A stretch of 64,000 nucleotides of DNA from the NCBI GenBank assembly GCA_963823335.1, contig CAWGLD010000001.1, forward strand, positions 1,632,001 through 1,696,000, given 5' to 3'. Shown here piece by piece: positions 1 to 64,000 of this stretch. Made by a program: the position numbers and the translations under genes. The number at the start of each line of letters is the position of its first letter. The stretch's first letter is position 1. The notes beneath the pieces were generated by a model, which saw only the letters and a list, made by a program, of their open reading frames with translations, was not told the DNA's origin and did no database searches. This DNA is from an uncultured delta proteobacterium (lineage in GTDB: Bacteria; Desulfobacterota; Desulfobacteria; Desulfobacterales; B30-G6).

Positions 1-110
1 CCCTGATCAGGTAAAGAAAAAAATCCTTTGCGGCCTTCGCGCCTTTGCGGTTCAAAATTATGTATAGGCCTTAATCCCAAGACGTCCAACCCAGCCAGAA
101 AATTTAAAAA

Positions 111-905
111 TTGATCGATCTCCACTGCCACATACTGCCGGGTGTCGACGACGGCCCCTCCCATGTTGAGGAGAGCCTGAGAATGGCGGAATGTGCCGTA
201 GCAGACGGCATTCACACGCTTGTGGCAACACCCCACGCCTTCAACGAAACCTATCACAATCCCTTGCCTTACATTCTCGCGCATTTCGCACACCTGAAGA
301 AAATAATTATTGAAAATCAGATCCCCTTAGATATCCGCCCTGGTGCCGAAGTTCGTGTTCACCAGAACATGGACCGGTCCGTGATGGAAGGCAAAACTGT
401 TTCCATCAACAACACCGGCCGCTACATCCTGATCGAGTTTCCCTATAACATGATACTTCCCGGGACCCGGGATGTCCTTTTTCAACTGTTTCTTAACGGC
501 ATCACGCCGGTATTGGCTCATCCGGAGCGCAACCTGGCGTTACAGCGCAACCCGGATATCCTTTCGGACCTGGTGACCATGGGCTGCCTGGTACAGCTGA
601 CCGCCATGAGCATCACCGGTGAAATAGGTCATGATGCCATGGAATATGCCCATTTTCTATTGAAGCAACGGCAAGCACATGTGATTGCCACGGATTCACA
701 CAATGCCGAAAGCCGACCGCCGATTCTGTCATCCGCTGTGGAAGCAACTGCCCGCATATTGGGCGACACGGAAGCAGCTGAAGCCATGGTCACCAAGAAT
801 CCCCGTATCATTCTAGATGGAAAGCCGTTCGATCTGGCCGAACCGGTGAAGGCACCTAAAAAACAGGGGTGGTGGGAACGGTGGTTTGGACGGAAAAATT
901 ATTAG
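111..905 (+). CDS. PHP-family tyrosine-protein phosphatase (CpsB/CapC/YwqE-like)
   Basis: MIDLHCHILPGVDDG, ATPH, AHPERN and TDSHN motifs; TTG start. Confidence 0.9.
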   Translation: MIDLHCHILPGVDDGPSHVEESLRMAECAVADGIHTLVATPHAFNETYHNPLPYILAHFAHLKKIIIENQIPLDIRPGAEVRVHQNMDRSVMEGKTVSINNTGRYILIEFPYNMILPGTRDVLFQLFLNGITPVLAHPERNLALQRNPDILSDLVTMGCLVQLTAMSITGEIGHDAMEYAHFLLKQRQAHVIATDSHNAESRPPILSSAVEATARILGDTEAAEAMVTKNPRIILDGKPFDLAEPVKAPKKQGWWERWFGRKNY

Positions 906-955
906 AAGCTATCTCAAAAAAGTTTTTTGCCCACCCTCTGTGTTCTCTCCTGCTT

Positions 956-1060
956 TATATCGCTTGTCATAATAATGTTCCGAAAACAGGATGGCGGCAT
1001 AAGGGGTTGTAGCAGAAAAAAGGTCCTCAATCGGAACGTTTTTCTGACAACCCCTATATA
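956..1060. repeat. 105-bp dispersed repeat, copy 1
   Basis: Reverse complement of 58247-58351 with about 2 mismatches; internal inverted repeat AGGGGTTGT..CAGAAAAA / TTTTTCTGACAACCCCT. Confidence 0.9.
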
Positions 1061-1061
1061 T

Positions 1062-1159
1062 AAAGCGAGGTTGCCGCAGGCCCAAGGCGTCGGGCCATGA
1101 AGCTCTAGCTTGACTGCTGCGAATGGATCGCAACGCAGTGGGCGTGAAGAGATCGCTTT
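1062..1159. repeat. Palindromic MITE-like element (CAAGGC...AACRCAG family)
   Basis: Ends AAAGCGA/TCGCTTT; internal core GAAGCtcTAG..CTGCTGCGAA shared with 58361-58487. Confidence 0.6.
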
Positions 1160-1173
1160 GTGAAGGCTGTGAG

Positions 1174-1593
1174 TCAGGCGACTTTGAGCAGTCGCAGATT
1201 TTCCTCTTCCGGATTAAACTGGAGGGCTTCACAGATGTAGTCGATGTTGTTTCGGATGGCCATGCGCCGGTGCTGTCCCACGGGGCTGCCTTCGGCAAAG
1301 GACTTGGCCATGATGGCCAGGAGTTTGACGCGCTGGAAAAAGATATGGTCTACCTCGAGCAGTTTATTGGATTCCGGGCTCGATCTGAAATTGTTGTAGT
1401 ACCCGTTCCAGTCCACACAATCCCTGACCACGGTCTCGGCATTCCTGGCAATGGCCTTTAGCCGGTGTTCTCCCATGGGATAGTTTCCCGTGAACGCTTT
1501 GGCCATGATAACCAGGAGTCTGAGTCTGGAAAGAAAGACATGATAGTGCTGGACTTGTTTCATGCTTTGACGGGCCGAGCCGAGTCTCTTCAT
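1174..1593 (-). CDS. Hypothetical protein with an internal tandem duplication
   Basis: Two similar segments of about 36 aa; overlaps no other credible gene. Confidence 0.75.
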   Translation of the reverse strand: MKRLGSARQSMKQVQHYHVFLSRLRLLVIMAKAFTGNYPMGEHRLKAIARNAETVVRDCVDWNGYYNNFRSSPESNKLLEVDHIFFQRVKLLAIMAKSFAEGSPVGQHRRMAIRNNIDYICEALQFNPEEENLRLLKVA

Positions 1594-1686
1594 CGTAGAT
1601 TCCGGGGGATTGATCCTGTTGAGGTTGAAGACGGAGTTACTATAAAATAAATGCTTGAAACTGTCAAAGGGTAAAAATAAAATCCT

Positions 1687-3192
1687 TCATTTTTTTGAGA
1701 AAATGGTTTCAGCCTTGAGGTAGTGACTGCCGATATCCCTGCGCAGATCCAGTCTGTTTCCCTGAGAATTTTCCCGGGGGATGACCCGTATTTTGCCATT
1801 GTCGAACGCTGCCAGCAGTTTTTTGCGCAGCCTGTCCGCGATGACGCCGCGGGTCTCATTTTCCTTGATGGTGGCATTTGCGTTGAGAAAGGCCACCCGG
1901 GTGCCATCGGACTTGAAGATCTCTTGTTCATCTATCCAGGTCATTGCCGAAGGAATCATCTGGATCCCTTTTCGTTTCAAATATTTGGTGTCGATTTCAA
2001 GCGGCTCGCCCTTGGTGCAGGACCAGGGGTAGCCCTTCTGGCCGTCAGGACCGCCCGGGCCCGTCATCAATGCCACGCACAGAGAGACCTGATCCTGTCT
2101 GACTTCCGGGACTACGGTGTCCAGGTTGCCTGAAAGCGTTGCCTGGATAAGGGCGCCCAGGTTTCTGAGACGCCGCGCCACGGGTTGGACTTCGGGCTCA
2201 CCCGGTCGGATGTTGATTTCGCTGACACGAATACGCAGGGGGTTCATGGCGGCGTCAAAAGAAACAAAGCAGCCGGGGTATAGAATGGAAGGTCTCAGGA
2301 GCCCTTTTTGCTTCATGTTGCGAATAAGGGGTTCGGCAATGGTGCTGCCTGCCATTTCCAGCAACGCCGGTGTTTCCATGGGGTGTGGGGAAACAGCGCC
2401 GGTTCCGCCGGTGATTGGGTTGCTTTTGCTGGCCGGTCCCTCGAATCGTTCGGGGTAGTCCATGGCCGTGGGCAATATCTGGTAGTGTCCGTGACGATCC
2501 ACAAGTATGGTAAAGCTGATTTCAACCCCTGACATGAGCGATTCGATCAAAAGGGGCCAGACATTTTTTTTGCCAAAGAGCTTGCGGTAGTTGTCTTTGT
2601 AGTCATTGATGAGGGTATCGTAAACTTCCCGTATTTCCCATGAGTTCAGAATGATCCGGGCGCCTTTCCCGCCGGCGGAATAGGGATATTTCAGGACGGC
2701 GCCGCCGAACTGTTGAATATAGGTCAGACAGGTCTCCAGAATGGCGCCGTAATCCTTCGCATCGGTGCTGGTCCAGGCATCGGCCATGGGGATGCCGGCT
2801 TCCCTGCACAGGTTTTTACAGGCGATCTTGTCGCCTTCGATGAAAGCAGCAGCGGCATTCAGCCCGAGGATCCTTTCCCCAAAACCTTCTTTTTCCACGG
2901 CATCCACCAGGCCGTCAAAGAGGAGTGCTTCGGGCATGGGCACGACATAGTCCACCACACCCTGCTTCAGGGCTTCGACAATGGCCGCGGCATACCCTTC
3001 CACAGAATTGTCTTTTGTGGGGATGAAAGCAACCGGCCAGTTCATAAGTTCCACAAATTTAGGCATGGCGGGCGTACCCCTGAAAACCATGCCACGGTAA
3101 TCATCGTCACTAAAATCACTGGTGGCCGTGGACACGACAAAGGCCCATAACAAGGTCCTGCCGTCAGTTCCGGCAAAGGCAATTTTTTTCAT
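1687..3192 (-). CDS. purD: Phosphoribosylamine-glycine ligase (divergent PurD-like ATP-grasp)
   Basis: AAFIEGDKIACK, AGGKG, NPITGGTGAVSP, EINIRPGEPE and GYP motifs match the PurD pattern; purE nearby. Confidence 0.75.
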   Translation of the reverse strand: MKKIAFAGTDGRTLLWAFVVSTATSDFSDDDYRGMVFRGTPAMPKFVELMNWPVAFIPTKDNSVEGYAAAIVEALKQGVVDYVVPMPEALLFDGLVDAVEKEGFGERILGLNAAAAFIEGDKIACKNLCREAGIPMADAWTSTDAKDYGAILETCLTYIQQFGGAVLKYPYSAGGKGARIILNSWEIREVYDTLINDYKDNYRKLFGKKNVWPLLIESLMSGVEISFTILVDRHGHYQILPTAMDYPERFEGPASKSNPITGGTGAVSPHPMETPALLEMAGSTIAEPLIRNMKQKGLLRPSILYPGCFVSFDAAMNPLRIRVSEINIRPGEPEVQPVARRLRNLGALIQATLSGNLDTVVPEVRQDQVSLCVALMTGPGGPDGQKGYPWSCTKGEPLEIDTKYLKRKGIQMIPSAMTWIDEQEIFKSDGTRVAFLNANATIKENETRGVIADRLRKKLLAAFDNGKIRVIPRENSQGNRLDLRRDIGSHYLKAETIFSKK

Positions 3193-3206
3193 TTATTTCT
3201 CTTTGA

Positions 3207-3252
3207 GTAGCAGTAAGCTTTAAGCGATAAGCAATAAGCGGCTTACAGCTTG
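3207..3252. repeat. Heptamer (NNTAAGC-type) repeat tract
   Basis: gtagcagtaagctttaagcgataagcaataagcggcttacagct. Confidence 0.7.
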
Positions 3253-3310
3253 ATTAATATTTACCTCGACATATCAAGTGATGCTGACAGGGTCAAATGA
3301 TAATTGGGTA

Positions 3311-3353
3311 AAAGCGACATTGTCGCGCCGATAAAATCGTTTTACGATTTTAT
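3311..3353. repeat. REP-like double hairpin
   Basis: GCGAC-ATT-GTCGC followed by ATAAAATCGT-TTT-ACGATTTTAT. Confidence 0.7.
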
Positions 3354-3389
3354 GTTGAAATCAAATCCGGGATTGTAATATACAAAGAC

Positions 3390-3800
3390 ATGTTCACAGG
3401 TTTTGAAAAAATCGTGGAGGAACGGATTCGCAAGGCACAGCAGGACGGCGCTTTTGACAACCTTCCCGGCTCGGGAAAACCGTTACCCCGTGAAGACATG
3501 GATATACCGGAGGATATCCGGCTGGCATACAAGGTGCTGAAAAATGCCGACTTTATTCCCCCTGAGCTCGAACTGCGCAAAGAGATTCGCAGTACCCGGG
3601 AGCTTTTGTCCGGTATGCCGGAGACCGCTGAGAAATATAAGACACTCAAAAAATTGAATCTACTTGTCATGAAACTGAATGCGATGCGAAGCGCACACAT
3701 ACAGTTCGATGTTCCACAGCAGTACCTGGGCCCTGTAACAGAGCGCTTGGAAAAAGGCCTTTCTTCAGACGACACTACCATCGATGCTAAAAAAAAATAA
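3390..3800 (+). CDS. DUF1992 domain protein
   Basis: IVEERIRKAQQDGAFDNLPGSGKPL...AYKVLKNADFIPPE signature. Confidence 0.85.
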   Translation: MFTGFEKIVEERIRKAQQDGAFDNLPGSGKPLPREDMDIPEDIRLAYKVLKNADFIPPELELRKEIRSTRELLSGMPETAEKYKTLKKLNLLVMKLNAMRSAHIQFDVPQQYLGPVTERLEKGLSSDDTTIDAKKK

Positions 3801-4293
3801 ACCAGCGAGCAACCAGGGGGATGGTCTTTTCAGGTCTGTGATGCTGGCGTATACCGTTCTGGTCCTGCATGTCGTGCTGATGCTGGGCCTGGGGCTCCTG
3901 GTCATCTTTTTTCACGGTGTCATTCAGTATATACTCTGGATTTTTCTGTTTGGGACGGCAGTTGTTGTCGTCTCTGGTTTCTATTTCTACCGACGCATGA
4001 AGACCGAGGGAAAAACCTTGAAGGAGATGCTCTCATCCTCGATGTTTGCAGGTCGACCGGTGGAGGTGAGTTTTCTGGGGGGCATGGCCTCGCTCAGGGT
4101 TGGCACGCCTGGATCTCCAAGCGGTCTCGAAACAAGACAGGTGAATCCAACCTATCAACTGGAGGACTTCAAAACCAGTCAACTCCGGGATTTAACCCAA
4201 CTGGCCCGTCTTCTGGAGGACGACCTGATTACTCGGGATGAATACGACGAGGCCAAGAAAAGACTTTTTAAGCAAACGGAGGGAATGCCATGA
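3784..4293 (+). CDS. Membrane protein with C-terminal SHOCT domain
   Basis: Two N-terminal TM segments; LTQLARLLEDDLITRDEYDEAKKRL. Confidence 0.8.
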   Translation: MLKKNKPASNQGDGLFRSVMLAYTVLVLHVVLMLGLGLLVIFFHGVIQYILWIFLFGTAVVVVSGFYFYRRMKTEGKTLKEMLSSSMFAGRPVEVSFLGGMASLRVGTPGSPSGLETRQVNPTYQLEDFKTSQLRDLTQLARLLEDDLITRDEYDEAKKRLFKQTEGMP

Positions 4294-5240
4294 AAAAAAT
4301 CAATCTTGCACTCCTGTCCGGTGGTATTTCATCGGAACGCGAAGTTTCTCTGAACAGTGGGGATCAGGTCTTCGATGCCCTGAACAAGGAAAAGTACGCC
4401 ATTGTCCGTTATGACCCGAAAACAGATCTGCCCCGACTGATATCGGATGCACCCCGGATCGATGCAGCCCTGATCATTCTTCACGGGCCTTATGGGGAAG
4501 ACGGGACGATTCAGGGTTTGCTGGAACTTCTTCATATCCCCTATCAGGGATCAGGTGTCCTGGGCAGTTCTGTGGCCATGAACAAACTGGCGGCAAAACA
4601 GATGTATGAACTGGCAGGTCTGCCAACGCCGCCTTATGTGGTTTTGAAACAGGGGGACCGGATCGATATCCAGGACTGTGAGGAAAGGTTCGGGCTACCC
4701 TTTGTGGTAAAGCCACTCGAGGCCGGTTCGAGTGTGGGAATGACGATTGTCAAATCCGTGTCGGAAATTGAGACAGCAGCGCAAAAAGCCTTTGAGCACG
4801 GAGATACCATACTGATGGAAAACTTCGTGAAAGGCATCGAGATAACGGTGGGTGTCATCGGCAATCAGACATTGGAGGCTTTGCCGATTATTGAGATCGT
4901 TCCCGGGGAGGCATATGCGTTTTTTGACTACGAGGCCAAATACACACCAGGTGCGACACGGGAAATCTGCCCGGCCCGTATCAGCGACGCCATGACCGAA
5001 AAAGCGCAGACCTATGCCAAAATGGCCCATGAGGCTCTGTTCTGCGAAGGTTACAGCCGTACAGACATGATCATGCAGGCAGACGAAATTTATGTTCTTG
5101 AAACCAACACCATCCCCGGTATGACCGCCACGAGCCTTTTACCTCAATCCGCTGTTGCAGCCGGGATCAGCTTTTCGGAGCTCCTCGATCGATTAATCGA
5201 GCTGGGTATGGAGAGGCATCAATTGAAACGGAATCTCTAA
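4290..5240 (+). CDS. ddl: D-alanine-D-alanine ligase
   Basis: GGISSEREVSL, LHGPYGEDGTIQG, GSSVG, FDYEAKY, ETNTIPGMT. Confidence 0.97.
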   Translation: MKKINLALLSGGISSEREVSLNSGDQVFDALNKEKYAIVRYDPKTDLPRLISDAPRIDAALIILHGPYGEDGTIQGLLELLHIPYQGSGVLGSSVAMNKLAAKQMYELAGLPTPPYVVLKQGDRIDIQDCEERFGLPFVVKPLEAGSSVGMTIVKSVSEIETAAQKAFEHGDTILMENFVKGIEITVGVIGNQTLEALPIIEIVPGEAYAFFDYEAKYTPGATREICPARISDAMTEKAQTYAKMAHEALFCEGYSRTDMIMQADEIYVLETNTIPGMTATSLLPQSAVAAGISFSELLDRLIELGMERHQLKRNL

Positions 5241-5388
5241 CCGGGTAGTTGCTTCCATGTGTCATTGAAAGTACACATGAATGTATTCCCCTGAAGCGTG
5301 CTCAATTTCGGTTTCAATAAGCACCAACAACCAAACACCAAATACAACATCATATTATCATTGATAAAACAGGAAGGAACACATTTTC

Positions 5389-5901
5389 ATGAGATTCAAA
5401 AAATTTGAGAACAGCGCAGCCGTTGGTATTGTCATGGGGAGTGACTCGGATCTGGGCGTCATGAAGGAAACGACCCGTATTCTAAAACAGTTTGAGGTAC
5501 CATATGAGATAACCGTGGCATCCGCCCATCGGAGCCCGGCTCGGGCGGCCGAATTTGCTACGACGGCACGGGAACGCGGTATCCGGGTGGTCATTGCCGG
5601 GGCGGGACATGCCGCGCATCTGGCAGGTGCCATGGCTGCCCACACATCCCTGCCCGTCATAGGTGTGCCCATTGATTCGTCCTGTCTTCAGGGTTTCGAT
5701 GCGCTCCTGTCCACCGTGCAGATGCCCCCTGGAATTCCAGTGGCCACTGTATCCATCGGCAAATCGGGCGCCAGAAACGCCGGTATTCTTGCCGTGCAGA
5801 TACTGGCGCTGTCCGATACGGTTCTCGAAGCGAAACTGACGGACTTCAAAAAGGACATGGCCGAAAAAGTGGTTCAGAAAGCCGATGCCCTGGAAGCATA
5901 A
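5389..5901 (+). CDS. purE: N5-CAIR mutase
   Basis: MGSDSD, SAHRSP, AGHAAHLAG, VQMPPGIPVATV. Confidence 0.97.
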   Translation: MRFKKFENSAAVGIVMGSDSDLGVMKETTRILKQFEVPYEITVASAHRSPARAAEFATTARERGIRVVIAGAGHAAHLAGAMAAHTSLPVIGVPIDSSCLQGFDALLSTVQMPPGIPVATVSIGKSGARNAGILAVQILALSDTVLEAKLTDFKKDMAEKVVQKADALEA

Positions 5902-5902
5902 G

Positions 5903-6529
5903 ATGGTGCACTGGCATGTTTCTTCCATGGCACCCGACCCGAATACGATACATGCCGCTGTTCAGGTGATCCGCCAAGGGGGGGTTATTGCATTTCCCAC
6001 CAGCACCCTGTATGGGCTGGGGGCGGACGCGAAAAATTCCCATGCTGTGGAGAAAATTTTTGACATCAAGGGACGTCAGCCCCAGCACCCGCTCCTGGTT
6101 TTGATCAGGGACAGAACATGTTTGTCCGAACTCGTTCGGGAAATACCCCCCAAAGCCGTTTTGCTGATGGAGGCGTTCTGGCCGGGGGGCATTACGGTGG
6201 TGCTTCATGCCAGGGAACGGATTTCCGGCAGACTGACAGGCAACACCGGGAAAATTGGTGTGCGGGTACCGAAACATCCCGTGGCGGTCGCTATCCTTGC
6301 CCAACTGGAAGGACCCATGACCGGGACGAGTGCCAATCTGTCGGGCAGGGGGGGCTGTTCTGATATTGCTTGTCTGCAGGAACAATTGTCAGTCCAACTC
6401 GATGGGGTGGTAGATGCCGGTCCATTGAAAGGGGGCAGAGGCTCAACGGTCATTGACCTGACCGTCGATCCACCGTGTATTCTCAGAGAAGGTACGATTT
6501 CAGGACATCAGATACAGTCCGTGCTTTGA
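5903..6529 (+). CDS. tsaC: L-threonylcarbamoyladenylate synthase (Sua5/TsaC)
   Basis: FPTSTLYGL, IKGR, FWPG, TSANLSG, STVID; start uncertain (5903 or 5927). Confidence 0.9.
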   Translation: MVHWHVSSMAPDPNTIHAAVQVIRQGGVIAFPTSTLYGLGADAKNSHAVEKIFDIKGRQPQHPLLVLIRDRTCLSELVREIPPKAVLLMEAFWPGGITVVLHARERISGRLTGNTGKIGVRVPKHPVAVAILAQLEGPMTGTSANLSGRGGCSDIACLQEQLSVQLDGVVDAGPLKGGRGSTVIDLTVDPPCILREGTISGHQIQSVL

Positions 6530-6657
6530 AGTCATCGAGTGATCGGGGATAGCTATTTCAGCCCCCTGAAACAAAACCCGAAATAGCTTTATTGAGGGAG
6601 CGACAAGGCGGGGTTTCACAAAATCGTTCCTTCGATTTCATTCGTGCGACGATTTTA

Positions 6658-6686
6658 TTGACAAGCGCACAGGATTTCACTATAAA
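6658..6686 (+). promoter_or_regulatory. Sigma70 promoter of tRNA-Leu
   Basis: TTGACA-17bp-TATAAA just upstream of the tRNA. Confidence 0.8.
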
Positions 6687-6697
6687 CCCATCCACAT

Positions 6698-6784
6698 GCC
6701 GGAGTGGTGAAATTGGTAGACGCAGAGGACTCAAAATCCTCCGACCTTACGGTCATCCGAGTTCGATTCTCGGCTCCGGCACCA
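6698..6784 (+). tRNA. tRNA-Leu(CAA)
   Basis: 87-nt cloverleaf GCCGGAG.../CTCCGGC-ACCA; anticodon stem GAGGA/TCCTC with loop CTCAAAA; long variable arm; GTTCGA; encoded CCA. Confidence 0.97.
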
Positions 6785-6790
6785 CTGGTA

Positions 6791-6833
6791 ATAAGGGTCT
6801 GACAGCATTGTATCTTGTCAGACCCTTTATTAT
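6791..6833 (+). terminator. Intrinsic terminator after tRNA-Leu
   Basis: AAGGGTCTGACA...TGTCAGACCCTT followed by an AT-rich tail. Confidence 0.75.
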
Positions 6834-6875
6834 TATGACAACCGCTATAAATATTAATGGTTTTTATGAATAAAA

Positions 6876-6927
6876 GTAGCATATATTGATTAAATTACTT
6901 GACACTATACAACATATAGTGTAATAA
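6876..6927 (+). promoter_or_regulatory. Sigma70 promoter with tandem NrdR-like boxes
   Basis: TTGACA(6899)-17bp-TAATAA(6922); boxes ATACAACATATAGTGT (6907-6922) and GTAGCATATATTGATT (6876-6891), 31 bp apart. Confidence 0.65.
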
Positions 6928-6933
6928 GAATCC

Positions 6934-7060
6934 TTAACTTGAGGGTTTTGCCTTTTTTCGCCCTCTTACACCTCCTTTCTTTTTTGTGGCCCTTGTAGGA
7001 TGTAACAGGGGCCACACTATTTCAAAGGGTTGGCCAACATGTTGGTCAGCCCTTTTTTCT
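6934..7060 (+). ncRNA. Candidate small RNA with exposed anti-SD tract
   Basis: Three hairpins (6941-6965, 6985-7016, 7024-7055 plus T-tract) with single-stranded ACACCTCCTTTCT, directly after a promoter. Confidence 0.5.
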
Positions 7061-7263
7061 TGGAATCCGTGATGCACCGGTAACGAAACCAGACAGGAGA
7101 ACACTGGGGGCTCGCGATCGCATTTGACGGATTTACCTTTTTGTGTTGTTTGAAAGGAAAATGATATATATAGCATACACTGCATTGTCTTCAGATGCTG
7201 TGATTGTGGTGAGAGAGCTTCTATCGTGATAACATTTGTCAACTCTGGTAAAGCAAATTATTT

Positions 7264-7830
7264 ATGGAAAAAAAAAGATATCTGAATGCCCAGGAGTTAT
7301 TGGATGATTCCTTTGAGCTCGGAATAAAAATATTCAAAAGCGGATTCAGACCCAGTTTTATTATCGGTGTCTGGCGCGGCGGAACGCCGGCGGCAATTGC
7401 AGTTCAGGAAATACTGGACTACCTAGGGGTTCAAACCGATCATATTGCCATTCGGACCTCCTCATATTATGGGATCGATAAAAGAAACAAAGAAATCCGT
7501 GTTCACGGGTTGGAGTATGTCGTTCGGCACGCCAACTGGGATGACGGACTGCTAATCATAGATGATGTATTCGATTCCGGCAGCAGCATTAAAGCCATCG
7601 GCGAGACGCTTCGCAGGAAGATGCGGCGTAACATTCCCAAGGACATTCGCATTGCCACCGTGTGGTTTAAGCCAAAAAGAAATATTACGGAAATCGTACC
7701 TGACTATTATATTCACGAAACCGACCAGTGGCTGGTTTTCCCTCACGAACTGGATGGCCTCAGCCGTGACGAGATATTCGCCAATAAACCGGGGTTGAAA
7801 AAGATGATCGAAGATGCGGGCTTAACCTGA
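7264..7830 (+). CDS. Type I phosphoribosyltransferase (purine salvage, HGPRT/XGPRT-like)
   Basis: GVWRGG, PRPP-binding LIIDDVFDSGSS, WLVFPHE. Confidence 0.9.
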   Translation: MEKKRYLNAQELLDDSFELGIKIFKSGFRPSFIIGVWRGGTPAAIAVQEILDYLGVQTDHIAIRTSSYYGIDKRNKEIRVHGLEYVVRHANWDDGLLIIDDVFDSGSSIKAIGETLRRKMRRNIPKDIRIATVWFKPKRNITEIVPDYYIHETDQWLVFPHELDGLSRDEIFANKPGLKKMIEDAGLT

Positions 7831-7889
7831 GATCTAAGATGAGTAGTCGCTCAACTTAGGCGAGATCGTCATAACCAAGGAATGCGCAT

Positions 7890-9293
7890 ATGAAAACCAT
7901 CAAAAATGATCCGAAAACCTACGATGTCATCATTGTGGGTGGAGGACCGGCCGGCTTGTTTGCGGCATATTATCTGAGCGAACATTCCGATCTGGATGTG
8001 TTGCTCATCGAGAAGGGCAAAGGAATATCCCGTCGTAAATGCCCGATCAAAGAAGATCAGGGCTGTGTGAAATGCAAACCCTGCAATATCCTCTGCGGTG
8101 TCGGGGGAGCGGGTCTCTTTTCGGACGGCAAGTTGAACTACATCCATAAGCTGGGCAAGACCGACCTGACCCAGTTCATGCCCCAGCACAACGCCGAAGA
8201 TCTTATCGACGAGACCGAAAAAATATTCAACCGTTTTGGTATGGATGGCCCTGTCTACCCCACGGACATGGCCCAAGCCCGCAATATCCGTAAGCAGGCC
8301 AAACGATATGGCATCGATCTCATGATCATCAAGCAGAAACACCTGGGAAGTGACTGTCTGCCGGATCATATCGAAGGTCTTGCCAAGGAAATCAAATCAA
8401 AAGGCGTCCAGATACATACGTCCGAGGAGGTCAAAGACGTCGTCGTAAGAAATGGAGCGGTTGTGGGTGTTCTTACCAATTGCAAACGCTACAAGACCCG
8501 CAATGTCATCCTGGCGCCTGGTCGGGTGGGTGCGGAATGGGTTGGCCGCCTGGCCATGAAGCATGGTCTCGGACTGGCCCAGAGAGGTATCGAGGTAGGG
8601 GTTCGGGTGGAGGTTCACAACGACATCATGCAGGATCTGTGTGACATTATCTACGACCCGACGTTCTTTATCCAGACCGGAAAATATGACGATCAAACCC
8701 GGACATTTTGTACCAACGCAGGTGGATATGTGGCTTTGGAGAACTATACCGATTTTGTGTGTGTGAACGGCCATGCATATCTGAACCAAAAATCGCGCAA
8801 CACGAATTTTGCGTTTCTGTCCAAAGTGGTTCTCACGGAGCCAGTGACCGACAACCAGGCATACGGGGAAGCCATCGGCAGCCTGGCAAGCCTCATCGGT
8901 GGCGGTCGGCCCATTCTGCAGCGCTTCGGTGATCTGAAGCGGGGCCGACGGAGTACCTGGAACCGGGTTCAAAAAGGGTATATTGAACCGACCCTGAACA
9001 ATGTGGTGTGTGGGGATATCGCCATGGCCCTTCCAGAGAGGATTTTGACAAATATTATCGAAGGGCTCGACAAACTGAATTTCGTGGTGCCGGGTGTGTC
9101 CAACGATGAAACCCTGCTTTATGCACCGGAGATCAAATTTTTTGCCACCCAGGTAGAAACCGACAATCATCTGGAAACCAAAATAAAAGGTATGTATGTT
9201 GCCGGTGATGGTCCGGGTGTGGCCGGAAACATCGTGTCCGCCAGCGCTACCGGACTGATACCGGCCAAGGCGATTTTGGCCTCAAATCCCTGA
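7890..9293 (+). CDS. FAD/NAD(P)-dependent oxidoreductase
   Basis: GGGPAG, GVGGAGLFSDGKL, RTFC, VNGH, AGDG. Confidence 0.85.
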   Translation: MKTIKNDPKTYDVIIVGGGPAGLFAAYYLSEHSDLDVLLIEKGKGISRRKCPIKEDQGCVKCKPCNILCGVGGAGLFSDGKLNYIHKLGKTDLTQFMPQHNAEDLIDETEKIFNRFGMDGPVYPTDMAQARNIRKQAKRYGIDLMIIKQKHLGSDCLPDHIEGLAKEIKSKGVQIHTSEEVKDVVVRNGAVVGVLTNCKRYKTRNVILAPGRVGAEWVGRLAMKHGLGLAQRGIEVGVRVEVHNDIMQDLCDIIYDPTFFIQTGKYDDQTRTFCTNAGGYVALENYTDFVCVNGHAYLNQKSRNTNFAFLSKVVLTEPVTDNQAYGEAIGSLASLIGGGRPILQRFGDLKRGRRSTWNRVQKGYIEPTLNNVVCGDIAMALPERILTNIIEGLDKLNFVVPGVSNDETLLYAPEIKFFATQVETDNHLETKIKGMYVAGDGPGVAGNIVSASATGLIPAKAILASNP

Positions 9294-9894
9294 GAAAACT
9301 GTCCACAGCCTGGTTGTAGAGCTGGTAGAAATCATCCCCCGGCAATAGGATCTCTTTCATTTTTCTGAACTGGATGAGACCATGCAGCGTTGCCCAGAGG
9401 ATAACGGCATGGCGTCTGGGGTGGGTTGTATGAAAAACACCCTGCTGACGGCCGCTATCGATAGCCGTTACCAGAATATTCAGAACCTGATTGGCGTGTT
9501 TATCGATCTGCTGCTTGAGACCGGGCTCGAAAACAGTACCCGGAGAGGACAGAAAATAATTCAAAATATCAAAATAGTCTTTGCTCTCTTCACTGAAAGC
9601 CAGGTAGGCACGGGCAATCTTGCGCAGCCGTGTCAGGGGGTCTTCGGCCTCCTTGACTGTTTCCTGTATCACCTGGGAAAGAAGTTCAAGTCCCTCTTCC
9701 TGCAGGGCGATAAAAATATCTTCCTTGCTTCCAAAATAGGAATACAGGGTTCCGACGCCTAATTCGGCTGTCTGGGCAATCCGCTTTATGGAGGCCATGG
9801 ACATGCCGTGTTTGAACAAAACCCGTCTGGCTGCATCCATGATCTGAGCGTGCCGTTCGCGTATCTCCCGTTTTCTTCTTTCCTTCAATCCCAT
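9247..9894 (-). CDS. TetR/AcrR family regulator
   Basis: IAQTAELGVGTLYSYFGSKE HTH; 47-bp convergent overlap with the oxidoreductase. Confidence 0.9.
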   Translation of the reverse strand: MGLKERRKREIRERHAQIMDAARRVLFKHGMSMASIKRIAQTAELGVGTLYSYFGSKEDIFIALQEEGLELLSQVIQETVKEAEDPLTRLRKIARAYLAFSEESKDYFDILNYFLSSPGTVFEPGLKQQIDKHANQVLNILVTAIDSGRQQGVFHTTHPRRHAVILWATLHGLIQFRKMKEILLPGDDFYQLYNQAVDSFLRDLRPKSPWPVSVR

Positions 9895-9920
9895 GTTACG
9901 TATATAATAAGTCCTAAATA

Positions 9921-9962
9921 AGCGGCGTAGCCGCGTCCGATAAAATCACGCAGTGATTTTAT
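9921..9962. repeat. REP-like double hairpin
   Basis: GCGGC-GTA-GCCGC followed by ATAAAATCAC-GCA-GTGATTTTAT. Confidence 0.7.
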
Positions 9963-10867
9963 TCTGGAAGTGCAAAGCGCGTAAAGATAAAGGCCGTAAT
10001 GAGCCCGGCCACAATATGCCAGATGCCCCACCATCCCACCAGGATGGCCATACCTCCCAGACCTCCAAAAAAATTGAATACCAGCACCAGGCCCAGGGCC
10101 GAGTTTTGGATGCCTACTTCAATGGCCACGGCCCGTGAATCTCTTTCCGGCAGACGGAACAGCCGTGCCGACCAGTACCCGATATTCAATGCCAGAGCAT
10201 TGTGCAGCAGCACCACCAGGATGACCAGTCCGATGACGTCGAGAAAGATTTTCCAGTTGGCGGCCAGGGCGCCCAGGACGATCAGCATAAAGAAAACCAG
10301 CGTAAAAATTTTAAATGGCTTGCGAACCTTGTCGGCCAGGTTCGGGAAGATCCGGGACAGGAAGATCCCGATGGCAAGGGGGATGCCCAGGATGATAAAG
10401 ACGGTGAAGAAAACATCCATGGGGCTCAGACTCACTTTCTGGAGAATCGGTGCTGTATCCGGATTGAGACTGCCCCAGAGGGCCAGATTCAGGGGTGTCA
10501 TGACGATGGCCGCAAGGGTGGAAACAGCGGTCATGCTGATGGAAATGGCCGTGTTTCCTTTGGCCAGATAGGTCATCAGGTTCGACAGATTCCCACCCGG
10601 GCATGCCGCCACCAGGATCATTCCCAGGGCGATTGACGGCAGCGGCTTGATGATCAGGGTCAGCAGGAAGGTGAATGCCGGGAGCAGGATGAACTGAGCT
10701 ACCAGACCGATGGCCGGTGCCTTGGGTGCCTTGATGATTCGCCTGAAGTCTTCCAGTTTCAGATCGATGGCAACACCAAGCATCATCAGACCGATGGCTA
10801 TATTGATGACAAGCAATCCCTGGGCATTGAAATTGAGACGAATCTGATCGATGACGACGGGGTCCAT
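9959..10867 (-). CDS. Bile acid:sodium symporter (BASS) family transporter
   Basis: AQFILLP, ACPGGNLSN, IEVGIQNSALG. Confidence 0.92.
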   Translation of the reverse strand: MDPVVIDQIRLNFNAQGLLVINIAIGLMMLGVAIDLKLEDFRRIIKAPKAPAIGLVAQFILLPAFTFLLTLIIKPLPSIALGMILVAACPGGNLSNLMTYLAKGNTAISISMTAVSTLAAIVMTPLNLALWGSLNPDTAPILQKVSLSPMDVFFTVFIILGIPLAIGIFLSRIFPNLADKVRKPFKIFTLVFFMLIVLGALAANWKIFLDVIGLVILVVLLHNALALNIGYWSARLFRLPERDSRAVAIEVGIQNSALGLVLVFNFFGGLGGMAILVGWWGIWHIVAGLITAFIFTRFALPE

Positions 10868-10944
10868 AATTGTCTCTCCTAAATTGAATTTAAAGTTTTA
10901 TCAGCATGAGGGGAAATAAACATCATGCAGTGGAAGCAAATAAT

Positions 10945-11160
10945 AGGGTTGGAGGGTTTGAGGCTTGTAGGGTTCAAGTAAATAGCTGTGAGCCATAAGC
11001 ATTAAGCTGCTTAAGGCTTAGAGCTTATGGCTTAAATCTCCACCCTCCACACTTCCAACCCACTTTAACCTTTTAGGGGTTTAGACTATTAGGTACTCTC
11101 TGCCAACAGCCGTTAGCCACCCTCGAACCCTTGTACCCCCCTTGGACCCTCGGACCCTTT
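10945..11160. repeat. Nested octamer/heptamer inverted repeat tract
   Basis: AGGGTT-type octamers, then TAAGC heptamers, GCTTA heptamers and AACCCT-type octamers. Confidence 0.75.
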
Positions 11161-11163
11161 GTT

Positions 11164-12894
11164 TTACTCCATCTTCCCCGTCCGTGCCGCTGCCCAGAGC
11201 CAGTTGCCCGGTGGATCCACATTGGCTTCCGGGTCCACCACCGCATGAATGACTGCTGGTTTTCCCGACTGGACAGCACGTTCCAGGGCAGGACGAATTT
11301 CGGCAGCGGTTTCCACGTACTCTCCATGGCAGCCCATAGCGACGGCTACCTGGTCATAGCGGACCGGTGCATGATCATGACCGAACCAGTCAGCTTCCCG
11401 GCCGAATTGTCTCAGCTGGGCACTTTTTTCCATGCCATAAGCACCGTCCACAGCAACGATGATGATGACCGGCAGCTTGTTGCGTACGGCGGTTTCGAGT
11501 TCCTGTATATTGAATCCAAAGGCACTGTCACCGGTGACGCAGTAGACATGTCTGTCCGGGAAGGCCAGTTTGGCGCCTATGGCATAAGGTAGACCGGTTC
11601 CCAGATGACCGTAATTCATGGAATAGATCACCGAACGCTGCTTTCGGGCCAGGTGGTAGTGGATATCCCACAGGGTTGTGTTGCCGCCGTCCATGACAAA
11701 GATGGCATCCTCGTCAAAGAAGGTATTGCAGGCCGTCAGGATTTGGCCGGTCAGCATGGGTTTTTGGTGTGTATCGGCTACCAGAGTATCGAGTTCTTTC
11801 TGCCACTCATCCTGGATCATCCGCAACTCAGCAACTTTTTCGTGGGGCAGGCGTTTTGCGGTCAATGCTTTGACGGCTGCCACCAGTTGCGAGAGGATGC
11901 ATTTGGCATCGCCGATCAGGGGGATGTCCGTGGGCTTGTTGAGACCGATATGTGTTGGCTCGGTATCGATCTGGATGAGCTTTTGTTTGTCGGGTTCTCC
12001 GAACATGGGGGGCTTTCCCCACATGTTCAATTCGCCCAGGCGTGTTCCAACCGCCAGGACCAGATCGGCCTGAGCGTTGGCGAGGATACGAGACATGCAG
12101 GTGGGATGAAAACTGAGCGCATGCGTATCCGGTATGATACCCCTGGCCCGAATAGTCGCCGTGACCGGGCATCCCAGGTATTCCGCCAGCTCAAGAACTT
12201 CTTCTCCTGCGCCTGCGCGCTCGGCGCCGTTGCCGCAGTGGATGTTGACCAGCTCTGCATTTACCAGCATTTCTGCTGCCTGGCGAATCAGAACCGGATC
12301 GGCAGGGGTTGGGGATGTAACACGGTATTTTTCCGGGGGCCAGATACCGACCGTCGCTTGATCCCCTTTCTGGCTGATGATATCTTCGGGTATGAGCACA
12401 TGGGTCGGACCTGGTCGACCGGATGTCGCCATCCGGAAGGCATGGCGGATCATATCAGGAATCCGGGCCCAGTGATCGACCTTTCCATTCCATTTGACAG
12501 CCGGTTTGAATATGTCCAGGTGGTGGCTTACCTGCATGCCGCCCTGATGTACGTAGGAATCGGATATGTCGCTGCGGCGGGTGGTCGTAATGGCAACAAC
12601 CGGGCTTCCTTCGGCCTGGGCACACATGAGTCCTGCCAGAAGATTTGCGGCGCCGGGACCGGCACATGCCATAACCACGGCGGGTTTCCCGGTAACACGG
12701 GTGTAGGCGTCACAGGCATGGGCTGCGGCGGCTTCATGTCGGGGTACGATGAGTTTGATGCCCAGTTCTTCCCCCAGGCGTTCGATGGCTTCGATGACCA
12801 TCATGTAGGTTCCGTCGGTAATGGCATTGACATATCGGATACCTTCTGCATGAAGGCATCTCAGCAGCAGTTCTCCACCGGTAATTTCGGACAT
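11164..12894 (-). CDS. Thiamine diphosphate-dependent enzyme (2-hydroxyacyl-CoA lyase/acetolactate synthase superfamily)
   Basis: RHEAAA, AGPGAAN, SGRPGP, TGDSAFGFNIQELET. Confidence 0.9.
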   Translation of the reverse strand: MSEITGGELLLRCLHAEGIRYVNAITDGTYMMVIEAIERLGEELGIKLIVPRHEAAAAHACDAYTRVTGKPAVVMACAGPGAANLLAGLMCAQAEGSPVVAITTTRRSDISDSYVHQGGMQVSHHLDIFKPAVKWNGKVDHWARIPDMIRHAFRMATSGRPGPTHVLIPEDIISQKGDQATVGIWPPEKYRVTSPTPADPVLIRQAAEMLVNAELVNIHCGNGAERAGAGEEVLELAEYLGCPVTATIRARGIIPDTHALSFHPTCMSRILANAQADLVLAVGTRLGELNMWGKPPMFGEPDKQKLIQIDTEPTHIGLNKPTDIPLIGDAKCILSQLVAAVKALTAKRLPHEKVAELRMIQDEWQKELDTLVADTHQKPMLTGQILTACNTFFDEDAIFVMDGGNTTLWDIHYHLARKQRSVIYSMNYGHLGTGLPYAIGAKLAFPDRHVYCVTGDSAFGFNIQELETAVRNKLPVIIIVAVDGAYGMEKSAQLRQFGREADWFGHDHAPVRYDQVAVAMGCHGEYVETAAEIRPALERAVQSGKPAVIHAVVDPEANVDPPGNWLWAAARTGKME

Positions 12895-12983
12895 TGGTTT
12901 CTCCTCTTTGGTTTGTGGATGTATATCATTTTGAAGCTGGTGTTCAAATCATCACATGGCGCTGGTAATGCGTATCATTTTAA

Positions 12984-13088
12984 GAGCTGTAAGCAATAAG
13001 CTGCAAAAAGGGTAGGGTCACCATGGGATCGTTGTACTGAAACCCGTTAACAGCTTATGGCTTACCGCTTATTGCTAAGCGCTAAAAG
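12984..13088. repeat. Heptamer inverted repeat tract
   Basis: agctgtaagcaataagctg ... cagcttatggcttaccgcttattgctaagcgcta. Confidence 0.7.
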
Positions 13089-13089
13089 T

Positions 13090-13923
13090 CTATAGCTCCA
13101 TGGTCTGTCCCCCTGTGATGTTGAGGGCCTGACCGGTCATGTAACTTGATTCACCCGAAGCCAGGAATGCCACTGTGTTGGCCACTTCATCAGCTGTACC
13201 GAGCCTTCCCAGGGGAATTTCCTTGCATTTCTCGGCGATGCGTTCTTCTGCTGTGGCATTGAAAAACTGGGCCTCCAGGTCAAAGCGCCACTGAGTGAAG
13301 TCGGTCATGATAACGCCCGGGCAAACAGCATTGACACGGATACCGCTTCCGGCCAACTCCAGGGCCATGACTTTTGTCATCATGAGAACGCCTGCCTTGG
13401 CTGCCGCATAGGACCCGTTGAACAGGGGCGGCTTTTTTGCAGCCTGGGAGGCGGCGTTGATGATGCTGCCACCGTTTTTTAGCATCAACGGCACTACGGC
13501 TTTGGACACGCGGAAAACACCGTGGAGGTTGACATCGATGGTTTTCATCCAGGCGTCGTCGTCATAAGTGTGTATGGTGTTGGGGACGCCGAATACCGTA
13601 CCGGCATTGTTACAGAGAATATGGATGCTGCTGAATTCTTCTGCAAGCACAGCGGCCATGTTCTGCACGGACTCAGAACTGGTGACATCGAGATCCAGGG
13701 CTATTGTCCGGACTTTGAAGGTTTCACCCAGGTCTTTTGCCAGCCTTGCGAGCTGTGCTTTGTTGCTGGTGAGGAGGGGGTCGTTTTCTTGTGCCTTGGC
13801 CAGATCAGCCAGGGCAACGTTGGCACCGCAGGCCGCCAGTTTTCTGGCAATAGCGTACCCGATGCCTGTTTTTTTGCCTGCCCCGGTGATGAGGGCATTC
13901 TTACCTTTCAAATCCTTGTACAC
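13090..13923 (-). CDS. SDR family oxidoreductase
   Basis: TGAGKKTGIG, NNAG, YAAAK, VNAVCPG. Confidence 0.93.
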   Translation of the reverse strand: MYKDLKGKNALITGAGKKTGIGYAIARKLAACGANVALADLAKAQENDPLLTSNKAQLARLAKDLGETFKVRTIALDLDVTSSESVQNMAAVLAEEFSSIHILCNNAGTVFGVPNTIHTYDDDAWMKTIDVNLHGVFRVSKAVVPLMLKNGGSIINAASQAAKKPPLFNGSYAAAKAGVLMMTKVMALELAGSGIRVNAVCPGVIMTDFTQWRFDLEAQFFNATAEERIAEKCKEIPLGRLGTADEVANTVAFLASGESSYMTGQALNITGGQTMEL

Positions 13924-14033
13924 GGGTTCCCCCTTTACAGTTCAGGGTCAAAATGATAGACGGGAAAGATGATCGAACGAGGTTCGATAACTGAATATAA
14001 ATTGGATATCGAACGATAGTCAAGATCAAATCG

Positions 14034-14654
14034 TTAAAGGATAAGGACGTCGACCTTGCCGGCCAGTTTGTCTCTGAAATGGGTTGCATCGGATTGATCG
14101 CCGACAATGGCACCATAATGCATGGGGATGGCGAGCGTGGGCTTGATGGCCAGGGCTGCCTCAACCGCTTCATCAGCGTTCATGACATAGGTTCCGGACA
14201 CAGGCAGGAGAGCGATGTCGACCTTTAGATCCTTCATCTCCGGGATGAAATCACTGTCACCGGCGTGATAGATTCTGACCCCGTCGATATCCAGGATAAA
14301 GCCAAGCCATCTGTTTGCTTTGGGATGGAAATCCTTGTTGGTGTTGTAAGCGGGTACGGTCTCCACGGTCAGTCCATCCAGAGACAGGTGTTCTCCCGGC
14401 GTCATCACCCGCACATCTCCGGACAGTTTTTTTGCAGAATCCTTTTCGGTAATGATGACGGTTCCGGGCTGTTGTATCTTGGTGACATCTTCGGGAGAAC
14501 AATGGTCGAAATGCTCATGGGTTATCAGAATGAGGTCTGCAGGTTTACCCCCATCGATCTGGTAGGGGTCGATATAGATGCATATCGATGCGTCGATTCT
14601 GAAGCTGTCGTGACCCAGCCAAACAATGTTATGTTTCATCTTCTGGATATTCAT
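14034..14654 (-). CDS. MBL-fold metallo-hydrolase
   Basis: WLGH, THEHFDH, YHAGD, IPMHY. Confidence 0.92.
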   Translation of the reverse strand: MNIQKMKHNIVWLGHDSFRIDASICIYIDPYQIDGGKPADLILITHEHFDHCSPEDVTKIQQPGTVIITEKDSAKKLSGDVRVMTPGEHLSLDGLTVETVPAYNTNKDFHPKANRWLGFILDIDGVRIYHAGDSDFIPEMKDLKVDIALLPVSGTYVMNADEAVEAALAIKPTLAIPMHYGAIVGDQSDATHFRDKLAGKVDVLIL

Positions 14655-14670
14655 TCTTTACCTCCTTGTG

Positions 14671-15663
14671 TTAAAGTCCTAACGCCGGTGTCCAGACATA
14701 GTAGAACCCGGGTGAGAGGTGGGTTGCTGTGTTCTGGAACCCCAGGTCGAGTAAAGGCTTTGCCTGAATATTGGCACGGGTGGTCAAGGGATTGTAGAGA
14801 TTGTCATTCGGAAACTGGGTCCGTCGATAGACCACGATTTTTGCTTTTTCAGGGAGTCCCGAAATTTTCAGGGCTTCTGCTACGGCATCATCCAGATATC
14901 CGATTTTATCGATGAGTCCCAGGGCCTTGGCCTCGACCGGCAGATAGACCCTTGCTGTGGATATCGTGGACAGAAGGGTCTCTTCCAGACCGCGATGCTT
15001 TGCCACGAGCTTCAGAAATTGATCTGCAAGACCGTCGGTCAAATCCTGCAACATCTGCGTTTCTTCTGCTGTCGGCCGGCGGAATGGTGAGCCCATATCC
15101 TTGTTTTTACCTGACTTGTTGACGTCCATGGTAAAACCGAGTTTGTCGATGAGTCCTGTGACATTGGGCCGCATGAATACCACGCCGATGGAGCCGGTGA
15201 TGGTTGTCGGATGGGCAAAGATTACATCTGCCGGAAGGGATACATAATAACCGCCTGAGGCGGCGATATCCATCATAGATACCACGATTTTGGCTTGGGT
15301 GCGCTCTTTGAAGACCCGGATTTCATTGTAGAGGATATCACTGGCGGTGGCTGTTCCGCCGGGGGAGTCCACTTTCAGGAGAAGACATTTTATTTCTTTA
15401 TCTTTTTCAGCCATGCGCAGTTGAGAAATAACCTCCTGAACCATACTCGGCATTGTTCGCAGCATACCTTCCCGGGGACGGGTGGAAATGACCCCCTGCA
15501 GGGATACAACCAGTACCTTCCCTTTTTCCGTTCCCTGCAATACCGATTCCTTGAGTGGATCCGAGGCATCAGAAAACAGCTTTACCTGCGGTGCGGCACA
15601 TCCACCTATGATTAGGATAAGGAAGCTTGTCAGTATCAGGATAATAAACCCTATTCGATTCAT
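14671..15663 (-). CDS. sppA: Signal peptide peptidase SppA (S49), probable lipoprotein
   Basis: DSPGG, AASGGYY, TGSIGV, KSGKNKD. Confidence 0.92.
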   Translation of the reverse strand: MNRIGFIILILTSFLILIIGGCAAPQVKLFSDASDPLKESVLQGTEKGKVLVVSLQGVISTRPREGMLRTMPSMVQEVISQLRMAEKDKEIKCLLLKVDSPGGTATASDILYNEIRVFKERTQAKIVVSMMDIAASGGYYVSLPADVIFAHPTTITGSIGVVFMRPNVTGLIDKLGFTMDVNKSGKNKDMGSPFRRPTAEETQMLQDLTDGLADQFLKLVAKHRGLEETLLSTISTARVYLPVEAKALGLIDKIGYLDDAVAEALKISGLPEKAKIVVYRRTQFPNDNLYNPLTTRANIQAKPLLDLGFQNTATHLSPGFYYVWTPALGL

Positions 15664-15787
15664 CTGTTTCCTCCGGTTATTTATGGTTGTAGATGTTCAT
15701 GGTTAACCCGTTTGGTAGACATGCCGACGAACAATGACGGCAATTTTACTAAATTGCTTTTCTCCTGTCAAAGTATTCCGCCAAACG

Positions 15788-16681
15788 CTATGGTCGTCGC
15801 CATAAAGATGTTCCGATATTGGTCAAATATACACCCAGACTGACCATGGCGGCCCCTGCCAGAAGGGAGATGGTAATGGGCTCGTCCAGAAACAGGAAGG
15901 CCAGAATGATGGCACTGATGGGAACAAAATTGATGAACAGGCTGGCCTTGGAAGGCCCCAGTTTGTTGATACCCTCATAATACCACACAAAACCCAGGAC
16001 CGTGCCGAAGAAGCCCAGATAGAAAAGGCTGAACCAGTTTGCCGGGGTGTAATCGAAGATATTCGTGGACACGCCTTCGGCCAAGGCGGCCGGAAACAGC
16101 AATATGGCGCCAATGACCGAGGCATAAGTAACTGCTTCAATCGCAGAAACATCCTGCATGACGCGTTTGCCGATCAAAGAATAGGTCACCCAGCTCAGGA
16201 CGGATAAAAAGATAAAAAGTTCACCAAGTCCAAAACTCTCCGTCAGCATGCCCTGGAGATTTCCTCGGGATATGGCAACCATGGCACCGCTTACAGATAT
16301 CAGTATGCCGACGATTTTGACGGTATTTAATTTTTCTTTAAACAGGAAAAATGAGGCGATGGTAATGAAAATTGGGTTGTTTGCAATAATGAGAGATGCC
16401 CTGCCTGCATGGATGAGATGCAGTCCTTTAAAGAAGAACACGTTATAGGAAAAGACCCCCGTGAGACCGAGCAGCAGCAGATAGAACATTTTTTCCTTTT
16501 GTATTGGACGGAAGCGGCCTTGCATTCGATAGGTCATAAACAAGAGCGGGATCGCAGCGATGGCAAACCGCAGAAAGGCGGCGGAAAAAGGCGCCACATT
16601 GTCTGACAGCGCCCTCCCGGCAATGAAGGTTCCCCCCCAGAATATGGCTGTCAGGAGCAGCTTGAAATGGATGAGTTTCAT
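15788..16681 (-). CDS. DMT/EamA family transporter
   Basis: About 10 TM segments; FWGGTF, FLRF; two EamA repeats. Confidence 0.9.
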   Translation of the reverse strand: MKLIHFKLLLTAIFWGGTFIAGRALSDNVAPFSAAFLRFAIAAIPLLFMTYRMQGRFRPIQKEKMFYLLLLGLTGVFSYNVFFFKGLHLIHAGRASLIIANNPIFITIASFFLFKEKLNTVKIVGILISVSGAMVAISRGNLQGMLTESFGLGELFIFLSVLSWVTYSLIGKRVMQDVSAIEAVTYASVIGAILLFPAALAEGVSTNIFDYTPANWFSLFYLGFFGTVLGFVWYYEGINKLGPSKASLFINFVPISAIILAFLFLDEPITISLLAGAAMVSLGVYLTNIGTSLWRRP

Positions 16682-17280
16682 ATGGAAGCCATCAGTGTCG
16701 AGGCCAGAATGTCGGTATGGCCTGAAAAAAAATGATCGGCACCCGCTATGATTTCAAATCGTGATGTCGGATTCCAGGAGGGCAGGCGTTCCTGGATCAT
16801 GTGAGCCGGTGCAATGTCGTCCCTGGAGCCGGTGACCACCAGTGTCAGATTGGCAATCTCTTGTATGGGTCCGAAATCGATAAATGCTAGCGGGGGGGCC
16901 ACCATGATCATTTCGCTCACGGGTGCATCGCCCGGATGGATTTGGGCATTTACCCATGCGCCGAAGGAATAGCCTGCCAGGCATATTTTCTTAATGTCGA
17001 TTTGCGCAAGATAGGCCAATGCCTGGCAGGTGTCCCTTTTTTCTCCGATGCCTTTATCATGCGTCCCCTGGCTGCTGCCGACGCCCCTGAAATCGAAGCG
17101 CAATGTCGTATATCCCTGATTTTGAAATGCCCGGGTGATGGTTTCCACTACCGGATTGTACATGTTACCACCATACAGTGGATGGGGATGTGTCACGACA
17201 ACACCCTTTGCTCCGGCTCGATGCAGGAGCCCCTGTAATTGAGATCCATCAGAGTTGAACGAGATGTTTTCTTCCTTCAT
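16678..17280 (-). CDS. Alpha/beta hydrolase
   Basis: HPHPLYGG, FDFRGVG, GYSFG, GADHFF. Confidence 0.92.
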   Translation of the reverse strand: MKEENISFNSDGSQLQGLLHRAGAKGVVVTHPHPLYGGNMYNPVVETITRAFQNQGYTTLRFDFRGVGSSQGTHDKGIGEKRDTCQALAYLAQIDIKKICLAGYSFGAWVNAQIHPGDAPVSEMIMVAPPLAFIDFGPIQEIANLTLVVTGSRDDIAPAHMIQERLPSWNPTSRFEIIAGADHFFSGHTDILASTLMASI

Positions 17281-18377
17281 CCAGCACCTTTCAACCGGCT
17301 TTTGGGGTTGTTGCTTTTAGAATCCTTATCCGCAGGATAGGTTCCGAGATTCTTCATGGAAATTGTAAGCTTCTCCATTCTATCCAGAACATCCATGATC
17401 TTTTCATCAGAACCCGAGCCTTCAAAATCAAGAAAAAAACTGTAATTACTCGGTTCCGAGCGTAAGGGCATGGACGCAATTCTTGTCAGGTTGATATCGG
17501 TTTCTGCGAAGAGACGCAGGACGCCGTAAAGACTGCCGGCCGTGTGGGATGTGGCAAAGATAATCGAGGTCTTGTTACCGCCGCCGACGTTTGCCTCTTT
17601 GGACAAAAGAAGGAACCGGGTTGAATTGGAAGGCCCGTCTTCAATTTTTTCTTTGACAATTTCGAGGTTATAGAGCTCCGCGCTCAAGGCACTGGCGATG
17701 GCCGCCGCCGCTTTTATATTTTCTCGGGCAAGCATTTTTGCCGCGCCTGCCGTGTCATAAAAAGGTCTTGGTTCGAGTTTGTTGCGGGTGAGAAATCCCC
17801 GGCACTGTGCCAGCGCCTGGGGATGTGAATAGACCATCCGAATTTCCCGGTAATCCGTATCCTCGGTTGCCAGAAGGCAATGGTTCACTGGTACCTTGGC
17901 TTCGCCGATAACCTTCAGGCGGGTAGTGGTCAGCAGTTCATTGACCTGTGTTACGGCGCCTTCCAGGGAGTTTTCCACGGGCACCACACCCAGATCGAGA
18001 AAACCTTCTTCGACACCGTGAAAGACGTCCGCAAATTCCATGCAGGGAATGTAAGCACCTCCTGGAACTAACCGACGGGCGGCCACCTCGCCGTAGGCCC
18101 CGTGTTCGCCTTGAAATGCCACCAGGAGACGCGCCTCCTTCTGGAGGCGTTTGCTTTCCGTGATAATGGTCTGCAGCAGTTGCTTTGAGAAAGATCCTTC
18201 GATGAGATCCAGTTTCATGCGCCCGATCTTGTCGAGGATGCTTTTTTCCCTTTGCGGATCACTGATGGTGTCTTTGAACTTGTTGGAGCGCAATGCCAGT
18301 CCCATTCTCTCTTGGAGAATGACCAGAAGTTCCCTGTCAATTTTATCGATCCGGCTGCGAATTTCTTCCAGTTTCAT
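17277..18377 (-). CDS. pheA: Chorismate mutase/prephenate dehydratase
   Basis: N-terminal CM domain (IRSRIDKID), [23 protein letters not shown] domain. Confidence 0.95.
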
Positions 18378-18439
18378 GTTTCACCTCGGTGTTGGTATGT
18401 GTTGATAATGATATAACCCGGAGTCCCATTGAATGCTTT

Positions 18440-18544
18440 CAGGCTGAGACGACCGGTGCTGTGTGTCGGGTCAATGATGACGGGAAGATGGGTCAATTCT
18501 TTTATAGCAGGAACCGCACTCAGATCAAGGGTGTTTCGGGTCTC
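18440..18544 (-). pseudogene. aroF: Internal fragment of type I-beta DAHP synthase
   Basis: Minus-strand frame reads [35 protein letters not shown]; no start codon and the rest of the gene is absent. Confidence 0.85.
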
Positions 18545-18551
18545 AGGGCCT

Positions 18552-18588
18552 AAAAAAAACCCGAGCGGTCTGAAATGTCCACCCGGGG
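18552..18588 (-). terminator. Attenuator terminator
   Basis: CCCGGGTGG...CCGCTCGGG followed by T8 on the minus strand, just after the leader peptide. Confidence 0.8.
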
Positions 18589-18608
18589 AACGTGATTATC
18601 TGTGGTTG

Positions 18609-18698
18609 TCAGATAAGCGGATGGATGCCTCTAAAGCAGAAAGAGAAGCCCCCAAAATAATAACGTATGGATTGTCTATGGTTTATCGCTGTATTCAT
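18609..18698 (-). CDS. Phe/Tyr-rich attenuator leader peptide (29 aa)
   Basis: MNTAINHRQSIRYYFGGFSFCFRGIHPLI*, with GAGG SD upstream; lies before the terminator and pheA. Confidence 0.8.
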   Translation of the reverse strand: MNTAINHRQSIRYYFGGFSFCFRGIHPLI

Positions 18699-18855
18699 CG
18701 GTGTCCTCATGTGGGCGTGTAGGCATATTTAACCGAGGGATCTTTGTCAAGAGGAAATTATCACTTGACCCTTGCGGGTTTTTTTTAGTATGAATTCCAG
18801 AAGGTTAATGTATGCTGCATAATTCGGTGAAGTTTGAACAAAAAACCAGGAATGA

Positions 18856-19860
18856 GTGGCCTTTATGAAAACTGTAATGATTGTCGACAATGATCCGATC
18901 ATGCTCGAAATTATAGCCAGCCTGTTGAGAGATCATGGTATATTTTTCCGGATCATAAAAGTTGAAAGCAGTGCCAAGGCATTGAAGCTTATCGACAAAG
19001 TAGCGGTTGACCTGGTGATTACCGGTCTTCGGGTACCCGAGGAAAACAGCATCCATTTTATCCAGAAATTGAAAGATTCCTGGCCAGAGATATCACGAGT
19101 GGTTCTGACCGATGTAGTATCACCGACGTTGAAATCAAAAATCGATCAGCTAGGTGTGTCGGCTTATCTGGAAGAGCCTATCAATATGGATTCACTTACC
19201 GAGCTGCTGCTGGATGAGCTAAAGATAGCATATGGCGGTCGCATCCGTGGTATCAGTCTTTCATCGTTCACCCAAATGCTCGAACTGGAAGGGAGTTCTT
19301 GTTTCCTGCGTGTCCGTGGAAATCGCCAAACCGGAGAACTGTTCTTCAGCAAGGGTGAGCTGGTTGCCGCAAAGCTCGGGGGTCTGGAGGGCAAAAAAGC
19401 TGCCATTGACATCCTGGGATGGCCCGAAACCATGATCGATATCGATTTTACACCGTTTGAAAGGGAGCGGGAGATCAATATCCCTCTCATTAATCTTCTG
19501 CTGGAAAGTCACAAGGCCGAGGATGAACGGCAGATTAAAAATGCCGAGATGCGGCATTATCCACGCTACGACTGTCACATCACGGTAGATTTCGATATCA
19601 GTGACTGGTCTTACGAGGGGGTTGTAAAGAATATCAGCTTCGGCGGTGTATATATCGAGACGCACCACCCGGTGACGGTCAGCAGTGAAATTATGTTGGC
19701 CCTGACATCTTTGGATAACTGGAGACACTGTACCATCAAGGGTATGGTTGTTCGAAGGGATTCCCAGGGGATCGGAGTGGTTTTCCAGGGCTTGAGTCTC
19801 TATCAGCAACAGGTTGTCCAATCCTACCTCAAATCGAATTTAAGCAAACAGGGGGCCTAG
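18856..19860 (+). CDS. Receiver-like/DUF4388/PilZ domain protein
   Basis: N-terminal MIVDND REC fold; central GISLSSFTQMLELE...GELFFSKG; C-terminal RHYPR...NISFGG. Confidence 0.85.
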   Translation: MAFMKTVMIVDNDPIMLEIIASLLRDHGIFFRIIKVESSAKALKLIDKVAVDLVITGLRVPEENSIHFIQKLKDSWPEISRVVLTDVVSPTLKSKIDQLGVSAYLEEPINMDSLTELLLDELKIAYGGRIRGISLSSFTQMLELEGSSCFLRVRGNRQTGELFFSKGELVAAKLGGLEGKKAAIDILGWPETMIDIDFTPFEREREINIPLINLLLESHKAEDERQIKNAEMRHYPRYDCHITVDFDISDWSYEGVVKNISFGGVYIETHHPVTVSSEIMLALTSLDNWRHCTIKGMVVRRDSQGIGVVFQGLSLYQQQVVQSYLKSNLSKQGA

Positions 19861-19902
19861 TCGTTTCAGAACCTCAGGTGGCATTCTAGGTTTAATCCTT
19901 AC

Positions 19903-20058
19903 ATGTTCCGGACTGATGAATGGGGAGACGGAAACTACAGTAGAGAACTATCCGAAACTCCCTTTGGGAAATGGACCATGGTCATGGTGGTGCTGCATCC
20001 AAATGGCGACCCCAAGGACATGGACAACATGGTGGGTGCTTTGAAGGCTTCATTGTAG
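19903..20058 (+). pseudogene. Short ORF or possible C-terminal gene remnant (51 aa)
   Basis: MFRTDEWGDGNYSRELSETPFGKWTMVMVVLHPNGDPKDMDNMVGALKASL* reads protein-like, but has no clear RBS. Confidence 0.3.
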
Positions 20059-20171
20059 TGTATTACGGGAGCAATCTGCCCTCTTGTTTGAACGGGGGCA
20101 GGTTGTCGAGCACTTTATCAAAAGATTACATAGTGATTTGGATCATGCCATTGCAGAGGAGAGGACACAAT

Positions 20172-20939
20172 ATGAATAGGCCTAAACAACATTTGAACAC
20201 CGGAATATATACCTGCTGGATTCTGGTCATTGGATGGATCTTAATGTTGCCTGTCGCTACATGGTCGGCGGAAGATCATCAAATTTTTGGTGAGCTTCTG
20301 ACAAAATACAACCAGGAAGGTCATGTGGATTATGCGGGATTGAAAAGGCAAGAAGCCCGTCTTGATATTTATCTGGAGGAACTGGCTGGAAGCGATCCGG
20401 ATTCACTTCCCCGCAACGAACGGTTCGCATTTTATGTAAACGCCTACAATGCCTGGACAATCAAGCTCGTTCTTTCCGGATATCCGGGTATTGAGTCCAT
20501 AAAAAATCTTGGAAGCCTGTTTAAAAGCCCTTGGAAGCAAAAAATTGTCAATTTAGGAGGAATACTAACAACCCTGGACCATATCGAACACGATATTCTT
20601 CGCCCGGAGTTTAAAGACCCAAGGGTCCATTTTGCCATCAATTGCGCCTCCAAAGGATGTCCCCCATTGTATCGGGAACCGTTTTCCGGCAGTCGATTGG
20701 ATATGCAGCTGAACGAAGTAACCCGGCATTTTATCAATAATCCAGAATTTAATCGCCTGGAAGGAAACACATTATACGTCAGTAGCATCTTTAAATGGTT
20801 CAGTGAAGATTTCAACGACGACATCGTTGGTTTTTTTGAAAAATACGCATCCAACGAACTAAAGAGTGACATCATTGCCCGCAAACCATCTCTTAAACTA
20901 AAATATCTGGACTATGATTGGTCCCTGAACGGAAGCTGA
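20172..20939 (+). CDS. DUF547 domain secreted protein
   Basis: VDYAGL, AFYVNAYNA, LDHIEH, DPRVHFAINCASKGCP, YDWSLN; GAGGA RBS before ATG 20172. Confidence 0.9.
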   Translation: MNRPKQHLNTGIYTCWILVIGWILMLPVATWSAEDHQIFGELLTKYNQEGHVDYAGLKRQEARLDIYLEELAGSDPDSLPRNERFAFYVNAYNAWTIKLVLSGYPGIESIKNLGSLFKSPWKQKIVNLGGILTTLDHIEHDILRPEFKDPRVHFAINCASKGCPPLYREPFSGSRLDMQLNEVTRHFINNPEFNRLEGNTLYVSSIFKWFSEDFNDDIVGFFEKYASNELKSDIIARKPSLKLKYLDYDWSLNGS

Positions 20940-21052
20940 TATTTTTTATCCTCCCCGTTTCCATACGATTAAACACTGACGACTTGCAAAATGGGGTTAT
21001 TTTGGTATTTTAATGGAGTCGTATAACGATCTTATAAAGGTATCATCATAAA

Positions 21053-21181
21053 TTCTTCAATGCAAAAGGGGGCTGGCAGATTCGTCCGGAACACTGGAGC
21101 ACCAATCCAGGCAAGTCCCAGGAGATCAAAGAAGCTTTTGACCATTTTTACCGATGTCTTTCGGACATGCCGCCAAGAACG
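21053..21181 (+). pseudogene. Fragment of an ECF sigma factor
   Basis: FFNAKGGWQIRPEHWSTNPGKSQEIKEAFDHFYRCLSDMPPRT resembles the linker and region-4 start of ECF sigmas; in-frame stop just upstream. Confidence 0.6.
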
Positions 21182-21187
21182 GTGATC

Positions 21188-22069
21188 TTATTTGGGGAGA
21201 TTCTTGGCGTTCTTGGCATTCCGGCCCAGGATGACCATCAGAATGCCACCCAGCGTCAGCAGGGCAGAGAGTGTCAAACGCAGGTTTATCTGCTCTGAAA
21301 CGAACACAACGCCCCCGAAACCAGCGATGACAGGCACCGACAGTTGGACAACAGCGGCCTGCGTTGCGGAGATCCCCCGAAGCGCCATATACCATAGGGT
21401 GTAACCAATTCCGGATGTAATGCCGCCGGATATGGCTGCCAGAACGATTCCCTCGCCAGAGATGTGCATGTTGTGAAAAAAGAACAGACCCAGGGTCATC
21501 GCCAACGGAACTGAACGCAGAAAGTTGTAGCTTGTATCAGACAAGGGGTTTGTCGAAGCCCTGCCTTTCAGTGTGTAGAGACCCCAGGCAACGCCGGCCA
21601 ATGCCATCAGAGAAAAACCGCTAATGGAAGGCGCCGTGACACCGGGCAGGACAAGATATACAATACCGGAGAACGCGGTGGCGACACCCATCCATTCGAT
21701 TGGAAGCAGTCTGTTTCCTGAAAGAAAAGACTTGAAGATCATCGTTATTTGTACGGAGCCGAATAAAATCAGTGCGCCTGTTCCTGTGTTGAGGGTCAAA
21801 TAGGCAAATGAAAATGCAACGGCATATAGAAACAACATTAAGGCTGCCGACCAACTGCCTCTGCTGGTGGTGTTATTGTTGCCGCTTAATTTTAATATGC
21901 ATAGCAGAACAAGGGCACCGGACAACAGCCGGATGGACGTAAAGCCGGCCGCATCGATAACCTTGCCCCCCAGTGCCAGTCTGCACAGCACGGAGTTGGC
22001 GGCAAAGGCAATCAGTGCCAGGGTTGTTAGGGCTATTGGCTTGGCGACATGCATTCCACTTTCAGACAT
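21188..22069 (-). CDS. DMT/EamA family transporter
   Basis: AFAANSVLCRLAL, about 10 TM segments. Confidence 0.9.
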   Translation of the reverse strand: MSESGMHVAKPIALTTLALIAFAANSVLCRLALGGKVIDAAGFTSIRLLSGALVLLCILKLSGNNNTTSRGSWSAALMLFLYAVAFSFAYLTLNTGTGALILFGSVQITMIFKSFLSGNRLLPIEWMGVATAFSGIVYLVLPGVTAPSISGFSLMALAGVAWGLYTLKGRASTNPLSDTSYNFLRSVPLAMTLGLFFFHNMHISGEGIVLAAISGGITSGIGYTLWYMALRGISATQAAVVQLSVPVIAGFGGVVFVSEQINLRLTLSALLTLGGILMVILGRNAKNAKNLPK

Positions 22070-22112
22070 CTGAGGGTTTCCTTATGTAAGGTCTCCGAGT
22101 TGAAAGGACATT

Positions 22113-23543
22113 CTATTTTCTGCGCCGGGGCTTGTAGAAGTGGGTAGCGGTATTGAAAAAGAGGTCTGCCGCTTCCATGACGGTTTCCGTCAGTGTGGGA
22201 TGCGGATGTATGGATAGTTTGAGATCTGTTGCATTGGCCCCCATTTCGATGGCCAGCACACCCTCGGCGATCATTTCGCTTGCTCCGGGGCCGGCAATGC
22301 CCACGCCCAGGATGCGTTCCGTCTGGGGCTGGATGATCAGCTTGGTCAGACCGTCGGTACGGTCGATGGCTATGGCGCGGCCGGATGCTGCCCAGGGAAA
22401 TCGGGTTACCTGAAAATCGATCCCACTTTCCCGGGCCTCTTTTTCGGTCCAACCGGCCCAGGCGATTTCCGGATCGGTAAACACCACCGCTGGTATCGCT
22501 GCAGGGTCAAAGGCTGTCTTCTTGCCGGAGATAACCTCCACGGCCGCACGGCCTTGATGGGAAGCCTTATGGGCCAGCATGGGCTCGTTGGCCACATCCC
22601 CAATAGCGAAAATATGCGGGGACGTTGTGCGGCACTGGGCATCGATCTTGATGAAAGCCTTGTCATCGGTTTCGATACCTGCCTTGGCAAGACCGATACT
22701 TTCGGAATTGGGCCGACGCCCGACGGCGACAAGAATCTTGCTGAAGAGACGAGTTTGTGATTCATCGCCCGGTCCGGTCAAGGTCACCTGGATACCATTC
22801 TTCTTAACATTGAAACTGTGCGCCCGGGTTTCCAGAGCGATGGTTTCGAACAATGGATCCAGGCGTCGCTTTAATATGCTTACCAGGTCTTTGTCGACGC
22901 CCGGCAGCAGACTTGAGGTGATCTCTGCCACCGTTACCCGCGATCCCAAGGAGGCATAGACCGTCCCCAGTTCGAGACCGATATAGCCCCCACCGACCAC
23001 CAGCAGGGTCTCTGGAATATCTGCAAGTTCAAGGGCACGCCTTGAATCCAGAATGTTGGGGCTGTCCAACCACAGACCGTCTGGCTTGGTTGAAACAGAC
23101 CCTGTGGCGACAATGGCATGTTTGAAGGCGCAGACAATGGTCTTGTCCGTATCGGTTTGAATGGTGAGTTCGTGATCATTTTTGAACTGTGCCATCCCTT
23201 GGATATAATTGATCTTACGCTGGGAAGACAGGCGGCCGAGTCCATCCGTCAGTTTGCCGACCACCTTGTTTTTCCAGGACCGAAGTTTGTCGATATCGAT
23301 TGTCGGTGTTGAAAACAGCACGCCCCATTTCTCGGATTCGGATGCTTCATGTATCACCCTGGCAGCATTCAGATATGTTTTCGAAGGGATACATCCCCGG
23401 TAGAGGCAAACGCCGCCAGGATTCTTATTGGGATCGATCAACACGACATCCATCCCCAGATCGGCCGCCAGAAATGCTGCTGCGTAGCCGCCTGGCCCGG
23501 CGCCCAACACCGCAATCTCCGTGTTTATGTCTTTATCAGGCAT
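22113..23543 (-). CDS. lpdA: Dihydrolipoyl dehydrogenase (E3)
   Basis: GAGPGGY, GGVCLYRGCIPSK, HPHPTLTE. Confidence 0.97.
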   Translation of the reverse strand: MPDKDINTEIAVLGAGPGGYAAAFLAADLGMDVVLIDPNKNPGGVCLYRGCIPSKTYLNAARVIHEASESEKWGVLFSTPTIDIDKLRSWKNKVVGKLTDGLGRLSSQRKINYIQGMAQFKNDHELTIQTDTDKTIVCAFKHAIVATGSVSTKPDGLWLDSPNILDSRRALELADIPETLLVVGGGYIGLELGTVYASLGSRVTVAEITSSLLPGVDKDLVSILKRRLDPLFETIALETRAHSFNVKKNGIQVTLTGPGDESQTRLFSKILVAVGRRPNSESIGLAKAGIETDDKAFIKIDAQCRTTSPHIFAIGDVANEPMLAHKASHQGRAAVEVISGKKTAFDPAAIPAVVFTDPEIAWAGWTEKEARESGIDFQVTRFPWAASGRAIAIDRTDGLTKLIIQPQTERILGVGIAGPGASEMIAEGVLAIEMGANATDLKLSIHPHPTLTETVMEAADLFFNTATHFYKPRRRK

Positions 23544-23565
23544 GATAAGATCTCCCAGGTTTCGG

Positions 23566-24954
23566 CTAAAGATGCATATTCAGTGGATGTTCCAGTGCCT
23601 CGCAGAGCCATCGTAAAAACCGTGCTGCATTCGCACCATCATTGATGCGGTGATCGTAAGAGAGCGCTAACGGCAGCAGCGTGCCCGGAATCCATTTTTC
23701 ATCGACGTAGAGCGGTTCGGTTGCAGCCCGGCCGACACCCAGGATGGCTGCCTGGGGCCAGTACACGATGGGGGTAAAGTGGGCGCCGCCGATTGCGCCT
23801 TGATTGGAAAGGGTAAAGGTACCGCCTTCCATCTCATCGGGTTGGAGTCGTTTACGGCGCGCGCGGTCGGCCAAGGCAACAATTTCAAGAGAAATTTCCG
23901 TGATTGATTTTCGGTCGACATCTCGAATGACCGGAACCAGCAGGCCTCGCTCGGTGTCCACTGCAATCCCCACGTGGATGTATTGTTTCAAAATAATTTG
24001 TTGTTTCTGCATGTCGAGACTGGCATTGAAACTTGGGAAGCGTTTCAGGCCCTCGGCCATGACCTTCAGAAGTATGGCGGTAACGGTCAGTTTTGACCCT
24101 GATTTTGCCATTTTGCGGTTGACCGTTTCGATCCAGTTCTCCAACTGGGATATGTTCGCACTGTCGAACTGGGTAACCTGTGGGACAGTTCTCCAGGAGC
24201 GCGCCATGCTTTCGGCGGTGATACGGCGCACGCTGGTTATGTCCTTCGTTTCTACCGATCCCCAACGGGTGAAATCAGGCAGAGCAGGATCTGTCCCGGT
24301 ATCCGTACCGGAAACTGCCCGGGGTCCGGGGCCGCTCGTTCGGGTATCTTGAATGTACTTTTTGACATCTTCTTCAGAGATTCGTCCACCCGGACCCGTA
24401 CCATCGATTGCGTGAATTTCCACCCCAAGCTCACGGGCGAGACGTCTCACCGAAGGCGCTGCGGGAGCCGGTGGTCCTCCCTTGCGGGTTTGTTTCGAAT
24501 CGTGCGTCTCAATTTCGACAGCTTTCTCTTCTGACGGGTCTTTCTCGTACTGGGTATCTGAGGAAGGCCTGTTTTCCTTCTCGATATCTCCGGCATCAGA
24601 TCCATCTGCAGATCGGGGTTCCGAATCTGTTTTCTGATCTTTTTGGTTCTCCTTTACCACTTGGGCGTATTCGACATGACCGGTCGCCTCACTTTCAGGG
24701 GTTTCCGTATCCTCATCTGCGGTATCCAGCGTTGCAATAACGTCACCGATTTTTATTTCATCGCCCTCATTAACCCGTATTTCCACGATGTTGCCTCTGG
24801 CAGGCGAGGGGATTTCCACCACCGCCTTTTCTGTTTCAAATTCGATGATGCCGTCATCTTTTTCCACCAGGTCGCCTTGGGATACGAGAATGCCAACCAC
24901 AATACCCGACACGACATTTTCACCGATATCTGGAACCGTTATCTTTTCAATCAT
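23566..24954 (-). CDS. aceF: Dihydrolipoamide acetyltransferase (E2)
   Basis: One lipoyl domain (ETEKA), E3-binding PSVRRLARELG, catalytic YDHRINDG. Confidence 0.93.
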   Translation of the reverse strand: MIEKITVPDIGENVVSGIVVGILVSQGDLVEKDDGIIEFETEKAVVEIPSPARGNIVEIRVNEGDEIKIGDVIATLDTADEDTETPESEATGHVEYAQVVKENQKDQKTDSEPRSADGSDAGDIEKENRPSSDTQYEKDPSEEKAVEIETHDSKQTRKGGPPAPAAPSVRRLARELGVEIHAIDGTGPGGRISEEDVKKYIQDTRTSGPGPRAVSGTDTGTDPALPDFTRWGSVETKDITSVRRITAESMARSWRTVPQVTQFDSANISQLENWIETVNRKMAKSGSKLTVTAILLKVMAEGLKRFPSFNASLDMQKQQIILKQYIHVGIAVDTERGLLVPVIRDVDRKSITEISLEIVALADRARRKRLQPDEMEGGTFTLSNQGAIGGAHFTPIVYWPQAAILGVGRAATEPLYVDEKWIPGTLLPLALSYDHRINDGANAARFLRWLCEALEHPLNMHL

Positions 24955-24968
24955 CTGCCTACCTCATC

Positions 24969-27647
24969 TTATGAAAAATAGGGGTTACTCTGTTCAGGAT
25001 CGATTTCGAGAACCTGGCGTGCCTTTTTTACAACCGACATGGGGACCTGCTTTTCCCGGGCCATTGCAGAAAGTGCGGCAAAGACGATATGGTGTGCATC
25101 CACCTCAAAATAATTCCGTAGAGCCGCACGCGTGTCGCTCCGGCCGTATCCATCTGTTCCCAGGCTGATCAGCCGGCCGGGTATCCAACTCGCAATCGAT
25201 TCCGGCAGTACCTTGAGATAGTCCGAAGCAGCGATAAACACACCTTTTTCATTCTGTAACAATCGAGCAATATAGGGCAGTTCCGGCTTCTTTTCAGGAA
25301 AGAGCATGTTTTTTCGGGCCGTATCCATGACGTCGACATAGAGATTTTTATAGCTTGTAACGCTCCAGATGTCCGCGGCTAGACCGTATTCATTTTCCAA
25401 TATCGTTTGCGCTTTCATGACTTCATTGAGAATAGATCCGCTGCCTAAGAGATGCAGCTTTGTTTTGGATGTCTTGACATTGGATTTGCGGAAGCGGTAC
25501 ATGCCTTTTATAATGCCTTCTTGCGCATGCTCGGGCATTGCCGGCATCTGATAGAACTCGTTCATCATGGTCAGGTAGTAAATGATATTTTCGCCTGCTT
25601 CGAGCATTCGTCGAAGCCCCTCCCGAACGATCACGGCAATTTCAAAGGCAAAGGCAGGATCATATGCAACAACAGAGGGATTGGCATATGCGAGCATGTG
25701 GCTGTGACCGTCCTGGTGTTGCAATCCTTCACCGGCCAGGGTGGTTCTTCCCGCGGTTCCACCCAACAAAAAGCCACGAGCCTGACTGTCACCGGCCGCC
25801 CATATCAGGTCCCCGATACGCTGGAAACCGAACATAGAATAGAATAGGAAGAAGGGTATCATATTCACGCCAAAACTGGAGTAAGCGGTTCCGGCGGCGA
25901 TGAACGATGACATGGAACCGGCTTCGGTGATTCCCTCCTCCAATATCTGTCCATCCTTGATCTCTTTGTAATAGAGCAGGCTTTCTTTATCTACGGGTTC
26001 GTATACCTGTCCGACACTGCTGTAAATGCCTACCTTTCGAAAAAGCGCCTCCATGCCAAAGGTACGGGCCTCGTCAGGGACGATGGGTACAATATATTTG
26101 CCAAGTTTCTTGTCCGCCAGGAGTTTTCCCAGGAGGCGAACCATGACCATGGTGGTGGCGACCTCACGATCGTCGCTACCCTTCAGAAATTCAGCATACA
26201 GATCATCGCCGGGGGGCCGAAAGGCCGGTACGGAAACATATCGGGCTGGCATATACCCTCCAAGTTCCGCTCTGCGTTCCCTGAGGTATGTCATTTCCAC
26301 ACTGTCCTGGGCGGGTAGATAAAAGGGTGCATCCATGACGTCGGCATCCGCTATGGGGATATCGAAGCGGCTGCGAAAATGGCGCAATTCATGTTCGTTC
26401 AGTTTTTTCTGCTGATGGGTAACGTTACGTCCCTCGCCTGCTTCCCCCAGGCCATAGCCTTTAATGGTTTTGGCTAGAATGACGGTGGGTGAACCTGTCT
26501 TTTCCATGGCGCGCTTATAGGCTGAATAGACTTTAAGCGGGTCATGCCCGCCCCTGCGTAATTTCCTGATCTGCTCATTCGAATAGCGGGCGACCATCTG
26601 CTCGAGTTCGGGATGTTTGCCGAAAAAATCCTGACGGATAAAGTCACCATCTGAAATGGAGTAAAGCTGGTATTGTCCGTCGGGTACCTCCTGCATCCTT
26701 TTTACCAGCAGCCCGTTTTTATCCATTTTCAGCAGAGGGTCCCAGTCATCACCCCAGATTACCTTGATGGCATTCCATCCGGCTCCGCGAAATGCGGCTT
26801 CAAGTTCCTGAATTATTTTTCCGTTGCCGCGAACCGGCCCATCGAGCCGCTGCAGGTTGCAGTTGACCACGAAAACCAGGTTGTCGAGTTGTTCTCTTGC
26901 CGCCAGTGTGATGGCTCCGAGTGATTCGGGTTCATCCACCTCACCATCCCCTAAAAAGGCCCAGACTTTCTGGTCGCTCGCATTTTTAATGCCCCGGTTT
27001 TCAAGATAGCGGATAAAGCGGGCCTGATAAATGGCCATGATGGGGCCAAGCCCCATGGATACCGTGGGGAATTGCCAGAATTCGGGCAATAGATAGGGAT
27101 GCGGGTAGGAAGGCAATCCGCCCCCGGGCTGAAGTTCCTGTCTGAAATTCTCGATCTGTTTTTGGGACAGGCGGCCTTCCAGAAAAGCGCGGGCATATAT
27201 GCCCGGTGCGGCATGACCTTGAAAATAGGCGATGTCGCCTTCCTGCTGATAGGTTTTTGCGCGATAAAAATGGTTGAAAAAAATTTCATACAGGGTGGCG
27301 CTGGAAGCATAGGTCGAAATATGACCCCCCAGACCGTCATGCTTTCGGTTGGCCCGCACCACCATGGCCATGGCATTCCAGCGGATAATGCTCTTGATCC
27401 GTCGTTCTATGTCGCGGTCACCGGGAAACGCCGGCTGCTCCTCCAGCGGGATGGTATTGATATAGGGCGTGTTGGCTGTAAACGGGAGATGAATCCCTTT
27501 TGCCTGGGCACTGACCTGGAGGCGCTGCAACAAAGCGATGACCCGATCAGGGCCTTGATTCTCATAAACATAATCGAGAGATTCCAACCACTCCCGGTTT
27601 TCGTTTTCGATGTCCTCTCTTGAAATCCGATCCTTTGAATCGCTCAT
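24969..27647 (-). CDS. aceE: Pyruvate dehydrogenase E1, homodimeric type
   Basis: GGHISTYAS, SYPHP, GDGEVDEPES, EEGITEAG, GEGLQHQDG. Confidence 0.97.
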   Translation of the reverse strand: MSDSKDRISREDIENENREWLESLDYVYENQGPDRVIALLQRLQVSAQAKGIHLPFTANTPYINTIPLEEQPAFPGDRDIERRIKSIIRWNAMAMVVRANRKHDGLGGHISTYASSATLYEIFFNHFYRAKTYQQEGDIAYFQGHAAPGIYARAFLEGRLSQKQIENFRQELQPGGGLPSYPHPYLLPEFWQFPTVSMGLGPIMAIYQARFIRYLENRGIKNASDQKVWAFLGDGEVDEPESLGAITLAAREQLDNLVFVVNCNLQRLDGPVRGNGKIIQELEAAFRGAGWNAIKVIWGDDWDPLLKMDKNGLLVKRMQEVPDGQYQLYSISDGDFIRQDFFGKHPELEQMVARYSNEQIRKLRRGGHDPLKVYSAYKRAMEKTGSPTVILAKTIKGYGLGEAGEGRNVTHQQKKLNEHELRHFRSRFDIPIADADVMDAPFYLPAQDSVEMTYLRERRAELGGYMPARYVSVPAFRPPGDDLYAEFLKGSDDREVATTMVMVRLLGKLLADKKLGKYIVPIVPDEARTFGMEALFRKVGIYSSVGQVYEPVDKESLLYYKEIKDGQILEEGITEAGSMSSFIAAGTAYSSFGVNMIPFFLFYSMFGFQRIGDLIWAAGDSQARGFLLGGTAGRTTLAGEGLQHQDGHSHMLAYANPSVVAYDPAFAFEIAVIVREGLRRMLEAGENIIYYLTMMNEFYQMPAMPEHAQEGIIKGMYRFRKSNVKTSKTKLHLLGSGSILNEVMKAQTILENEYGLAADIWSVTSYKNLYVDVMDTARKNMLFPEKKPELPYIARLLQNEKGVFIAASDYLKVLPESIASWIPGRLISLGTDGYGRSDTRAALRNYFEVDAHHIVFAALSAMAREKQVPMSVVKKARQVLEIDPEQSNPYFS

Positions 27648-27677
27648 TGTTCAAGTCTCTCCACCATCTGAAAGGGG

Positions 27678-29309
27678 TCATGCTACTTTCATGAACGGGT
27701 ATTGATAGTCTCTGGGCGGCGCGAAGTTTTCCTTGACTGTCTGGGCCGAGACCCATCGAATCAGGTTCAGATAGCTGCCGGCCTTGTCATTGGTGCCGGA
27801 TGCCCTGGAGCCACCAAAGGGTTGCTGGCCCACGACGGCACCGGTCGGTTTGTCGTTGATGTAAAAGTTACCTGCGCTATTGTATAGGATTTTTTCCGCC
27901 AAGGCAATTGCCTTGCGCTCCTTTGCGAAAACAGCACCCGTCAGGCCATAGGGGGATGTCTTGTCGCACAGATCGAGGGTGGCTTGATATTGATCGTCTT
28001 CGTAGACAAATACCGTCACCACCGGCCCAAAGATTTCTTCTTGCATGGTCACAAAATGGGGGTCCCTGGTCTCGATCAGTGTGGGCTCTATGAAGTATCC
28101 ATTCCTGTCATCGCCATGGCCGCCGAAAAGTATTCTGGCCTGATCGGTGGATCCGGCTTTTTCGATATAGCCCATGATGTTGTCATATGAGGTCTGGTCA
28201 ATGACCGCGTTCATGAAATTGGAAAAGTCCCTCACATCACCCCTCTTGATGGTTTGGATCATGGATAGAAGTGTGGATTTCAACTCAGACCATTTGGATC
28301 GTGGCACATACACACGAGAGCAGGCGGAACACTTCTGTCCCTGGTATTCATATCCGGCACGAACGATGGCGGTGGCTGTTTCCTCGATGTCGGCCGAATG
28401 GTGCATGAACAGGTAGCCCTTGCCGCCGGTTTCACCCACGAGCCTGGGATAATTTTTATACCTGCCGATATGTTGTGCTGTCTTGAGCCACATGGACTGA
28501 AATGTTTTCGTGGCGCCTGTGAAGTGCACACCTGCCAGGTTAGGATCTGTCAGGACGGTCTCGGCGATGGCTGTCCCCGGACCGGGAATGAAGTTGATGA
28601 CGCCGCCCGGCAGGCCGGCCTCCGCGAACAACTGCATCAGATAATAGTTGGACAACACGGAACTGGATGAAGGTTTCCACACCAGGGTATTGCCCATGAG
28701 GGTTGGCGCAGTGGTCAGGTTGCCGGCGATGGCAGTAAAGTTAAAGGGGGTTATGGCGGCAATAAAGCCTTCCAAGGGTCGATATGCCATGCGGTTCCTG
28801 GTTCCCGGTGTCGATTCCGGTTGGTTGGAATAGATCTCGTTCGCAAAGTGAACATTGAACCGCAAAAAGTCCGCCAGTTCGCACGCAGCTTCGATCTCGG
28901 CCTGGTAAACCGATTTTGATTGACCCAGCATGGTGGCGGCATTGAGGATATAACGGTAGCGGGTCGATATCAGATCGGCCATTTTCATAAATATGGACGC
29001 CCGGTGAGACCAGTTCATGTCCGACCAGGCTTGTTTGGCCTGCAGGGCGGCATTGATGGCCATGCTGACCTCTTTGGCGCCGGCCTGATGATAGACTGCC
29101 AGTACGTGCCGGTGTTCATGGGGGCAGACCACCTTGGCCGTACGGCCGGTATAGATCTCCCGGTCGCCGATGATGAGAGGGATTTCAATCTCCTGCGTAT
29201 ATTGTCTTTCCAGTTCTGCTTTCAGCAATCTTTTTTCATGAGAGCCCGGAAGGTATTCTTTGACGGGCTCGTTGTACGGCCTAGGTATGCTTGCGTATGT
29301 ATTGTTCAT
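27678..29309 (-). CDS. pruA: L-glutamate gamma-semialdehyde (P5C) dehydrogenase
   Basis: PFNFTAI, GETGGK, YQGQKCSA, NDKPTGAVVGQQPFGG, SGTNDKAG. Confidence 0.95.
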   Translation of the reverse strand: MNNTYASIPRPYNEPVKEYLPGSHEKRLLKAELERQYTQEIEIPLIIGDREIYTGRTAKVVCPHEHRHVLAVYHQAGAKEVSMAINAALQAKQAWSDMNWSHRASIFMKMADLISTRYRYILNAATMLGQSKSVYQAEIEAACELADFLRFNVHFANEIYSNQPESTPGTRNRMAYRPLEGFIAAITPFNFTAIAGNLTTAPTLMGNTLVWKPSSSSVLSNYYLMQLFAEAGLPGGVINFIPGPGTAIAETVLTDPNLAGVHFTGATKTFQSMWLKTAQHIGRYKNYPRLVGETGGKGYLFMHHSADIEETATAIVRAGYEYQGQKCSACSRVYVPRSKWSELKSTLLSMIQTIKRGDVRDFSNFMNAVIDQTSYDNIMGYIEKAGSTDQARILFGGHGDDRNGYFIEPTLIETRDPHFVTMQEEIFGPVVTVFVYEDDQYQATLDLCDKTSPYGLTGAVFAKERKAIALAEKILYNSAGNFYINDKPTGAVVGQQPFGGSRASGTNDKAGSYLNLIRWVSAQTVKENFAPPRDYQYPFMKVA

Positions 29310-29572
29310 AATTGCATCCTTCCGTTTGAAGGCGAACATGCTCGCTGTAAATGGTGTTTACCCTTCTGGTTGCATGAAACCCCGGTCTGAGAGTCAGTAA
29401 CTCAGGACGAGGTGCCGGAGCTTCTCTATCTTGGGACGTTGCCTAACCCTAAACAATAACAGACGTCATTAATATAGTCATTGTCTTATCTAAAAACAAC
29501 GTGTGTGTTAAAACTGAAGGCAGTTGCATCTTGCCAGAAGATGATTAACCTTTTTAAATGACACTGAAATTT

Positions 29573-29651
29573 AAGAACCTCACAGCATGCTGCGAGGAAT
29601 GTTCTGCCTTACGGCAGATCCTACGGGGAATGCGCTCGCTTTTTCGGTTCA
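29573..29651 (+). repeat. IS200/IS605-end-like palindromic repeat, copy 1
   Basis: AAGAACCtCaCAGCAtGCTGCGAGGAAT...GGAATGCGCTCGCT..CGGTTCA; related to 48266-48313. Confidence 0.7.
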
Positions 29652-29790
29652 TGAACACCGGCATAGTGCTATTTGTAACCGGTGATGGCAATATTCTCTG
29701 CATACTTTGGAAAAATGGAATGTGTTTTCATTTGACCAAGGTCCAGCGGAACGTTATTATTCATCACAAGGCTGTTTAAGGAGAACTCTT

Positions 29791-30024
29791 ATGTACCAGA
29801 AAAATGAATTATGTGAAAAAATAAGATCCTTATACCCCGAATTGGGACACTGCGGTATCGATCTGGCCGTGGACTACGATGACATGGAAAAGAGTTGGGT
29901 CGTTTTCATCAACAGGGGAAATTACCAGGTTAAACATTTTCTGCCGGATGAGGATGCAGATGTTTGCATGCTCGGGCAACGCTGTGTGGGTTTAGGTCTC
30001 GAGATCGCCCAGTTCAGGAACTGA
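29791..30024 (+). CDS. Small hypothetical protein (77 aa, 4 Cys)
   Basis: AAGGAG RBS; MYQKNELCEKIRSLYPELGHCGID...CVGLGLEIAQ. Confidence 0.75.
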   Translation: MYQKNELCEKIRSLYPELGHCGIDLAVDYDDMEKSWVVFINRGNYQVKHFLPDEDADVCMLGQRCVGLGLEIAQFRN

Positions 30025-30231
30025 CCTCTTTATTCGAAACCCAAACCCCTTGTAAACTCTCAATAATAATCTTCAGGCAGTCTTGCGATGCTTGAAAAAC
30101 AATAAAAGGGGAGATTTGCCTCGTCCTTCGGGTTCAAGGGTGTCGAGTGTTTCATTTCTTGATCCTGACCCGGGCGTATTTGCTCAGGCATCTCCTGCTC
30201 GGACTGTCGCATTTTCATATTTTATCTGGGG

Positions 30232-31050
30232 TCAGGACGACCATTGCGGTGCTCTTTTTTCCAGAAAAGCCCCTATCCCCTCGATACACTGGCCACTCAG
30301 GATATTGTCGGCAGCTTGTTCGGTTTCCAGTGACAAGGCTTCGGTTTCCGGCATATCCATGGCGGCAGCGACGATCCGTTTGACACATTTGAGGGCCTGG
30401 GGTCCATTGGCTATGAGGCTTTTCACATAAGTGTCAACCTGTCCCAGGAAGTTCTCCCTGGCAAAGACATGATTGATCAGCCCTATGGCCAGGGCTTCAT
30501 GTGGATCGATCGTGCGTGCTGAAAAGATCAGTTCTTTGGCCCGTCCGGGTCCCACCAGCCGGCTCAGACGCACGGTTCCTCCGAGATCCGGGATGAGACC
30601 CAGGCGTGTTTCCTGGAAGCAGAGCGTGGCACCACTGCAGGCGATGCGGATATCACAGGCCAGGGCCAGTTCCAACCCGCCACTGTAGCAGAGTCCGTTG
30701 ATGGCGGCGATGGTGGGGAAGGGGAGCTGGGCAAGCATGGATAGTATCCCCTGCATGTAGGCAATGCCGCCCAGAATGGTTTCCCGATCCTTTTCCTGGA
30801 GACCCGCAAACAAACTGGAAATAAGCGGATCCGAAGGGTGGACATCGACTCCGGCCGAAAAAACACCCGGCGCAGCACCTGTGATCACCATTGCCCGGAT
30901 ATCGGTTCGTGATGAAAGGGTGTTAAAATAGTTTTCGAACAAATGCCAGCATTCGGAATTGATGGCATTTTTCATGTCTGGGCGATTCATCCGAATAAAG
31001 GCGATTCCATCATTTTCGTCGTACAATAACGGGTTGCTGTTTTCCTTCAT
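30232..31050 (-). CDS. Enoyl-CoA hydratase/isomerase family protein
   Basis: NRPDMKNA, FSAGVD, GGLELALACD, ETRLGLIPDLGG. Confidence 0.93.
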   Translation of the reverse strand: MKENSNPLLYDENDGIAFIRMNRPDMKNAINSECWHLFENYFNTLSSRTDIRAMVITGAAPGVFSAGVDVHPSDPLISSLFAGLQEKDRETILGGIAYMQGILSMLAQLPFPTIAAINGLCYSGGLELALACDIRIACSGATLCFQETRLGLIPDLGGTVRLSRLVGPGRAKELIFSARTIDPHEALAIGLINHVFARENFLGQVDTYVKSLIANGPQALKCVKRIVAAAMDMPETEALSLETEQAADNILSGQCIEGIGAFLEKRAPQWSS

Positions 31051-31127
31051 GGTTCCTCCTTGTTCTATTGATACCATTCATGTAATAAATTCCGATAGCA
31101 ATTGCAATTGATTCAGGGAGGAGTGAC

Positions 31128-32132
31128 ATGTCACGTCCGCAACCTTCAAACAGTATGACAAGCCGTGGGCGCTTCCTGGAAGTTATGCGATTCGGGCAGC
31201 CGGATCGTGTGCCTTATTTTGAAGAGGGCATTCGAGATGAGGTCATCCATGTCTGGCAGAGACAGGGTCTTTCCGGAAGGCGCGAATTGGCAAGCGCGTT
31301 CCCTTCGGATGTGCGCGAGAGAATGGAGCTGGATCTGGACCCGCATCCTGAATTGAAAAAATGGCCCACCACAGAAAAGGATTTGGATTTTTTCAGACAA
31401 CATCTAAGTCCGGGGGACCCGAAGCGGTTTCCCGGGCGATGGAAACAGCGTGTCCGGAGCTGGCAACATCGCCAGCATGTACTGATGCTGCATGTCCATC
31501 AAGGTTTTTTTTTAAGTATGGGTGTCGGGTGCTGGCAACGCTTTTACGAGGTCATGACCCAGCTGGTGGACAGCCCCGGCCTGGTGTATAATATGATGAT
31601 GGCCAAAGGCCGGCTTGCCGCGGCGCTTACCGAAAAAGTGCTCCAGGACGTCAACGTGGATGCCGTCATTTTCAGTGAACCCATCGGCGGCAACGAGGGC
31701 CCCCTGCTATCACCCAAAATGTATGAAGACATTGTCCTGAAAAGCTATCGGCCCCTCCTGGAGGTTCTGCATCGTCACCGTGTGGAGATCATTATTTTCA
31801 AAACCTTTGCCAATGCCAGGATTCTGATTCCCAGCATCCTGAAATGGGGCTTCAACGGGCTGTGGGCGTGTGAAGTCAATATCGAAGCCATGGACTACCG
31901 CAGCATTCGCAAGGAATACGGCAGAGATCTGAGGCTCATCGGCGGTATCGACCTGGATGCACTGCGCAGCAGCAAGGCGGACATCGAGAAGGAAATCCAG
32001 ACAAAGGTACCCCCCTTGATCGATCAGGGGGGGTATATCCCCCTGGCGGACGGTCGTGTGCGGGAGGATGTTTCTTATGAAAATTATCGTTATTATCGAG
32101 AACTGCTGCGAAGCATTATCGAAAAAGGATAG
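31128..32132 (+). CDS. Uroporphyrinogen decarboxylase/MtaA-like family protein
   Basis: PDRVP, GPLLSP, LIGGID, GGYIP. Confidence 0.8.
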   Translation: MSRPQPSNSMTSRGRFLEVMRFGQPDRVPYFEEGIRDEVIHVWQRQGLSGRRELASAFPSDVRERMELDLDPHPELKKWPTTEKDLDFFRQHLSPGDPKRFPGRWKQRVRSWQHRQHVLMLHVHQGFFLSMGVGCWQRFYEVMTQLVDSPGLVYNMMMAKGRLAAALTEKVLQDVNVDAVIFSEPIGGNEGPLLSPKMYEDIVLKSYRPLLEVLHRHRVEIIIFKTFANARILIPSILKWGFNGLWACEVNIEAMDYRSIRKEYGRDLRLIGGIDLDALRSSKADIEKEIQTKVPPLIDQGGYIPLADGRVREDVSYENYRYYRELLRSIIEKG

Positions 32133-32136
32133 ACAA

Positions 32137-32172
32137 TAAGCCATGAGCATTAAGCTGTAAGCAGAAAGCTCA
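32137..32172. repeat. Heptamer repeat tract
   Basis: taagccatgagcattaagctgtaagcagaaagctca. Confidence 0.7.
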
Positions 32173-32217
32173 GATGGTAAAAATTTCAGGTTTCGGATAT
32201 TCTGATGGAAATAAATA

Positions 32218-32262
32218 AAAGCGGCGCAGCCGCGTCACATAGCATCGCAACGCGATGCTATC
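32218..32262. repeat. REP-like double hairpin
   Basis: GCGGC-GCA-GCCGC followed by ATAGCATCGC-AAC-GCGATGCTAT. Confidence 0.7.
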
Positions 32263-33238
32263 AAGGTATCAGAATCGTAGACCCGGTGGTCTTTCTAGCT
32301 TCCAGATCCCGGTGTGCAACGGGTACCTCTGACAACGGATAGGTCTGGCCGATGGAAATTTTTACGGCACCCCTCTGGACGACATCGAAAAGATCCTTTG
32401 CATGCGCCAGGAGGTCCTCCCGCTTCTCGGTATAGGTCATGAGACTCGGTCTTGTCAGAAACAGAGAGCCCTTGGCTGCCAGAACGCCCAGTTCCAGGGG
32501 CGGTACCGCACCGGATGACTGTCCAAAAGTGACCATGGTGCCAAGAGGCTGCAGGCATTCCAGTGACTTCATGAAAGTGGCCTGGCCCACGGAATCATAC
32601 ACAACATTGACACCTCTGCCGTTGGTGATTTCCCTGACGGCTTCCACAAAGTCTTCCTGGGAGTAAAGAATCGGGTGATCACATCCGTTGGAGCGTGCTT
32701 TCTTCGCCTTTTCAGCCGAACCGACCGTGCCGATAACGGTGGCACCGATGTCGTGGGCCCATTGAGAGACAATGGATCCGACCCCCCCTGAGGCGGCGTG
32801 GATGAGGATGGTGTCGCCCGGGGCAACAGGGTAGCAGGCCCGTATGAGGTAGCGTGCGGTCATGCCCTTGAGCATCATGGCGGCTGTTGTCTCAAATGAC
32901 AAGCTGTCGGGTATCTTTACCAGACGATGCGCGGGGATACAGCGAATCTGGGCGTAGGCGCCCGGGGGAAGCCCGGCATAAGCTACGCGGTCGCCCACCA
33001 CCAGGTCGTTCACATGCTGTCCCACAGCTTCCACGACACCGGATCCTTCCATGCCGGGTATGGCCGGCAGTGCCGGGAGCGGATAGAGTCCGGTGCGGTG
33101 ATAGACATCGATAAAATTGAGCCCGATGGCCTCGTGTCGGATCCGAACCTGACCCGGACCAGGTGTGCCCGGATCGAAATCTTCCCACTTCAGAACTTCC
33201 GGGCCTCCATTGGTATAAAATTTTATGGCTTTGGGCAT
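32261..33238 (-). CDS. qor: NADPH:quinone oxidoreductase (MDR family)
   Basis: GLNFIDVYHRTGLY, HAASGGVG, FGQSSG, KGSLFLTRP. Confidence 0.92.
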   Translation of the reverse strand: MPKAIKFYTNGGPEVLKWEDFDPGTPGPGQVRIRHEAIGLNFIDVYHRTGLYPLPALPAIPGMEGSGVVEAVGQHVNDLVVGDRVAYAGLPPGAYAQIRCIPAHRLVKIPDSLSFETTAAMMLKGMTARYLIRACYPVAPGDTILIHAASGGVGSIVSQWAHDIGATVIGTVGSAEKAKKARSNGCDHPILYSQEDFVEAVREITNGRGVNVVYDSVGQATFMKSLECLQPLGTMVTFGQSSGAVPPLELGVLAAKGSLFLTRPSLMTYTEKREDLLAHAKDLFDVVQRGAVKISIGQTYPLSEVPVAHRDLEARKTTGSTILIP

Positions 33239-33326
33239 GTTATCCCTCCTTTTTTTGACTTGCTGGAAAAAATGATTAGTACATTGTAGTATAGGAACGA
33301 AAACGGACAAATCAAATCAAACGAAC

Positions 33327-33472
33327 TAGAACCCATCTCAAAAATAGGATTTTGTTTCAAGATCAAGGCGATCTCAAGTTTCAACCCGCAGGAATACTTT
33401 TGTATTTTGAGGAGTTGAAACGAGAGAGCAACACAGAGATTGGGACAAAAAACATTTTTGAGACAGGTTCTA
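33327..33472. mobile_element. MITE-like palindromic element (146 bp)
   Basis: Terminal inverted repeats TAGAACCCATCTCAAAAAT / ATTTTTGAGACAGGTTCTA with TA at both ends; long internal hairpin; no ORF. Confidence 0.75.
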
Positions 33473-33553
33473 TAGAAACCCTATTTTAACCGGTATGGTA
33501 GTTGATCTTACATTGTGACAGGGGTTTAGCCGGAATACAAGGTGGTAATAAAT

Positions 33554-34579
33554 ATGAAACAAAATGAGGGTAAATTCGAACTGGCTACATTTGCGGGTGG
33601 CTGCTTCTGGTGTATTGAAGCGGATTTTAGAAAAGTTGCGGGGGTTTTGGATGTCGTGTCGGGGTATACCGGCGGGGACACGGATAACCCGGCCTATCAG
33701 GATGTTTGCAGCGGTGTCGGCGGCCATGTGGAGGCCGTTCAGGTCCGGTATGATCCCCAACGAGTTTCATACCGGGAGCTGCTGGACGTTTTCTGGCGGC
33801 ATGTCGACCCGACCGATGGTGAAGGGCAATTTGTGGACAGGGGTCCCCAGTATCGGACAGTCATATTCACCCATTCAGAGGATCAGCAGCGTATGGCCGG
33901 GGAATCCAGGCAGGCCCTGGACCGGTCCGGCATCTTCCCTAAACCTGTTCTTACCGAAATTGTCCCTTTCACGGTATTCTACAAGGCTGAGGATTATCAT
34001 CAGGGATATCACAGAAAAGATCCTCTGCGGTATGCCAATTATCGTCGAAATTCCGGAAGAGATCAATTCCTGACATCCGTCTGGAAAGAAAAAGAAGAAG
34101 AGCGGGCTGATTCTTTGAAAACGGAGGTCCATCGACCGAGACCTTCGGACGGCGAACTACGTGTAAAATTGTCACCTCTGCAATACAATGTGACTCAGCA
34201 GAACGCCACAGAGCCGCCTTTTCAAAACACCCATTGGGACAACAAAAAACCAGGCATCTACGTGGACATTGTAACCGGGGAGCCCCTGTTCAGTTCCCTG
34301 GACAAATTTGATTCAGGTTCTGGCTGGCCCAGCTTTACACGCCCTATGGCACCGGACAATATCGTGGAGAAGAAGGACCATACGCTTTTCGCGGTCCGGA
34401 CCGAAGTCCGCAGTCGTCATGGTGACTCTCACCTGGGCCATGTTTTTGATGATGGACCCCGGCCTACAGGGCTGCGCTACTGTATCAATTCCGCATCTCT
34501 CAGGTTTATTCCCAGGGAAGATCTGGAAAAAGAAGGCTATGAAGCTTTTTCAACTCTTTTTCAGGATGGATCGGCGTGA
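33554..34579 (+). CDS. msrAB: Bifunctional methionine sulfoxide reductase MsrA/MsrB
   Basis: [32 protein letters not shown]. Confidence 0.96.
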
Positions 34580-36583
34580 AGCTTTTTCCACCTTCCTCAA
34601 TGACACCCGGGTCGTATTGAATCGGGGTCCATTACCCATGGTCTGTGGTTGACTGCTTGTCAGGCTGTTCTGGGCAATACCGTCCAGGTCCGCGGCTTCC
34701 TTGGGAGACCAGACAACACCTTGCGGCAGGGCTTCTGAAATGACAGCCTGCAGCCTGAGACGGCCGAGGTGGTTTCGCAGTAGAACGATTTCTCCATCGT
34801 CAATACCAGCGTTGGCAGCATCTTTCGGATTGATATGAACCACTGCGGGGATGTTCCCGTAGACTTCCTGGAATTGGGTATGGGTATGGTTTGACACGGA
34901 ACTGGTCATGAAAATGAATTGTCCTGTTCCCGCCACCCATTCCTTCTGCGTCGGCATAGGGGTATGGCCTCTCGCCAGTGCCCCATCGGCGTAAAATTCA
35001 ATTTTACCGGAAGGTGTTGGATAGTGATGCCTGGGTTTGCGTGCAAGCCTGAGACGCCTGCCGGACATCAGGTCCTGCATATTCCCTTTTTCAAACGCAT
35101 CCCGCATGGCGAACGTTATGGCCGTGAGGGCATCTTCGTAAAGCCATGGTTCTTGTAATCCTAAACGACGGGCAAGATCTGTCATGACCTGGATTTCATG
35201 GCGACTGTCGGTCACGGGTGAGATAACCTGCCGGCTGTACTGGACACAGTTGTGACTGTCCGGAATGACGATATCTTCTTTTTCCAGGAATGTGGGGGCC
35301 GGCAAGACAATGTCAGCGAGCTTCGCCGTCTCGGTCCAGTGGGATTCATGAACAATCAGAAACAGGTCGTCGCGGGCCAGGCCTTCTTGAAACGATTTCT
35401 GGTTGGGGAGCGTCATGGCAGGATTCATGCAGCTGACGTACACAACTGAAAATTCGCCTTTTTTGATGTGATCGGCCACGGCAACCTGTTGGATGATTTT
35501 CGGCGTCCTGTTTGCCAACGACTTTCCGCTGATGAGCGGTCTGTCCAGAAGGTAGGCACTGCCATTCCCATAAAAAAAGCCCCGGTGGATCCCCAGTATG
35601 GACGGTATCATGGCCACGGCCCTCGCCTGGTCCGCGCCGTTTTCACAGTGCTGAAGACCATAACCGATAAGGGTCATGCTCGGCTTTTTATCGGCATACA
35701 GATTTGTCAGCGATTGCAGTCTGTCCGGCGAAACACCGCTAACCCGCTGGATGCTTTCGGAGGTCCACTTTGCCGCCTCTGCTTTCAAGCGGTCAAATCC
35801 GTAAGTCCATTTTTCGATAAATGGGGCATCGGTATTCCCGGATGTGATAAGCCGGTTAAGAAGACCGTAAACCAGAGCCACATCCGTGCCCGGTTTTGTC
35901 CGGATCCACAGGTCAGCCTTTTTGGCCGTGTCTGTCTGGATAGGATCCACCACAACGATCGTGGTCTGTCCTCTTTTTCGGGCTGTGAGGGCCAGATGCC
36001 ATATATGGGGCGCACTCACCGCTGCATTGAATCCCCAGAAAACAAGGAGTTTCATGGAGGGTATCTCCAGCGGATTGGCACCGTAACTGTCACCATAATG
36101 CATGGATATGCCGGTATGTCCTGATTTACTGCACAGGGCGCCGTCGGTTTGAGCGGCACCCAATGCATTCCACAAGCGATTTGGAAAGGCATTGGCCATC
36201 AGACCGGTGTTTCCGGCATAATTTAGAAAAAGAATCCCATGGGGTCCTTGTTTGGCAATGGTATGGGCGAGTTTGCGGGATATGAGATCGAGGCTCCGGT
36301 CCCAGCTGATCCTTTTGAAACCGGTGGTCTCTTTTACAAAGGGACGGTCGATGCGATTGGATAGCAGTCTGTCCCGGTCCCTGGCACTTCTGGGACAGAT
36401 TTTTCCTCTGGTCAGCGGGTGCCCGGCATCCCCATGAACGGATGTGATTTGTTGATGTTCATCAACATGGAAAACCAGCGAACAGGCATCATAGCAATCA
36501 CGGGCACAGACAGTTTTGATCGGGTTTGTTGTATTCGTTGGGTTTATTGGGTTCATTGAGTTTATTTCGTTTGTTGGGCACAT
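34550..36583 (-). CDS. Molybdopterin oxidoreductase, catalytic subunit
   Basis: CARDCYDAC...C Fe-S motif, [27 protein letters not shown]; start uncertain. Confidence 0.9.
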
Positions 36584-36662
36584 AATGCTTGGAGGCCGGG
36601 AAGCTATGGTGCTGCCGTCAGTTCATGGCTTTTAGCTACCTTCCAACCCTTGAACCCTTCTC

Positions 36663-37802
36663 TTAATTGATACACCGGATGATATCTTCTCCAAATTCAC
36701 GAATCTGCCATGATTTGAGGCTGGCGATGTCATATAAATCGCGTACGGTGCCGGGAGAGATCCTGACGATGTCCATTGTCTGGGATTTGTTCAAAAGCAG
36801 AGAGGGGTCGATGGCCAGACCGGCCGCTTTTTTTTCTTTCCAGCTTTTCAGTTTTTTTGCTAAACGGATCTTCGATTCCGGCAACCTGGCCACACGTGTC
36901 CTGGGGTAAACCGGAAGACAGTCCTGCGGCTTTTTCAGGCCTTTGTCGACAGCGTCCAGAAGCTGGGAGCCATACATGCCGATCTGCCTGGCGCTCAGGG
37001 CACGGCTCGTTTCCAGGGTTTCCCTTGTCTGGGGTTTTGTTCGAACCAGGGTCAGCAAAGTATTGTTACCGACAATTTTGAAAAGCGGAAGGTCTTTTTT
37101 TCGGGCAGCCCGTATACGCCAGATCAGAAGTTCTTCAAGGACAGCCAGGTCTTCCGGTGACAACCTGCCTGCCCCTTTGAAGCTGAGAAACAAGGGCTTG
37201 GCATTTGTTGTGTTGGGTCGGACGTTACTCAGCAGATCACACTCTTCCTCGACCCAGGATAAACGATTTTTCTGGGAAAGATCTTCCTCCAGGAGCTTCG
37301 CCAGGGAAAGCAGGTGGTGAACATCCCCGGCTGCATAGGATATCATGGCCTCAGGCAGCGGTCTCATGGACCAGTCTTTTTTCTGGTATTTTTTCTCCAG
37401 CTTGACATTGAAGAAGGTCTGAAGCATGGCATCCAGACCACTTTGCTGGAAACCCAGGAATCGGGAGGCCAATTCCGTATCGAAAAGGTTGTGAATAATA
37501 ATGTCGAAATCTCTGAAAAGAGAGCGGACATCATAGTCGGAACCATGGAAAACCTTTTTGACCCGGCGGTTTCCGAACAGGGGTTTCAGTGCTGATAGAT
37601 CCTTGACCTGTATGGGGTCCACGATAAACAGGTGGCGGTCCGAGGCTATCTGGATCAGACAGACTTTTTCCTGAAAGTGGAACATGGAGTCAGCCTCCAG
37701 ATCTACGGCCACGGCATCGACACCCCGGAGGGCTTTTAAAACAATCTCCAAACCGGACAATGTGTTCACAAATTCGAATTGGAATTCAGAATCCTGCTGC
37801 AT
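36663..37802 (-). CDS. rnd: Ribonuclease D (DEDD exonuclease plus HRDC)
   Basis: AVDLEAD, KVFHGSDYD, FDTE, DWSMRPL, YAAGDV. Confidence 0.93.
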   Translation of the reverse strand: MQQDSEFQFEFVNTLSGLEIVLKALRGVDAVAVDLEADSMFHFQEKVCLIQIASDRHLFIVDPIQVKDLSALKPLFGNRRVKKVFHGSDYDVRSLFRDFDIIIHNLFDTELASRFLGFQQSGLDAMLQTFFNVKLEKKYQKKDWSMRPLPEAMISYAAGDVHHLLSLAKLLEEDLSQKNRLSWVEEECDLLSNVRPNTTNAKPLFLSFKGAGRLSPEDLAVLEELLIWRIRAARKKDLPLFKIVGNNTLLTLVRTKPQTRETLETSRALSARQIGMYGSQLLDAVDKGLKKPQDCLPVYPRTRVARLPESKIRLAKKLKSWKEKKAAGLAIDPSLLLNKSQTMDIVRISPGTVRDLYDIASLKSWQIREFGEDIIRCIN

Positions 37803-37899
37803 GTCTCTCCAATTTCTTCTTGACCCAGTGTTGCAATTGGCCTAAATAAAAAAGTTTACGGGTAGTAGAACAAGCGCCCGGGAAGCTCTCTTAACACAT

Positions 37900-37922
37900 A
37901 TAAAATCGTAAAACGATTTTAT
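37900..37922. repeat. Palindrome of the REP-like family in the thrS leader
   Basis: ATAAAATCGTAAAACGATTTTAT, exact reverse complement of 3331-3353. Confidence 0.7.
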
Positions 37923-37938
37923 AACAAGGTGACAAACA

Positions 37939-39852
37939 ATGATCAATATAACATTTCCTGATGGAAGCACAAAGTCTTTTGATCACCTTCCCACCGGTTT
38001 TGACATTGCCGGAAGTATATCGGAAGGCCTGGCCCGGGACAGTGTGGCCATGGAACTGAATGACAAGCTGGTTGACATGAGCACGGTCGTAGAAAAAGAT
38101 GCCGCGATCCGGTTGATAACGACCCGGGACAAGGAAGCGCTGGAGATCATGCGCCACAGTGCCGCCCATGTCATGGCACAGGCTGTGTTGAGAATTTACA
38201 AGGACGCCAAACTGACCATCGGCCCGGTGATTGAGGATGGGTTTTATTACGATATCGACATGGAGCCGGTTTCGGAAGATGATTTTCCCAAAATAGAATC
38301 CGAGATCAAAAAACTGGTCAAAGAGAAAATCCCGATCCAGCGCAGTGAGGTTTCCAAGGCTGAAGCCCTGAAGATCTACAAGGATGAACCCTACAAGCTG
38401 GAAATGATTTCAGCTCTGGAAGATGGCCAGATATCCCTTTACGAACAGGGGGAGTTTACGGATCTCTGCCGGGGACCCCATGTGCCCCATACCGGATTTG
38501 TAAAAGCCATCAAGCTGACCAAGGTGTCTGGTGCTTACTGGCGTGCCGACCAGACCAAGGCACAGTTGCAGCGATTGTATGGAACAGCTTTTTTTGACAA
38601 AAAAGAGTTAAAAGATCATCTGCGTTACCTTGAAGAGGCCAAAAAAAGGAATCACCGCAGGATCGGCGAAGCACTGGACCTGTTCAGCTTCCATGACGAG
38701 GCACCGGGTATGCCATTTTTTCATGCCAAGGGCATGGAGATCTGGAACACCTTGCTGGAATACTGGCGATTTGAACACAAGGCTGCGGGTTACGTGGAGA
38801 CCAAGACCCCGATTATGCTGGATCGATTTTTGTGGGAACGCAGCGGTCACTGGGAAAATTATCGGGAAAATATGTACACCACCATGGTGGATGAAAACGA
38901 ATATGCCATCAAACCCATGAACTGTCCCGGCGGTATGTTGCTATACGGAAACCGGCCCCATTCTTATCGGGAATTTCCCATCCGGGCGGCAGAAGTGGGT
39001 CTTGTTCACCGCCACGAGTTGAGTGGTGTTCTCTCCGGTCTTTTCAGGGTCAGGGCTTTTCATCAGGACGATGCCCACATTTTCATGACGCCGGATCAGA
39101 TCCGATCGGAAATTATTGGGGTTCTGGAGCTGGCACAAAAGGTTTATGGAACATTCGGGCTTGATTTTCGGCTGGAGCTTTCCACGCGGCCTGAGAAATC
39201 TATCGGTACTGATGCACAGTGGGATGTTGCCACGGACGGGCTGCGGAGCGCGCTGGATGCCTATGGGCATGAATACCGGCTCAATGAGGGGGACGGTGCC
39301 TTTTATGGCCCGAAAATCGATCTGCACATCATGGATGCCCTGAAGCGAACCTGGCAATGTGGTACGATTCAGCTGGACATGTCCTTACCGGAACGGTTTG
39401 ATCTCGGCTATATTGGCCAGGACAATGAGAAGCATCGTCCCATTATGATTCATCGCACCATTTTAGGGTCCATCGAGCGATTCCTGGGTATTTTGATTGA
39501 ACACTTCGCAGGTAAGTTTCCGCTGTGGATGGCGCCGGTTCAGGCCGTGGCCCTTCCCATCAATGATGAACTCATACCCTATGCTCTGGAAGTCAAGGAT
39601 AGCATGGAAAGGGCCGGGTTGCGCACCGAAGTCGACAGTAGAACCGAAAGCCTGAATAAAAAGATTCGTGCGGCACAACTGGCCAATATCCCCTTGATCC
39701 TCACCATCGGCGCCAAGGAACAGGCATCAAACACCCTTTCCGTGAGAACCCTGGACGGCCATGTCAAAATGGGTGTTTCCCGGGATGAATTTATCCAGGC
39801 AGTTTCAAAAAATATAGAAAAAAGAGAACTGGACCTTACCCTGTTTAAGTAA
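37939..39852 (+). CDS. thrS: Threonine-tRNA ligase
   Basis: TGS domain, RHSAAH, DLCRGPH, KPMNCP, AFYGPKID, WQCGTIQLD. Confidence 0.98.
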   Translation: MINITFPDGSTKSFDHLPTGFDIAGSISEGLARDSVAMELNDKLVDMSTVVEKDAAIRLITTRDKEALEIMRHSAAHVMAQAVLRIYKDAKLTIGPVIEDGFYYDIDMEPVSEDDFPKIESEIKKLVKEKIPIQRSEVSKAEALKIYKDEPYKLEMISALEDGQISLYEQGEFTDLCRGPHVPHTGFVKAIKLTKVSGAYWRADQTKAQLQRLYGTAFFDKKELKDHLRYLEEAKKRNHRRIGEALDLFSFHDEAPGMPFFHAKGMEIWNTLLEYWRFEHKAAGYVETKTPIMLDRFLWERSGHWENYRENMYTTMVDENEYAIKPMNCPGGMLLYGNRPHSYREFPIRAAEVGLVHRHELSGVLSGLFRVRAFHQDDAHIFMTPDQIRSEIIGVLELAQKVYGTFGLDFRLELSTRPEKSIGTDAQWDVATDGLRSALDAYGHEYRLNEGDGAFYGPKIDLHIMDALKRTWQCGTIQLDMSLPERFDLGYIGQDNEKHRPIMIHRTILGSIERFLGILIEHFAGKFPLWMAPVQAVALPINDELIPYALEVKDSMERAGLRTEVDSRTESLNKKIRAAQLANIPLILTIGAKEQASNTLSVRTLDGHVKMGVSRDEFIQAVSKNIEKRELDLTLFK

Positions 39853-39891
39853 GACGCGACTTCTAACAGAACCTCACAAGGCTTTTTCAGC

Positions 39892-40119
39892 ATGCCAAAA
39901 AGGAAACCAAGCGGGCAGGACAATGCCGGTGTCACGACCCATCGGGTTCAATGGTGTGACAACCGCTGCCCACATGCCGACTTTGCCAAGCTTGATGCCA
40001 TGGATGGGAGCTGTCGCACGTTTCAATCCTTGTGGTGTGGTTTGCTGCAGAAACACGTGACCAAAAATGCCCCCTGTGAAAATCGATTCGGGAAAAGACG
40101 CCCGACAACAGGATTTTGA
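39892..40119 (+). CDS. Small Cys-rich hypothetical protein (75 aa)
   Basis: WCDNRCPHA...SCRTF..LWC...KNAPC; fills the gap between thrS and the vanZ-like gene. Confidence 0.7.
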   Translation: MPKRKPSGQDNAGVTTHRVQWCDNRCPHADFAKLDAMDGSCRTFQSLWCGLLQKHVTKNAPCENRFGKRRPTTGF

Positions 40120-40138
40120 GGTAAAACGACATCCAAAC

Positions 40139-40528
40139 ATGGCGATCTCTTGGAGCAGATATATCAGAATTTTTGTTTTCTACTGGCTTCCGGTGTTTCT
40201 CTACTGTCTTTTGATCTTTATCCAGTCATCCTATCCCGTCACCAAAATTCTTCCCTCGATTTCCCATATGGACAAACTGGCGCATGCCGGTGCCTATGCG
40301 CTGCTGGGATTTCTTTTTTATCGTGCGTTTCATAGGACAAGAATCCAGAAAAATGCACTGACGTTGGTGGTTCTAAGTGTATTGGCTTCGTCGATTTACG
40401 GTATCAGTGATGAAATCCATCAGTACTTTGTACCTTCGCGAATGGCCGATATCGCTGATGTGGCGGCCAACACCGTGGGAAGTATCATGGGTGCCATTGC
40501 GGCACAAATGAGCTTGAACCGGCAATAG
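40139..40528 (+). CDS. VanZ family membrane protein
   Basis: DKLAHAGAY, YGISDEIHQYFVPSR, DVAAN. Confidence 0.9.
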   Translation: MAISWSRYIRIFVFYWLPVFLYCLLIFIQSSYPVTKILPSISHMDKLAHAGAYALLGFLFYRAFHRTRIQKNALTLVVLSVLASSIYGISDEIHQYFVPSRMADIADVAANTVGSIMGAIAAQMSLNRQ

Positions 40529-40552
40529 CGATCATTCCCTTCACAACAAAGC

Positions 40553-42379
40553 TCAAAACACGAATACAGCAACGGCGATTGCGTGAAAGACAATGGCCGG
40601 GAAAATGCTGTGACTTCTTTCCCTGACAACGCCATTGGCTAGTCCGAATGCGAATGCGGCAAATGCCGTTTCCGGAATGGATTCCACTTGCAATGCTCCA
40701 TTGAAGATCTCTGGAAGGAATACCAGGCAGGTCATAAAAGATGTGTACAAAATTGCCGAAGCAACCACCGGAAAGGAAAAAAACCATCGGCTGTTACATC
40801 CTTTTGTCGGGGTGCCTTCGGCTAAAATGCCGTAAGCCAAACCACGGAAGAGTAACTCTGATGCCAAAGGGATGATGATAAATACATATCCAAGGGTTTC
40901 TTTAAAATTCAACAAATGGAAAGCCGAATCCGGAAAATAGACACCGTTTCCCATGGCAGCCAGAGCAATGACCGGTAAAAGAATCCACCAGTCTTTACCT
41001 GTTGGGACCCTGACGCCAAATTGCCACAATCGCACGCGTGATATCAATACCAGACCCACCGCCGTAAAAAATATCAATGCACCGAAAAATGAGATATAGG
41101 TTTTTGAGAGCAGACCGGTTGCGGCCGTATCGCTGAACCAGGGGCTGGAAGTAACAAATAAATTGCCTATATAAGCCGCCCCTGTTATTGCGAATACCAT
41201 GACCATGGCATAGAAGAAGTGGAACGTATAAACGGCTGTACTCGGGTTCTGAAAGGCATCACGGCAGGCTTGTGCAATTTCGACAGGGGTTAGTTTCGTA
41301 ACAAATCCTCGCGGAGAGCCTCCAATGTCACCGGATCCACCCCATTGATTGCTATTTTTTCGACATCTGACACCAGGATCCATATAGTTTAGTATCCGAT
41401 AAACATCGCTTAGATCACCCGGCATGAAAGGGTCTACGCGGCGCAAGGTATATAGCCCTTCTCCTTTTTTGAGAATTACCAGCCCAAGTCTTTCGCCATA
41501 GACCCTTTGCAGAGGGGACTCAAGCTCGTATATTCCCAGATCGGCTTCGATGACGATGGCAATTCGATTACATGCCAGCTCAACCCGCGCCAATTCCTTT
41601 AATTCTTTAAAATCAACAAGATCTTCCGACCTGTAAATGATTCTGTCAATTTTTTGCAAGATTAACGCGGTGTGTTCAAGGCTGTCTTTTTCCTCCCACA
41701 GGGCGTTCTTTTTTAAATCCATTTCCTCTATACGCAAATAATCAATCACTTCTAGCGTCTTATTATACAATTCTGGTGGCAATCCGCTAAACTCGGTCAT
41801 CTCCAATCCGTGAGAATCAATGACCCCCTCGAGACGAATCAGCGCATATAAAAAACGCAGACGGTCGGAATCTTTCTTCCGAACCCGCAGGTGATTTAAA
41901 ATAAGCCAGATTGCCAGGATTGTGTCCAAATCAGGCTCGTTTGCCCATACGCTCCAGTCCCGGCTACGTAAATCCATGCCCTTCAATATCATTACTAAAA
42001 CCTGTTCACAGGTTGAAAGTGTAAATGGTCGTATACATCCTTTATGGTGGTCAAAGTTATAAATCTGCTTTTCATTGTCCATGAAAGGCTCACACTGAGC
42101 GACGCCGTCGAGATATATTGTGCCCGGAGAAGATTTGCGGGCCGCCGATGCGGAGATTGTCAGTCCGGTCTCAACACGAACTGCAATATTAGGGGCTTCA
42201 AGGCAGATTAAAACCCTTCCGGCGCTGGAATCATTAATGACGTACCGATTTGGTAGATGTGTGGTGCTGGTTTCTCTATCCATGCGTTTTTTCTCTGTGG
42301 AAGTGCTCAAAAGCTGAGTATCATCTGTATCTGCTTGAGCACCTGTTTTATCCTTCTCAAAACACATAGACATTCTCAC
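40553..42379 (-). CDS. DHH-like domain fused to a CPBP (CAAX/Abi) membrane domain
   Basis: NFDHH, NEPDLD and WGGS in the soluble part; SELLFRG and RERSHSIFPAIVFH in the TM part. Confidence 0.7.
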   Translation of the reverse strand: MRMSMCFEKDKTGAQADTDDTQLLSTSTEKKRMDRETSTTHLPNRYVINDSSAGRVLICLEAPNIAVRVETGLTISASAARKSSPGTIYLDGVAQCEPFMDNEKQIYNFDHHKGCIRPFTLSTCEQVLVMILKGMDLRSRDWSVWANEPDLDTILAIWLILNHLRVRKKDSDRLRFLYALIRLEGVIDSHGLEMTEFSGLPPELYNKTLEVIDYLRIEEMDLKKNALWEEKDSLEHTALILQKIDRIIYRSEDLVDFKELKELARVELACNRIAIVIEADLGIYELESPLQRVYGERLGLVILKKGEGLYTLRRVDPFMPGDLSDVYRILNYMDPGVRCRKNSNQWGGSGDIGGSPRGFVTKLTPVEIAQACRDAFQNPSTAVYTFHFFYAMVMVFAITGAAYIGNLFVTSSPWFSDTAATGLLSKTYISFFGALIFFTAVGLVLISRVRLWQFGVRVPTGKDWWILLPVIALAAMGNGVYFPDSAFHLLNFKETLGYVFIIIPLASELLFRGLAYGILAEGTPTKGCNSRWFFSFPVVASAILYTSFMTCLVFLPEIFNGALQVESIPETAFAAFAFGLANGVVRERSHSIFPAIVFHAIAVAVFVF

Positions 42380-42710
42380 AAGAATCCGAAAAAAGCGATA
42401 CTTAGATCATTTTTTTTTAAAAAAATTGTTCCGGACAAACCGATTGAAATGATTTTCAAGGTGCCAAGGTCTTTATTTTATGGTTTTATATAGCAAAAAA
42501 CATCATAATACCAAGCTGTTACTGCTATCTGCAACACCCCGGTATCCATTATGGTATTGCAGCATCAATATTGTTAATGATAAAGTCAAGCAGGTTTACC
42601 AACTGGGCAAAAAAACTTTTTTGAGATAACTTCTAACAAACAGTATAAGCAAGCGCTTGTGGAACCCGAACGTCAGGAGACCTGCCGTCTCCTGATGGAA
42701 GGAAATCGTT

Positions 42711-43889
42711 ATGAACGTTGTATTTCTGTCACCCCATTTTCCACCCCATTTCTTCCGGTTTTGTCTGAACCTGAAAAAAGTCGGCGCCAATGTTTTGGGT
42801 ATCGGTGACGAACCATACGGCAGCTTGTCTGCAGACGTTCGTGGTGCCCTGACCGAATATTATCAGGTCGATGATATGCACGACTATGATGCCCTGGTAC
42901 GCGCCTGTGGTTTCTTTACCCACCGCTACGGAAAAATCGACCGTGTCGACTCACTCAATGAATACTGGTTGAGCACCGAGGCCCGTTTACGGGACGATTT
43001 CAACATACTCGGTGTTCGCGGCAACGAAATTGATTTCATTCGCCGTAAATCCTATATGAAGGTCAGATTCCGCGAGGCCGGTGTGGCCGTTGCCCGGGGG
43101 CGGGTAGTCCAGCACATCGAAGATGCACGATCTCTGATACGGGAAACCGGATATCCCGTAATTGCCAAACCTGATGACGGGGTGGGTGCCATTGCAACAT
43201 ATCGACTGGACAACAACCAGGACCTCGAATCTTTTTTCAAGACCAAGCCCGACACCGACTACATTATGGAGGAATTCATAGACGGTACCATTTATTCCTT
43301 TGACGGACTGGCGGACCGCGACGGCAACCCTGTCTTTTACACAGCCCACACCTACAGCCAGGGCATCATGGAAACCGTCAATGAGGCGCGCCACGTCTAC
43401 TACTATTCACTACGGGATATTCCCGCAACGTTGGAAAAGCTCGGCCGTGAATGCCTCAGGTCTTTTAACGTGAGGGAGCGATTTTTTCACATCGAATTTT
43501 TTAAAACAGACGGCGAGTATGTGGCCCTGGAAGTCAATATACGGCCCCCGGGCGGTTATACGACCGATATGTTTAACTATGCCTGTGATATCGACATCTA
43601 CCAGACCTGGGCCGATTTGCTGGTCCACAATAAGACGGAGTTGAAGCATAACCGGGACTACCATTGCTGTTATGCCAGCCGTAAATATCGCCAGCGCTAT
43701 GCTCACACCCATGAGGATATCTTGTCACACTACGGAAAATATATCTTACAAATCGAGAGCGTTCCCGGGGTGTTCAGCAGCGCCCTGGGCGATATCGGCT
43801 ATATTTTCAGAACCGAGAGCTTGGATGAACTGTTGGAGATTGTTCAGTTTATTCATAAGTTGGAAGAAGGACATTCACGTGCACATTGA
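42711..43889 (+). CDS. ATP-grasp domain protein
   Basis: SPHFP, AKPDDGVGA, MEEFIDG, FFHIEFF, LEVNIRPPGG. Confidence 0.88.
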   Translation: MNVVFLSPHFPPHFFRFCLNLKKVGANVLGIGDEPYGSLSADVRGALTEYYQVDDMHDYDALVRACGFFTHRYGKIDRVDSLNEYWLSTEARLRDDFNILGVRGNEIDFIRRKSYMKVRFREAGVAVARGRVVQHIEDARSLIRETGYPVIAKPDDGVGAIATYRLDNNQDLESFFKTKPDTDYIMEEFIDGTIYSFDGLADRDGNPVFYTAHTYSQGIMETVNEARHVYYYSLRDIPATLEKLGRECLRSFNVRERFFHIEFFKTDGEYVALEVNIRPPGGYTTDMFNYACDIDIYQTWADLLVHNKTELKHNRDYHCCYASRKYRQRYAHTHEDILSHYGKYILQIESVPGVFSSALGDIGYIFRTESLDELLEIVQFIHKLEEGHSRAH

Positions 43890-44625
43890 AGAACACCAAT
43901 GGTGGAGCAAGCATCTAAAGCGTGATATGGCCCTGAAGATATACGGCCATTGGGGAAAACCGTATATCGTTTTTCCCTGCTCCCGCGGCCGATATTTTGA
44001 TTATGAAGGCATGGGAATGATTGACGCTGTTGCCGGCTTTATCAACGCCGGCAAAATCAAACTGTTTTGTGTGGACAGTGTCGATGAAGATTCCTGGTAT
44101 AATTTTGCTGTTTCAGCACAGGATCGCAACACCCGGCACGAAGCCTACGACCGTTACATCGTGGAGGAGGTTATTCCTTTTATCCGCCGGCATTGCAAAT
44201 CACCCCAAGAGCGGGTGATGACCAATGGCTGCAGTATGGGCGCTTACCATGCGCTGAATTTTTTTTTAAAGCATCCGGATATCTTCCAGGGAACCATCGC
44301 CTTGAGCGGTCTCTATCGTCTGGACCGGCCCGAATTCAAACTGTCGGCGGTTGAATTGTGCGCTGTCTATTTCAACTCCCCCTTGAGCTATCTGCCCGGC
44401 ATGAATGATTCCTGGTATCTGGATCTGTATCGACAAAGCAAGATCGTTGTGTGTGTCGGCAGGGGCGCCTGGGAGGATGAGGCCATCGAAGACACTCGTT
44501 ACCTGGACTTTCTGCTCAGAGAAAAATCCATCCCGGCATGTGTCGACTACTGGGGTCATGATGTAAACCATGACTGGCCCTGGTGGTTTAAACAAATGAA
44601 TCATTTTCTGGGATTCCTTTTATAA
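43879..44625 (+). CDS. Esterase (alpha/beta hydrolase) paired with the ATP-grasp gene
   Basis: YGHWG, GCSMG nucleophile elbow, WGHDVNHDWPWW; GTG start overlaps the upstream gene. Confidence 0.88.
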   Translation: MHIEEHQWWSKHLKRDMALKIYGHWGKPYIVFPCSRGRYFDYEGMGMIDAVAGFINAGKIKLFCVDSVDEDSWYNFAVSAQDRNTRHEAYDRYIVEEVIPFIRRHCKSPQERVMTNGCSMGAYHALNFFLKHPDIFQGTIALSGLYRLDRPEFKLSAVELCAVYFNSPLSYLPGMNDSWYLDLYRQSKIVVCVGRGAWEDEAIEDTRYLDFLLREKSIPACVDYWGHDVNHDWPWWFKQMNHFLGFLL

Positions 44626-44722
44626 GGCAACACACAGCATTGACAAAACCATTGCTTTTGGTTACATAACTCCGATGGTAGCAACCCGATTTATCTAACG
44701 ATTGGATGCAGAGGATTTGCAT

Positions 44723-47491
44723 ATGAATGATCAGGAAAAAATTATCATCAATGGAAATGCGTTTTCATTCGAACCCGGAGAAACCATTCTGGCTGTTGCC
44801 GGAAGAAATCACATCGATATCCCCACGCTATGTCACCTGAAGGGGGCCTCCCCAACGGGCAACTGCAGGATATGTGTGGTCAAAATAGAGAATGAGAAGG
44901 ATCTTTTGCCTTCCTGTGCCACCCTGGCGGAAGCCGGCATGGTGGTGCATTCGGAATCCTCGGAAGTTGTAAGGGCCCGCCGATTGATCATTCAACTCAT
45001 GCTCTCCACCGGTAATCACAACTGCGCCATCAGGGGGACCAGCAGTGACGACTGGACCCAGTTTCAGTTGAACGTCCAGCAGCATGACGACAGTTCAGAG
45101 CTTTGCCCGGTCTGGGGAGACTGCCGGTTACAGGACTTGGCCTATCGTTATCAGGTGGAGCCTGGAAGGTTTTCGGATGCGGGAACGCCCTATCCCATGG
45201 AGACGGTCAACCCGTTTATCGTCAGGGACTTTTCCCGCTGCATAAAATGCGGCCGGTGTGTTCAGGCCTGCAACGATATTCAAGTCAACAATGCCATTCA
45301 GTTCGGTTACACGGGCAGCAATTCTAAAATAATCGCTGCCGGTGATAAACCACTGAAAGATTCGGACTGTGTTTTCTGCGGCGAGTGTGTTCAGGTGTGT
45401 CCGGTGGGCGCTTTGGTGGAAAAAGACATCCGCTATCGGGTACGGCAATGGGAAACCGAAAAAGTCCGTACAACCTGTTCTTACTGCGGTGTGGGATGCC
45501 AGCTCTATCTGCATGTCAAGGACAACCGGGTTGTCAAGGTTTCCGGTGTCGAAGGCGTTCCCCCGAACTATGGCAGTCTGTGTGTCAAAGGCCGGTTTGG
45601 GTTTGATTTCATCCACTCGCCGGAGCGTTTGACCGCTCCCATGATCAAGGAGAACGGCACCTTCAGGGAAGCCACCTGGGACGAGGCCCTGGATATGGTG
45701 GCCAGGCGTTTCAGTGAAATAAGGGAAACCCACGGATCGGACAGTCTTGGTGTCCTGACCTCCGCGAGAATAACCAACGAGGAGATCTACATCACCAATA
45801 AGTTTGCACGGGCGGTGCTGAAAACAAACAACATCGATCACTGTGCCCGGCTCTGACATTCCTCGACCGTAGCCGGTCTGGCTGCAGCATTCGGAAGCGG
45901 TGCCATGACGAACACCATCAGCGACATCGAAACGGCGGACGTCATTCTGGTCACCGGATCCAACACCACAGAGAACCACCCAGTCTTGTCATCCTTCATC
46001 AAAAGGGCGGTCACCTTCAAGGGAGCCAGGCTCATCGTAGTCGATCCGCGGTTTATCCGGATTGCCAAGTTTGCCGATCACTGGTTGCGGCAAAAACTGG
46101 GGACCGATGTGGCCTGGATCAACGGCATGATGAACGTCATCATCGATGAAAATCTCTATGACCGCGCATTTGTGGAAAAGCGAACCGAGGGTTTCGAAGA
46201 ACTCAAAAAGAGTGTGGCAAAATACACACCGGCCTATGTGGAAGAGATCACCGGTATCCCCCAGGCAGACCTGGCCGATGCCGCCAGGATGTACGCAAAT
46301 GCACGCGCCGGAAGTATCTGTTATTGTATGGGCATTACCCAGCACACCTCGGGGACGGACAATGTCAAATCCCTGGCAAACCTGGCCATGCTTTGTGGCC
46401 ATATGGGGGTCGAAGGGGGTGGTGTCAATCCGTTGAGGGGTCAGAACAACGTCCAGGGCGCCTGTGACATGGGTGGACTGCCGAATGTTTTTTCGGGCTA
46501 CCAGCCGGTGGCTGATCCGGCCGTCTCAAAGAAGATGGCCGATGCCTGGGGCGTCAGCGATCTTCCGACCCAGCCGGGTCTGACCGTTACCAAAATGATC
46601 CCCAAGGCACATGACGGGGAGTTCAAAGGGTTGTATATCATCGGTGAGAACCCGCTGGTATCGGATCCAGATCTGAATCATGCCAAAAAAAGCCTCAGCA
46701 ATCTCGACTTCATGGTGGTGCAGGATATCTTCATGACCGAGACGGCCCAGCTTGCTGACGTGGTACTGCCGTCCAGGTGTTTTGCCGAAAAAGAGGGAAC
46801 CTTTACCAACAGTGAGCGGCGGGTACAGCGTGTACGCAAAGCTGTGGAAGCGCCGGGCCAGGCCATGGACGACTGGAAGATCACCACGGAAATTGCCGCG
46901 CGTATGGGGGTTGCCATGGCTTACGGCGATAGCCGGGAGATCATGGCAGAACTGGCTGCCGTGACGCCGTCTTATGCCGGGATCGACTATGAGCGGATAG
47001 ATTTCGAGGGCATTCACTGGCCCTGCCCCACCAAGGAACACCCTGGGACACCCATCCTTCACCGGGAGCAGTTTACGCGGGGCAAGGGTCTTTTTCACGC
47101 CATCGATTACAGGGAGCCGGCCGAAAACACCGACACGGAATACCCCCTGTTCCTGACGACCGGTCGCCTCCTGTACCACTATCATACCGGGACCATGACC
47201 ATGAAATCAGAGGGGCTCAATGAAAGGGCTCCGGTCTGTTTTGTGGAAATTTCAGCCGATGACGCCCAGACCTATGACCTTGAAGACGGTTCCATGGTCA
47301 AGGTTGAATCCCGGCGGGGCGACATCCGTGCCGCCATCAAAATATCTGACATGGCAGTGGCCGGAACTGTTTTCATCCCCTTTCATTTTGCCCAGGCCGC
47401 TGCTAACAAGCTCACGAATGCGGCCCTGGATCCTGTATCGGGGATTCCGGAGTATAAGGTGTGTGCGGTGAAGATCTCCAAGGCAGCGTAA
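44723..47491 (+). CDS. fdhF: Selenocysteine-containing formate dehydrogenase alpha subunit with NuoG-like Fe-S N-terminus
   Basis: ORFs 44702-45856 and 45905-47491 are in frame across TGA 45854-45856: DHCARL-U-HSSTVAGL; also RGQNNVQGACD; no Tat signal. Confidence 0.95.
45857..45890 (+). promoter_or_regulatory. SECIS element (fdh)
   Basis: GTAGCC-GGTCT-GGCTGC hairpin 12 nt after the UGA. Confidence 0.8.
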
Positions 47492-47505
47492 CTGTCTTGG
47501 AGATA

Positions 47506-47686
47506 GGGTTGGAGGTTTGAAGGGTATGAGGGTTGGAGGGTAGCAATTAGCTGTAAGCCATTCCCTCAATTCGTTAGATCTATCTGTAAAAACAAAAAGC
47601 CCTAAACGGTAGGCGCTAACAGCTTACTGCTTAGGGCTTTTTCTTTTGAAATATTACCCTCAGACCCTTCAAACCTCCACCCCTAT
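47506..47686. repeat. Nested octamer/heptamer inverted repeat with bidirectional terminator-like core
   Basis: AGGGTT octamers ... AAAAAGCCCTAA/TTAGGGCTTTTT ... ACCCT octamers, between convergent genes. Confidence 0.75.
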
Positions 47687-47689
47687 TTT

Positions 47690-48232
47690 CTACTCTGTCT
47701 CCTGGGGTTTCTTCACGGTTGGTGACAGGAAGTCAAAATAGTAATGGATTCCGGCACCGATGAAGGAATCAGCCATGGTTCCAAAGGACGTGTCGTCATC
47801 ATAGTCCATCATGGTAAGACCGACCTCGGTTGAAAATCCGAGATTGGGCAGGCCGCTGAAAAAATATTCTAGCCCGATGCCGATGCTGAGCCATTTGGCC
47901 GTCTCGGTGCTGCCTTTATCCGGATCGACACGGGCAAATCCCAAACCCATAATGCCATCCACGTGAAGATTCTCTTCATCTTTTATTTTGAAGTATACCT
48001 TGCCACCCACGTCCGTTTCACTGGGCCCATCGGAGTAATTGAATCCCAGAAGAGCCTGGACGGCGAGTTCATTGTTGATCCAGTATTTCACGGACAGTGA
48101 GTCCAAATCCTCTGGACTGAATTGAGAGTTAAAACCGACCCCCAGATTACCTTTCAACTCTTTTGCAAGAGCAGGACACGCAAGAACACCGAGTATAAGT
48201 ATGAACACGCATAATGTCTTAATTGTTTTCAT
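47690..48232 (-). CDS. Small outer-membrane beta-barrel protein
   Basis: Signal peptide (ALA-K); amphipathic strands GIGLEYFF and GAGIHYYF. Confidence 0.75.
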   Translation of the reverse strand: MKTIKTLCVFILILGVLACPALAKELKGNLGVGFNSQFSPEDLDSLSVKYWINNELAVQALLGFNYSDGPSETDVGGKVYFKIKDEENLHVDGIMGLGFARVDPDKGSTETAKWLSIGIGLEYFFSGLPNLGFSTEVGLTMMDYDDDTSFGTMADSFIGAGIHYYFDFLSPTVKKPQETE

Positions 48233-48265
48233 GATGCTCCTTTCATAAAAGCGATACTTTTATTG

Positions 48266-48313
48266 AAGAACCCCGCAGCAAGCTACGAGGAATGCGCTCG
48301 CTATTGCGGTTCA
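48266..48313 (+). repeat. IS200/IS605-end-like palindromic repeat, copy 2
   Basis: AAGAACCCCGCAGCAAGCTACGAGGAATGCGCTCGCTATTGCGGTTCA. Confidence 0.7.
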
Positions 48314-48345
48314 GGGCCGGGCCCTCTGGATCCGGGTATCTACTG

Positions 48346-49290
48346 TTAAACCTTCGGGCGCGGCAGGACCTTTGCCTGCTCGGCAATTTCCGGGACTTTG
48401 TGCTCCCACTCGATGGCCATGAGATGAACGCCGGCAACCCCTTTCATCTCCTTGAACTCCTCGATCTGCTCACAGGCGGCCTTGATGCCTTCTGCCGCGA
48501 CCTTTCCTTTTTCAGCTCCCTGGAGTCGTTTGATAACCTCGTCCGGTACATCCATCCCAGGCACCTTGCTCTTCATATACTTGGCCATACCGACACTCTT
48601 CATGGGTGTGACACCTGCCAGGATGTAGACTTTTTCAGTCAAGCCCATATCGTTGGCCCGCTTGATGAATTCTCTGAATTTATCCATGTTGTAGATGCAC
48701 TGGGTCTGGATGAAATCGACACCGGCACTGATCTTCTTGGCCAGTCTGTGAACGCGCCACTCAAAAGGGTCGGCAAACGGGTTGGCAGCCGCACCGATAA
48801 ACATCTTGGGGGCGATTTCCAGGTCGGCACCACCCAAGAATTTGCTTTCGTCACGCATTTTTTTGACCATGCCGATGAGTTGGATGGAATCGATATCAAA
48901 AACACCTTTTGCCTGGGGATGGTCGCCGAATTTTTGATGGTCGCCGGAGAGGCACAGCATGTTCTTGATACCGTGGGCTGAAGCCCCCAGGATGTCGGAC
49001 TGCATGGCCAGACGATTCCGGTCGCGGCATACCATTTGAAAATTGGGTTCCAGACCCTCCTGCATGATCAGAAGACTGGCTGCCCAGCTGGACATCCGTA
49101 CCATGGCCGTCTGGTTGTCGGTAATGTTGACCGCGTCCACCACTCCTTTCAGGTGTTTCGCTTTTTCCCTTACTTCCTCGGCATTGGAACCCCGCGGCGG
49201 ACCAAGTTCGCCTGTAAATGCAAAATGACCGGCCCGCAAGATTTTTTCCAAGTTACTTCCTGATTTGAAACCGTTTTCCTCTGTGCTCAT
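48346..49290 (-). CDS. metF: Methylenetetrahydrofolate reductase
   Basis: TGELGPP, NITDN, CRDRNRLAMQSD, LSGD, FIQTQ, GVHLM. Confidence 0.95.
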   Translation of the reverse strand: MSTEENGFKSGSNLEKILRAGHFAFTGELGPPRGSNAEEVREKAKHLKGVVDAVNITDNQTAMVRMSSWAASLLIMQEGLEPNFQMVCRDRNRLAMQSDILGASAHGIKNMLCLSGDHQKFGDHPQAKGVFDIDSIQLIGMVKKMRDESKFLGGADLEIAPKMFIGAAANPFADPFEWRVHRLAKKISAGVDFIQTQCIYNMDKFREFIKRANDMGLTEKVYILAGVTPMKSVGMAKYMKSKVPGMDVPDEVIKRLQGAEKGKVAAEGIKAACEQIEEFKEMKGVAGVHLMAIEWEHKVPEIAEQAKVLPRPKV

Positions 49291-49344
49291 ATGCATCACC
49301 TTATGTCAGATAAATGGTCATCCCTTTAAATGTGTTATGCGATT

Positions 49345-50025
49345 CTATTTTGTGTTGGCTTTCTCAGGTTTTTTATATCCCGGCTGGATCAACGTCCTGG
49401 GAACCTGGTCGTTCCATCCCACAGGCTCCTTGATACTGAGAATACAATCAAGGCGATCCTGAGTTGCCAGACGTTCGTAGATTCTGAACCAGGCACAGGG
49501 CTGATCGTCACTGATTTCACAGTTGCCGTCATTGGTTCCGCCACAGGGGCCGTTGTAAAGACCCTTGGCGCACATGGTAACGGGACAGATACCGCCCGTC
49601 ATTCCCAGAACACATTCACCGCAGGATCGGCAGCGTTCCTCGTACCATCCTACTGCCAGGTTGGCGGACATGCCGGTGGTATCCACCGCCGGGTAGACGG
49701 GGATACCCGGAAAACGTTCCGCTAAAAACTGGATACCGACCCCGCAGGCCATGGACAGAATGGCATCGTAATTCTTGGCAATGGGGTCGAAGGGCTCCAG
49801 GTATTCCACATCACACTGCCGTTCCACGGTGATGGTGCCGGTTTCCAGAGGCTTGTTTTCAAGTCTTCTGGCCATGTCGAGCTCTGCATTCAGGACATCG
49901 ACTTCCTTTTCGCCGCCCGCAAGGCAGACGGCCACACAGGTTCCGCACCCGGCGATGAGGACCTTTTTATGCCCTTTGAGCAGTTCTTTTATCTCGTCAA
50001 ACGGTTTCCTTTTGGCGACTATCAT
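49345..50025 (-). CDS. metV: Methylene-THF reductase small subunit MetV
   Basis: GCGTCVAVC, ERQC, ACGVG, CRSCGECVL..TGGICPVTMCAKGLYNGPCGG. Confidence 0.92.
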   Translation of the reverse strand: MIVAKRKPFDEIKELLKGHKKVLIAGCGTCVAVCLAGGEKEVDVLNAELDMARRLENKPLETGTITVERQCDVEYLEPFDPIAKNYDAILSMACGVGIQFLAERFPGIPVYPAVDTTGMSANLAVGWYEERCRSCGECVLGMTGGICPVTMCAKGLYNGPCGGTNDGNCEISDDQPCAWFRIYERLATQDRLDCILSIKEPVGWNDQVPRTLIQPGYKKPEKANTK

Positions 50026-50033
50026 GTTTCCTC

Positions 50034-51353
50034 CTACATCTCCGATTCGGGATGAAATACGTCGACATCCTTTAGATCATCTCCCAGATAAGCCCGTTCG
50101 TTGGGTCCCAGGATGCCCAGGGAGAGGCAGATCAGGGTCCATAGGTGAACCGTTTCCCAGGCATGGTCGCGTTGATCCGCCAGATCGTGGACCTGGGCGT
50201 GGCAGTTGTGACACGGCGTGATGCAGTAACTAGCCTGGGTGGCCAGGATCTGGTCAGCCTTGCATTTTCCATAGGCGCGGCGCTCTTCCGGGTATCCGGA
50301 TTGGAGGAACCCGCCTCCACCACCGCAGCAGTAATTATTCGAGCGATTCGGGTACATTTCGACGAAATTCTCTTCACCCACCACGGCTTTGACCACGTAG
50401 CGCAGATCCTCGGCAACAGGGTCCCCAAAGGATTTCCGCACCAGCTGACACGGGTCCTGTACCGTAAATTTGACCTGGCGTTCCCGGTTCCACTCGGAAC
50501 TGACCTTGAGTTTGCCATCGCGAATCCATTCGGCGTAGTATTGAATGATGCTCTTGATTTCGAAGTTGAAATCTATCTTGAATTTTTTCAGTCCGGCCCG
50601 GACTGCGAAAAGTTCGTGCCCTCACTCGGTATTGAGCCAGACCGCGCACCCGAGATCCTGCACCGCTTTTGCTTTTATACGCACGATTTTTTCCCAGTTT
50701 TCGTTGTCGGCCATGAACATACAATAGTTTTCGGCCGCCCAGCCCTTGGTCCCGTAAGTCCAATCAGCCCCGACAAGATTGAGGATTTTCCATAAGGGCA
50801 CCATTTCATCCGGTTCCGTGACCGGTTCGCGGGAGTTCTGGTTCAGAAAAAATTTAGCTCCTTTCTTGTTGACAGGTGCCTGCATGTCCTTGAACTCCGG
50901 TTGGCTTTCCTGATACTCTTCAAGCACATCCTCCACCACGAACTGGAAGTCTTCTTCCGTGGCACCCATGGCGCTGCAGGTGTCGTTACGAAGTGCCATA
51001 TCACAGGACCCCACAATTCCCTTGGGGCGCTTCTCTCTCGGCCAGGATCCCCGAGCATTGAAAACGAGCTGGGGAATGTCTATTTTCATGGGACAGACAT
51101 AGATGCAGCGTTGGCACATGCTGCACCACCACGGCCATTCAGACTTCAGAATTTCTTCATCCATTCCGAGTGCCGCCATACGTAAAAATTTACGGGGGTC
51201 CATGCCCCCGATTCCCGTGGCAGGGCATCCCGAAGAGCAGGCACCGCAGGTCAGACAAAGATTCAGGTTTCCTCCTTCAGGGAGTAGATCCTTTACCTTG
51301 TCCAGAAAGATGCTCTTCTTTTTCCCGCCAAGTTTAATTGCTTCTTCAGCCAT
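50034..51353 (-). CDS. Selenocysteine-containing HdrD-like protein (2x[4Fe-4S] plus CCG domains)
   Basis: Single 1320-bp frame across TGA 50622-50624: WLNTE-U-GHELF (ECGH motif); CLTCGACSSGC, CSMCQRCIYVC, QDPC, CCGGGGG, PCHNC. Confidence 0.92.
50585..50621 (-). promoter_or_regulatory. SECIS element (hdrD-like)
   Basis: CAGTCCGG-G-CCGGACTG hairpin 16 nt after the UGA. Confidence 0.8.
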
Positions 51354-51368
51354 GTTCGTTCCTCCGTT

Positions 51369-51791
51369 TTAGGCTTTCCCCGATTCCTTTAATGGATTGG
51401 GTCCCATCGCCTTGATATTTTCTGTCATTTCCTTGGCGTAGGCCGCAAAGGTCGGTCCTTCGCCAGAAGAAAGATTATACATTCTAACCCTGTCCGCTTC
51501 AAGGCCTATTTCCTCCAGGAGCATGCGTACGTGCTCGACCCGTTCACGGGCCCTGAAATTACCTTCGTTGTAGTGACAGGACCCTTCCAGGCAACCCACC
51601 ACATAAACACCGTCCGCCCCCTTCTGGATTGATCTGAGGAGGTACATGACATCCACTTTTCCGGTACAGGGTACGCGGATTATCTTGATGTTTGCCGGAT
51701 AGTCGAGCCGCATGGAACCTGCCAGGTCCGCTGCCGAATATCCTCAATAATCACAACAAAATGCGATAATCGTCGGTTCAAATTCCGTCAT
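51369..51791 (-). CDS. mvhD: Selenocysteine-containing MvhD/FlpD [2Fe-2S] subunit
   Basis: [29 protein letters not shown] across TGA 51744-51746; PCTGK, GCLEGSCHY; ATG overlaps the upstream stop. Confidence 0.94.
51705..51743 (-). promoter_or_regulatory. SECIS element (mvhD)
   Basis: GGACCTG-G-CAGGTTCC hairpin about 14 nt after the UGA. Confidence 0.7.
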
Positions 51792-54700
51792 TATAGGCCT
51801 CCTGCCAGTAGCGCGTCTATTTTACAGAGAATCTGGTCGTCTTCATAATAATTCAAGCTGATGGCCTGACGCGGGCAAACCGAGGCACAGACGCCGCAGC
51901 CGTGACACATGGCTTCGTCGATGACGATTTCTCCTTTTTCGATATCGAACTTGGGCACGTCAAAGGGACACGAGCGGACACAGGTCAGGCATTTGACGCA
52001 GTGTTCCACATCCACCTTGGCCGTGATGGCCGACAGCTTGATTTCATCTTTTGAAAGAAAGGTCATGGCCCTGGAGGCGGCAGCCTGGGCCTGGGCAATG
52101 GTTTCGGATATCAATTTTGGCGCATGGGCGGTACCGCACAGGAAGGTGGCATCGCTTCCCATGTCCACAGGTCTGAGTTTTACGTGGGCTTCAATGAAAA
52201 AACCCTCGGGATTCCGGTTCAGTTTCATGGTCTGGCTCAGTTCTTCCGTGTCGGCAGCTGCAACCCCGGCGCTGAGCACCAGCAGATCCGAGCGGATCTG
52301 GATCGGTAGCTGGAGCACGTGATCTTTGACGGTAACCAGCAGACCATCGTCAGTGGCTGTGACCTCGGGTGGTTGGTCCTTTTCGAAGCGAACGAAGATG
52401 ACGCCTTTTTGCCTGGCTTTGGTGTAATAATCCTCCAGCAATCCATATGTCCGCATGTCTCGATACAGGATAAATACCTGGGTATCGGGGCTGGCCTCCT
52501 TGATGGCCAGCGCATTCTTAACGGCCGATTGGCAGCAGATTCTAGAACAGTTGGGGTTTTCTTCGTTCCGCGAGCCCACACACTGGATCATGGTGACGCA
52601 CTCTAGCTTTTCAGCACCCTCGTTATGGAGGTGGTCTGTCAGTTCCACCTGGGTTTTGACACGCTCGTCCGTGCCGTAGAGATATTCCTTGGGTTCATAT
52701 TCATTGGCGCCGGTGGCCACCAGGATGACGCCATGTTCGATGACCCTGGGTTCCCGCATTGGGCCGACACCGATTTCGGTGGCGAAGTTACCCTGGAAAC
52801 CGTCAGAGGACATCACGACGGCGTTCGTCACGATGTCGATATTTTCCCGGGCGTTCACGGTTTCGATGAGTTCTTTTAAATAGTGCTGAATGTCTGCACC
52901 TTCGATGGTATGGTGGAGCCTGCGCGCCATTCCTCCCAGTTCGGGTCCTTTTTCGAGGAGGGTTACGGGAAGACCCTGTTTACTGATATTCAGGGCGGCA
53001 TTCATACCGGCGATACCACCGCCTATCACCAGGGCACGCTTGTTGACGCCGATAATTTTTTCCTTCAGCGGTCTCAGACGACTGGCGCGTGCCACGGCCA
53101 TCCGTACCAGATCCTTCGCCTTCTGGGTGGCGATGTCGGGATTGTTTGCATGTACCCAGGAGTTGTGATTACGGATGTTGGCCATCTCGAAGAGGTATTT
53201 ATTGAGGCCGCAGGCTTCCAGGGTTTCCATAAACATGGGCGCATGTGTTTTGGGGCTGCACGATGCCACCACCACCCGGTTCAGTTTTTCTTCCTTGATC
53301 TTTTTCTTGATGTCTTCCTGGGTATCCTGACTGCAGGTAAATAGGTTGTTATCCGTGTATACGACGTCGGGCAGGGTGGCGGCATAGGCCTGGACACCCG
53401 GTACGTCCACCACACCGCCGATGTTGATACCGCAGTTGCACACAAAGACACCGATTCTGGGTTCTTCCTCGCTGACGTCGAGTTCTTCGATCAGGGCGAT
53501 CTTTTTGATGTGCTTGCCTCTGGCTTCCGCAATATCCATACCGGCGGCACTTGCGGCAGCGCTGGCTTCCGTGACAGACGAGGGAATATCCTTGGGTCCC
53601 TGGAAGATGCCACAGGTGTAAACACCGGGTCGCGACGTTGCAACCGGTGTAAAGGGATCCGTGTTCACAAAATTGTAATGATTGAGGTCAATTTCGAGTC
53701 GTCTGGCAAGTTCGACGGATGCTTCGCCGACCTGCAGCCCCACGGACAGTACCAGCATGTCGAAAATCTCTTCCTGCATCTGCCCGGATTCATCCGCAAA
53801 GGTCACTTTCAGATTGCGGCTTTCAGGATCGTCGGCTATGGTGTGTACCCGGGCTTTGACAAAGCGCACCCCCTCCCTGTTTTTGGCCCGATCGTAGTAT
53901 TTTTCATAATCCTTGCCAAACGTGCGAATATCCATGTAGAAAACAGTGCAGTCCAGATCCTCTCCGGCGTGCTCCTTGGCGATCATGGCATCCTTGACGG
54001 CGTACATGCAGCAAACCGAGCTGCAGTAGCCATTACCGCAGCGGTTGGTGTCACGCGAGCCCACGCATTGCAGCCAGGCAATATTTTTGGGTTCTTTCTC
54101 GTCCGAGGGTCTTACAAGATGACCCATGGTCGGTCCGGAAGCGCTCAATATGCGTTCAAATTCCAGACTGGTCATGACATTCGGGTTGACACCGTAGTGA
54201 TAGAATTCCTTCAGACCGCTGGGGTCGTACAGGTCTGTTCCAGAGGAAAGAATGACCGAGCCGACCTTGATTTCTTTGTCTACCGGTGTCTGGTCATGGT
54301 CCACCGCTTCTGCCAGACAGGCCTTGACGCACTGGTAGCATTCCGAGCAGATACCGCATTCCAGGCATCGCTGGGCTTCGGTTTTTGCTTCGGTTTCATC
54401 ATAACCGAATGAGACTTCCAGAAAATTACATTCCCGGGCTTCGGGGGCCAGGCAGCGCACAGGCGTGCGGGCTTTTTTAGGCTCGTTTTCTAGATCGGGT
54501 TTTTCAAATTCCCAGTTCTTTTCACGGTCTGCTGCCAGGTCCTGGCCGTTCAGAAAGCGGTGAATGCTCTCGGCGGCTTCTTTACCGCAGGAGACGGCAT
54601 CCACCACGGATTTGGGGCCATAGAAGGCATCACCACCGGCAAAAACCCAATCGATCCCTGTCTGGAGAGTCAAGGGATCCGCTTCGAGTCCACCTCTGGG

Positions 54701-56221
54701 TGTGACGGGAATTCCCTGGGCCTTGATGAGTTCGAGCTGCGCGCTCTGGCCGATGGCGACAATCACCGTGTCCCCAAAAAACGGCTGGCAGGCATTGTCA
54801 TCATATTGTGGGTTGAATCGACCCCCTTCATCAAAAACGGTCGTACAGGTTTTGAACTCGATTCCGGAAACCTTGCTGGTCTTGTCGATGAAAAAGGATT
54901 TGGGGCCGAAACTGTTGACGATCTGGATATCGCTTTCCAGGGCTTCTTCGATTTCGTGCTGCCAGGCCGGCATTTCATCCCGTGCTTCAAGACAGATCAA
55001 AGTGACGTTTTTGGCACCTTTGCGTTTGGCGGTCAGGGCGACATCGATGGCCACGTTTCCGCCGCCCACCACAACCACGTCTTCACCGATGGCAACATCT
55101 TTGCCCAGGGCGCAGTCCCTCAGAAAGTCGACACCCTGAAGAACGCCTTCGGCATCTTCGTTTTCGACACCGAGCTTACGGCCGCCGTGCAGACCTATGG
55201 CCAGAAAGACGGCGGAAAATCCATCTTTTTTCAGACTTTCAAGCGTGATATCTTGGCCAAACGTCACACCGGTCTTTATCTCGACACCCATTTTCTGAAT
55301 GACGCGAATTTCGTCGGCCAGAAGATCTCTGGGGAGACGATATTCGGGAATTCCCACGGCCATCATGCCGCCGGTGACAGGGAGTTTTTCATATATGGTT
55401 ACCTGGTAACCCTGTCTGGCCAGACAGTAGGCGGTTGTCAGGCCCGCGGGTCCGGATCCGATAATGGCCACTTTTTCTTTCCGGGCCTCGGCCACTTCCG
55501 GTATATACCAGTCACCCTGCTGCCGCTCGTAGTCCGCCAGAAAGCGATGCAGCTCCCGGATGGCAAGTGGCTGATCCACGTCGTTACGGGTACAGATCTC
55601 CTCGCAGGGGTGATGGCAGACCCTGCCGCAGATACCGGGGAAAGGATGCTCCTGCTTGAAGAGTTCAAGGGCTTCCCTGTTTTTGCCCTGGTTGATAAGG
55701 GCGATATAGCCCTGGATGCTCACATGTGCGGGGCAGGTGGCCTTGCATGGCGCGGTACCACGTTTTTCGATACCATAGGCACCAGGAATGGCCTGGGGAT
55801 ATTTCTTGAAAGCGGCTTTGCGTGTCGAGAGCCCTTCATCATATTCGTTGGAGCATGTAATGGGGCAGACCTTGGCACACTCGCCACAGCTGGTGCACTT
55901 GTCCGGGTCGATGAAGCGGGGTGTCTGGTGAACTTTTGCCGTAAAATTACCGGGTTCCCCCTTCAGATCCACCAGTTCCGTGTTGGTGAGCAGTTCGATG
56001 TTTAGATGCCGGCCGACCTCGACCAGTTTCGGTGAAATGACTCACATGGCACAGTCATTGGTGGGGAAGGTCTTGTCCAGTTGGGACATGAGCCCGCCAA
56101 TGGCTGATGATTTTTCGACCAGATAAACATAATAGCCGGATTCGGCCAGATCCAGGGCTGACTGCATCCCCGCGATTCCGCCGCCGACCACCATTGTCGC
56201 ACCTATTATATCCTTAGGCAT
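51791..56221 (-). CDS. hdrA: Selenocysteine-containing large HdrA (HdrL-type) with inserted GltD/NfnB-like NAD(P)/FAD module
   Basis: 1476 aa across TGA 56042-56044: [17 protein letters not shown]; insert [51 protein letters not shown]; second FAD site; C-terminal ferredoxin. Confidence 0.93.
56005..56041 (-). promoter_or_regulatory. SECIS element (hdrA/L)
   Basis: CTGGTCG-AGGT-CGGCCGG hairpin 15 nt after the UGA. Confidence 0.75.
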
Positions 56222-56649
56222 GGTTAGCTTCTCCTGAGTGTTCTGGTTGGGTTTATTTTTCCAAATCGTTGTCAGGGACGAGACACAACAAGGCGCTTCA
56301 AGGGGGCCTTGTCCACCTTTTGCCTGTCCACCACGCAAACCAAAAAGAATGTGTATATAACGGACAACGCCTTGTCAATAAAAATTGAACGTTTAAATTC
56401 CCTGTCTCGGTATCTATCCGGCATGGAGGCCGGGCTGTCACCGAGAACCTTTTAATTGCTTGAAATACAGATATAATTTTGTTTAATGTTTCGTTTTGTA
56501 AACGCTGTTATCAATCCAATTCTTTGCTTGCAAGATCTGGATTATATGATTATGTTGCTCTGCGCAGAACAACATCTGGTTATATGGATTGTATACAAGA
56601 GATATTCATCCAAAAGAAGGCAATTCAACAACGTGAAAGCGAGTATAAA

Positions 56650-58239
56650 ATGTCACAAGACAATTACAGATCCTGGCCTTTCAAAGAGGCGTTAAAACTG
56701 CAAAAACGGTATGCCGAACCTCCTTCAGGGCCGGTAAAATTCGAAACCGGATTCGGACCCAGCGGTCTGCCTCATATCGGCACCTTTGCGGAAGTGGCCC
56801 GCACCACATGGGTGCGCCAGGCTTTTGAATTCCAGACCCGTTGGCCCACGGAGCTCATCGCCTTCAGCGACGACATGGACGGTTTGCGGAAAGTACCGTT
56901 GAACATGCCGCAACAGGAGATGCTGAAAGAGAACATCGGCAAGCCTTTGTGCCAAATTCCAGATCCTTTTGGCGAATGTGAAAGCTACAGCGGTTACATG
57001 AACCAGAAGCTGAAACAGTTTCTGGACAGCTATGAATTCGATTACACGTTTCAAAGTTCCCAAGAGGCCTACACCAGGGGTGATTTCAATACAGGTTTGA
57101 CCACCATTCTACAGAATGTGGAGGCCATCAAGTCGATTATACTGCCCACCCTGAGCGAGGGCAAACGGGGGAACTGGTCTCCTTTTTTCCCAGTCTGTGA
57201 AAGCTGTGGCAGGATCAACAGCACGCGTGTTACGGCCTACCATGTGGACAGCAATACCATCGATTATGTCTGTGATCAGGAAGACGGGCTTTTGCAGAGC
57301 TGCCGCCACCACGGCACGGCATCCATATTTGACGGCAATGTCAAGGTAGGTTGGAAGGTGGACTGGGCCCTGCGCTGGTTTGCCTATGACATCGGCTATG
57401 AAATGTACGGCAAGGATCTGATTGAATCGGCAAAACTCTCGGGCAGAATTACGCGCGCCATGGGGAAGCAGCCGCCCACAGGCATCTTCTGTGAGCTTTT
57501 TCTGGATGAAGACGGCCGCAAGATATCCAAAAGTGTGGGCAAGGGCTTGACCATCGACTCCTGGACAACCTACGCCCCCCTGGGGTCGCTGCTCTACTAT
57601 ATATTTCAGAACCCCAAACAGGCCAAACGACTCTACTGGGGGATCGTTCCCAAGTCGGTGGACGAGTACCTGACAGGTTTGAAGCATTACCCGGCCCTGG
57701 AGAAAGAGAAACAGCCGGATTCGCCGATCTGGCATCTTTTCAACATGGGCGAACAAATACCGGTTTACGGGTCGTCCATCAATTTTTCGCTGATCAACAA
57801 CCTGATTTCCGCTGTTGGGGCCGATGACAGGGAGCTGATCATGGAATACCTCAAACGCCATGATCCCGGTCTGAGTGCGTGTCAGGATATTGTTACGGAC
57901 CTGGTGGACAAAGCCATGTCCTATTACCGGGATTTTGTGTTGCCGCTCAAGCGATACCGCAATCCCAGTGCGCAGGAAAAGGAGATGCTGGGACAGCTGC
58001 GCCAGGATCTGGCCGCCTGTGATATTACAGATGACAACGCGTTACAGACCATGCCGTTCGCAGTGGCCCGAATGTTCGAGGTGCAACCCGGAGACTTTTT
58101 CAGGATGTTCTATGAGGTGATTTTCGGCCAGGAGCGGGGTCCCCGTTTCGGCACCTTTGTTCAACTGGTGGGAAAAGACAAGGCGCTTTCCATGCTGGAT
58201 GAGGCCATCAGCCAAAAGCCAAACAGAACAGACTTATGA
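56650..58239 (+). CDS. lysS: Lysine-tRNA ligase, class I
   Basis: ETGFGPSGLPHIGT, WKVDWALRW, EMYGKD, KISKSVG, GPRFG. Confidence 0.95.
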   Translation: MSQDNYRSWPFKEALKLQKRYAEPPSGPVKFETGFGPSGLPHIGTFAEVARTTWVRQAFEFQTRWPTELIAFSDDMDGLRKVPLNMPQQEMLKENIGKPLCQIPDPFGECESYSGYMNQKLKQFLDSYEFDYTFQSSQEAYTRGDFNTGLTTILQNVEAIKSIILPTLSEGKRGNWSPFFPVCESCGRINSTRVTAYHVDSNTIDYVCDQEDGLLQSCRHHGTASIFDGNVKVGWKVDWALRWFAYDIGYEMYGKDLIESAKLSGRITRAMGKQPPTGIFCELFLDEDGRKISKSVGKGLTIDSWTTYAPLGSLLYYIFQNPKQAKRLYWGIVPKSVDEYLTGLKHYPALEKEKQPDSPIWHLFNMGEQIPVYGSSINFSLINNLISAVGADDRELIMEYLKRHDPGLSACQDIVTDLVDKAMSYYRDFVLPLKRYRNPSAQEKEMLGQLRQDLAACDITDDNALQTMPFAVARMFEVQPGDFFRMFYEVIFGQERGPRFGTFVQLVGKDKALSMLDEAISQKPNRTDL

Positions 58240-58246
58240 CAACGGT

Positions 58247-58351
58247 TATATAGGGGTTGTCAGAAAAACGTTCCGATTGAGGACCTTTTTTCTGCTACAA
58301 CCCCTTATGCCGCCATCCTATTTTCGGAACATTATTATGACAAGCGGTATA
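58247..58351. repeat. 105-bp dispersed repeat, copy 2 (inverted)
   Basis: Reverse complement of 956-1060. Confidence 0.9.
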
Positions 58352-58360
58352 ACTATCCCG

Positions 58361-58487
58361 AACCCGTACATTTCACAAACTGATCGGCTCCGGAGCAAGG
58401 CATTTCAGTCTGAAGCCGTAGTGTACTACTGCGAAGACTGAATAACACAGCGCCGGAGTCGATCAGGCCATGTGAAATGTACGGGTT
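58361..58487. mobile_element. MITE-like palindromic element (127 bp)
   Basis: Perfect 17-bp terminal inverted repeats AACCCGTACATTTCACA / TGTGAAATGTACGGGTT with nested stems. Confidence 0.75.
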
Positions 58488-58950
58488 AGCCGTGGCAGGG
58501 CTTGCATGTGCTGGTGGTTTTCGGGTTTCCATGACACCGCTTGCAGGATACGGGGTCAATTCTTCCATCGATTCTGTGCCGCGAAAGGTAGTCGCCGCGA
58601 TGCGGTGTGCGACGATAGGTTCCGGTTGGATCCCTGCGGGACGGGGTTAGTTCGATACCGACCCCATGGCAGGCATCACAGTAGCTCGGCTGGTGACACA
58701 TGCTGCAGACGTTCCGGCTCTGATAGGCCACCAGGCGATGGTCATCCGCAAAAAAAGGTGTGTGGACAAAACGTCTGAAGGGAAAATTCTCATCGGTTTC
58801 ATCGTGGCAGTCCAGACAAAACCGCAGGTCCTCCCCTTCTTCCTGGATATGCCGAATGGGCAGCGATGGCCGTTCTTCGGCGGCGCATGCCAGAAATATT
58901 CCAGTCAAAACAACCACCAGCCCTATCTTCAAAAGTGTATATCGGGTCAT
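58486..58950 (-). CDS. Pentaheme c-type cytochrome lipoprotein
   Basis: Lipobox FLAC; CLDCH, CSMCH, CDACH, CKRCH, CKPCH. Confidence 0.9.
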   Translation of the reverse strand: MTRYTLLKIGLVVVLTGIFLACAAEERPSLPIRHIQEEGEDLRFCLDCHDETDENFPFRRFVHTPFFADDHRLVAYQSRNVCSMCHQPSYCDACHGVGIELTPSRRDPTGTYRRTPHRGDYLSRHRIDGRIDPVSCKRCHGNPKTTSTCKPCHG

Positions 58951-58998
58951 ATGTTTTCCAGAACTGCCCCTGCATGGTTCAAGGCGGGACGCCATCCG

Positions 58999-60282
58999 TC
59001 AATATTCGTATTTTAAAACAACCGTAAGCCGGGCATCGTTGTCAAAATAAGGATCCGAGCTGTAATCCCCTGAAATCGAAAGCTGGAGCGTGTCTTCCAG
59101 AAGGTGCTTTCCGCCGCCCAGGGAAACGAACCAGGAGTGGTCTTTGCCGTAAATGTCTTTATTGTACTGAATAAAAAGAATATCGGAGCTCATAAACCAG
59201 CTTTCAGCTGTATTGAAAGGCCCATTCCAGAACAGATAGCCCCGCCCGAGGCGATACCGGTTTTCACTCGACTCGCCATCCATGATGCCGCCTTCGAGGC
59301 CATAGCGGATTGTATCGTTTGGATAGAAATTCAAAATAGCTGCCATGTATAGGCTGGTTTCACTGCGCTGATCATAATCGTACTGTTGGATTCTGATGCC
59401 TGCATCGAATGCTGGATTCTGCTGCCAGATAACATCAGTACCAATGAGCGCGAGTTTTTCTTCTGTTTTCTGCAGAAAACGAAAAGGCTGAAAATCTGTG
59501 TCCTCATCTGTAAAATAGTCTTCGAACCGATATGCCTGGTAAACCGGCTTCAGCAGCAGAGAATCCAGGGTAAAGGCGGCTTCATAGGTGTGCTCTCGCC
59601 ATTGATTGGTTTCAATGTTCCAGCTGGAGATGCCCAGCAGTGTCAGACGGGTGCTGAAACTGAAGGACGTGTCCAGACCCAGCGTATTTTCGATGATCTC
59701 ACTGTCATCGGTGATTCTTTTGTATGACAGGCCTATTTCACTGAACTGGCCGGTAGAAAAAGCTGCCCGGCCACCTAGGAAGCTGTCACCAGAGCGGCCG
59801 TTTTCTTCTTCCAGGGCGACCGGAACACCTCCGAACAGTTCGACGCTCACCCGGGGGCTGAACATTCCCAGAACCCCGATGCCATCGATACTATCATTGA
59901 TGATTCCTGAAAAAACATGCTGTCTGCCGATTTTAAGATTAAACCCGTTGGCAGGGGGCATATATTCGACATACCCGTAGAGCAGTTCCCCGTCGGTATC
60001 ATCCTCGTAATAGTCGCCATCTCCCGTATCCGCGCGCAACCATCCGTGAAGATGGAGAGAAAGCCCTTTGGTCTCGATATGTCCGTAATCAAGCTGCATG
60101 TATTCATAAACGGGAATTACCTGCCGGGATGCGCCTTTGTCGGTTTCCCACTCAAAGGCAGACAAAATAGTTTCGCTTTTCACGTGGAGCTCAGGCTCTT
60201 CTGCCGAGATGGAAAATGACAGCATCAACAGCAGTATCAGGATCGAAAACATCTGAGCGCTAATTTTGGTATGTGTCGTCAA
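58999..60282 (-). CDS. Outer-membrane beta-barrel (porin-like) protein
   Basis: Signal peptide, KIGRQ..IDG, alternating aromatic strands, C-terminal LKYEY. Confidence 0.8.
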   Translation of the reverse strand: MTTHTKISAQMFSILILLLMLSFSISAEEPELHVKSETILSAFEWETDKGASRQVIPVYEYMQLDYGHIETKGLSLHLHGWLRADTGDGDYYEDDTDGELLYGYVEYMPPANGFNLKIGRQHVFSGIINDSIDGIGVLGMFSPRVSVELFGGVPVALEEENGRSGDSFLGGRAAFSTGQFSEIGLSYKRITDDSEIIENTLGLDTSFSFSTRLTLLGISSWNIETNQWREHTYEAAFTLDSLLLKPVYQAYRFEDYFTDEDTDFQPFRFLQKTEEKLALIGTDVIWQQNPAFDAGIRIQQYDYDQRSETSLYMAAILNFYPNDTIRYGLEGGIMDGESSENRYRLGRGYLFWNGPFNTAESWFMSSDILFIQYNKDIYGKDHSWFVSLGGGKHLLEDTLQLSISGDYSSDPYFDNDARLTVVLKYEY

Positions 60283-60400
60283 GCGGCCATCCTTAAGCTA
60301 ACAACCCTGATGATACATGAATTCTTCCTTTTTGTAAAACATGAAAAAAGAACCGCAACAGCGGGCACATTTCCCATGGCTTGCTGTGATGTTTGTTAAT

Positions 60401-60420
60401 AAATGAATTTTTATTCATTT
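60401..60420. promoter_or_regulatory. Secondary TetR/FadR-like operator
   Basis: AAATGAAT-TTTT-ATTCATTT palindrome. Confidence 0.55.
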
Positions 60421-60544
60421 TTTTTGCGGGCTGTTAAAAACAGAGCTGAAAACATGTTCTCCATAGTAAAAATAATCTTTATCATGCTGATAAATTAGAT
60501 TATTTAAAAATAACAGTCTCTGGAATCGAAACGGAAAAATTGGC

Positions 60545-60591
60545 TTGACAAGTACTTTTATAGGGGCTAAATTGAATGAATATTCATTCAT
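60545..60591 (+). promoter_or_regulatory. Sigma70 promoter and FadR-like operator
   Basis: TTGACA-17bp-TAAATT followed by the perfect palindrome TGAATGAATATTCATTCA (60573-60590). Confidence 0.8.
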
Positions 60592-60623
60592 AAAATTTAG
60601 ACCTGTGCTCCCGGAGGTGCGAC

Positions 60624-61229
60624 ATCAATAAAAAACGTAAAGAAAATGATAAATACCATCGCATACTCGAGGCGGCTATCAAGATATTTGCCGAAAACGG
60701 GTTCTTTCAGTCGACCATTGCTCAGATTGCCAAAGAAGCCGGCGTGGCTGATGGCACCATCTATCTTTATTTCAAAAACAAAGATGATATTCTGGTTCAG
60801 TTCTTCAATTACAAGACCAAGCAGGTTTTCGGGCGCTTCAGGGAAGAGGTGGACAAGGCCGAAGATGCCATCGATAAACTTCGAAACCTGATCCGGCGTC
60901 ATCTGGAAGAGTTTCAGGCGGACCGGAATATGGCCATTCTCTACCAGTCGGAGACACACCAGCGCACACGCATGGTGGAAGATCAGATCCGGGAAATGTC
61001 GATTATGTACCTGGACATTGTCACTGAAATTGTGGAACGGGGTCAGGCACAAGGGCGTATGCGCAAAGATCTTTATCTGAGCCTGGTCAAGCGGTTTATC
61101 TTGGGGGCGGTGGATGAGGTCATCAATACCTGGCTTCATTCAGATGGGGAATATGACCTGGTAAGCATGACCGAGCCACTGGTGTCGCTCTTTATTAATG
61201 GTATCGGGAGCACTGAAACCAAGCTTTAA
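60624..61229 (+). CDS. TetR family regulator (FadR/YsiA-like), probable ATC start
   Basis: HTH KYHRILEAAIKIFAENGF...IAKEAGVADGTIYLYFKNK extends upstream of GTG 60744; GGAGGT lies 5 nt before ATC 60624. Confidence 0.88.
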   Translation: MNKKRKENDKYHRILEAAIKIFAENGFFQSTIAQIAKEAGVADGTIYLYFKNKDDILVQFFNYKTKQVFGRFREEVDKAEDAIDKLRNLIRRHLEEFQADRNMAILYQSETHQRTRMVEDQIREMSIMYLDIVTEIVERGQAQGRMRKDLYLSLVKRFILGAVDEVINTWLHSDGEYDLVSMTEPLVSLFINGIGSTETKL

Positions 61230-61260
61230 GCTAAAAAAAACATAACCAAGGAGAGAAAAA

Positions 61261-63078
61261 ATGGCACAACTACTTGCGGATCGAAGGGATGTCGATTTTG
61301 TCCTTCACGAACAGCTGGATATCGCACGCGTCAGCAAACATGAAGTCTTTGCAGAATTTAACAGAAAAACCATCGACTTGATCGTTACCGAGGCGCGAAA
61401 TCTGGCAATCAAGGAGATTTTGCCCACACGTGAAATCGGTGACAGGGAAGGCACCCGCTTCGAAAACGGTCAGGTAACCGTCCCCAAGGAATTTCACAAA
61501 GCCTATGAACTCTTTGTCGAGGGTGAATGGCTGGCCATGACCGAAGACCCGGAATGGGGTGGTCAGGGGATGCCGAGAACAGTGGCTCTCTCGGCCGGAG
61601 ACTATTTCAATGCTGCCAATTATGCCTTCATGATGTACCCGGGCTTGACCCACGGTGCCGGAAAGCTTGTGGAGTCATTTGGAACGGACAAACTCAAGAA
61701 GACCTTTCTCAAAAAAATGTATACAGGCAAGTGGACCGGGACCATGCTGCTGACGGAGCCGGAGGCTGGATCGGATGTAGGGGCATTGACCACGACGGCG
61801 ACCAGAAATGAAGACGGGACCTACAGCATTGCCGGCAGCAAGATTTTCATTTCTTCAGGTGAACACGATCTTTCTGAGAATATCATCCATCCGGTTCTTG
61901 CACGTATCGAAGGGGCGCCGGAGGGCACCAAGGGCATCTCCCTGTTTCTGGTTCCCAAAATATGGGTCAATGATGACGGCAGTCTGGGCGAACCGAACGA
62001 TGTTGTCTGTACCGGTACGGAAGAAAAGATGGGAATTCATGGCAATTCAACCTGCTCTTTGACACTGGGTGGCAAGGGCAATTGCCGGGGTATGCTGCTG
62101 GGAGAAGAAAACAAAGGCATGCGGGCCATGTTTCTGATGATGAACGAAGCCCGGCTTCTTGTGGGGCTTCAGGCCTTGAGCTGTGCCAGCGCCTCCTATC
62201 TTAATGCCGTCAATTATGCCCGGGAGCGCGTTCAGGGTAAACATCTTCTGAGCTTCATGGACGAAAACGCAACCGCAGTACCCATTATACAGCACCCGGA
62301 TATCCGGCGTCAGCTGCTGACCATGAAAGCCTATGTCGAGGGCATGCGAAGCCTGCTGTACTATGTGGCCTATTGCGACGACATGATCGAAATTTCAGAC
62401 GACGATGCGGAAAAAGCCAAGTACAAGGGGCTTGTGGATATCCTGATTCCCCTGGCCAAGGGCTATGTTTCAGATCATGCATATGATGTATGCAATATCG
62501 GTATGCAGGTGTACGGTGGGTATGGATACATAAGGGAATACCCCCAGGAACAACTTGTCCGGGACTGTAGAATTACCATGATATACGAGGGTACCAACGG
62601 CATCCAGGCCATGGACCTTTTGGGCAGAAAACTTGGCATGAACGAAGGCAAGCCGATTATGGATCTTCTGGGAGAAGTCCAGTCGGTGATCGCCATGGCC
62701 AAGGCCATTCCGTCTCTGACGGATCTTGCGGAAAAGCTCACCGAGACCGTCAACAGGCTGGGTGAGGTTGCCATACACATGGGCAAGACAGCCATGTCTG
62801 AAAAGGCCTTGGATGCCTTTGCATTTGCCTATCCCTTCATGGAGGTCATGGGTGATGTCACCATGGCCTGGATGTTGCTCTGGCGGGCATCCATTGCAGC
62901 CAAACGCCTGGACGAGGGAGCAAAGAAAAAAGATCAGGCCTTTTATGAGGGCCAAACCAGGAGTGCTGAATTTTTTATCCATTCGATACTGCCGGTCAGT
63001 ATGGGCAAAATGAATGCAATTCTGAACTGCAACGATGCCATTACCCGTATTTCAGAAGATGCCTTTGGCGGGAAATAA
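61261..63078 (+). CDS. Acyl-CoA dehydrogenase (long form)
   Basis: TMLLTEPEAGSD, KIFISSG, EEKMGIHG, GGYGY, IYEGTNGIQ. Confidence 0.95.
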   Translation: MAQLLADRRDVDFVLHEQLDIARVSKHEVFAEFNRKTIDLIVTEARNLAIKEILPTREIGDREGTRFENGQVTVPKEFHKAYELFVEGEWLAMTEDPEWGGQGMPRTVALSAGDYFNAANYAFMMYPGLTHGAGKLVESFGTDKLKKTFLKKMYTGKWTGTMLLTEPEAGSDVGALTTTATRNEDGTYSIAGSKIFISSGEHDLSENIIHPVLARIEGAPEGTKGISLFLVPKIWVNDDGSLGEPNDVVCTGTEEKMGIHGNSTCSLTLGGKGNCRGMLLGEENKGMRAMFLMMNEARLLVGLQALSCASASYLNAVNYARERVQGKHLLSFMDENATAVPIIQHPDIRRQLLTMKAYVEGMRSLLYYVAYCDDMIEISDDDAEKAKYKGLVDILIPLAKGYVSDHAYDVCNIGMQVYGGYGYIREYPQEQLVRDCRITMIYEGTNGIQAMDLLGRKLGMNEGKPIMDLLGEVQSVIAMAKAIPSLTDLAEKLTETVNRLGEVAIHMGKTAMSEKALDAFAFAYPFMEVMGDVTMAWMLLWRASIAAKRLDEGAKKKDQAFYEGQTRSAEFFIHSILPVSMGKMNAILNCNDAITRISEDAFGGK

Positions 63079-63254
63079 TAAATTTTAGGTGTTATCAACC
63101 AAGAATACCGGAAGTATATGCCATCTGAAGGGGCTTGCCCGGGTGGCGGTTTTATGGTAACGACTTCTGCGGTTATGAAACAGATTTAGGGTGAACCATG
63201 GCTCAATAAAATCTTTGCACGTTTTTATGCGGGTATAGAAAAGGATACGATTCA

Positions 63255-64000
63255 ATGGAAACTGTTTTGATTCCACCGGCCAGCGCATATTTTCTCGGAA
63301 TACCGACCATCGTTTTTTCATTTCTGATTCCCATCGCGGGTATCGTCATTTTTTCGTATATAATGGGTATGCGGGTGATGCCGTTGTTGAAAGCGGCACC
63401 GGAAAACCGCTGGAACCGCTTTGGTGAACGATTCAGAAATCTGGTGAAGATCTGGCTGTTTCAATACCGTCAGCCACGCTATCTGTTGGCGGGTGTGCTG
63501 CATATCGTAATTTTTGCCGGCTTCCTCATTTTGAGTATTCGTTCCACTTCACTGGTGATTCTTGGCATTTCGGAAAACTTTGTTTTTCCCGGGCTGGGAG
63601 GCCCCTTAGGGACTGTTTACAATCTGTTCAAAGACTATGCCGCCACCATGGTCCTGGTGGCCTGTGTCATCGCCATGGTCCGCAGGGGTATCTTGACGCC
63701 TGAAAGATATGCCGTTCCGGAACGTTATGGAAAAGATCATACCGCGGAAGCCGTTTTCGTTCTCTGCATCATATCGACGCTCATGATTTCCGAGAGCCTG
63801 TTTGAGGCCAGTGCCGCGGTGGCCCAGTCCCAGAAGGGCTTACATGCTGAGTTCATCGCGCCGTTCAGTATCGCCTGGCTCTTCAAGATTCTGATGGGCG
63901 ATGCAAGTGTGGGGACATTGCAGACAACCCACCTGGTCACATATTATATTCATGATGTCACCTTCTTTTATTTTCTGTGTTTTCTCCCCCTGGGAAAGCA
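63255..64000 (+). CDS. Membrane Fe-S oxidoreductase N-terminus (FadF/DUF224-like), truncated by the window end
   Basis: METVLIPP... frame open to the window end; AGVLHIVIFAGF, TM helices, conserved His; follows the acyl-CoA dehydrogenase. Confidence 0.75.
   Translation, partial: METVLIPPASAYFLGIPTIVFSFLIPIAGIVIFSYIMGMRVMPLLKAAPENRWNRFGERFRNLVKIWLFQYRQPRYLLAGVLHIVIFAGFLILSIRSTSLVILGISENFVFPGLGGPLGTVYNLFKDYAATMVLVACVIAMVRRGILTPERYAVPERYGKDHTAEAVFVLCIISTLMISESLFEASAAVAQSQKGLHAEFIAPFSIAWLFKILMGDASVGTLQTTHLVTYYIHDVTFFYFLCFLPLGK

Follow-up and report, generated by a model that had tools for sequence, protein, structure and literature searches.

Five closely packed genes of an uncultured sulfate reducer, in the order hdrL-mvhD-hdrD-like-metV-metF, lie on the minus strand at positions 48346-56221 of the window (the whole 64,000-nt stretch of DNA that was analysed), as stated in the preliminary description of this locus. 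The reading frames of hdrL and mvhD overlap by 1 nt (TAATG), and the genes that follow are separated, in gene order, by 15, 8, and 45 nt. The ORF list obtained with table 11 breaks hdrL, mvhD, and hdrD-like each into pieces, as previously described, and reading TGA as selenocysteine (Sec, U) restores three single frames (51791-56338; 51369-51791; 50034-51353) with one TGA in each. The likely start of hdrL is the ATG at 56221, with AGGAG 9 nt ahead of it. The features are as follows.

51791..56221, minus strand: hdrL, 1476 aa, a fused double HdrA with an NfnB/GltD-like insert and one Sec (translation, Pfam, NCBIfam)
56042..56044, minus strand: Sec codon of HdrL (CAMU), the Sec pairing with the Cys three residues earlier
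56009..56026, minus strand: SECIS-like hairpin of hdrL, 7 bp, loop AGGU (RNAalifold)
54395..55750, minus strand: NfnB/GltD-like module in HdrL, 2 x [4Fe-4S], FAD and NAD(P)H folds
51369..51791, minus strand: mvhD, 140 aa, [2Fe-2S] adaptor with one Sec (PF02662, FlpD, 1e-48)
51744..51746, minus strand: Sec codon of MvhD (CCDYU)
51715..51729, minus strand: SECIS-like hairpin of mvhD, 6 bp, loop GGC
50034..51353, minus strand: hdrD-like, 439 aa, HdrC-like 2 x [4Fe-4S] plus one CCG motif and one Sec
50622..50624, minus strand: Sec codon of HdrD-like (NTEUGH)
50589..50605, minus strand: SECIS-like hairpin of hdrD-like, with compensatory changes at two pairs
49345..50025, minus strand: metV, 226 aa, Cys-rich small subunit of MetVF (PF12225, DUF5981, 1.7e-32)
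48346..49299, minus strand: metF, methylene-THF reductase catalytic subunit (PF02219, MTHFR, 2.1e-39), start codon uncertain within 49290-49299

When the read-through translations are aligned with homologues, Sec or Cys is found opposite each of the three in-frame TGA codons (56042, 51744, and 50622), at the positions given earlier. U99 of HdrL (FPTNDCAMU) corresponds to X in 9sfi_A (FPTDDCAMX) and to Cys in 5odc_A, and among homologues of at least 50% identity the site is TGA in 65 alignments and Cys in four, a tally that includes some duplicated alignments as the two fetches share loci. U16 of MvhD is matched by X in 9sfi_K and by Cys in both 7bkb_F and 9sw2_D, with TGA in 54 and Cys in one of 55 distinct homologues of at least 60% identity. 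The HdrD-like site is TGA in all 114 distinct homologues of at least 60% identity, and an invariant Cys (ECGH) occupies the place of U244 in 28/28 distant full-length homologues aligned. A search of the genome for the decoding machinery, as had been suggested, found selB (373 bits), selA (610 bits), selD (372 bits), and tRNA-Sec. The selD gene of this host has one TGA of its own.

The single-sequence folds of the hairpin described after each TGA are not significant (z of -1.16, -1.81, and -1.24), and the case for the hairpins therefore rests on comparative data. The stems begin 18-20 nt past the U of UGA and are kept in 55 (hdrL), 54 (mvhD), and 118 (hdrD-like) distinct homologous sequences, and third-codon-position entropy is 0 or near 0 at about codons +5 to +11, compared with 1-1.9 outside. 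For hdrL, all seven pairs are canonical in 54-55 of the 55 sequences (RNAalifold) and synonymous sites are frozen, while the six pairs of mvhD are invariant in 54/54, with an entropy of 0 at codons +5 to +9. Compensatory changes are found in the hdrD-like stem at pairs 21-35 (AU 90, GU 18, GC 8, UA 1, CG 1) and 26-30 (GC 98, UA 17, GU 2, AU 1) among the 118 sequences. Rfam gave no matching SECIS family in the stretch. That the TGA codons are true stops, such that the genes are split or are pseudogenes, would agree with the frames broken by gene callers and with the many database entries of the HdrD-like family that are partial, at about 240 and 190 aa. However, homology runs on in frame past each TGA, the codon is itself conserved in the HdrD-like and MvhD families, as are the hairpins, Sec is present in solved homologues at two of the three sites, and the genome contains the full Sec machinery. 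Hence we regard true stops as very unlikely, and the assignment of all three TGAs as Sec codons is supported.

Pfam and NCBIfam describe HdrL as an HdrA-like protein with a GltD/NfnB-like part. It aligns with the HdrA chains 5odc_A, 8rvu_a, and 9sfi_A (E 1e-184 to 1e-167) in four stretches, of which two make up a first HdrA unit (HdrA 146-296 plus 300-506) and two a second (HdrA 3-244 plus 508-653). Residues 195-599 of HdrL match the NfnB-type chains 4ylf_B (E 2e-69) and 5jca_L (E 1e-66), with Fer4_20 at 195-275 and Pyr_redox_2 at 289-583, and a BLASTP comparison with the insert-free relative P0156 gave matches at residues 46-204 and 642-1511, with no counterpart for the intervening part. The NfnB/GltD-like module thus separates the two cluster motifs of the ferredoxin domain that is itself an insertion in HdrA, a placement that is an addition of the present analysis. 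The inserted ferredoxin domain of methanogen HdrA is reportedly, in the 2017 HdrA structure paper, the low-potential exit, and an NAD(P)H donor module would therefore not be the obvious wiring at this point.

The HdrD-like protein contains Fer4 (30-92) and CCG (297-388) domains, and it shares two cubane motifs and CCG with the DsrK/TmcB/HmcF group, but its matches to the NCBIfam models DsrK, TmcB, and HmcF are all far under their cut-offs. Its family profile matches the EtfD chain 9ojn_A (E 1e-37) together with HdrC and HdrB chains. Like EtfD of Mycobacterium smegmatis (PDB 9OJN; PMC13083937), HdrD-like has two cubane motifs and CCG domains, and it retains all five Cys that bind the proximal non-cubane cluster (C302, C342, C343, C381, C384), but it differs in being without the membrane domain and in having Sec in place of a Cys. 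By alignment, three of the four ligands of the distal linear cluster of EtfD are absent (Ser174, Ala206, and Glu247 instead). U244 aligns with Cys581, a cluster ligand in the mycobacterial EtfD, and His246 aligns with His583, the non-cubane-cluster ligand two residues further on. This correspondence is likewise added here. Cys117 and Cys211 are also invariant in close homologues.

MetF matches MTHFR chains among solved structures, and in MetV 13 Cys are invariant across 85 distinct homologues. No solved relative of MetV was found in the PDB copy searched. The host genome also contains acsB/cdhC and fhs, as well as dsrAB and dsrC, and the original proposal that the five genes are a Wood-Ljungdahl MetVF cluster linked to Hdr and MvhD is supported. 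The arrangement is not rare and is in fact very common in Desulfobacterales. In a MetF-centred survey of 80 loci, 21 of which were too short for classification, hdrA/hdrL-mvhD adjoins metV-metF in 55 of the 59 classifiable loci. The gene order is shuffled among them in at least four ways, and the persistence of the neighbourhood through rearrangement is the main argument that these genes form a functional unit. A second paralogous cluster in the host genome has Sec at the same three sites. The membership is less fixed than the term "self-contained" used for this complex would imply, and that part of the preliminary description is doubtful. HdrD is encoded apart from the other four genes in 51 of 80 HdrD-centred loci (15 of the 51 with full 8-kb flanks), and HdrL variants without the NfnB insert exist, with another HdrL-like gene adjoining in one locus examined. 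Five genomes in which the closest HdrD gene is solitary were checked, and all five keep HdrL(+insert)-MvhD-MetV-MetF, with another HdrD paralogue directly upstream in three of them. In four metatranscriptome runs from estuaries, contigs span every one of the five genes and bridge the hdrD/mvhD junction with no differences, the mvhD/hdrL junction with 2-5, and, as more divergent contigs, the metF/metV and metV/hdrD junctions with 21 and 33, although contigs from RNA libraries prove neither transcription nor a single transcript.

In line with the earlier comparison with Moorella thermoacetica, the cluster represents the Hdr-type (type IV) methylene-THF reductase (Mock et al. 2014) in the form that it takes in a sulfate reducer. 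The Moorella MetFV-HdrABC-MvhD enzyme has been purified and its proteins co-purify (PMC5861303, PMC6295475), and its HdrA oxidizes NADH and holds two FAD (PMC8578096; PMC5861303). Both clusters combine genes for MetF, MetV, MvhD, and an HdrA that oxidizes NADH and has more than one FAD (PMC5861303, PMC8578096, PMC13040438, PMC6295475), and both are proposed flavin-based bifurcation/confurcation systems that involve a third partner. The present cluster differs from that described for Moorella in that an HdrD-like protein, in which Pfam finds a single CCG domain, stands for separate HdrB and HdrC, and in having three Sec residues and, in a sulfate reducer, a likely oxidative direction of operation. 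Both features put forward as distinctive, a Sec-containing HdrD-like protein replacing HdrB and HdrC and an NfnB/GltD-like module on HdrA, are indeed seen here, but neither is unique in kind, as an hdrC-hdrB fusion is described in an hdr-mvhD-metVF cluster of marine Chloroflexi (PMC5736913) and the Moorella HdrA is NAD-linked. The Chloroflexi clusters, likened here by description only, also have HdrC and HdrB on one polypeptide beside mvhD and metVF, but they belong to a different phylum and the text available makes no mention of Sec for their genes (PMC5736913). HdrA/HdrABC is also found beside metF in Desulfobacterales partners of ANME (PMC10553843). Large Sec-containing HdrL proteins do occur in sulfate reducers, as stated earlier: HdrL of Desulfobacterium autotrophicum HRM2 is an HdrA/glutamate-synthase fusion and a selenoprotein whose gene always has mvhD after it, and that genome has soluble Sec-containing HdrD paralogues as well (PMC2702500). 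The accessible text of that paper ties HdrL to NADH and sulfite reduction and not to MetF, and calls it strain-unique, whereas in the present survey it is order-wide. BamDEF of the class II benzoyl-CoA reductase of Geobacter metallireducens (preprint 10.64898/2026.04.10.717634), again likened by description only as no Bam chain is among the 19 PDB matches of HdrL, is reported to combine a fused HdrA dimer with an MvhD-like adaptor, in which Sec occupies the equivalent Cys position, and with an HdrD-like subunit that docks a protein partner and has a non-cubane cluster on five Cys and one His with a degenerate distal site. It differs in its output, a tungsten ring reductase and ETF, and in that NADH enters via a separate NuoEF-like module rather than an NfnB insert.

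We propose that HdrL-MvhD-HdrD-MetVF is one soluble Sec-bearing type IV methylene-THF reductase that operates by confurcation, an explanation that we consider probable as a whole. That the proteins form one complex is likely, while the particular wiring is put forward tentatively. The proposal is based on the domain calls, the tight spacing and TAATG overlap, the persistence of the neighbourhood through rearrangement and in the genomes with a solitary closest HdrD gene, the retention of Sec at three sites in the second paralogous cluster, the match of HdrL to HdrA structures plus NfnB, the metatranscriptome contigs that bridge the gene junctions, and the precedents of Moorella, BamDEF, and an acetate oxidizer for which confurcation in methyl-THF oxidation was proposed earlier (PMC6295475). 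The interconversion of methyl- and methylene-THF would be carried out by MetF (flavin) and MetV (Fe-S), and NAD(P)(H) would bind at the NfnB-like insert. The Cys-x-x-Sec pair lies in the first HdrA unit of HdrL, which by homology would also hold the FAD that splits electrons. In an acetyl-CoA-oxidizing type of organism, where confurcation is most likely, the HdrL flavin would collect electrons both from methyl-THF (about -200 mV) and from ferredoxin reduced by CO dehydrogenase and release them as NAD(P)H, with the opposite direction during CO2 fixation, and HdrD would be a high-potential arm wiring or docking MetVF. Counting against this explanation, the purified Moorella complex is reported to show neither ferredoxin reduction nor NADH/methylene-THF coupling (PMC8578096, PMC6295475), many genomes have the HdrD gene away from the cluster, the NAD(P)H module sits on the reportedly low-potential arm, and the retention of Sec244 in every close homologue is more than a simple electron wire seems to need.

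The genes could instead encode two enzymes that share a neighbourhood, a ferredoxin-dependent MetVF (type II) and a separate HdrL-MvhD-HdrD NAD(P)H:ferredoxin/disulfide oxidoreductase resembling Flx-Hdr. MetVF alone is reported to be active in some acetogens (PMC8760232, PMC8515935), HdrA-MvhD-HdrD sets without metVF are found at three loci, and HdrD genes are able to stand alone, but the conserved neighbourhood, the overlapping or 8-45 nt spacing of the reading frames, and the co-purification of the Moorella proteins make this improbable. A more serious alternative, although still on the unlikely side, retains the single complex with a methanogen-like wiring in which methyl-THF, as the mid-potential donor, would pass electrons by way of MetV and MvhD to the HdrL flavin. 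From there, one electron would go uphill via the inserted domain to NAD(P)+ (or ferredoxin), and the other downhill via HdrD, ending at an acceptor of the thiol/disulfide type, for example the trisulfide or disulfide of DsrC, that would be reduced at the Sec beside the non-cubane cluster. Consistent with this, HdrD falls in the DsrK/TmcB/HmcF/HdrD group (at its far sub-threshold scores), U244 falls within what remains of the distal cluster site, two residues before the EtfD-aligned ligand His, at the end of the wire where HdrB is reported to bind substrate (PMC13083937), and the Sec, Cys117, and Cys211 are strictly kept. The genome also encodes DsrAB and DsrC, the NfnB module is on the arm that is reportedly low-potential in methanogen HdrA, and by our own arithmetic from quoted potentials, splitting electrons from a donor at -200 mV with one going to -320 mV calls for an acceptor at about -80 mV. 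However, neither dsrC nor tusA adjoins the cluster here or in five extra genomes examined, variants lacking the insert would need to drive ferredoxin from a donor at -200 mV, which requires a very positive acceptor, and the homologous site in BamD and EtfD is described as serving protein-to-protein electron transfer rather than disulfide chemistry. We favor the confurcating complex. If the methanogen-like wiring were nevertheless true, the oxidation of methyl groups would be coupled directly to sulfite reduction.

We propose that the operon of five minus-strand genes at window positions 48346-56221 probably encodes an Hdr-type (type IV) methylene-THF reductase complex, an identity that is well supported by the gene content and by a synteny that survives rearrangement. 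The five genes are assigned to families as follows.

51791-56221, minus strand: hdrL, an HdrA-type flavoprotein with a GltD/NfnB-type module (Pfam, NCBIfam)
51369-51791, minus strand: mvhD, FlpD family (PF02662, 1e-48)
50034-51353, minus strand: hdrD-like gene, 439 aa, two ferredoxin-type motifs and one Pfam CCG domain
49345-50025, minus strand: metV (PF12225, 1.7e-32)
48346-49299, minus strand: metF (PF02219, 2.1e-39)

An AGGAG lies 5' of the hdrL start (ATG, 56221), hdrL shares one base with mvhD (TAATG), and the remaining gaps are, in operon order, 15, 8 and 45 nt, the last of these between metV and metF. A scan for consensus promoters and terminators gave nothing convincing within the operon or immediately after it. 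As in other type IV reductases, metF and metV are present as a gene pair, and HdrA (matches to HdrA chains at ~1e-184) is accompanied by mvhD; the place of a separate HdrB with two CCG domains and an HdrC is taken by one protein with an HdrC-like N-terminus and a single CCG domain. The genome carries dsrA, dsrC, acsB/cdhC and fhs, and the organism is therefore a sulfate reducer with a Wood-Ljungdahl pathway.

Three of the genes are selenoprotein genes as far as sequence can show, in agreement with the preliminary description, which had placed Sec at three in-frame TGA codons where homologues have Cys and had noted that the ORF track splits the genes concerned. Under table 11, hdrL, mvhD and the hdrD-like gene are indeed each cut in two, and reading TGA as Sec (U) gives one frame apiece with a single TGA in each; an annotation fix is needed, as gene callers halve all three. 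The Sec reading draws on homologue alignments, on conserved stems and on the Sec machinery of the genome. U99 of HdrL (FPTNDCAMU) pairs with the X of the PDB chain 9sfi_A (FPTDDCAMX) and a Cys of 5odc_A, and U16 of MvhD pairs with the X of 9sfi_K and a Cys of both 7bkb_F and 9sw2_D, while the column of U244 in the HdrD-like protein (ECGH) holds Cys in 28/28 distant full-length homologues drawn from a search of 1.84 billion representatives. Among distinct close homologues in public genomes the codon is TGA in 114 of 114 at the HdrD site and in 54 of 55 at the MvhD site, and 65 alignments have TGA and 4 have Cys at the HdrL site (at least 50% identity), a count that contains duplicates because two sets of loci overlap.

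Single-sequence folds of the three stretches that follow the UGA codons were no better than shuffles, which leaves the comparative analysis as the informative one. In alignments of 55 (hdrL), 54 (mvhD) and 118 (hdrD) distinct sequences, a stem begins 18-20 nt 3' of the UGA, and its nucleotides do not vary, synonymous sites included (entropy of 0 or near 0 at about codons +5 to +11 vs. 1-1.9 outside). Two pairs of the hdrD stem show compensatory changes. An Rfam search of window positions 47000-58000 at a permissive threshold returned chance matches only and no SECIS family. The machinery that Sec insertion presupposes is complete in the genome, with selA, selB, selD and tRNA-Sec (selC) all present. 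The selD gene (G000:C5:144246-145172, in the window's own genome) itself has one in-frame TGA, so that SelD would also be a selenoprotein.

Public sequencing runs lend support to expression of the operon, although they do not prove it, since RNA libraries can contain DNA and a single transcript cannot be demonstrated by contigs. The stretch is found wholly or in part in 20 public runs, 7 of which are recorded as RNA, and contigs of four estuary metatranscriptome runs span all five genes and all four junctions. The hdrD/mvhD junction is covered by contigs with 0 differences from the window (51041-51414, 51150-51735, 51185-51746 and 51250-51738), and the mvhD/hdrL junction, including the mvhD UGA, by contigs with 2 and 5 differences (51717-52021 and 51717-52168, respectively). 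The contig over the metV/hdrD junction, which includes the hdrD UGA, has 33 differences (49781-50714), and that over the metF/metV junction has 21 (49109-49464).

The HdrL protein is predicted to be a double HdrA with an insertion (residue numbers count from an upstream TTG at 56338). Residues 46-204 correspond to HdrA 146-296, the start of the thioredoxin-reductase-like domain; the Cys-x-x-Sec pair lies in this segment, as does the inserted ferredoxin domain's first cluster motif. Residues ~197-648 match NfnB-type and GltD-type chains (E 2e-69 and weaker), and HdrA resumes at 663-872 (HdrA 300-506). A second unit, which lacks the Cys pair, begins with the N-terminal domain (951-1191, HdrA 3-244) and ends at 1364-1511 (HdrA 508-653). 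The NfnB/GltD-type module consists of Fer4_20 (195-275), with two N-terminal [4Fe-4S] motifs, and Pyr_redox_2 (289-583), with the FAD and NAD(P)H folds; it scores 542 bits against NF009410, above the cut-off of 516, and its matches to NfnB-type chains reach E 2e-69. P0156, a relative from locus L110 that has no insert, aligns with HdrL on both sides of this module (58% over 46-204 and 66% over 642-1511) and not between, which identifies the NfnB-like module as an insertion; judged from these alignments, it splits the inserted ferredoxin domain of HdrA, with one cluster motif on either side. The module would bind NAD(P)(H). In L110 the insert-free gene is part of an hdrA-mvhD-hdrD-metV-metF cluster, and directly upstream of it (L110:1-4231) lie two further genes. 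One encodes an HdrL-like protein, at least 1111 aa long, that includes a pyridine-nucleotide oxidoreductase part, and the other a 267-aa MvhD whose C-terminus is extended by ~120 aa, which is reminiscent of the long BamF adaptor of benzoyl-CoA reductase (10.64898/2026.04.10.717634).

The HdrD-family profile finds mycobacterial EtfD (9ojn_A, E 1e-37) and HdrC chains, and it matches HdrB chains over the C-terminal CCG motif only. Assignment of the HdrD-like protein to DsrK, TmcB or HmcF was rejected, as the scores of 161, 152 and 112 bits are far under the NCBIfam cut-offs of 735, 750 and 400, respectively, which makes the protein a relative of these equivalogs rather than a member. Its two cubane motifs (CxxCxxCxxxC; C33/36/39/43 and C77/80/83/87) and its CCG motif (C302-X39-C342C343-X37-C381xxC384) are built of cysteines that are all invariant in our alignment A1 or in the 114 close homologues. 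When aligned with EtfD, whose numbering is confirmed by Cys503, Cys538 and Thr539 landing where the EtfD paper places them, U244 corresponds to Cys581 and His246 to His583. In EtfD, the distal cluster, a linear [3Fe-4S], has Cys581 among its ligands, and the proximal one, a non-cubane [4Fe-4S], is held by five Cys together with His583 (PMC13083937). The proximal ligand set is invariant in HdrD (C302, C342, C343, C381, C384 and H246). The distal site is incomplete, as only the C581 position of the EtfD ligands C503, C538, C581 and C584 is kept, as Sec, and the other three are Ser174, Ala206 and Glu247; Cys117 and Cys211, which are invariant and specific to the close HdrD subfamily, might replace the missing ligands. 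This places Sec244, as either a cluster ligand or a free selenol, at the terminus of the electron wire, which is the substrate-binding place in HdrB (PMC13083937) and where BamD, the HdrD-like subunit of class II benzoyl-CoA reductase, and probably EtfD meet ETF (10.64898/2026.04.10.717634, PMC13083937).

Linkage of metVF to an hdrA/hdrL-mvhD pair proved very common in Desulfobacterales, with the gene orders shuffled. We surveyed 80 loci with close MetF homologues (79-97% identical), all from Desulfobacterales-type records, of which 21 were too short to classify and 59 were sorted. The window order, HdrL(+insert)-MvhD-HdrD-MetV-MetF, occurs in 13/59, and the same order with an insert-free double HdrA in 21/59. 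MetV-MetF-HdrA-MvhD accounts for 16, with HdrD following in 5 of them, while HdrD is missing from double HdrA-MvhD-MetV-MetF (3 loci) and from HdrL-MvhD-MetV-MetF (one locus); the form of HdrA is unclear in one locus and 4 have other neighbours. The 180-aa gene directly after metF (47690-48232, minus strand) was tried as a member of the system and is not counted as part of it, since it is kept there in 5 of the 80 loci.

A second survey covered 80 loci centred on the HdrD gene. In 21 of these hdrL or hdrA with mvhD lies upstream and metV downstream, metV-metF-hdrA-mvhD is upstream in 3, hdrA-mvhD without metVF occurs in 3, and there are 2 odd cases. None of the other four genes adjoins HdrD in the remaining 51, and for 15 of the 51 the flanks extend over the full 8 kb in both directions. 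The neighbours of stand-alone HdrD genes are unrelated in the cases looked at (parAB, an MttB-family gene, tRNA synthetases, a transposase), and five genomes with such a copy have an HdrL(+insert)-MvhD-MetV-MetF cluster in every case; in 3 of them an HdrD paralogue (54-55% identical) is directly upstream, and ahead of it come a response regulator and a MetF-like gene. Loci L182, L184 and L185, from three other Desulfobacterales genomes, share the order HTH-receiver regulator, MetF-like, Sec-HdrD (54-55% identical) and HdrL-MvhD-MetV-MetF, the extra MetF-like protein being of 292 aa and without MetV. L184 is from the cultivated Desulfospira joergensenii DSM 10085, and cultivated carriers of other forms are Desulfonema magnum 4be13 (L106, with insert-free HdrA) and Desulfatibacillum alkenivorans (L165, metV-metF-hdrA-mvhD-hdrD). 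In three related loci the vicinity of HdrD was searched for a dsrC- or tusA-like gene; none was found, and a second MetF-like gene and a response regulator occupy the place. Sampling of 151 genomes across the order gave HdrD matches (E 1e-60 or better) in 132, often several each, and every HdrD match among those listed has one TGA.

The genome of the window has further hdr loci. A second cluster (G000:C1:948610-957885; also L171, ~6605-15886) comprises metF-like, hdrL, mvhD, metV and metF genes, a receiver protein gene and hdrD, with identities to the window copies of 60% (hdrL), 63% (mvhD), 50% (metV), 63% (metF) and 73% (hdrD) and with Sec at the same three sites. It is flanked upstream by a divergent sigma-54 activator and downstream by two PAS histidine kinases, and it has the appearance of a regulated counterpart of the window operon. 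On contig C5, another hdrA-mvhD pair is accompanied by an HdrB-like gene of the classical type, which encodes two CCG domains. In the region G000:C1:1607162-1614448, ~18-25 kb ahead of the window, the only dsrC match in the genome is separated by a few kb from a further hdrA-mvhD pair, in which hdrA is 53% identical to parts of HdrL and mvhD is 47% identical; this neighbourhood recalls the hdrL1-mvhD-dsrABC locus of Desulfobacterium autotrophicum (PMC2702500).

Other features of the window deserve mention. The 180-aa protein encoded after metF has a start that resembles a signal peptide and matches outer-membrane beta-barrel proteins weakly (E 1.6e-4). Between its gene and fdhA, the stretch 47575-47660 (hairpin ~47590-47645; -30.6 kcal/mol, z -4.6, 0/200 shuffles as good), with an A-run before and a U-run after, is probably a two-way terminator and gave rise to chance Rfam matches on both strands. 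Convergent with the operon, fdhA (44702-47491, plus strand) is a fourth selenoprotein gene, its single in-frame TGA being at 45854-45856. The product, a molybdopterin protein of the formate-dehydrogenase type (929 aa), has 2Fe-2S and 4Fe-4S domains at its N-terminus; no gene for a partner subunit adjoins fdhA, and upstream are an ATP-grasp gene and a small ORF. A minus-strand pair at 58486-60282 encodes a 427-aa protein with a hydrophobic N-terminus and no Pfam match and then a 169-aa protein with five CxxCH haem motifs; the two form a single frame if one TGA is read through, and we saw no evidence for Sec there.

The closest characterised system is the MetFV-HdrABC-MvhD enzyme of Moorella, as later papers describe it. 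The preliminary description had set the window complex apart by the NAD(P)H module in HdrA and by a single HdrD-like protein that replaces HdrB and HdrC, and neither is unique: Moorella HdrA oxidises NADH and binds two FAD (PMC8578096, PMC5861303), and marine Chloroflexi have a fused hdrCB beside mvhD-metVF (PMC5736913). HdrL, Sec-MvhD and Sec-HdrD were defined in D. autotrophicum in 2009 (PMC2702500), and HdrA or HdrABC adjoining metF has been noted in Desulfobacterales partners of methanotrophs (PMC10553843). In composition, HdrL-MvhD-HdrD also resembles the module of class II benzoyl-CoA reductase for which a 2026 preprint describes an HdrA dimer in fused form (BamE), an MvhD-like adaptor that contains Sec (BamF) and an HdrD-like subunit (BamD) (10.64898/2026.04.10.717634). 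Our literature search found no paper on the Desulfobacterales HdrL-MvhD-HdrD-MetVF as a unit, although figures or supplements of PMC2702500 and PMC10553843 may show the order, and no assignment of the HdrD Sec to a structural position; 'HdrL' and 'metF' occur together in one paper found, PMC2702500.

How electrons would pass through the complex can be proposed from its anatomy, and we infer the redox partners in two ways. In the slightly favoured one, NAD(P)(H) would react at the NfnB-like module, MetVF would be on the high-potential side, connected via HdrD or via MvhD, and ferredoxin would be the partner at low potential. For an acetyl-CoA oxidiser the outcome would be a confurcation, in which methyl-THF and reduced ferredoxin from CO dehydrogenase yield two NAD(P)H; it would mirror the reaction proposed for the Moorella enzyme (PMC5861303), and confurcation for methyl-THF oxidation has been proposed in an acetate oxidiser (PMC6295475). 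The preference follows from the natural stoichiometry with CO oxidation and from BamD and EtfD, homologous HdrD-like units that carry out protein-to-protein electron transfer. Alternatively, methyl-THF could be a mid-potential donor entering through MetV and MvhD, with the inserted domain passing electrons to NAD(P)+ or ferredoxin and HdrD reducing a DsrC-like thiol/disulfide-type acceptor. This arrangement would fit the finding that Sec244, where the wire ends, is conserved without exception, as well as the kinship of HdrD with DsrK and the position of the NfnB insert, since the inserted-domain arm of methanogen HdrA is the low-potential one. Its most specific form, in which the third partner that accepts electrons from methyl-THF is a disulfide or trisulfide of the sulfur carrier DsrC reduced at the HdrD Sec, with the paired electron going to NAD(P)H via the NfnB module, we consider unlikely.

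Oxidation of methyl-THF to methylene-THF (~-200 mV) cannot reduce NAD+ unaided, and neither its acceptor in these bacteria nor, since 2014, the third redox partner of the Moorella enzyme has been established (PMC6295475). Desulfobacterales that oxidise acetyl-CoA via the reversed Wood-Ljungdahl pathway are responsible for much of the carbon mineralised in marine sediments (PMC11887813). The arrangement described here is common and may offer a specific lead on the missing redox partner, and its anatomy yields testable hypotheses on the insertion site of the NAD(P)H module, on the HdrA unit with Cys-x-x-Sec and on Sec in relation to the non-cubane cluster. If reduction of the sulfur carrier at the HdrD Sec were true, cytoplasmic flavin-based bifurcation would join the Wood-Ljungdahl pathway directly to sulfite reduction in complete-oxidising sulfate reducers. 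The operon is the order-wide candidate for the step from methyl-THF to methylene-THF.
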